From Tubiluchus corallicola (taxonomy: Eukaryota; Animalia; Priapulida): 64,000 nucleotides of DNA. Positions 1-64,000 of the stretch are shown here, one piece after another. Position 1 is the stretch's first letter; every line of letters starts with the position of its first letter. The notes beneath the pieces are model-generated. The model saw only the letters and a list, made by a program, of their open reading frames with translations, was not told where the DNA came from and ran no database searches. The position numbers were made by a program, and so were the translations under genes. The stretch is taken from contig JAQGDQ010002374.1 of assembly GCA_030141605.1 (NCBI GenBank), forward strand, positions 434,001 to 498,000. Direction: 5' to 3'.

Positions 1-369
1 ACACATTTTTCACTACTTGCTTACTTTCACTAATCCACAATATTATAACGCCGAAAATTAAATGCTTTAAAAAATGCATTATTTTGACTCATTATTTGAC
101 ACTTTTCGTAAATTGTCATAATATTAAACAAGCAAGAAGGCAAGTTAATTGTAAACTGAAGTGTTTTTAAGCAAATATTTGTTGTTGACAGTTATCACAT
201 AATTTAAGTGTTTCTGTTTTATAAACGACTGTTTCCAGTACCTCAAAGTTACAACTTAAGGAACAATATAAGATCATATTGTGCTCAAAATGTAATAATC
301 TGCCATAGAATACAAGCAAAAAAGCATACTGCACCAATTAACTGACTAACTAATTAAAACAAACATTAC

Positions 370-3300
370 TTGATACATGTCAAGAAACTGGACAAATTCC
401 TCCAATGACCAGTTCAAAAGAAACCTTAGTTGGATTGACATGAGAGAATCTGCACATCTGAAGAACTCCTCAACTAGCTCTCTGCATCCACCTCTGCGAC
501 GCGGAATCAAATCACTCCACCGATCAGCAAGTTTGCGAAACATTTCTGCACAGTCAGGAATCCACCTGAAATGATGTATAAGAAAGGTTTAGTCACGAAT
601 CGCTTACGACGCTCAGTTATGCTTTGTTTAAATACTTCGGCACAGTGCAAGTTGGGATTCGGCATTCAAAGGCATGGCTTACTCAACGAGATGTTTATAG
701 CATGACTATCACTGAGTTCACTTGCAAGCATATCCTCTCTAAGACGAACTACTCTAAGACTGTACATACAGTAAAACCTCCTTATAACACCCCCTTTATA
801 ATGCCAACCTTGCTTAATGTCCAAATTATTAGCAAAACAAAACATCTGCATTTGCATAGACATGTAGGTATTAATGCACCTTGTTATAATGCTAAACAAC
901 TTATAATGCCAATTTTTTCAGTTCCAAAGTAGAGAGTATAAAGAGATTTAGCTACACCTCCTTCTAAGAGGTATGCAGCTAAGGTAAACCTAACACTGCC
1001 ACATACCACCCAGATGTGCTGCGTATGGTAGAGATGAGCATTGAATTTGAATTAGTTCGAATTCAATTTGAACCTAAAATTATGGATTTGAATAGCACTT
1101 CAACTACATATGTTGTTTACATTTAAAACATTTGAAACAGCACACATTCAGTATAATTTAGCTGTGATTTCTGTGCATGGAAGGAGTTTAAAATTCCCCA
1201 CACAATTTAAATACCCTAACACTGTCCCTAATGCTAAGCCAACCCTAACCCTAACCCTAGCTCTAACCCTGATCCACTTCATGAACTAATTTTTTTTGTG
1301 TGGGGAATTGTAAACCCCTGTGTCCAATTTTTAAACAGATTATTAGTGTTTTTACCGTAGAGTAAAAAACAACTAACATGCATGTTCTTTCTGAGACCAC
1401 TTTTTATTAATGATTTGAAAATTTATTTTAAAATCTTTATTGCTGAATTTGAATTCGGTGCAGACTGGAAATCTCGAAATACTGTTTGATTCGAATTCAA
1501 AAGTCATAAATTTGATTTGATTGAAGTTCGCTTTCTGGTAGAGAATGCTCACCTCCTACTATCTACGACTACGATTACTACGACAAGAATGTACGACTAC
1601 TATCCACTGAGCCATTGAACCCATCACATAAATATCATAGGCTGACAGCTAATGCTTCATAAAACATTTTCTTAAAAAGACAACGGACAATATTTGTTCT
1701 TGGGTGAGACTTTGATTTATCAGTATTCTAACTTTTTCTCATATGTCATCCCAATGTTAATGTAAAAGTAAAAATAAGTGTTTATTGAGATGAAAAAACA
1801 TGTGGATGGACTACACCTGATGACTGCACACAAAACTAACTCACAGAAAAGAATAAGAGATGTTCAACGGATAAATTACATTATGTTTGTAATTGTCAGC
1901 ATGTTTATAAACAACTGCAGTTTACTTTACCAATTATTACTGATAGTGAGTAATGAGTTGCAGAAAGGAGATGAAAAATTGTGGACCAGTCGGGATTTGA
2001 ACCAGAGACCTGGGATTAGTACTCGCGTGGTCTGCCAGGTGCGCTAAGGATGTCATCCATGTGACGCACCTGGCGCAATTGAGCAGCTGTTGACTTTTTT
2101 TTGAATGCTGTACCAGAACAATACGAATTTTCTTAACAAGACATTTTTACGAAAAGCTACAACAACACACAGCAGACAACATGGACTAGTAAAAAAGTAA
2201 CAAAAAATATATATAAAAATATAAGAATACAATGATAGTTCACAAATTACAAAAAGTTGAACTCAAATCAAAATGTATTTAACTCTTGTTGTTGATTAAT
2301 TGCATTATTAACCCAAAGTGTTTTTATCATTACATAACAATTTTGACTTGTTTTTCACATAAAATCAAAGTGCTATTTATAGTTTATACAAGATTGACTC
2401 TATTTGTTGCCCACTGATTTATAGTACATGTATATTCTTTATTTTGGACAACAATACTAAATTAAATTAGTAATTAGTAATGTTGCTTGTAGGAGTTATG
2501 CTCCCAAATTAGACTTGAAAGTCATCAGAAAATTGCATTAACCAGCAAAATGTCTAAGTCTGATAAAATAAACCAGTGAATCTCACACAGTTATTTGTAA
2601 ATTTATTCAAGGAAAATACGGTTAAAGTATACATGTCAATCTAAGAACATAACTAATTGACAAATATAATTTTTCAATGAGTTTACAAAAAGTATTCCCT
2701 AGTGTTCCGAGTCGAACACGGTAATCAGGCTGTCGATGTTAGTCTTGATGATTCTGGAGATCTAGTTTGCCTTCTACAATGGTGTTGTAACCCACTAGGT
2801 GTGATTTTATGGAAAATATCTTCATCTGACAGCTCAAAAACTTTTTCAGCCCTCAATTCTGAATGCTTAGCCTCTCTCAAGTTGTTAACATCCTCCTTAT
2901 CCCATTCAAATATACAAGTTGCAAACTTGCTCATAGACAGCTTGTATAAAAGGTGGCTTTCTGTACTACATGCCAAAGCAATGCGACACATTAAGTGGCA
3001 AATGTGGAGTCTAATTTCAAGATCTTTCCATTCAGCAAAATGTTTCTTGAATGACGAAGGCCTGCTACAAGCCAAAAGCAGTCCCGATTAACGTATAGCA
3101 AGCATGGTGGCAATGCTTGCGCAACTTCACAACGCTTGACCAAGCCACAACGCTTGACACACTGTTTCTAGTATGAGCCTTTTTCCACCTGTCAGGACTG
3201 ACATCAAGATCTCACCATGCTCATTGCCAACATTAGTCGACCTCACTGACGTACCTGCAGCCGCACCAGCTAGCTTGTGAGTAACCTGCAAAGAATCACA

Positions 3301-6300
3301 GTCATGAAGTCTATAATCAATAGCAAGGTATACATAAATTGTACACCATTTAAAGCAGCAATGTGCATTTGGCAGCAGTAGTTAAGCAATACTCAGGTTT
3401 GACAGTATATGGATGGGCGACTATTGAGTTAAATACTAGCTCTGAGCAGCTTTATTCACTTTACTCATTCTGGTTGTTAGCCTTATTCAGAGATGCTGTC
3501 TCTGTAGCTAAACATAGTCAATACACCTCATTTTAGGGCATTAACCTTAATAAGTTCCACCATAAGCCTCCAAGTCCCACCAGAACAATTCACAGTAAGT
3601 TGTCACTTGAAACTGTGAGTAGCAAATGTCACTTAAAAATGTTCGCAGGCTAAAGAATTTGTTGTGAGATCAATTTTGTCATCTCCAAAAAAATTCGAAT
3701 GCCCCATTTTCTTTATGTTGTTGACAAAATTTTAACCTAGTCAGTGCTTGCTATGATGAATGGTAGATTTAAATGATTTCACATCAGTGCTACCGTAAAG
3801 CTGCAAAATTAATTGTGGCCATCGTTCCTACAAATGGATTATAAAACAACTTAGTTTACCTGGCAGCAAAGACACTCTGTGCCAATGTCCAATAGACGTG
3901 GATGTCCAACACTTGCCAACTTAGTTTGGATGAGGTAGGTAGAACCAAAGGCTATTCTGCTGCTTCTTTAAAACAGCTTCACAAGTCTTTCAAAGGTTAC
4001 CTTCAAACAGAGCCTTGGGCAGCCACTAGTGGTTATATTCTGGTAAATAATTGGCCCAAGCTTCTGGCAATATCAGCTCTGTTGCCTTTGCATCACTGGA
4101 TCATGAAAATAACCGATTTTAATGGATGGAAATTAAAGCACCTAATAAAACTTATTTCATTTGCTACCTTGCAAAAAGCAAAAGTCTATAGAGAGCAGGG
4201 ATAAAAAAGCCAAAGTTTATACATGCAGTAACATGTTCCACCTATTATTAATTTACATAATTTGATGAGTTTGGCAGTATGCTACTAGTTAATCATGTAA
4301 TTTGCTTATAATGCTGGTGTTATTACTAATACACAACAAAAGTTTATTACATCAGTTATGCTACAAAAAGCAAATTTTGGAGGATGTAGTGTTGTGATTT
4401 TTTGCTAACTAGCTGTGTTTCTGAATAACCTTGGAAATTTAACTCAAACGACAGAAATCAGATTCTTAGAATTCATACTCTCAGAAACATAAAATTTAAC
4501 AGTTAACACACTTGACTGAAGAAACAGCGGTTTCCGGAATAGGTAAACTCCTTGTTGCTGGTATCTTAGCAATTTAGATAACATAGCAACTTACCAATTA
4601 GAAGTTGGGTTACTCTATTTTTGGTTACGTTATTTGCTAGTTGAGTTAGCAACATAGCAATTAGCTGCCAAAATTTATGCAGGTCTTTAAACTAAACAGA
4701 CAATAGTAATAATAATAAATTTTATATTTACCAATTTGAGCTTCTACTTCTTCTAAGGTCAAGAAAAAGTTTCATTTGCAGGCTGCAGTGAAGCACCAAT
4801 AGCAGAAAACGGCCTGCATACCACAGGCTCAAATGCAACACCCTTGGTTATTGTAGCCTCATGATGTGTGACTGCCTATATAAAGATGTATTTTTCAGTG
4901 CTAAGTTACAAGAAGCTGAGGAAAAATTCCAGCACTTATAAAAACAGCACTAGCTAAGGATGAGGTCAATACTAGTCACTCACTTCTTTCTTCTTCTCCC
5001 CATCTACCTATACTTTTTGCTACTTCATCCATCACAAGTGGAAAGTGTCTGAGGAATTCCTCCAAGCAATTTTTGTTTGCTGTAAGTTCATCAGGTTCCT
5101 TGGGCCTACGTGATTTCATTTCGACCTAAGAGAAATAGACTGGTCATTCCTGATATTCCAAAAAATCTCTCTATTAACAACTAAAATAAATAAAAAGCCA
5201 TCTCACTTTGAAAAAGTTAAGAAACACACCAGTTTAATGAAATAGTAGTAATGAAAACAAAAAATACTAAATCCCAAATTTTATTAATTTTTGAACTGCA
5301 AAACTTACCTGCACACAATCAATCATTCTGCATTGACATAATTGCAATTACAAAATCAATACAGTGTAGAATAGCTAATTTAAAATAAAAACCTATATTC
5401 ACATTACCTAGTATACCTATCAATTGTGAGCTAGCTCACCACGTACACAGCATAAAGTGCATCATTCTGCAGAAGCCATAAGAATGTGTGGCCTTCATAT
5501 TTGCCAAAATGAATTCTCATGCAGCTCAACACCCACTCTCTGTTGGCAGGATCACCACCTTCCTTTAGAATTTGCTTTTTAGCAAGAACTTCTGCCACAT
5601 GTCAGAGTCTGGTGTTGATGTTGTGAGTGGCTGTTGCCTGCACTTCTTTTCATGGGATCGTGCAACACTAGTAGCATGGAAGTTTAGTCAAGGTTGTAGA
5701 GGTAGTTTGCGACTCTAAAAACACCACAAAGTACTACCTTTTTAAAAGCAGGTCGCATGTTTTAGATATAACAGTTTGCAATTGTTTACACATTTTTTTA
5801 AATCAACGATTTTTAATTCTGATGTTGCATATGGATTCGATTAAATAAATCACTACGAAAGCGCTTAAATAAATTTTTAAGGCGGCGGGAAACTACAAAA
5901 ATCCACTGAAGATTAGTGAGGATGCATAAGACACACGGAAAATCAATTCTAAAGGAGTTGTCCATGTTTTGACAGCTCCTAAGCATATTGATACTGATAC
6001 AAATGGTGACATTAATGTTGGTGTTAGAAAAAATAGTATTAGTGGTTTTTGGGCGATGGACATTTTGTCAGATTCCTTCATTCACAAATATATAGCATAG
6101 AATCATGCTGGGAACCAGTTAAGAATGCCTAGTACTAACAGAAATGTAGGACAAAATGATAACAACAGTAATAGTGGGTTAACCGTTCTTGCAATAATTA
6201 ACAAATTATTGCATGAGCTCTTTTGAAGGTTAGTTATGTTAATTGTATTTGATGCCGATAGGTGTCAGCACTTGGTTGGGGCTGATTTTGGTCTTAATAA

Positions 6301-9300
6301 AGTGTCTTTTTATGTTGTCATTTTTAACTTTTTGTATGCTGTGTTATCAGTTTTCATGGCAGCAGAGAGTAGTTCAGCTGACAACATAAGTGCTGCCAAA
6401 AATAACTGATAAATTTTTAAGAAGGCAGGAAACTACAAAAATCTGACGAAGTTTAGTAAGGACGCATATGACACACACAAAAAAATAAATTGGAAATATG
6501 GCGGTTAGTAACTGAACTTGAGGCGAAGAAACAAGCATTAAGTGGTGACATTAACCTTAACTGGCAAGGCCAGAGAAGCGGCTTTAAGCATCAGAGTTGA
6601 AAATTTAAATAAGGTGGATGGTATGACGACACTTCTTAGTACATTGGATGGAGTGTTTTTAAAAGAGAGCAAGGATAGTACTTATGACGCATATAAAAAC
6701 TTTGATGGTATGATGCACTCATACAAAACAGTGAACTTATCGGCAAAAATTGGAAATACGAGCTGTAGGATTGCAGCCGAAGTAGTAAAAGCTGACATTC
6801 CTCTGTTACTTAGCAAATCTTCTTTAAAGAAAGCTGGAACTGTACTAGATTTAGCAGTGATGTTTCAAGAACCAATACATATGTGGTGACATATGATATA
6901 AGTAAACAAGAAAAAACTAAAGTTAAAGCAACTGAAGATCCACGTTAATGCACGTTAAAATCCACACCTGATGGAATAGTGCCAAAAGCTAGAATAGTAG
7001 TGAGAGGATTTAAAGAGTTTAATGTAGACATACAAAGAGACTCTTCTACTTGTGCTTATGAATCACTGAGAGTAATAATTGCAATTTTTGCACTCTGTAG
7101 ATGGAAGATGAACTCAATGGATATCAAAACTGCTTTTCAGTGGATATCAAAACTGCTTTCTACAATGAGAAATGATTGATAGGGATGTCTACATAAAACC
7201 TCCAAAAGAAGCTAGCCGTGAATGAACTTTACGACAACTCAATAAATGTGTTTATGGTATCACAAATTCATCATTACAATGGTATCGCAGAGTCCAAGCT
7301 GTTATGAACAAGTATAATGGAGTTATGTCAAAGATGAATCCTACAGTATTTAATTGGACTAATAATGCTGAAACGGTGACTGGCATAGTAGCTTGTGCTT
7401 TATTTGCGGTGGAACCACAAATTTTGAATCCATGATCATTAGTAAGATCCATGCAGCATTCAAAGTAGGCAAAGAGGATAGTGATGCCTTTAAGTACTGT
7501 GGCATTAGTCTTTCATCTGATGGCAGTAGTAACATATACCTTAATCAAGACAGTTAAACTGACAGCTTACAGAAAAGGATTACTAGCTGATTGCTTAACT
7601 AAGCATGGTGCCTCCACAGAAAAGGATTACTAGCTGATTGCTTAACTAAGCATGGTGCCTCCACTGTTGCATTACGCAAAGCACTTCAGGATGGAACTGT
7701 ACCTTTAAGTGTTATAACTTGAAGTATTGTACCTTAAAGCCAATTGTATTAAGTACAAAATGTTTTTTAAAGAAACCAAAGCAACAATTTTTTGTGAAGT
7801 CGTAACATTAACATTTATTTATTATTTTCACTAAACATTCGTGTTATTATTTACTTGAAATTTTAACTAACTTTCATTGTGCTGTTATTATGATTACACT
7901 TTTCATTACATGATACATACCAGACTTTTGTAGTCATTAACATTTTAAATAATATGAACACCCTTAAAAAATGCTTGGGAATTTGTTAACTGTATTTGAT
8001 GCTGATAGGTGTCAGGGTTGGGGGTGTAATTTGCCATGATTTTGGTCTTAATATAGTGTCTTTTTATGTTGTCATTTTTAACTTCTTGTATGCTGTGTTA
8101 TCAGTTTTCAGTTAGACTAGTTAAATGGAATGTCAGTTAGTTGAAATGCTTAAATTAAGACTTGAATTTTAAATAGAGTAGTAATCTTACTCTGTATAGT
8201 AGTATAACTACTAGCGTCTTCTTCTGGTCACATGTTCACTGGCTTACCGTAATGCTAAGCAGAAACCCGAGTGCATACTGTACAAAACTCTGATATACTT
8301 TTTGACACAAAAAAATTCAAAGTAATTTCGAAGTTTGTCAAAATTACGACTGTTTTCACACACTATAAAAATGCTCCTATTATGTCAGAAAGACACGAGG
8401 AAGGAAAGAGGTACCTATAGCAACAGCGTAAATAAAGTGCAGTTTGTGTCGCCACACTTCACTGGCTAGCGGAGTGCTCAATTTCAGATAATACTACTTA
8501 GTGATTGGTAAACTAGCGCTCAATTTCAGGTGCTTAAATTCATAAGCTGTTTAGTGATCGGTCAATGAGTGCTCAATTGCTCAAATGTTGACAGTCTTAC
8601 AGCTTGGCACCAATGCTACCAGTCAATATGACTGATTCAGCCTGAGATTTCCCCCTTGTAGCTCACAATCCAACAGCACCAGCTGTACTCATGACAGTAG
8701 GGGGATATTTATGGCATCAACAGTATTCTCAAATTAAGCTAAACTTTGAGATAGAAAGCTCATATTCTGCATTATTCCACACACAAAAAACTTTTGTACA
8801 TATCCTAAATAATATTTGTTATTTAAATATCTGTGATTATCGTAAATAACAGCTCATACTCCGTTAGAAGCCTTGTTCGAGTTTCATTGCAATAGGATTC
8901 GATTAGCTTCTGAAAATTGCTTGGTTGGAGTGGTAATTCTGACTCCTCTAGTTGTTTGCAACTAACGAACCTCAATTTTATATACCTACAATTGCAAAAC
9001 CTATTGTTTACTTTATTTTAAATGCAAATGCATTTAAATCACAATAACTTGTATTGTAATCATTATGCAAAATCAGTTTATGGCATTTTTCTGGTAAGAT
9101 GACACTATCACACTTTCTCTATGAAATAGTAACATTATTAAACATCCGTCATTTGCAGTCTTTAAGTTTAGAAGAAATAAGATTGCCATATGGACAAACA
9201 GTACATCATGGTTATTTTATTGACAGCTTGCAAAAAACTTGATTGACAATAAACCAATATAAAACAACATTGCTGGCATCAGCAAAAACTTGTAAAGCCT

Positions 9301-12300
9301 AAATAAAAATAATGCAGATAATAAATCATTTGTTTATTAATATGGTTGTTAATCGTCTTTTGTATATTTTTATCAGCTGTATTAATCAAGCCTCACAGTT
9401 TAGTGCTGAGGAGTGAGGATGGCACCAGCAATAGCAAGAAGTACAGTTTATTAATTACTATTCAATCACACAAAAGTATGAAAGCATTAAATTAAGTTCA
9501 CCGGGACTTGTATGCAAAATCTTCTACTTTCTTTTCTAGTTTGCAAGTAATAATAAAATAACTATGCTGTTATCAATACTAGTTATGGCAAACTGATAAT
9601 TTTCCCAACCTGCTAAGAAGATTGAAATGCTCTATGGTCAAATTTAGTGAAATCTGACTGTGAAATTGCATAAAAACCAAGAGATATGTCAGATAGCTTA
9701 TTTCAATGATACTAGACTGTAATTATAAGCAACTGCGTTAAAGAATGAAACAGTAAATAAGAAGGTACCTATTTCGTCACCATGTTTCCAATATTTGGTT
9801 AAAATTACAACAGTTTAGGCTGCAGGCAACAATATTTAAAGCTGTTATATAATAAAGAAAAATCAATACTTAAAACTATTTTACTTACTTTTCATTAAAT
9901 AAACGCTGTAACTCTTGCATAACTACATTAGAAGCAAATAAATGTATCTCCATTAAGAGCTTTGACTCGTGATATGATTCATGCCATGGCACAGGTGCAC
10001 GAATCACCCTGAAATGGTATAACTACTAGTGTAACAAATGAAGTATGTGGTCGCAACCAATGAGCATTCCCTGTCCAGCCATAATGCTAGAATAATTACC
10101 ACTTTCTCATACAGTCACTGAATAATAAAAAACACATTCAATTAAAACCCAGTTGGACTTTATGATTATTTGTTTAATTTGAATTTCGTCTTGTTAAGTT
10201 AGCATTTTGCATTCCACGAGGATAAACAACAGCTACTAACACACTATTTTAAATCTAATATAAATTCCAGCAGAGGCAAATTGATAATATTGAAAAAAGT
10301 TTATTTAGGAGTAAGCTAGTTCCACATCATCAAATGCATATAATTGAATATGATAGGATTTCCTGTCATCATCCAAGTTATATTCTGAGTTGGCGATAAG
10401 AGGCATTAATTATGTTGCTATAATTTTTACAATTAAAATTCACAATAGTTTTTTTCAAATTGCACTGTGAATTACTTATTGTATGGTTCACAATGCCTCA
10501 AGGTAACTAGCACTATATATTAATTGTCAGTAGCGGCCTAGCGTCAGGAAAACTATTATAAATGTTGTACATACTCTATTGTAATGTAAGAAGAACCCAC
10601 ATTCACAAAATGTAGATGCTGCCAAAGTGAGAGCAATGACAGCAACCAAAGTAATACCAACCAAAATTTCAACATTTGCTTCTTCAGCAGTTTATAAATA
10701 TGTTTTTCGAGAAGAAAATGCAAATTTTTTGTACTTTTTTTATACAATTTCATGCACTGCAAGCTGGAACCCAGTGTTTAACAGCAGGATCTACTCAACG
10801 AGATATTTGTAGTGAGATTGGAGCCTGCCTCATTATCAAGGAAGTCCTTCTATGTTGTTTTGAGCCATTTAACTGGCAGATGTGTCACAGCTACGTTCGC
10901 AATATATCCTCCTTCTATGAGGTAAACAGCCAGTAGTTTATGAATGGTACTGCCCAAAGTGAGCTAGTTTTCAACACACGCCATTTGCATGAAAGCACCC
11001 ATCCAGTCAGTCACAAACAATGTCACTCAACAAAACTAATGAAGAATGAAGGTGAGGAAGTAATACCTGTCTGGGAACGGAATTGGCAGTTCGTATATCT
11101 GCAGTCTAATTCGTTCTATCTCATCCATCAAAATATAATCCACTAATTCAAATAAAAAGAACTAAAATAAAATATTCGGCACATCTGCTGTAAAAACAAT
11201 AGGCATATCAGTGAACATATTTGCTTTCCACTGCAATTTCAAGCCAAGATGAAAAAGTAAAAAAGTTCAAATTAACAACTATTCAATTAAAAATGTGTTT
11301 AACTGATTATAAAATAACAACCACTTTTCCATTTAAAAAGTTAACGTTTTTCATTTGTACAAAACAGTTATATTTTGCGAGTAAAAAAGCATTTTGCCAG
11401 GAAGCTGCCTTTGCTGATCTTCGTAAATGAATTAATTGACAAATATGTGAATATTCTGGTATCAGTTAACTAATGTGTATATACACCAATTGGTAAGCTT
11501 CTTTTCTCATAAAAGAATAACGCACAAAATCAACATTGTTACCCAATGCAATGTGGAGATTACCTATGGCTTTTTTCACACTAAATTTGTATCGATCGTT
11601 CAGTTCAGCAGCAAGTTTTGCATGAAGCTTCTTCTGTTTGCCCACAGGAGGCACACTGTTTCCTAAGCGCAACAATGCATTCTGCATCAGTTCCAGTGGC
11701 TGAACTGCTAGATCACTGTCACGCACACCTTCATTAATATAGTAACAATACCGCTAAAAACACAAAAAGTCATGATAAGCGAAAACCCTACATTTCACAA
11801 ATGTGGTTTACCAAATGACCTTGAAAAGTTTTATACATATTGATATTAAAGGCTTATATATATATATATATATATATACGCTGCATGTTATGGGAAAGTG
11901 TATGTTGTAACAATGAAAACATGCTAACTAAGCACACCTGCCTTTCGTCTACATATGCAGTTTTCATCTCTTTCTTCACTAATATCATTCCACATAATGA
12001 CAATAGAATTTTATCAAGCAGTGCTCTAGAGGCAAAAGTAAAAATGAAAGATACAAACCTCAAAGTCTGTCAAAGTTTGATCGACAATTGCATCCTGACA
12101 CTTCGTAAGAATAATATCCCGCTGCAACACAGGTGACATTGGACGACTAACTGCTTCAATAGCCTGCTTCTTAGCAGCCCTGCAAAGATAGGAACACCAC
12201 CACTTTTCATTCGTTAATAAAACATACTCAGGCTTTCAATAAGACATTTGGTGACATTTGATTGACCATTTGGTGAGGTGACAAACAAGATATTGTAAAT

Positions 12301-15066
12301 TCTGTAAACAACTATCTGAAACAATAATGTATGCAAATCACCATTTATTTGGTGCACAATGCATATAGCCAATTTTTTTATATAAGTTGAATGTGACTTT
12401 CAAATGATTTTTTACTGAAAGAGTGCAATAGAAACCACAGTCCTAGCAAAGAATAAGCTGCTTAGTAAATTCAAACATAAACATTCTATGAAATTGAGCG
12501 CCTCTGATAACATGTAAATTGCCATTGTTCATTGGTATCTGAAACGGTTTTTACCTTTTGTTATTATAAGAATTATTTAGATTTGACAAATTCCACATAA
12601 AATAAATGATAATATTAATTTCCACAAATTAAGAACCACAAATAGGCTATATATTTATGAGTTAAAAGGAAGGAGTTTACAATTCCCCAAACAATTTAAA
12701 TACCCCAACCCTAACCCTAATCCAACTTAACCATAGCCTTAATCTTTACACTCACCTAACCATAACCGCTAACCTAATCCTAACCCCAACCCTAACGCTC
12801 ACCCTTGTCCTAATAATCTTCACGAATTAATTTCGTGTGTGTGAGGAATTGTAAAATTTAGCGAATTATAAGGTCTCATGGCACTGTATAGAGAATAACT
12901 GAACATAATAAATACAACTCATACTCAAAATTTTGAGGCCAATGAATAAACCTCTAACTTATTTTGCATATAATTCATGCCAAACTAAGAAACAACAAAT
13001 TTACTACATGCCTTTCTGCAGCCATTTTCTTCTTTTTTCGCTTTGCAGCTTGAAGAGACGGTATTTTTACACTTCTGACCAAACTCGTCCGTTTTCGCAA
13101 CTCTGCCCCCTTTCTTCGCTGACCCGCTAGTGACTTTAGCTGATATTTTGCAGCTGCGGGGGTAAAATTGTTTCCTATAGACTCACTAGGAGTCCGGCAG
13201 TACCTCTGCTCTTTCCATGGAGCTGCCAGTGTGTATGGAGCTCTAGCTAAAATAGGTGGATGTGTCATCTTCGCCTCAATTGTCTGTAAAATGTCATCAA
13301 AGATTGATTATTATAATATCTTATAGTATAGCATTATAGTATATTATAGTGTAGATAATTATTATTGATTAAGTAATGCTAATAAGTATGGGAATAAGTA
13401 ATGCTACCCCGGTGATTATGACATTTCAAAGTCAACGCTAGCCAAACATTTCAGGATTTCTGATTTATATTACTCATGCCAGGTAATTCTAGCTATTTAG
13501 ATTCTAAAATTTTGTTTTTATTAGTTCTGATAGCTGAACCTGAAATTCTAAAGAGCAATTACTTAATTATTTACAATGCTTTTGGACAATGGGTTTGTAC
13601 CATCATTAGCAATAACATTGATGCAGAGCTGCCAAGAGTAGAGAACCAACTGAGTGAGACGTTACAATTCAGTTACAGGGTGTAGGGGTAAATGACCTCA
13701 CGATAGGAGTACGGGCAGAGCCAGTGTATTTTATAATACTCTTTTGAGTGCATGTTGGAAGGTTTAAATGCAAGCTAAATTTAAGTGTTCCCGAATACAC
13801 TATATTAAGCCTACTTAAATACTGATGAGCTTCTTCAAGTTTAGGTTTCAGATGTAACATAATCTAATTAAATATTGTGATTACAATTTGCAGTATCTCA
13901 TTTTCTCAACTTACTTTTGTCTCAATCCAAGAGCTGCAGCCTAAAAACAGATTAAGCCTAATAACTTACCACAAGTTATTACATGTATGAGGCAAATAAT
14001 AAAAGGAACATAAATTTCTGACTAGAACGTATTAGAATAAAATAAATAACAATGCATAATTACCTACTGGTACTTAATTTCTTTCAACTGTTGCTAACTG
14101 ATCGAGGAAAATATGAAACATTTGCACTAACTTGCTCAACAAAAGAAAATGGAGATGAATGAAAAGTGGAAGCTTTAGTAACTAAATTTAGTAAACAAAT
14201 AATTTACATTCTAAGATGAGTTTCAGAAGAAGACGGAGGCAACAAGGATAAGATCTGTGCTTGATCTAAAATATGCGAGTGTCGCGATTTATTGGTTTTC
14301 GGGCTCGAGAAAACAACAAAGCCTAAAATGCGTGACTCTTACACCCAATGCATATTAACTATTAAGATTATAAATAATTAATTAGTTGCCCATGGGAATT
14401 TCAGGCTCAAAATCAAAATCAAAATTAATCTAATTAGCCAGAATCACTCTAGTTGGAGTGATCTGACATTGGAAATGCTGAACCGGTCAGCAAGTTACAA
14501 GGGATGTACTTTGGACTGTCACAATTGCTGGGGAATAAGACAGTTTAGTGGTTTATGGCACTTGCCTTGTTAGCAAAGAGTTCATAGTTCAAAACTAGAC
14601 GGTGTTCCAGATTTTGAAACCACATTTCCGGCTTTACAAATTTCAAACTTCAATCAATTGTGTGTTTATGCCGTCATTTACAATAGTCTTGAACTATTGA
14701 TATTATGATCACAAATAAGTAAAATGTCAAGCATTGATTATTCCTTAGATATTTATAATGTTAATTGAGATTATTAACAATGATTACATCCAAAATTAGT
14801 AAATTTTTGAAATGAAACTTTGTGAATAAGTATAATCAAAGAGACATTGAATTTAAAAAGTTTCAACAAAAGTACATACAGCTCACTCAAAAGTCAAAAC
14901 AAGTTTAAACCACATAGTAAATATTAATTTTCTAGTCTAAGTCTACCTTGTATAATGGTGAAGCTTCGTAAACACAAATACTTGGTTTGGGGATAGGTGG
15001 AAGATTTGGAATGCCTGTCAACTGCGTGTTAGGCCTTGGCATACGTGCTTTTCCGACTGGTGGCAT
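370..15066 (-). CDS. DNAH3: Axonemal dynein heavy chain, DNAH3-like; first 8 coding exons (gene continues off the left edge)
   Basis: Phase-consistent exons 15066-14947, 13283-13012, 12179-12059, 11753-11564, 11142-11067, 10008-9889, 8985-8860 and 565-370. Translation includes TLAAPWKEQRYCRTPSESIGNN, RYCYYINEG, VDYILMDEIERIRL, VIRAPVPWHESY, LRFV...LPLQP and WIPDCAEMF...LMSIQLR, recognised as the DNAH3 N-terminal region. Confidence 0.85.
1029..1558. mobile_element. MITE with imperfect TIRs (TAGAGATGAGCATT ... AATGCTCACCTCCTA), hAT-like
   Basis: Inverted termini and recurring TTCGAA/TTTGAA subterminal motifs; interrupted by the element at 1179-1319. Confidence 0.5.
1179..1319. mobile_element. 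Short non-autonomous element with an internal telomere-like (CCCTAA)n tract, copy 1
   Basis: GTTTAAAATTCCCCA ... TGGGGAATTGTAAAC inverted ends flank degenerate AACCCT repeats; a homologous copy lies at 12668-12856. Confidence 0.6.
1880..2046 (-). repeat. Left part of an interrupted palindromic repeat; contains the 3' portion of a tRNA-like core (B-box GGTTCAAATCC)
   Basis: Colinear with 54795-54957. The minus strand reads TAGCGCACCTGGCAGACCACGCGAGTACTAATCCCAGGTCTCTGGTTCAAATCCCGACTGGTCCA. Confidence 0.75.
2700..5680 (-). pseudogene. Spliced DUF6729-type / Dada-like transposase pseudogene, truncated at the 3' end
   Basis: Fragments: GGDPANREWVLSCMRIHFGKYEGHTFLWLLQND (~5460-5560), QVLDI..GTECLCC (~3860-3915), KLAGAAAGTS..TNVGNEHGEILMSVLT (~3190-3285), LLYVNRDC (~3078-3102) and RLHICHLMCRIALACSTESHLLY..CIFEWD..HCRRQTR (2760-3015). 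Stops and frameshifts are present, and the catalytic-type Asp residues are altered (VNRDC, RLHICH). Confidence 0.75.
5868..6230 (+). mobile_element. Older degraded Copia fragment
   Basis: 5868-5945 resembles the gag start at 6409-6485 (AAATTTTTAAG..GGAAACTACAAAAATC..); no intact ORF. Confidence 0.45.
6237..8110 (+). mobile_element. Internally deleted Ty1/Copia LTR retrotransposon (GalEa-like)
   Basis: TG...CA LTRs at 6237-6356 and 7984-8110; PBS TGGCAGCAGAG at 6357 (tRNA-iMet-like); GTTA on both flanks. Coding remnants: gag LTGKAREAAL..STYDAYKNFD, protease DIPLLLSKSSLKKAG, RT PKARIVVRGF..MDIKTAF and RNase H LADCLTKHGAS. Confidence 0.85.
7569..7662. repeat. Exact 47-bp tandem duplication in the Copia RNase H remnant
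   Basis: ACAGAAAAGGATTACTAGCTGATTGCTTAACTAAGCATGGTGCCTCC occurs twice in tandem. Confidence 0.9.
8613..8740 (-). repeat. Right part of the interrupted palindromic repeat (5' end of the tRNA-like core and upstream sequence)
   Basis: CCAGTCAATATGA..CTGAGATTTCCCCCTTGTAGCTCACAATCCAACAGCACCAGCTGTACTCATGACAGTA matches 54958-55075. Confidence 0.75.
12668..12856. mobile_element. Short element with a telomere-like (CCCTAA)n tract, copy 2
   Basis: Same start as copy 1 (GGAAGGAGTTTACAATTCCCCA) and the same GGAATTGTAAA end; the degenerate AACCCT array is longer. Confidence 0.6.
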
Positions 15067-16143
15067 ATTGACAAACTGCAACTATAAATTTCAGATTTTC
15101 AAATGCACAGTACATATACGCTTCATATATATATATATTCATTTTGCTATTTCTCTACCAGTCCTCTACCCACCCCTCTCTCTCTCTCTCTCTCTATCTC
15201 TCTCCCTGTTCCACTTTTGTTCTCTCCCTCTGATCTTTGACATGTGAAGATTATTAAAGCATGTTTCCATTAATAATTCCAGAATCTAAAATTAGTTTTG
15301 AAAATTTTGAGCTAATATTATGAGCACTCTGCACAGCAGTGGCGTGCAGTCCATACATGCCATGCAAGCACTGCATGCCTTCTAATTTCCAAAAATTATT
15401 ACGATGTAAAAAGCACTTGTAAATATTTATAATAATTAACTATTATTGCTAATATTTATCATAATAATATTTTGCACCCATATTGTATTATAACGTCGGT
15501 AGGCTATAGGTTTTGCGAAACCATTACATTACGCAGCAAAGCAGCTGTAAGCATTCACGGCATTTTCCAACTCAACGTCTGAAATCAGACTCAATACAAT
15601 TTCGGACGGGGCGCATGAAGACGTGGCTTAATCGGAAATTGTCCAATCACAATTAGCGACAGCATTGTTTTTTCCTAGACCTAGGCCTATCCGCGAGAGA
15701 AATGCTGCCGTGTATTCAACTTGGGTTAATGCTGGCCCAGCTATACATGAATGTCTATGTGCATCATGTGGTTTGTCTAAGCCATTATTTAACATGTACT
15801 GTAGTCGATTTCTATAGATGTTCCAGAGTGCTAAATCATGATTTATAGTTTAAGTGTTTTACTAATTACTGTACTGTTTAAATGTTTCATTGTGTTAATT
15901 TTAGTTTTCAACATGCCAGTATTTTTATTGTTTTAGTATAGCTATCCCATCATAGGACTTTAGCGTAGAGTTAATGGAATAGTTGGACTTCAGTATGCAA
16001 GATGCGCATGTGTGGTAAGCATTTCCTTTACATCGTTCCTAAATTAATTTATTTTTAATTAGCTAGGACGTAAGGGTTGGCTTTACAACAATGTACAGAT
16101 TTGGTTCAAGCGGCAGACTGCATCATTAAAATTGACTTACACT

Positions 16144-16358
16144 TGTGACGTGTTCTTATCTATGGTTTATATTTTAATGTTTGTGCTCACTAAGGTTTCC
16201 CCTCACTGTTTTCAGCGGGCAAGCCACTAGGCGTTACATTCTCTAGACTTATCATGGCAGCAGTCTTTGTGAATAAACAGATTAATAAGCAAGAAACATT
16301 TATGTTAAATGTTCTATAAAGTTTCTAACAAAGTTACAAATGTTGCCAAGACGTTACA
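16144..16358 (+). repeat. 5' LTR of the Gypsy element
   Basis: Direct repeat of 20641-20851 with a few substitutions and a small indel. Confidence 0.95.
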
Positions 16359-16468
16359 TGGTAGTACGGATGGAAGTTATCAGCGAGTGCTTAACTACGG
16401 ATACGCTGATAACATCACTTCTTTGAGTAACGCCAAAATTTCTCTCGGGAAGACTGTGGTAGGATAAA

Positions 16469-17539
16469 ATGGCTGATGGCGAAGGTCATATTCAAGTTAC
16501 TTCCCCGTATAGTGTTCTACCTGCACCACCTAGACTAGACCTGCATGGAAATTTAGCTGTGAAATGGCGAAAATTTCGTCGCATGTGGGACAATTATGAG
16601 GTGGCTTTGAAGCTCAATGAAGCAAATTATGCTGTTAGAACAGCCACATTATTGACCGTTTTGGGTCCTGAGTGTGTGGAAATTTTTGATGGACTAGAAT
16701 TTGAAAATGAGGCAGATAAAACAAATGTTGCAATGGTTCTACAAAAATTTGAAGCATTTTGTGTTGGAGAAACTAATGAAACTTACAAAAGATATTGTTT
16801 TAATAAACGCGATCAAAATCCTCGTGAAACAATCGACGCCTATGTCTCATCTTTGCGCACACTAGCCAAAAGGTGTAATTACGGCAATCTAACTGATAGT
16901 CTGATACGGGATCGGATAGTTCTAGGCATAACTGACAATATTACTCGTAAGCGACTACTGCAAGAGTCAAAACTAACATTGAGTAGCTGCATAACTATTT
17001 GTCGCTCGTTTGCTGAGTCTGCAAGTCAACTTAAAAATATAAAGGCTGAACAAGCTTCCTACTCTGAACAAGTGCAAGCTGTCAAACCCAAAACTAATAA
17101 AGGTAGTGCTAGTAAAGCCACGGGTACTAAGAAAAAGGTGATTGACTGTCACTTCTGTGGGCGTAAGCATGAATGGGACAAAAATAAATGTCCTGCTTAT
17201 GGCAAAACATGTAACATTTGCCATGGAAAAAATCATTTTCAGTCTATGTGCAAATCTAGAGGTAGAACTGACACTCGTGCAAAATCATTTCCGTCGAGAA
17301 GAAGCCAAATTGTCTTTGACATGGCAAACTGTGAGGAACAGTCGAATGAGCATGCGATTGGAACTGTAACTCATACTGTTCATGATGCTGAACAGTGTAC
17401 CACGCAACAGCCTCAGATTTACAGTGAATGGCTTATGGCGGGTACACCTACGATTTTTCAGATCGATTGTGGGGCCAGTATAAACATTATACCTGAAAGA
17501 CTTGTGCCGCATCACTTGTGTGATAAACTTCTACTGTAA
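16469..17539 (+). CDS. Gag with two CCHC knuckles, plus the N-terminal half of the aspartic protease
   Basis: LIRDRIVLGI, CHFCGRKHEWDKNKC, CNICHGKNHFQSMC and FQIDCGASINII. Confidence 0.92.
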   Translation: MADGEGHIQVTSPYSVLPAPPRLDLHGNLAVKWRKFRRMWDNYEVALKLNEANYAVRTATLLTVLGPECVEIFDGLEFENEADKTNVAMVLQKFEAFCVGETNETYKRYCFNKRDQNPRETIDAYVSSLRTLAKRCNYGNLTDSLIRDRIVLGITDNITRKRLLQESKLTLSSCITICRSFAESASQLKNIKAEQASYSEQVQAVKPKTNKGSASKATGTKKKVIDCHFCGRKHEWDKNKCPAYGKTCNICHGKNHFQSMCKSRGRTDTRAKSFPSRRSQIVFDMANCEEQSNEHAIGTVTHTVHDAEQCTTQQPQIYSEWLMAGTPTIFQIDCGASINIIPERLVPHHLCDKLLL

Positions 17540-17544
17540 AGACT

Positions 17545-20526
17545 GTGTTAGAAATGTGGAACATAACTAAAATAAGTCCCATTGGGCAAGTCAGATTGCC
17601 AATTGTAAATCCAGTGAATAAGAAAAGTTACTCTGTGAACTTTTTGGTCGTAAACGAAAATTATGTACCATTGTTAGGTTCTCGTGCTTCACAACAAATG
17701 AAGCTTATTACTGTAAATGAAAATAACTTCAAAAGGGTTGAATCAGCCAATGTTGCTAATATGTTGTGTAGTGATAGCAGTACTAGGCCTACAGCACATG
17801 TTTCAGATGTTTGTAGTGTTGCTGATTGTAATGCTTTACTAACTGAATTTTCTGATATTTTCAGTGAGGTACCAGGAGAATTCCCTGGATGTGTAAGTTT
17901 GAAAATTGATCCTACTGTACCGCCAGTTGTACAACCATGTAGGCGATTTCCTTATAACATGCGAGATAAATTTAAAGCTGAACTTGACAGACTCGAACAA
18001 AACAACATCACTGAACGTGCAGACCACCCTACTGACTGGGTTAACGCTTACACAACTGCTACTAAACGTTCGGGGAGTATCAGAATCTGCTTGGATCCTA
18101 AACCACTGAATAATGCTATCAGACGAGAAATCTACCATATTCCTACAATGGAGGAGCTTACTCCTAGACTGTGCAATGCGAAGCTCTTTTCTACTTTCAA
18201 AGTGACAAGTGGGTTTCATCACATGAAGCTAGAAGAAAAGACCAAAGATCTAACAACATTTGATACTCCGTTCGGTAGATATCGTTATACTAGAGCTCCG
18301 TTTGGGATTTCAGCTTGGCCTGAGATTTTTCAGAAGAAAATGGATGAGCAAATACAAGGCTTAAAAGGAAAAGAAGACTTCCATGATGACGTACTAATTT
18401 ATGGTTGTGGTGCTACCATTACAGAAGCCGGTGTTGACCATAACAACAAACTGAGAGCATTCTTTGAACGATGTCGTGAAAGAAATATAAAACTGAATCC
18501 AGATAAAAGTCAGATTCAACGTAGTGAAGTGCGATACCACGGGCATATTCTGAGTGCTAATGGTATTAAAGCTGACCCCGACAAGGTCGCAGCGGTGCAA
18601 AATATGCCGGCTCCAATCGATAAGACGGGAGTAAGAAGACTGTGTGGTTTTGTCAATTACTTGGCAAAGTTTTTGCCTATGCTTTCTGAAGTCTTTAAAC
18701 CTATTAGTAACGTAATGTCTGACAAAACAGAATTCAGATGGAACTTTGAACAACAAGAGGTATTTGCACAGGTTAAAAAGCTCATAACTACGTCTCCCGT
18801 GCTCAGATATTACAACCCAGATGAAAAACTTACTCTGCAATGTGACAGCAGTCAGTCAGGCTTAGGTGCATGTCTAATGCAGAATGGTCAACCAATTGCA
18901 TTCGCCTCTCGAACTTTGACTGCAACCGAACAGAACTATGCGCAACTTGAAAAGGAAATGCTGAGTCTAATTTTTGGTATTCAAAAGTTTGACCACTGCT
19001 GCTACGCTCGTAAAGTAAAACTGGAAACTGATCACAAGCCTCTAGAATCCATACTCAAGAAGAGCATACTTAGTGCTCCTAAGAGAATACAGTGCATGAT
19101 GTTGGTGCTGCAAAACTATGATGTTGAAGTAGTATATAGGAAAGGAGCAACCATGCTGATGGCTGACACCTTGTCTCGTGCTTCTCTCCCCGAGACTGAT
19201 GACATTGCTTTAGAATTTGAAACTGTACGTGCTTTGGAATACGTACCTGCTACTTTTAAAGATGAGAAACTTGAATTGCTCAAAGTGGCTACAGTGAAAG
19301 CTTTGCAATCTATGATTAGGTCTGGCTGGCCTTGCAAAGTGTCTGAGGTGCAACCGGATCTACGGCAATACTTTAATAATAGAGACGAACTGGCAATAAA
19401 CGAAGGTTTGATATTTAAAGGTGAGAGAATTGTATACCCATCGAGCGAAAGGCTGTCTTTCATTAGACTGGTTCATGCTTGCCACATGGGAATACAAGGC
19501 TGCTTGCGAAGAGCAGGTGAAGTTGTATTCTGGCCCCGGATGAACGCTGATTTTGAATCTTACATTCAAAAGTGTGAAATCTGTAATGCATATCCACGGT
19601 CACAGCAAAAGGAGGAATTGATTCCACAAATTGCAACTCGACCATGGCAGATTGTAGGAAGTGATCTGTGTGAGGTAAATAATACTGATTATCTCATAAC
19701 TGCTGACTATTATTCCAACTTCTTTGAAATAGACAAGCTTGAATCAAAAGAACCTAGAACAGTCATAACAAAGTTGAAAGCACATTTTTCTCGGCATGGA
19801 ATACCAGAAATGCTCCGTTCTGATAATGTGCCATTTGATTCTCAAGAGTTTAAAACTTTTGCTAAAATTTATGGCTTCCAGCATGAAAGTTCTTCACCGA
19901 GGTATCCAAAATCGAATGGCAAAGTTGAGAATGCTGTCAACACTGCTAAGCGTTTGATGAAGAAAGCGCTAGTTGCAAAAGAAGACCCATACTTGTCTCT
20001 ATTGGCTTATAGAAATACACCAGCGGAAGTTCTTAATGCATCACCAGCTCAACGATTGTTTGGAAGACGGACACGGACTACACTACCAATGCCATCTTCC
20101 TTGCTAGAGCCGAAATTTGTGCCAAATACTAGAGAGAAAATCATTGCTCAGAAGGATCGCCAAGCTACATATTACAACCAATAGGCGAAACCTTTGATTC
20201 AATTAATGGTTGGGGATGTTGTACGTATGGACCCTCTACAAAAAGGGAAGATGTGGGAGAAAGCTATAGTGATACGGAAGATTGGTGAAAGGTCTTACCT
20301 TGTAACCTTAATGTTGGTGTACAGAAGAAACAGAGTTCATCTGTGCAAGACGTCTGAGACTTATATAAATGAATCTGTATACTGCCCATACGACAACATG
20401 AGACAGAAACAAGACGTGATACCAGACACACTTAATGATAACAGACAGAGGAATGATAACGAGATTAGAACACGTTCTGGTAGGCGCATTCAGAGACCTA
20501 AGTTTCTTAATGATTATGTTACCTAG
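17545..20526 (+). pseudogene. Pol (protease C-half, RT, RNase H, integrase) with disabling lesions
   Basis: RT IRICLDPKPLN..APFGIS..FHDD; RNase H CDSSQSGLGA..YAQLEKE..TDHKPL; integrase HHCC and DDE (SDL, SDN, NGKVENA). Frameshift relative to gag at ~17524-17537; in-frame TAG at 20182-20184; first RT catalytic Asp replaced (STFKVTSGF). Confidence 0.9.
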
Positions 20527-20640
20527 TTTGAGTATTGATAACCTTGATGTTGACCTTTAATTTTGTGACCTTGATATCTGCTTAGATTGATGTTTTTCAG
20601 TTTAGTTGGTCTATGTTACTTACTTTTAAAAGGAAGAGGA

Positions 20641-20851
20641 TGTGACATGTTCTTATCTATGGTTTTTTTATGTTTGTGCTCACTAAGGTTTCCCCTCACT
20701 GTTTTCAGCGGGCAAGCCACGAACCGTTACATTCTCTAGACTTATCATGGCAGCAGTCTTTGTGAATAAACAGATTAATAAGCAAGAAACACTTATGTTA
20801 AATGTTCTATAAAGTTTCTAACAAAGTTACAAATGTTGCCAAGACGTTACA
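20641..20851 (+). repeat. 3' LTR of the Gypsy element
   Basis: Follows the PPT; ends in CA immediately before the TSD. Confidence 0.95.
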
Positions 20852-22335
20852 ACACTACCTAACTATAGCGTAGAGCCGCATTAGTTACAATAATTGCCAG
20901 ACATTACAACTCTCCCAATTTGGAATTTTAATCGAGATTTTAGTGATAATCTTTCTCCTGATTTGCCAAGAATTGCTGCTTCAGTGTAAACATAGCGTAA
21001 AATGTGATCACAATGAAATAGAACTGCTAGACAATGCAAAAAATTGTCTGGGAATACAGCAGGTAGCACTCTGGAACGTGTGGTGCACCACTGAACTTAG
21101 CTGCTCTAATGAAACATCACAGATTAGAGACAATATTTTGTGATTCACACAAGGGTTTTGACTTATGAAGCCGCTAAATTTAGGAAATTTCACCCAGGAT
21201 ATGACTCCAAGTTAATTAGCAATGTGGCAAGCCCCTGGCAATTTGACAAACGACAATTGAGTTTTAATACATTTATATCCAATCAGTCTTAAATATGTTA
21301 TGAATCATAAGTAAAATTTTGACTGAAAGGTTTACAGCAGTCTTCCTTCTTTGCTAACTTATTTTTCACAGTAGAACAAAAAGCCATAAAGGTTTTCCTA
21401 ATTTTTTCCAAGTTTAGAGCTTATAGTTTGGTTGTATTACATTGTATTTCAAAATTTCAACAACAATCAATCAATAACTACAAAGTTGATCAGCCAATAG
21501 CTACTTGACTTATTATAAGTACATTTTCACGTATGAGACATTCTGTGTACCAGAATTTAGATCTCATTTGAGGCCTCCAAAATATTCTTAAATACGGGAA
21601 AATGCATTGGTGGTTAATGGCCCCAAACCCCCTAGCTGGGTGCATGCGTTGTTCCACGACCCGCTGTACAGACATTTCCTTTAACAGCTTTAATTGCAGA
21701 AACATTATCATGAACTTTACTACCATTCAAGTTATTTAATGCTTTTTCAACTCTAGGCACATCCGAGACTGGGCTGTATGCTATTCAGTGCCCATAATAT
21801 ACACACACCGCATACAGTCTACTTCAAACCTGAATTCCTAATATATTGTGTGCATTGTTTTAGAATTTTTCGTTTGTTTTATTCTTTTTAATCTGTCGGA
21901 AAATATCCAATCTTGAATTTTAGTAATAAAATTTTTACTGCTGCATTCCCTATAATCTATATTAACTACTTCCAAACTTGTGAAATATCTATAGTCACTG
22001 TAACTATATCATGCATTTATTTTTATGCTATAAATGAGTGTCCAGATTAATTATCATGCACCATTATCATAAAAAATAAATGCATCGAAAACAGTAGTAA
22101 AAACTAATGATTATTATAAACTTATCAAACCGTGTATATGAAATTACACCCTGATCACTTCCAATTTATTTTACAAAAAAACAGGAATTATAACGACTAG
22201 TAGAAACTAAAGCAGTAAATAGAAATAGAAACCTTTTTCGGATCCATTGCTACTAAACAGAAAAGCTTCAGAAAGTATAATCGCGCGTTTCTGAAAAAAC
22301 TCGTAATTTTGACGAAGTCTGCTCGTCACGTTTGC

Positions 22336-22349
22336 GTTGCCACGGTGAT
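22336..22349. promoter_or_regulatory. Candidate RFX X-box, possibly the dynein promoter
   Basis: GTTGCCACGGTGAT in a locally CpG-rich patch upstream of the minus-strand dynein gene; imperfect match to GTTGCCATGGCAAC. Confidence 0.35.
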
Positions 22350-22420
22350 TTTCGTCAACATCAGGTGTACGATGAGCAAGAAGGTCCAACCATAGAAATT
22401 TGCACAAGAGAAAACTTTCG

Positions 22421-24081
22421 TCACCTCCTTCGGGCATTTTCTGCGTAGATTTTAGAGCTCTGTGCTGCTTCTCTTAACTAAATGTCTGTATGTTTAGAAA
22501 TGAATCTTACTAGGTGGATTCGTGGAACACTGATTTCTTTGCCTGCAAAATGCTAATTAGGAATTACAGATTTGTTTATACACCTTGGATCTTGCATATA
22601 GACATACATGCATACATACTAAATCTTTATTTAAAGTCGGGTGTACAACGGAAGAACATTAGCCAAATAGGCTATATCGACTAAAATACGCAATGCTAAA
22701 ATTTTTACTAAAATAGAAAAAAATCTTATTCAAATTGGAAATAAAATCAAAATGTGAAAGTAACAAAAATGAATAATAGAAATTTTTAAAAAGGTGAACA
22801 TTACTTAATTCTAAGCACATGGAAAGAATTGTGGAGATAAAATGATCAGAAAACACTAAAACTGATTCACTAAAACAATAAAGGTACAAAGTACTTGAAA
22901 ATAATTGACACAAATTAGGTAGCACAAGCTGAGCATCTACAAATGTCCACGCTCCATTTGTTAATTTGTCTCAAGAAAACATTATAGTTAGTGACTATGC
23001 GTAAATGATTGAGCAATTCATTCCAGATTTTAGAAGCCGAATATCGAAAACTTTTTTTCCATAATAATTTTGTGCATACCCTGGGAATATTTAAGATGCT
23101 ATCATATTGCATTTGATAGAAAAAATTTCTCAGATTAACCATGTTTTATAAGCTTTCTGGACAGAGTTTATGTAAAATTTGAAATACCTCTATTGCTACT
23201 AATCTTTGCCTATTTCCACAAGGTTTTTTTCATTTTAACTTTTTTCAACAATGTGTCATAATCATTAAAGACAAAATGCAAAGGCACGTTCTTGTCATTT
23301 TTCAAATGTGTGTGTGTTTGTTGTACCGCAAAAATATGAAACTAATGGACAATAGTTGAAATTGGAAGAATGAAAGTGTATGTATGTATGTATGAAGCAT
23401 GTGTGGACAGCATGCCACTGCAAATTAATTACTTAATATTATAATATTATGTGCGCTGACCTACACATGCATGCATGCCCACACACGCACACACATTTTT
23501 TGAAAAAGTCATTGAAACATAAATATTAGTGTTATTTTACTGTGCTTAGTTAACAATGTAGTGTACAATTTATCAGTGCATTTATGGAAATTTTGGAGTA
23601 ACCTATTCAAAACATTCTCACATTCCAAATGACTTAATAATAAAATAATATTTATTATGTCCTTCCACTTTAAGGTGGAGGTATATAGAATGCAAAGTAG
23701 TTGTTCAGTTATCTTATGGAAAATGTACTGTGAATATGGAATCTGGCACTACGAAATGCCAATAAAAAAATCTCGTAATTGAATATTATAATTAATGTTT
23801 TGTGCTACCTATGCCTTTATTATAAACTTAATTATCACATGTTTAAGTTAAAAAAACTAATAACTTTTTAAACCTTGTCTTTATGTCCTTTTCGATTTTT
23901 GCTTCGGGCTTCACCTCCTATTGGCATTTGTCTTTGTAGATTTTAGAGCTCTTTGCTGCTTCACTTAACTCGGTGTCTGTATGTTTAGAAATGAATCTTA
24001 CTAGATGCATTCGTGGAAAAGTGATTTTTGGTGTGCAAAATATGAATTACAAATTGCAGATTTTTTATACACCTTTGGATC
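22421..24081. repeat. Pair of ~165-bp diverged direct repeats (22421-22590 and 23911-24081)
   Basis: Both read TCACCTCCT..GGCATTT..GTAGATTTTAGAGCTCT..TGTCTGTATGTTTAGAAATGAATCTTACTAG..TTATACACCTTGGATC. Confidence 0.8.
22602..23330 (-). mobile_element. 5'-truncated LINE (L2/CR1 group): ORF2 C-terminus, 3' UTR and tail
   Basis: KKSFRYSASKIWNEL...WSVDICRCSAC is a typical ORF2 end, followed on the minus strand by AATAAA and a (TATG)n tail. Confidence 0.75.
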
Positions 24082-25506
24082 AGCATTAAATACTAGAGAT
24101 ATGCAATAACTACTTAAAGCAAGCAGTAAAAAATGATAGTCATGTGATACCTTCCCTCTGCAAACTGTGTCTTAATTGCATACAGTTTTTATTTATTTTG
24201 ACACGTAACATTCTGTCTTCCACAGATATTGGGTTGTCATAATGCATACTTTAGTGATAAGTTGCCACATCACTAAAGTACAGCACACAAGTTGAAATAA
24301 AACACGAATACAAATAGCTAGTGCGATTAATATTTCTGAATTTATTCCAAATTACTATCATTTAAAATCAAATTTCTCTATAATGATGTATAACAAACTA
24401 ACAATATACAAGTTTCATTTTTTCAGTTAATTAACATTGAACTAGTAGGCCCCTACTGTGCGTGCATCTTCCTCTCAGCACTAAAAACAACAACTGTAGA
24501 TTTTGCTTTAAAATTCAGCAATAACAAAATTTGCAATTAAACACATACCCAATCATGTTTTACGTAACAGGTACACAGCAATATATAACAATCAGGCTAA
24601 AAATTTAATGCAATAAACTCAGTGAAAAAAAATGCGAATGGCTTACTTTCACTAGCCAAGGAAGACAACAAACATTAAAATAATATTTTTACACGATTGA
24701 TTGGTGATAAATTTGATGCATTAATGATGAAAATGAAAGCTTTCAAAACTGACTTACTGATTATATGCAATCTTGTTACTACAAAATGGAATTTTTTGTG
24801 CAGTGTGTATTCTGTTTCAGAACTAAAACCTCATTATGTTAGCATTTAATACCATTTGCATTAAACATGAGCAATTAAAAATGAAATACGGATGTATGAG
24901 TGCATTTATGGTAAGAGTATTTTGAAACTTACTTTAAAATGCAGTTTCCATTTAAAAAGACAAATTTCAGACACCTTACAGACAATGCACTGAGCACCTG
25001 AATCAGCTGTCCATACTTAATAAGCAATTAATATTAAACACTACTTACACTTAAAAAAATAAAACTAGTTCAACTATCACATCAGTTTCTAAAAAACAAG
25101 TTCAAAATGATCATGTTTCAAGATAAAATTTTAAAGCAACTTCAGTGTCTTTGGTGTCTTTATGAATATATCTAATGCAAACAGCAACAGATACATGTCC
25201 TTTTAAAGGCCTATTGTAGTTGAATGCTATACTATGAGTTACTCTGAAGAACCCTTGCACAGCTTTAAGTAATTGTCAACTTTGATTTCAAAATCTGAAA
25301 TTTTCACGTGTTAGTTATTTGATGATAAATTTGCATTGGCTTTACTGAAATTGCTATACATTCAACAAAGGCTTCATTAAAATTTTATACAAATTCTTCT
25401 AAAATGTACTCAATTATGCATTTAGCTGGCTGAAATAATATCAATGGTATTCAAAATCTTTGGACGACACAGCTAATTTTAGATTGCAATACAAACTTGG
25501 TAACTA

Positions 25507-55884
<30,378 letters not shown>

Positions 55885-56189
55885 CTAAAATGTACATCAA
55901 AATGTGTGATTAGTATTATCTAGTCCGTTCACGCTGTCTGCTATTGGAGCTAATGAGCTACAGTCTGTGTTTGACTGTTTATTGGATGCTAAGGCTAAGG
56001 TCTCCAACAAGAATGTATAAGTTACTATACAGGAGTTAAGTGAACTAGTAAGATCAGCTACTAAGAGTTCATTTGTAGGCAAGTAAGGACCTAAAAGGCT
56101 GCGTCTCTACACGCAATATTTTTTACAAGTTATGGTACTTCGGAATCCAGCACAAAATGACAGGACCTGCTATGTAGGACGGGTTGTGG

Positions 56190-57171
56190 CAGGAACAGAG
56201 CCTAAATATGATGAAACATTGGACCAGCAGAGGTACAGGAACAAAGAGTAGCTACAATGAAACAACAAACCAGCAGAGCTACAGGAACAAAGCCTAGCTA
56301 TGATGAATCACTTAACCAGCAAAGTGCAGGAACAAAGCCTAGTTATGATGAAACAATGAAGCAGCAGAGGTGCAAGAACAGTGCCTTGCTATGTCAAAAC
56401 ATTGAATCAGCAGAGGTTTTGAAGTTTTGAAGCTTTTATTATTATCACATTCAGTACAATATAATGACGTTAAATACATAGTGACATCAAAATTGTTACT
56501 TCATACTGTATTAAATTATTATGTTTCATACACTATAGTTATAATAAAAGAATTATTGTATTACAGTGGGCTAGAGAAGCAAAAGCTTGTATAAGCCCAC
56601 TGTCATGTGAACCAGATAAAAAAAAGAATGGATGAGTGAACAAAAAAAAAGAACTGGGAGAAAGGTTAGATCACACAGAAAGGGTAGAAGGATGTGTTAG
56701 TGGAAACAGTAGGAAGAAAGATTACATCAGCTCAAAAGATTTATCAATGTCTTGATTTGGATAATCTGTACCAGGATTGTGGTATGACTGCTGCAGCAAC
56801 AGGTACAGGAACAAAGCCTAGTTATGACGAAACAATGAACCAGCAGAGGTGCAGAAACAAAACCTAGCCATGATGAAACACTGAACCAACAGAGGTGTAG
56901 GAAGAGAGCCTAACTATGATGAAATACTGAAACAGCAGAGGTGCAGGAAGAGAGTCTAACTATGATGAAATACTAAACTAGCAGAGGTGCAGAGACAACA
57001 CCTAGCCATGATGAAACACTGAACCAAAAGAGGTGCAGGAAGAGAGCCTAACTATGATGAAATACTAAACCAGCAGAGGTGCAGGAACAACGCCTAGCTA
57101 TGATGAAACAATGAACCAGCAAAGGTGCAGGAACAGAGCTTAGCTATTATGAAACATTGAACCAGCAGAGC
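56190..57171. repeat. 46-bp minisatellite in two blocks (56190-56417 and 56795-57171)
   Basis: Unit CAGCAGAGGTGCAGGAACAAAGCCTAGCTATGATGAAACAATGAAC at period 46 (56841, 56887, 56933, ...). Confidence 0.9.
56530..56790 (-). mobile_element. Probable LINE 3'-end remnant splitting the 46-bp array
   Basis: Minus-strand stem-loop CAGTGGGCTTATACAAGCTTTTGCTTCTCTAGCCCACTG, typical of L2/CR1 3' UTRs, downstream of a decayed ORF2-like end. Confidence 0.4.
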
Positions 57172-57969
57172 TGTCTTTGTCAAGTTCAATTCCTCAACAC
57201 ATAAATAGGCAGACACACGAGTGGTTTTCCAGCAGCTAACCATCAGCTAACCTGGCTAGGCATTGCTTACAACTTTGGTCACTAAGCTATTCCCCTCATT
57301 TAATGCACATTTGCTATTTTGTGCATAAACAAAATTACAGTTTATGTGTTTGCATTTACAGGGTAAATTATTATGGAGCTAAAGCACATATAAAAAGCAG
57401 AAAACAAATGCCTGAACAAATTTCAGTTTGTACATGCAGGAGTTATTTACAACAGCATTTCTCTGTCTGATTTCCAATTCTAAAATTTGGTAACAATGTT
57501 TGGTAACAAAGTTTTTTACAATGTTATAATTGGGAAGTGGTCACAGCATGTCGGTTCCACGGATTGCAAAGTTTGGCTATGTACATATTCCTAATTATGG
57601 CGGAATCAGCTAGAAAAGCTACTGTTTTGAGCTAATCAGTAGTTTCTCATCATTCGGCAGTATTAAAACTATTAAATCGGGTTATGATTAATCTGGATAC
57701 TTTTTCTCTTTTTAATTTATTGAAGGTTCTTTTACATACCTAAACTCAAAAACCATGTCATCAGACAGTGAATGACCAACGTTAGTGATATCAGCTTTCT
57801 ATAAACAAATGAAAACATTCACTATAGAAACTATAATTACCACTTCTAAATCTAGTATCAAATTCTACAAAATTTTGTCTGACTTAATAAACAATTATAG
57901 TTATATCTTTCACGATCTCAGAAAGTTTCAGCTTTTCCTAAAGAAATTAACAGAACAAAGAAAAATGAT

Positions 57970-58122
57970 TTGTGTTTAGAGTTGTAAGCAAACATGTATC
58001 CTACATTTGTGCAATTTCTTCAGCTGTTTATTACATAGATAGCTTTGCGTTGTGTTTAGAGTTGTAGGCAAACATGTATCCTACATTTGTGCAATTTCTT
58101 CAACTGTTTATTACATAGATAG
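57970..58122. repeat. Tandem duplication, period 80 bp
   Basis: TTGTGTTTAGAGTTGTA.GCAAACATGTATCC...TTACATAGATAG occurs at 57970 and 58050. Confidence 0.9.
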
Positions 58123-58228
58123 AACCCTGAGAGATTTACTTTGTTGGACAATAAATAAAAACCAAAAATCCTAACGTAAGACCAACCCAATCATTCCACA
58201 TGTGAAATGTACCATTGTAAATGCTTAC

Positions 58229-61200
58229 CATTGTATCACTATTCCACGTGACATCTGGTGAGACTACAACTCCATTGACACGGAAATACTTTGGTTCCCA
58301 TGCCAAACCCACCAAGTCGATGCTATCCAAAGTAAATCTGCTCATATCATAGCCTCTGTTGGAACCAAGTACATAAACCGTATTGTGTTCATACTTCAAT
58401 TTAGCATCATAGTAATCTCCTTTCTCATACGTGTCTAAAGAAAAACCATCATCCCAGAACAAGTAGCCTTTAGCATAAGCTTCCATTGATTGGTCATTCA
58501 GAGACACGATCAAGCCGAGTTTACCCAAGTCATCACACTTCTTTGTTGTTGCTCGTTCTGGACACTCCCAAGTTGGAATTATTGTTCCACCCACCGTAAA
58601 CATGGCAAGATCCTCAAGAGGAGCTGCTATTGTGTGCTGCAGTTGTCCATCTGTGTTGTCAATGTAAGTGCCATTAAAGTAGTCATACCAGACTCCCTCC
58701 TCTGGAAAAAACACATCCACTTCCTCTGCAGATTCAGTCTGAAATAATAGTAAAATCAACAGTAAGTGCAAATGCAAAAACAAATTATTTCTGCAATAAG
58801 TACACGTTATTATGCGGATGAATAACAGTATTAAGTTTTTTTACAGTTCCAATGACTGACGGCAAAAAGGTCAAAGGTTAAGTGAACAACGCATTTGTGC
58901 ACACTTTGTAATGCCTTGCAGCCTAAGCTACAGTAATAGTAACAGTTTTAACAGCTAGCTAGAACCTTACCAAGTTTATGCTTTCTTGTTAGTAAATGCT
59001 CCTGTTAGTAAATCACTCTATGCACAGACTATGCATAATTAAGTACGTAAAACAACTGAAATTACTGAACTGGTGCAGTAGATGGCTTTGCTTTATCGAC
59101 ATGTCATGTTGCAGTTAAGACACGATGCTGTGGCTCACTTAATCCTTGACCTACAGCAACTGCGTGGGTGCACAATACTGTGAAAAGGCTTAATATAATA
59201 AAACTATTCGAAAATGCCACCAGCTAATACATATACAGAAATATGATAGGATCACAGGCAGAAATTGCTTTCATTTTGATACGCTGTAACGTTCAAGAAA
59301 GTGCATTTCATACACATTTAAGCATGGTTTAGCAGGTTTTAGTGGTCAATTAAATTTTAAGCAAAAAATCTGATCAGTTTGAGTGTTTTAACGGAAATTA
59401 GATGAATACTGTTACGTTACATTGATGTACAGCTGTAGTGCAAACTGTTGCTGTAAATTGCTGGGCTAACTGGCGTCTTGTGCCACTAGTAAGCCAACAA
59501 TGATTTAGTTAGACAAAATCAGAGGAAAACATTGAGCATTTGGTGTAAAGGAAAGAAACATTTTTAAAAAAACACCATATGCAAAGAAAAGCTATAGTTC
59601 ACACGACAGTGGTAGAACTGAGTCTGGAATTGAGAATGTTATCAACATTGCTAATAGCTTTTCACTGTTTACATTATAGGAATTTTTCCTAGTTTTTTTC
59701 GTACCAACGTTAAGAGCATAGACAGAGCAAGATTCATTTTTTGTGTTTCCTATTTTTGTTCAAGAAACTGACAGCATAAAGACATGAACAAAATAAAAGC
59801 AAATCAAGTGTTTTGTTCGGTTTGTTTTGTAGAAAATTTCGTGAAAACTGTTTCTATATGAAAAAACCCTGAATGCAAAAATAAAATTATTTTCTACAAT
59901 GACTTACATCAATTTTTACAAAAACAGATTCTTACACAATGTCATATTGGCATAACTATTTAACTATGTACACTGGTTTGCTAATTTTAACCTACATATA
60001 TATTATTTGCTAATTTAGCAGAATAAACACAAATTTAATGTCGTACAAGCAACTAAACTGAATGTGAATACAATAATACAAAGTACTTCATAAAATTCAT
60101 GGTTTTCTTGACAACAGGAACAGTATTAAGTAATTATTAACGGGGTATGAGTAGCGTATCGGTGACAACTCAGCCATGTTAAGACTTACCATAACTGGGG
60201 CTACCATCAAGGCATCACCCCACATGAGCTGATCATCCACATCCCAAGTGAGTGGATCTTTTGGAAACCTCAAAAAAGTAAATCTTTATAAACATTTTTG
60301 AAATCCATTAAAAATGTTATGTTAGAATTTTTTCACTGTGAGAAAGGTTGTCATTATTTTCAATTTCGGGACTTAATGCCTTGCCAAACAAGTGCAATAT
60401 ACAATATGTCATTCTACGTCGTTCACGAGATAAAATGTTATCTTTGTTTAACCACTATTTAATAAAACAAACCGTGCCATCCATCAGTTCGTACATAGTG
60501 CTAAGTAAATGTAAAATGTACTTTGAAAGGCCTAGGTTGTGTTTTGCTTTCATCATGATAAGTTATCAGTTTAAGATTGTACACCATTATATGGTGTATT
60601 AAAAGCTTATAAAAGGAAGCGTAAGTAAATATTCTTCCAATTCCATATTATTGCTACACTAAATAAAAGAAAATCGTAGTCATTCGTTGGCAAGCACTTG
60701 CAAAAATAACAGCATACATATACATATGTAAGAATACACATAATTATTGACATTAACGTGTCCTATCCAAAAATACAGGAATTTAAGTTTCATGTAAACT
60801 GGATAAGGTCACCACCTTACAGTTATTGGAAACATATAAAGCAAGATTTGACAAATCAGATAATTTTTTGTATTCTGCTGCTATGATACTTAAATCTGGA
60901 TCATAAATTTGTCATTCTTCAAATCCAAAATTTTTGCTTAATGTATTGCAATTATCGGGACAATTTGTTTTTCTTTTTTACTTCTTTTTACTTTTCACAT
61001 ATATTCATAGTCTCTTTATAGATATATTTTATATCTTCCATAAACCAAACACTTGATAACTATTATTTCTCCTAAAGTTACTAATTTAAATTTAAATTTC
61101 ATTTCATTTTGTTTAATATTCATATCTGAAAATCTTGATTCCAGTTAAATTTTCTTTGCGAATGTTGTTTTTTCTGAATATTTAAGTATTCTCATTTTGA

Positions 61201-62970
61201 TCTGACTTTCTGTTTTGAACTGTATAATATCCACTTTTCTTTAGGAATGGACGGATTTGTATGTTTGTTTTTTTATTTTATTTTTTGTATTTATGGATGT
61301 TTATGTATTTTTTATAGTTGTGTTCTTTTTGTCATTAGTGTGATTTTGTTTATTTGTCTTTCTGAGAACGGTGGTTGACTCACTAACCTTTGGTTTTTCG
61401 CCACCCTTTCTCTCATGTTCATTTGAATTTTCGTATATTTTATCGTTAAATGTAAATTTATAGATAAAAATAAATTACTAATTTAATCTAATCTAATCTA
61501 AGCAAGAGCAGAGACTTAAATCTTAAGTCATAAATTGAGGAAGTTAACAGTTAACAGATACTACAGAACTGAACTAACAATTTATTTGTGTCAGCTTTTA
61601 AGGACATTTTTTATTGTTGCTGTTTACGTAAATTTTCCCTTTTTATCAGATGAATTTCACACCTTTATAACTAAATAAATAATATTTAAAACAGTGGTCA
61701 ATTCACTGATAACAGTGGCTGTAGTTGGCAGCAGTCAGTTAATTTGGTTTCTATTTTTCTTCTTTTTAGTTGGTTGTGTCTTCTTATTTAAAAACTTATT
61801 GATGACACAGGTTCACTTACTTTAGCTAAAGGCATTAAACTACATTCTATAACAAAGCCCTAAAAATATGGTTACTTGAGTAAAATGTACAGCAAAATTT
61901 TATTAATAGATACTAATTCTGGCAAACAGTACAGTAAGTTCTCGCTTAACAACTGCCCGTTTACCGACATTTTGTTTTTACAACGCTGAACATTTGCCAC
62001 CTTTTTTCAATTAACGACGCATGTTTCATATCAATGACGATTTTTTTTACCTTACCGAAAGCCAATTTCCATTTATCAACAACTTTCTTATTTAATTTGA
62101 AAAAATAAAATGGCACATAAATTATCGCATTATTCTGTTTTAAAAGTGTATTAGTAGCGTAAACAGTGCAATTATTACACATATTTTTGCTTTCCGACTG
62201 ACTACTATAAACTGCCGTTTCTATCAAGTGAAACCTGTAAACAAACTTTGTGCGAAGGAATTCTACCCGCAACTGTTCCTATAGCAACCAGACTACGTAG
62301 TTACTAGTAAATGATACAGTGCTCTGGTATGATAAAATTTCCAAGGAAGCCTCATGCACCGCTTGGCTTTGACTCTGCAGTGTTTATTGTTTATTGTTTA
62401 CTGCTTAGGCCTAGACCTGAGTGAAAGAGAAATGGTTAGCTAGGTATGTATTGGTAAGAAAGATAGGTGTTTTCAAGCAAGCAGAAAAATTAATTAGTAG
62501 AAACCATAAAGAAACTCATAAAACGCTTAATTCATATGATTTAAGCAACATTGATTTTGCCCCTGTAACGTATCTCAGTTCTTTATTTATTACTTTCTAT
62601 GGAAGTTTTGATTTCGTTTAACAACGTTTCCCTTAAAGTTGCGTTTTGCTGCAATGCATTAGCATCGTTAAGCGAGGACTCATTGTATTAACAAGGTCAG
62701 TACTTCATTAGTACGAACAACACTCTTCAGCAAAAACTAATTAACAGACTTTAGATCAATTTTATGTTTACCCATGGATTAAAAAGAAAAGCAGTTCAGA
62801 AAAAAGCATTTGTTAACATACTTGAAAAATAATGGCCGGACAACAGTGGAACCATCTTTGTGAGCGAGATGCATCAGCGTGTAAAGATATGGCAGCAACC
62901 GGTAACGAATCTTCATGTATTTGGCAACATTAGCTGCAACTGCTTCACCAAAAATGGTCGGGTGTTGATC
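58229..62970 (-). CDS. C-terminal exons of an upstream GH31 alpha-glucosidase unit (begins beyond the right edge)
   Basis: Exons 62970-62822 ([19 protein letters not shown]), 60268-60190 ([17 protein letters not shown]) and 58738-58229 ([21 protein letters not shown]); phases are consistent. Confidence 0.9.
61932..62685. mobile_element. pogo/Tigger-type MITE
   Basis: TIRs CAGTAAGTTCTCGCTTAAC / GTTAAGCGAGGACTCATTG, flanked by TA on both sides. Confidence 0.75.
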
Positions 62971-63051
62971 CTGAATTAACAATTAAGTAAACAAACACAT
63001 GAGCATGTGAACGTACATCCTTTCTTGTACAAACCCTTAAACATTTGGTGA

Positions 63052-64000
63052 TATAAGCGGTTACCTTTTACCTATAAGCGGTTACCTTTTACCTGTAAGT
63101 GTCACCTTCTACTTGTAAGCAGTCACCTTCTACCTGTAAGAGGCCATCTTCTAACTATAACAGGTCACTTTTTACCTGCAAGTGATCACTTTCTACCTAT
63201 AAGCAGTAACTTATCTATAATAGGTTACCTTCTACCTATAAGTGGCCACCATATACCTATAAGTGGCTATCTTCTATCTATAAGAGGTCACCTTCTACCT
63301 GTACTTAAGTGGTCACCTACCTGTAAGCGGTTACCTTTTACCTGAAAATGGTCATCTTCTACCTGTAAGCAGTCACCTACCAGTCAGAGGTCACCTTCTA
63401 CTTATGAGTAGTCACATTTTACCTATAAGAGGTCACCTTCTACTTATAAGCAGTCACCTTTTACCTATAAGAGGTCAACCTTTACCTATAAGAGATCACC
63501 TTCTACCTAAAAGAAGTCACCTTCTATCTATAAGTGATCACCTTCTACCTATAAGAGGTTACCTTCTACCTATAAGAGGTTACCTTCTACCTATAACTGG
63601 TCACCTTCTACCTATAAGAGGTCACCTTCTACTTGTAAGTGGTCACCTTCTAGCTTATAAGAGGTCATGTTCTACTTATAAGCGGTCACCTTCTAGGTTA
63701 TAAGAGGTCACGTTCTACTGATAAGATGTCACCTTCTACCTATAAGTGATCACCTTTTACCTATAACAGGTCACCTTCTACCTATAAGTGGTTGCCTACC
63801 TATAAGGGGTTACCTCTACCTATAAGAGGTCACCTTCTGTCTGTAAGTAGTCACCTTCTAGCCTATAAGAGGTCACCATCTACCTATAAGTGGTCACCAT
63901 CTACCTATAAGAGGTCACCTTCTATCTGTAAGTAGTCACCTTCTACCTATAAGAGGTCAACTTCTAGCCTATAAGAGGTCACCATCTACCTATAAGTTGT
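63052..64000. repeat. 21-bp minisatellite (CTTCTACCTATAAGAGGTCAC)n, running off the right edge
   Basis: More than 40 degenerate units, within a GH31 intron. Confidence 0.95.

What the first reader, a model, noticed from the sequence alone, without database searches (positions are those of the whole stretch)
2041..8618. Dada-like transposon inserted exactly in the A-box of a tRNA-derived core, with an empty site in the same window
Seen: the repeat intact at 54783-55202 is split here, with its left part ending at 2046 and resuming at 8613. The single hexamer GAGTTA (54952-54957) corresponds to TAGCTC of a tRNA A-box on the minus strand. Here it appears twice in altered form, as TAGCAT and TAGCGC, around 6.6 kb that lacks TIRs and encodes a DxxH-type DDE transposase pseudogene. 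Known: Dada transposons lack TIRs, make 6-7 bp TSDs and target tRNA and snRNA genes. Inference: this family recognises the Pol III A-box, and its target here is a tRNA-derived segment of another mobile repeat rather than a tRNA gene. It may be an undescribed site-specific family using a high-copy repeat as a safe harbour.
Basis: partly seen in the sequence, partly recalled or inferred. Interest (0 to 1): 0.85.

Follow-up and report, generated by a model that had tools for sequence, protein, structure and literature searches.

The report
Dada transposon targeting tRNA-like repeat
A dead copy of a known kind of tRNA-seeking jumping gene (Dada) splits a tRNA-like stretch inside a common repeat, and most other readable copies of its family sit at the same base of that repeat, likely because its enzyme read the repeat's tRNA-like promoter box as its usual target.

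Summary
Observation largely confirmed. A 6,566-bp insert (2047-8612) splits a high-copy repeat at the position equal to tRNA nucleotides 8-13 (A box), with a decayed 6-bp duplication. Contigs of public runs show about six related 5' ends. Of five distinct junctions that could be read, four (three besides this one) lie in copies of the same repeat at the same register, the fifth in other DNA at an A-box-like hexamer; none is visibly a tRNA gene. A-box targeting, absent TIRs and altered duplications are all published (Kojima & Jurka 2013; Kojima 2022), and this scan noted an invertebrate A-box Dada before (e1-8148192). What I did not find in print is a Dada family found mainly in a tRNA-derived, inverted-repeat-bearing repeat. 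Whether that is preference, target abundance or survival bias is open. New variant of a known kind; interest 0.4.

The parts
1871..2046 (-). Downstream part of the host repeat: A box onward, anticodon-like arm, B box (1993-2003), CCA and T run, then the arm that forms the inverted repeat in the complete copy
   Evidence: empty-copy letters table 7
2041..2046 (-). Downstream copy of the 6-bp target duplication (TAGCGC)
2034..2074 (.). Perfect 10-bp inverted repeat across the junction (2034-2043 in the target, 2065-2074 in the element)
2047..8612 (-). Dada element relic, 6,566 bp with nested insertions (4,692 bp without the copia-like element); same orientation as the tRNA-like core
2254..2405 (.). 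Nested short high-copy repeat (limits approximate)
   Evidence: tables 2, 3, 7
2746..3288 (-). Transposase core remnant: from just after the first D to about 85 residues past the DxxH site; stops and a frame break; second D reads N, DxxH reads HICH
3912..4097 (-). Start of the DUF6729 domain
   Evidence: E 8e-7, own profile; Pfam E 0.013, below cut-off
5437..5592 (-). N-terminal transposase piece
   Evidence: tblastn E 8e-8 with P0105
6237..8110 (+). Nested copia-like LTR retrotransposon remnant; LTRs 6237-6356 and 7984-8110 (85% identical, TG...CA), broken RVT_2 pieces
   Evidence: absent from a second Dada copy (table 5c, joint 6205 to 8109)
8473..8612 (-). 5' terminus shared by about six copies; four 15-nt subterminal repeats and two CCAATCA-like units
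8613..8618 (-). Upstream copy of the 6-bp target duplication (TAGCAT)
8619..8715 (-). Upstream part of the host repeat (about 100 bp conserved ahead of the tRNA-like core); no right-hand inverted arm follows
54783..55202 (.). Unsplit paralog of the host repeat, 420 bp, ~119-bp inverted arms (87%), degenerate tRNA-like core on the minus strand without B box

Best explanation
This is a decayed, internally deleted Dada DNA transposon of a small family (about six copies) that sits at the A-box position of a tRNA-like core inside a high-copy repeat, likely because its transposase recognised the A-box sequence itself and the repeat offered many such sites. Shown: Dada-type protein remnant, exact split at the nt 8-13 equivalent, decayed 6-bp duplication, same orientation as the tRNA-like core, shared 5' terminus, and 4 of 5 readable junctions in this repeat. 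Inferred: cut-and-paste insertion by direct sequence read-out, as proposed for fish Dada; separate insertion events into already diverged repeat copies; later deletion of most of the transposase gene and arrival of a copia-like element and a short repeat. Also inferred: the repeat is a non-coding, inverted-repeat-bearing (MITE-like) element whose core derives from a tRNA gene.
For: Protein: 486 relatives at E<=0.001; 23 of 25 scanned carry DUF6729; D1-D2 spacing of 68-69 in 16 of the 17 hits with all four motif patterns (the other is an early false pattern match), equal to D567-D635 of Dada-U6_DR; top hit P0001 matches by eye the translation of a published Dada record, and the intron before the V-T-x-K-L-A-G exon lies at the same place. 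A second natural copy has letters that read Asp-Val-Trp-His at the motif (table 3, read by hand). Target: exact B-box pattern at 1993-2003, the only exact match among 5 hits with up to 1 mismatch; empty copies read like the tRNA-Tyr/Phe/Ala D-arm printed. Junctions: 10 records laid, 6 cross the end with a readable flank, 5 distinct loci; window, record 3/9, record 5 and record 10 continue into the repeat (hexamers TAGCAT, not shown, AAGCTC, TAGTTC), record 7 into other DNA at TGGTCT. Record 10 differs from the window at 1 of 38 terminal letters but 12 of 31 flank columns (by eye); record 5 at 9 of 75 plus a gap versus 10 of 30.
Against: Only five loci, one of them the ascertainment locus; four records (2, 4, 6, 8) were dropped as unreadable and about two copies stay unresolved, which could be real tRNA genes since contigs break at identical genes. 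Record 10 has depth 3.7. For record 3/9 flank and element divergence are similar (about 19% versus 13-16%), so co-duplication is not excluded there. Only the 5' end was surveyed. Rfam and ARAGORN do not call the core a tRNA in either window copy. No intact copy was seen, and the first D and the E could not be checked in this family. The repeat's mobility and class rest on copy number and one copy with both arms.
Confidence: 0.7

Rival explanations
1. An ordinary tRNA-gene-targeting Dada (tK/tY-like). Insertions in real tRNA genes were purged or are hidden by contig breaks, and only spill-over insertions in the dead repeat survive or are readable.
For: Same site and hexamer as published families; published families are loose among tRNA types and one Dada-tV_OL copy of five sits in a non-autonomous hAT. 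About two copies are unresolved. The family looks old (84-90% identity between copies).
Against: 0 of 5 readable junctions has a recognisable tRNA gene upstream; 4 of 5 have the repeat.
Confidence: 0.35
2. One old insertion into one repeat copy was multiplied passively, by movement of the host repeat or segmental duplication, so the recurrence is not targeting.
For: The host has inverted arms and could carry cargo; record 3/9 shows similar divergence in flank and element; a ~67-bp derivative would be light cargo.
Against: Records 5 and 10 have flanks much more diverged than their termini and differ from each other at 7 of 29 flank letters; record 7 has an unrelated flank yet an A-box-like hexamer at the same register (by eye).
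Confidence: 0.15
3. The 'repeat' is an amplified family of tRNA genes or pseudogenes with conserved flanks, so this is plain tRNA-gene targeting.
For: Acceptor-like stem, 5-bp anticodon-like stem with a 7-nt loop, B box, then a T run.
Against: No tRNA call in either copy; 119-bp inverted arms; copies about 80% identical; the loop starts with G and would read ACT with a short variable region, which is atypical (own knowledge).
Confidence: 0.15

Closest known systems
A-box Dada families of fish: Dada-tY, Dada-tK (TAGCTC), Dada-tN, -tR, -tS (Kojima 2022, PMC8869645)
   Same: Insertion at tRNA nt 8-13, 6-bp duplication, often altered; same orientation as the tRNA; CCAAT-type repeats near the 5' end; same transposase family and intron position.
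   Different: Termini differ (here TGGTG...CATCCT; fish records begin TACC/TCC and mostly end CCCCAGCTT); protein only about 40% identical to its nearest hits; invertebrate host (inferred); targets seen are a tRNA-derived repeat, not tRNA genes.
Dada-tIA, -tIB, -tY, -tG of Perkinsus marinus (Kojima & Jurka 2013, PMC3706591)
   Same: TAGCTC or TAGTCT duplication in the A box; element end resembles the target's continuation, which blurs the duplication length.
   Different: Intronless, in real tRNA genes; sequences not compared here.
Dada-tV_OL copy in hAT-N16_OL and one-ended Dada-tL_DR in HATN3_DR
   Same: Dada inside another, non-autonomous DNA transposon.
   Different: Single off-target cases (1 of 5 copies; one end), not at a tRNA-like A box; here 4 of 5 junctions.
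Transposon-targeting Tx1-clade LINEs
   Same: Sequence-specific landing in another repeat.
   Different: Retrotransposons with an endonuclease; unrelated chemistry.

Membership tests
Dada superfamily | Transposase homologous to Dada transposases | tested here: met
   link to published Dada records by eye and by D1-D2 spacing; the 2013 protein alignment file could not be read
Dada superfamily | D, D, E triad and DxxH | tested here: inconclusive
   This copy: first D and E deleted, second D reads N, motif reads HICH; a second copy reads D-V-W-H (table 3); relatives have all four
Dada superfamily | 6-7 bp target duplication, sometimes altered | tested here: met
   TAGCGC / TAGCAT, 4 of 6 identical, against a single hexamer in empty copies
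Dada superfamily | No TIRs; short subterminal inverted repeats | tested here: met
   No TIR; 11-bp match at 2075 and 8570, reached by 4 of 3000 random pairs, though the 8570 site varies among copies
Dada superfamily | Introns in the transposase gene (except Perkinsus) | tested here: met
   Splice acceptor at 3285-3290 at the position seen in published records; prediction only, no RNA
Dada superfamily | N-terminal CCCC and C-terminal CCHC zinc fingers | tested here: inconclusive
   Both regions are missing from this relic
Dada superfamily | Fixed site in a multicopy small-RNA gene | tested here: inconclusive
   Fixed site met (5 of 5 junctions at 8611-8613), but 4 of 5 targets are a tRNA-derived repeat and none a called tRNA gene
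A-box lineage Dada-tK/tN/tY/tR of fish | Shared termini and phylogenetic grouping | tested here: inconclusive
   Termini do not match by eye; labelled proteins were not available as sequences for a tree
Host repeat as tRNA-derived SINE | tRNA-like head at the 5' end of the element | tested here: not met
   About 100 bp of conserved sequence precedes the core
Host repeat as MITE | TIRs plus target duplication, many dispersed copies | tested here: inconclusive
   119-bp arms in one of two window copies; 57 or more contigs; duplication not established

The most novel reading that the evidence does not exclude
A Dada lineage has moved from tRNA genes onto a tRNA-derived DNA repeat, making it a cut-and-paste transposon that habitually parasitises another mobile element by reading its A box; and the perfect hairpin between the element's end and the altered flank records how Dada rewrites its target duplication, by copying from an inverted copy of the target inside its own end, a step that the literature calls unexplained.
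Probability: 0.25. Interest if true: 0.65.

Novelty: new variant of a known kind. Interest (0 to 1): 0.4.

Why it matters
Dada is one of very few sequence-specific eukaryotic DNA transposons and has been proposed as a site-specific delivery tool. A family landing at the same base of diverged, non-functional tRNA-like copies supports the view that the transposase reads primary sequence rather than an active gene, and the diverged targets map which letters matter. It also extends A-box targeting to another animal group. The junction hairpin gives a testable idea for the unexplained replacement of Dada target duplications. The copy itself is dead, so practical value depends on finding an intact relative.

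Tried and rejected
Word-based protein search found 0 of 264 candidates; the full HMMER scan succeeded. Exact-pattern scans for the Dada end and the host repeat found 0 loci in metagenome and viral collections. Direct Pfam scans of the core remnant gave no family, because DUF6729 ends before it. Rfam and ARAGORN gave no tRNA. A relaxed A-box pattern found 0 sites in the window, both copies being degenerate. Run X5 showed the host repeat but no cover of the Dada interior; that is no evidence of absence. The joint 2100 to 8575 could be a deleted derivative or an artefact of similar subterminal letters and was not counted. No right-hand arm of the split repeat was found in 8600-16300. Rejected: a non-Dada superfamily; that the host repeat is part of the Dada (published Dada ends carry an antisense B-box-like stretch, but here the B box is in sense with the A box and hundreds of empty copies exist). 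No tree, fold or complex job was run: labelled Dada proteins were not available and the fold question was not open.

Full report
Observation. A self-comparison of the window gives 54787-54935 against 1871-2024 and 54956-55043 against 8617-8699; local alignment extends the left part to 2046 = 54957; global identities are 133 of 168 and 73 of 87 paired letters. On the minus strand the junction hexamers are TAGCGC, TAGCAT and, in the unsplit copy, TAACTC. Contigs of four public runs laid on 1500-9300 show many empty copies: the commonest loose end after 2024 is a 22-letter stretch in exact register with 2025-2046, and one contig runs through 2046 directly into letters matching 8619-8648 at 24 of 30 (by eye). 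So the hexamer is single when empty and double here. X1 is near-identical and may be this DNA's source; X2 is the same sample; X4 (another study) holds pieces of the same copy with 0-1 differences.

The host repeat. The unsplit copy is 420 bp with ~119-bp inverted arms (87%). It is a paralog, not an empty allele, and lacks the B box. The split copy keeps an exact B-box pattern (recalled consensus) at 1993-2003, 43 bases from the A-box T, followed by CCA and a T run, but no right-hand arm was found up to 16300. Empty copies read like the D-arm of tRNA-Tyr, -Phe and -Ala printed in the 2022 supplement, and give a perfect 5-bp stem with a 7-nt loop. ARAGORN and Rfam call no tRNA. About 100 bp upstream of the core is conserved in at least 57 contigs (summed depth 44,000 against about 190 for single-copy contigs; a rough guide only), so it is not a simple SINE head. 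I treat it as a MITE-like, tRNA-derived repeat; its mobility is inferred. The genome is an animal's, probably an invertebrate (GPCR genes; inference).

The insert. The 119-residue minus-strand frame finds 486 relatives; 23 of 25 scanned carry DUF6729; names for 10 clusters are fish, scallop, acorn worm, feather star, sea urchin and amphioxus proteins. Remnants map to 5592-5437, 4097-3912 and 3288-2746; profile positions 97-304 (with the first D) and 483-1113 (with the E) have no significant match. Best identities are 36-42%. The family is Dada: D1-D2 spacing is 68-69 in 16 of 17 relatives with all motifs, as for D567 and D635 of Dada-U6_DR; P0001 matches by eye the translation of a record in the 2022 Dada dataset, and those records have an intron just before the same exon. 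No paper links the names Dada and DUF6729 in my search. In this copy the second D reads N and DxxH reads HICH; differences in a second copy read D-V-W-H (table 3). A copia-like remnant (6237-8110; LTRs 85% identical; RVT_2 E 2e-5, below Pfam's cut-off) is nested inside and absent from a second Dada copy (table 5c); a short high-copy repeat lies near 2254-2405. Interior depth of 218-444 suggests about two copies with coding remnants; no intact copy was seen. Transposase and tRNA-like core have the same orientation, as for Dada-tY (inferred from record orientation).

Other copies. Laying X1 and X4 on 8440-8640 gave 10 records. Four (2, 4, 6, 8) end inside or within two letters of the terminus and were dropped; record 8 stands for about two copies. 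Six cross the end at 8611-8613 and give five distinct loci (records 3 and 9 share a flank). Four continue into the host repeat at the same register, one (record 7) into other DNA with TGGTCT, close to the TAGTCT target of Dada-tG_PMar. Without the window's own locus the count is 3 of 4. Record 10 (depth 3.7) also carries letters like 2046-2063 only 30 bases upstream, suggesting a ~67-bp derivative with both ends and supporting 2047 as the 3' end. Flanks of records 5 and 10 are more diverged from the window (10 of 30, 12 of 31 columns) than their termini (9 of 75 plus a gap; 1 of 38), which favours separate insertions; record 3/9 does not discriminate.

Junction hairpin. 2034-2043 and 2065-2074 are a perfect 10-bp inverted repeat; 25 of 5000 random window positions and 2 of 5000 shuffles reach this (noticed after the fact; the right junction has only 5 bp). 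It covers three positions where this flank departs from the empty-copy A box, including one in the duplication. Fish A-box families end in CCCAGCTT, part of which is complementary to the AGCTGG after the duplication. Templated rewriting is a hypothesis only; record 10 has other letters at the matching place.

Literature. PMC3706591: parts 1-3 of 4 of the text (all of the main text) and supplement Figure S4 read; the protein alignment file and figures were not readable. PMC8869645: whole text, supplement parts 1 and 107 of 109, three supplement searches. They report TAGCTC in the A box as target, five fish lineages at nt 8-13, replaced duplications 'by an unknown mechanism', no TIRs, and single insertions in hAT elements; the 2022 text has no mention of SINEs. 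Eight searches (listings only for other papers) found no Dada family living mainly in a tRNA-derived repeat; Repbase Reports and subscription journals are not in the library. Earlier notes of this scan include an invertebrate Dada in tRNA-Lys genes and LINEs that target SINE heads (unchecked), and nothing similar by sequence.

Verdict. A real, dead Dada at the known A-box site; new family, with an unusual and only thinly sampled target. New variant of a known kind, interest 0.4.

Noticed in passing
window 16144-20851: Gypsy-type LTR retrotransposon: LTRs 95% identical, 5-bp duplication, long gag-like and pol frames with RT, RNase H and integrase zinc-binding hits.
   Followed up: partly
window 5869-5942 and 6409-6482: 82% direct repeat encoding the same gag-start-like peptide; may be an older retroelement fragment inside the Dada, upstream of the nested copia-like element.
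   Followed up: no
window 29432-30439 and 31542-32636: Two single-frame rhodopsin-family GPCR genes in tandem.
   Followed up: no
window 58136-58840 (minus): Glycosyl hydrolase family 31 C-terminal exon.
   Followed up: no
window 33774-34860, 56189-57174, 63052-64000: Three minisatellite-like tandem arrays.
   Followed up: no
window 48676-51543; 35830-36190 with 58865-59203; 1179-1314 with 12668-12855: Further diverged repeat pairs, two of them inverted.
   Followed up: no
window 55034-55085: The right arm of the host repeat seems to extend into a degenerate second copy of the tRNA-like 3' half, so the core may be part of a long palindrome.
   Followed up: partly
PMC8869645 Dataset S1, record ends shown: Several published fish Dada records carry an antisense B-box-like stretch about 50-150 bases from their 3' end; not discussed in the paper's text.
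   Followed up: no

What the first reader, a model, noticed from the sequence alone, without database searches (positions are those of the whole stretch)
2034..2074. Element end carries a perfect inverted copy of the flanking target DNA (junction hairpin)
Seen: GCCAGGTGCG (2034-2043, target side) is exactly complementary to CGCACCTGGC (2065-2074, inside the element). The spacer holds a second inverted repeat, GGATG-T-CATCC (2048-2058). The flank differs from a canonical A-box (ACCAGCTGAG) at three positions, and all three match the internal copy. Inference: either the element end encodes a base-pairing guide or mimic of its target, conceptually like IS200/IS605 guide sequences, or the target was rewritten from the element end during integration or repair. 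Either would bear on how a eukaryotic DDE transposon could achieve sequence specificity.
Basis: partly seen in the sequence, partly recalled or inferred. Interest (0 to 1): 0.8.

Follow-up and report, generated by a model that had tools for sequence, protein, structure and literature searches.

The report
Dada transposon junction with copy-specific hairpin
The hairpin is real and sits at the end of a broken jumping gene of a known kind (Dada) that landed in a tRNA-like repeat, but the same end sits beside non-matching DNA elsewhere in this genome, so the perfect match is likely an accident of this one copy and not a targeting guide.

Summary
Both inverted repeats are there as described, and a second study's contig spans the junction, so it is not an assembly error. 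The element (2047-8612) is a decayed Dada transposon, inserted at the usual Dada site (tRNA positions 8-13) of a tRNA-like segment in a high-copy repeat, with an imperfect 6-bp duplication. End-to-target inverted repeats are already published for Dada-U6/U1. I found them at 3 of 3 U6 junctions tested, centred on the duplication; this hairpin is 10.5 bases off that centre. Public contigs show this end at four sites. One flank cannot be complementary, one is inferred to keep the ordinary A box, and one shares the inner arm but differs at five unread flank bases. Only this copy is shown perfect. Of the three changed bases, one is a common family variant and one lies in the duplication; three nearby changes do not pair. 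In the published symmetric register the end matches an empty target 11 of 18 (1 of 3000 shuffles). Best reading: protein-read shared motifs plus a local coincidence or template switch. The scan noted Dada on other DNA before (77 notes); my searches found none on this hairpin.

The parts
1871..1983 (.). Left arm of the host repeat (terminal-inverted-repeat-bounded, MITE-like)
   Evidence: Matches both arms of the empty copy 54783-55202 at 74-77%
1983..2046 (-). 3' part of a tRNA-like segment of the host repeat (A box to acceptor end); the target
   Evidence: A- and B-box-like motifs read by eye; high-copy in contigs; not called by ARAGORN or Rfam
2034..2043 (+). Target-side arm of the 10-bp inverted repeat; overlaps the duplication by 3 bases
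2041..2046 (-). Target-site duplication, copy at the element's 3' end (TAGCGC on the minus strand; tRNA positions 8-13)
   Evidence: empty sites run straight from 2046 into the right flank (X5 loose end behind 2046)
2047..8612 (-). Decayed Dada transposon, 6566 bp including a nested insert
   Evidence: Bounded by the two halves of the host repeat; transposase remnants
2048..2058 (.). Inner palindrome, wholly inside the element's 3' terminus; shared with a second copy of the end
   Evidence: (X1 record 5, 2045-2078, double depth)
2065..2074 (+). Element-side arm; its core GCACCTG recurs, inverted, near the other end beside AATTGAGC
2077..2084 (+). Subterminal motif AATTGAGC at the 3' end
   Evidence: 4 of the window's 6 copies lie within 140 bases of the two ends
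2740..5583 (-). Transposase remnants in pieces (2740-3288, about 3850-4090, about 5380-5580), with stops, a frameshift and altered catalytic motifs
   Evidence: phmmer 486 hits at E<=0.001, best 3.9e-30; tblastn of hits; 8 of 10 scanned hits carry Pfam DUF6729
6237..8110 (+). Nested insert bounded by direct repeats, likely a decayed LTR retroelement
   Evidence: Direct repeats 6237-6356 and 7984-8110, 85%; reverse-transcriptase-like peptides by eye; no Pfam hit for the one ORF scanned
8476..8578 (-). Three subterminal AATTGAGC repeats at the 5' end, one preceded by GCACCTG
8613..8618 (-). Target-site duplication, copy at the 5' end (TAGCAT on the minus strand; 4 of 6 identical to the other copy)
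8617..8736 (.). Right part of the host repeat, resuming after the insertion
   Evidence: 74% to 54956-55072
54783..55202 (.). Empty, diverged copy of the host repeat, used as the pre-insertion reference

Best explanation
This is the 3' junction of a broken Dada transposon in the A box of a tRNA-like repeat; its transposase likely read short motifs shared by the element's ends and the target as a protein, and the perfect 10-base match is likely a coincidence of this copy. Shown: boundaries, duplication, transposase homology, subterminal repeats at both ends, and the same end beside other flanks. Inferred: the inner arm is part of a repeated transposase-binding unit (GCACCTG ... AATTGAGC) that already resembles an A box; this target copy carried a common G at 2034; the C at 2042 came with the target or with the six bases Dada is known to replace; one further substitution (2039) completed the match.
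For: The arm core recurs at the other end beside AATTGAGC. X1 contigs give four sites. Record 4 has an unrelated flank whose arm-equivalent differs from ours at 6 of 10 bases, while its element part has only 5 differences in 2043-2100, so it cannot pair fully. Record 3 is inferred to carry A at 2034 and C at 2039: the distance-to-end values 44, 41, 37, 32 all point to a piece ending at 2070, and two of these letters (2027, 2030) are confirmed by its loose end. At 2034 only 1482 of 5265 depth units in X1 show A, and the consensus of 17 X5 loose ends shows G (laid contigs are biased towards matching). The second duplication copy also departs from the empty copy at the 2042-equivalent base. A best 10-base match of >=7 arises in 77% of 3000 shuffles, >=8 in 18%, >=9 in 1.5%. 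The end matches the empty target best in the duplication-symmetric register, 11 of 18, 1 of 3000 shuffles, the geometry published for Dada (PMC3706591) and seen at 3 of 3 U6 junctions.
Against: A perfect 10 of 10 arose in only 1 of 3000 shuffles and any such repeat in 5 of 3000. Perfect repeats are four times over-represented in the window (13 against 3.25), which suggests non-random causes. Record 2 shares the inner arm and has 5 differences in 2026-2044 whose letters I could not read; one must be at 2044, and the other four could all lie outside the arm. The letters of record 3 are inferred, not printed. Whether empty copies carry G at 2039 is only hinted (about 450 or more depth units in X1 reach 2039 without C and do not enter the element; their letter is not listed). 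No binding data were found for Dada in my searches.
Confidence: 0.6

Rival explanations
1. After insertion, a replication template switch copied the inner arm onto the flank and turned a near-perfect repeat into a perfect one, once, at this locus. It is a mutation, not a targeting mechanism.
For: The mechanism needs a pre-existing near-perfect repeat and makes clustered changes (PMC5453318 passages; PMC8604942 abstract). The direction fits: the inner arm is identical in a second copy of the end while the flank departs from the family. Perfect repeats are in excess in the window.
Against: Three neighbouring changes (2025, 2027, 2030) do not pair, so the flank is diverged anyway. G at 2034 is common in the family. 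The other duplication copy also differs at the 2042-equivalent base, which a switch at the left junction would not touch.
Confidence: 0.27
2. Integration itself rewrites the target beyond the six duplicated bases, using the element's end as template. This would extend the known Dada replacement of the duplication.
For: Replacement of the six flanking bases is reported for Dada-tA and Dada-tY (PMC3706591, PMC8869645). One changed base (2042) lies in those six.
Against: The published replacements are of six bases. Record 3 is inferred unchanged at 2034 and 2039, and record 4 is not complementary.
Confidence: 0.08
3. The subterminal 10-mer is a DNA guide that base-pairs with the opened target and sets specificity, as in IS200/IS605.
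For: Perfect 10-bp complementarity across the junction and a -14.2 kcal/mol hairpin. The end is conserved between copies (2045-2078 identical, 2049-2100 one difference) while the DNA beyond 2100 diverges. Record 2 is untyped.
Against: The same end sits beside a flank that cannot pair (record 4) and beside an inferred ordinary A box (record 3). The arm matches the window's empty target at only 6 of 10. The transposase is Dada-type and there is a duplication, whereas IS200/IS605 use an HUH enzyme and make none (PMC13565253 passages). By eye, the two fish Dada-tR-like ends' neighbours differ: the four fish Dada-tR 3' ends shown do not have this arm.
Confidence: 0.04

Closest known systems
Dada superfamily, A-box families (Dada-tR, tN, tK, tY, tS; Kojima 2022, PMC8869645; Kojima and Jurka 2013, PMC3706591)
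   Same: Insertion at tRNA positions 8-13, 6-bp duplication that departs from the target, no terminal inverted repeats, transposase in the same orientation as the tRNA. The last 19 bases match the Dada-tR_OJav 3' end at 13 of 19 by eye. The Dada-tY 3' junction also shows a 6-bp end-to-target inverted repeat (Fig. S2 text).
   Different: The target is a tRNA-like segment of a high-copy repeat, not a recognised tRNA gene. The transposase is decayed. The 10-bp hairpin is 10.5 bases off the duplication centre and is shown only at this copy. No tree against the published families was built.
Dada-U6 and Dada-U1 subterminal inverted repeats shared with the target (PMC3706591, text and Fig. S2)
   Same: A perfect inverted repeat between the element's subterminal DNA and the target flank: 9 bp in Dada-U6 and 7 bp in Dada-U1 as published, and 8, 11 and 11 bp at three metagenome junctions. 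The authors speculated on a role in target recognition.
   Different: Those are centred on the duplication and conserved across copies. The counterpart here is the weaker 11-of-18 symmetric match, not the reported hairpin.
IS200/IS605 guide-target pairing
   Same: An end-associated hairpin and sequence-specific insertion.
   Different: HUH transposase, single-strand transposition, no duplication (PMC13565253 passages). The short guide-to-target pairing and its use for retargeting are recalled, not read. No covariation seen here.
Template-switch perfection of near-perfect inverted repeats (PMC5453318; PMC8604942)
   Same: Clustered changes in one arm that match the other.
   Different: No ancestral allele of this locus was available, so the event is not shown.

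Membership tests
Dada superfamily | Transposase homologous to Dada transposases | tested here: met
   486 hits at E<=0.001; 140 of 150 listed hits have LDxxH; an alignment of 25 hits retrieved 80 loci, 4 with U6 pieces at the published Dada-U6 site. That DUF6729 equals Dada is recalled; no paper names it.
Dada superfamily | Intact DDE triad and DxxH motif | tested here: not met
   This copy reads YVNRDC and LHICH where relatives have D; stops and a frameshift; no tblastn hit for the C-terminal half. A decayed copy, which does not change family assignment.
Dada superfamily | 6-7 bp target-site duplication | tested here: met
   2041-2046 and 8613-8618, 4 of 6 identical; one copy in empty sites
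Dada superfamily | Insertion at a fixed site inside a multicopy small-RNA gene | tested here: inconclusive
   Site equals tRNA positions 8-13, and records 1 and 3 of four sites lie at the same register in this repeat; but ARAGORN and Rfam do not call the target a tRNA and record 4 has another flank
Dada superfamily | No terminal inverted repeats; short subterminal inverted repeats | tested here: met
   Ends agree at 9 of 30 in register; AATTGAGC once at the 3' end and three times inverted at the 5' end
Dada superfamily | [quoted passage not shown] | tested here: met
   3' end against the empty copy 11 of 18, best of all registers, 1 of 3000 shuffles; against this copy's own flank only 8 of 18
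IS200/IS605-type guided element | HUH (Y1) transposase | tested here: not met
   The only transposase remnant found is Dada-type
IS200/IS605-type guided element | No target-site duplication | tested here: not met
   A 6-bp duplication is present
IS200/IS605-type guided element | Guide covaries with the target | tested here: not met
   Of 3 other sites: 1 cannot pair, 1 inferred ordinary, 1 untyped
IS200/IS605-type guided element | Retargeting by changing the guide | not testable with these tools
   Needs an active element and an assay

The most novel reading that the evidence does not exclude
The 3' subterminal segment of this Dada family folds back onto the opened A box during integration, acting as a DNA guide or template that picks and rewrites about ten target bases. 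It would be a base-pairing-guided eukaryotic DDE transposon and would explain the unexplained replacement of Dada target duplications; the non-matching sites would then be off-target or one-ended events.
Probability: 0.05. Interest if true: 0.85.

Novelty: new member of a known kind. Interest (0 to 1): 0.2.

Why it matters
How Dada transposons find their targets, and why they sometimes replace the six flanking bases, is stated as unknown in both papers read. A guide that pairs with the target would make them programmable, which would matter for gene delivery. This locus does not supply that evidence: the match is not shared by the other sites that could be typed, and the copy is dead. What it adds is modest: a Dada-tR-like family with both ends readable to the base, landing at the A box of a tRNA-like segment of a high-copy repeat, and one more case of the symmetric end-to-target resemblance.

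Tried and rejected
No whole genome is held for this window, so copies could be examined only through two contig layouts; their tables are cut and do not print each contig's letters. No RNA holder was listed. The word-indexed protein search found nothing; the full HMMER search did. Pfam gave no informative hit for the two remnant pieces scanned (one sub-threshold DUF1580 hit, ignored). An exact 23-base pattern from the end had 0 matches in metagenome contigs. Among 80 Dada-like loci, blastn found no match to either end, ARAGORN found no tRNA in the 56 scanned, Rfam found only U6 in the 40 scanned, and 4 B-box hits had no A box upstream, so no cross-family covariation test on A-box families was possible. 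Rejected: (1) assembly artefact (X4 spans the junction); (2) record 2 as an allele of this locus (only record 1 is laid at 1860-1878 in X1); (3) the 11-bp repeat at 2075-2085 and 8570-8580 as true terminal inverted repeats (the host repeat resumes only at 2046 and 8613-8617). An oddity that I could not explain: the depth listed for C at 2039 equals sums of junction-contig depths in X1 (493.7) and X2 (58.5); I did not use those sums. Paper searches listed no report of a base-pairing guide in Dada or of Dada homing into a tRNA-like repeat; the library lacks most subscription papers and Repbase entries. The main figures of both Dada papers and the 2013 protein alignment file could not be read and may show more end-to-target matches.

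Full report
Observation. The 10-base arms (2034-2043, 2065-2074) are exact reverse complements and the inner palindrome lies at 2048-2058; their centres differ by one base. The hairpin folds at -14.2 kcal/mol with DNA parameters. A contig of run X4, another sample and study, covers 1988-2184 without substitution, so the junction is real. The window has 13 perfect repeats of this size class against a mean of 3.25 in 12 simulations; local shuffles give one in 5 of 3000.

Anatomy. Bases 1871-2046 and 8617-8736 align with adjacent parts of an uninterrupted repeat at 54783-55202, which has 113-base inverted arms and a tRNA-like core. The insertion is 2047-8612, flanked by 2041-2046 and 8613-8618 (4 of 6 identical). 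On the minus strand these read TAGCGC and TAGCAT, the A-box start at tRNA positions 8-13, where five fish Dada groups and four Perkinsus families insert (PMC8869645). An X5 contig runs from 2046 straight into the right flank, a second empty site. The core is high-copy (87 X1 contigs share one variant at 1987), but ARAGORN and Rfam do not call it a tRNA; the tRNA likeness is read by eye.

Element identity. The frame at 2728-3087 has 486 relatives at E<=0.001; 8 of 10 scanned carry DUF6729. tblastn of these maps further pieces up to 5583, with stops, a frameshift, altered catalytic motifs and no C-terminal half. The last 19 bases match the 3' end of Dada-tR_OJav at 13 positions by eye. AATTGAGC occurs once at the 3' end and three times, inverted, at the 5' end (4 of 6 window copies), and one 5' copy is preceded by GCACCTG, the core of the inner arm. 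The arm is therefore part of the element's own subterminal repeat.

What is known. Kojima and Jurka (PMC3706591; parts 1-3 of 4 and Fig. [quoted passage not shown] They and Kojima 2022 (PMC8869645; parts 1-3 of 5, supplement parts 1 and 107 and passages read) report replacement of the six flanking bases, and the 2022 paper concludes that the transposase recognises primary sequence. At 3 of 3 U6 junctions tested in my loci a perfect 8-11-bp end-to-flank repeat is centred exactly on the duplication; the window's hairpin is 10.5 bases off. In the symmetric register the 3' end matches the empty copy at 11 of 18, the best of all registers and reached by 1 of 3000 shuffles; against its own flank it is 8 of 18. 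In the hairpin register the empty copy matches 6 of 10 over the arm, and a best match of 7 or more arises in 77% of shuffles.

Covariation test. Seven X1 contigs lie on 2026-2135 and define four sites. Record 1 is this locus. Record 2 ends at 2074 like record 1, and both overlap by 30 bases a double-depth piece (2045-2078), so by assembly-graph logic (inferred, word length 31) its inner arm is identical and its 5 differences lie in 2026-2044, one at 2044; the letters are not printed. It is not an allele, as only record 1 is laid at 1860-1878. Record 3 lies in another copy of the host repeat; the distance-to-end values imply A at 2034 and C at 2039, the family bases (the same logic gives the letters at 2027 and 2030, which its loose end confirms), and its element part breaks off after 2070. 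Record 4 has an unrelated flank that differs from ours at 6 of the 10 arm positions, with only 5 differences in 2043-2100, so it cannot pair fully. Thus 1 of 4 sites is shown perfect, 1 is excluded, 1 is inferred ordinary and 1 is untyped.

The three changed bases. G at 2034 is common: A makes up 1482 of 5265 depth units in X1 and 22 of 294 in X4, and the consensus of 17 X5 loose ends has G (laid contigs are biased to match, and in X5 the laid depth is mostly A). C at 2042 lies inside the duplication, and the other copy also departs from the empty copy there; its A on the minus strand could be CpG decay of the same G (inference). G at 2039 is the one base left; some X1 contigs reach 2039 without C and do not enter the element, but their letter is not listed. 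The flank also differs from the family at 2025, 2027 and 2030 without pairing, so it is a diverged copy.

Against this reading. A 10-of-10 match arose in 1 of 3000 shuffles, perfect repeats are in excess in the window, and template switching is a documented way to perfect such repeats (PMC5453318 passages; PMC8604942 abstract). Record 2 could be fully complementary. Four sites from two contig layouts are a small sample, and no A-box junction from another family was recovered.

Verdict. A decayed new member of the Dada superfamily. The end-to-target resemblance is a known Dada property; the perfect hairpin is most likely copy-specific (coincidence 0.6, template switch 0.27, integration-linked rewriting 0.08, guide 0.04). 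IS200/IS605 membership fails on enzyme, duplication and covariation (PMC13565253 passages; the guide mechanism itself is recalled). Earlier notes of this scan list Dada 77 times in at least 16 genomes; searches near this place and by words found none on this hairpin.

Noticed in passing
window 54783-55202 and 1871-2046 with 8617-8736: A roughly 420-bp repeat with 113-base inverted arms carries a tRNA-like core; the core is far more abundant in contigs than the arms. At least two of four Dada sites lie at the same register in it, so this family may use a mobile repeat as its landing pad.
   Followed up: partly
window 6237-8110: Nested insert with direct repeats and reverse-transcriptase-like peptides, likely a decayed Copia-type LTR element (by eye).
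   Followed up: partly
window 16172-20851: LTR retroelement with 187-base repeats 97% alike and long open frames with reverse transcriptase, RNase H and integrase zinc-binding domains.
   Followed up: partly
window 27132-27172, 36185-36225, 56563-56603: Three further perfect 10-bp inverted repeats with the same 21-base spacer as the finding (4 of 13 in the window); no shared sequence seen by eye.
   Followed up: partly
window 5869-5942 and 6409-6482: 74-base direct repeat, 82% alike, on either side of the nested insert's left repeat; unexplained.
   Followed up: no
window 2240-2400: A very high-copy repeat segment inside the Dada element (depth up to 150,000 in X1).
   Followed up: no
L004, L026, L065, L072: Dada-U6 elements in metagenome contigs with U6 junctions; L072 (4886 bases) holds both junctions and looks complete.
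   Followed up: partly
window 33750-34900, 56139-57214, 63031-64000, 48775-51464: Tandem arrays of 24, 46 and 21 bases, and a 2.7-kb element with long inverted arms.
   Followed up: no
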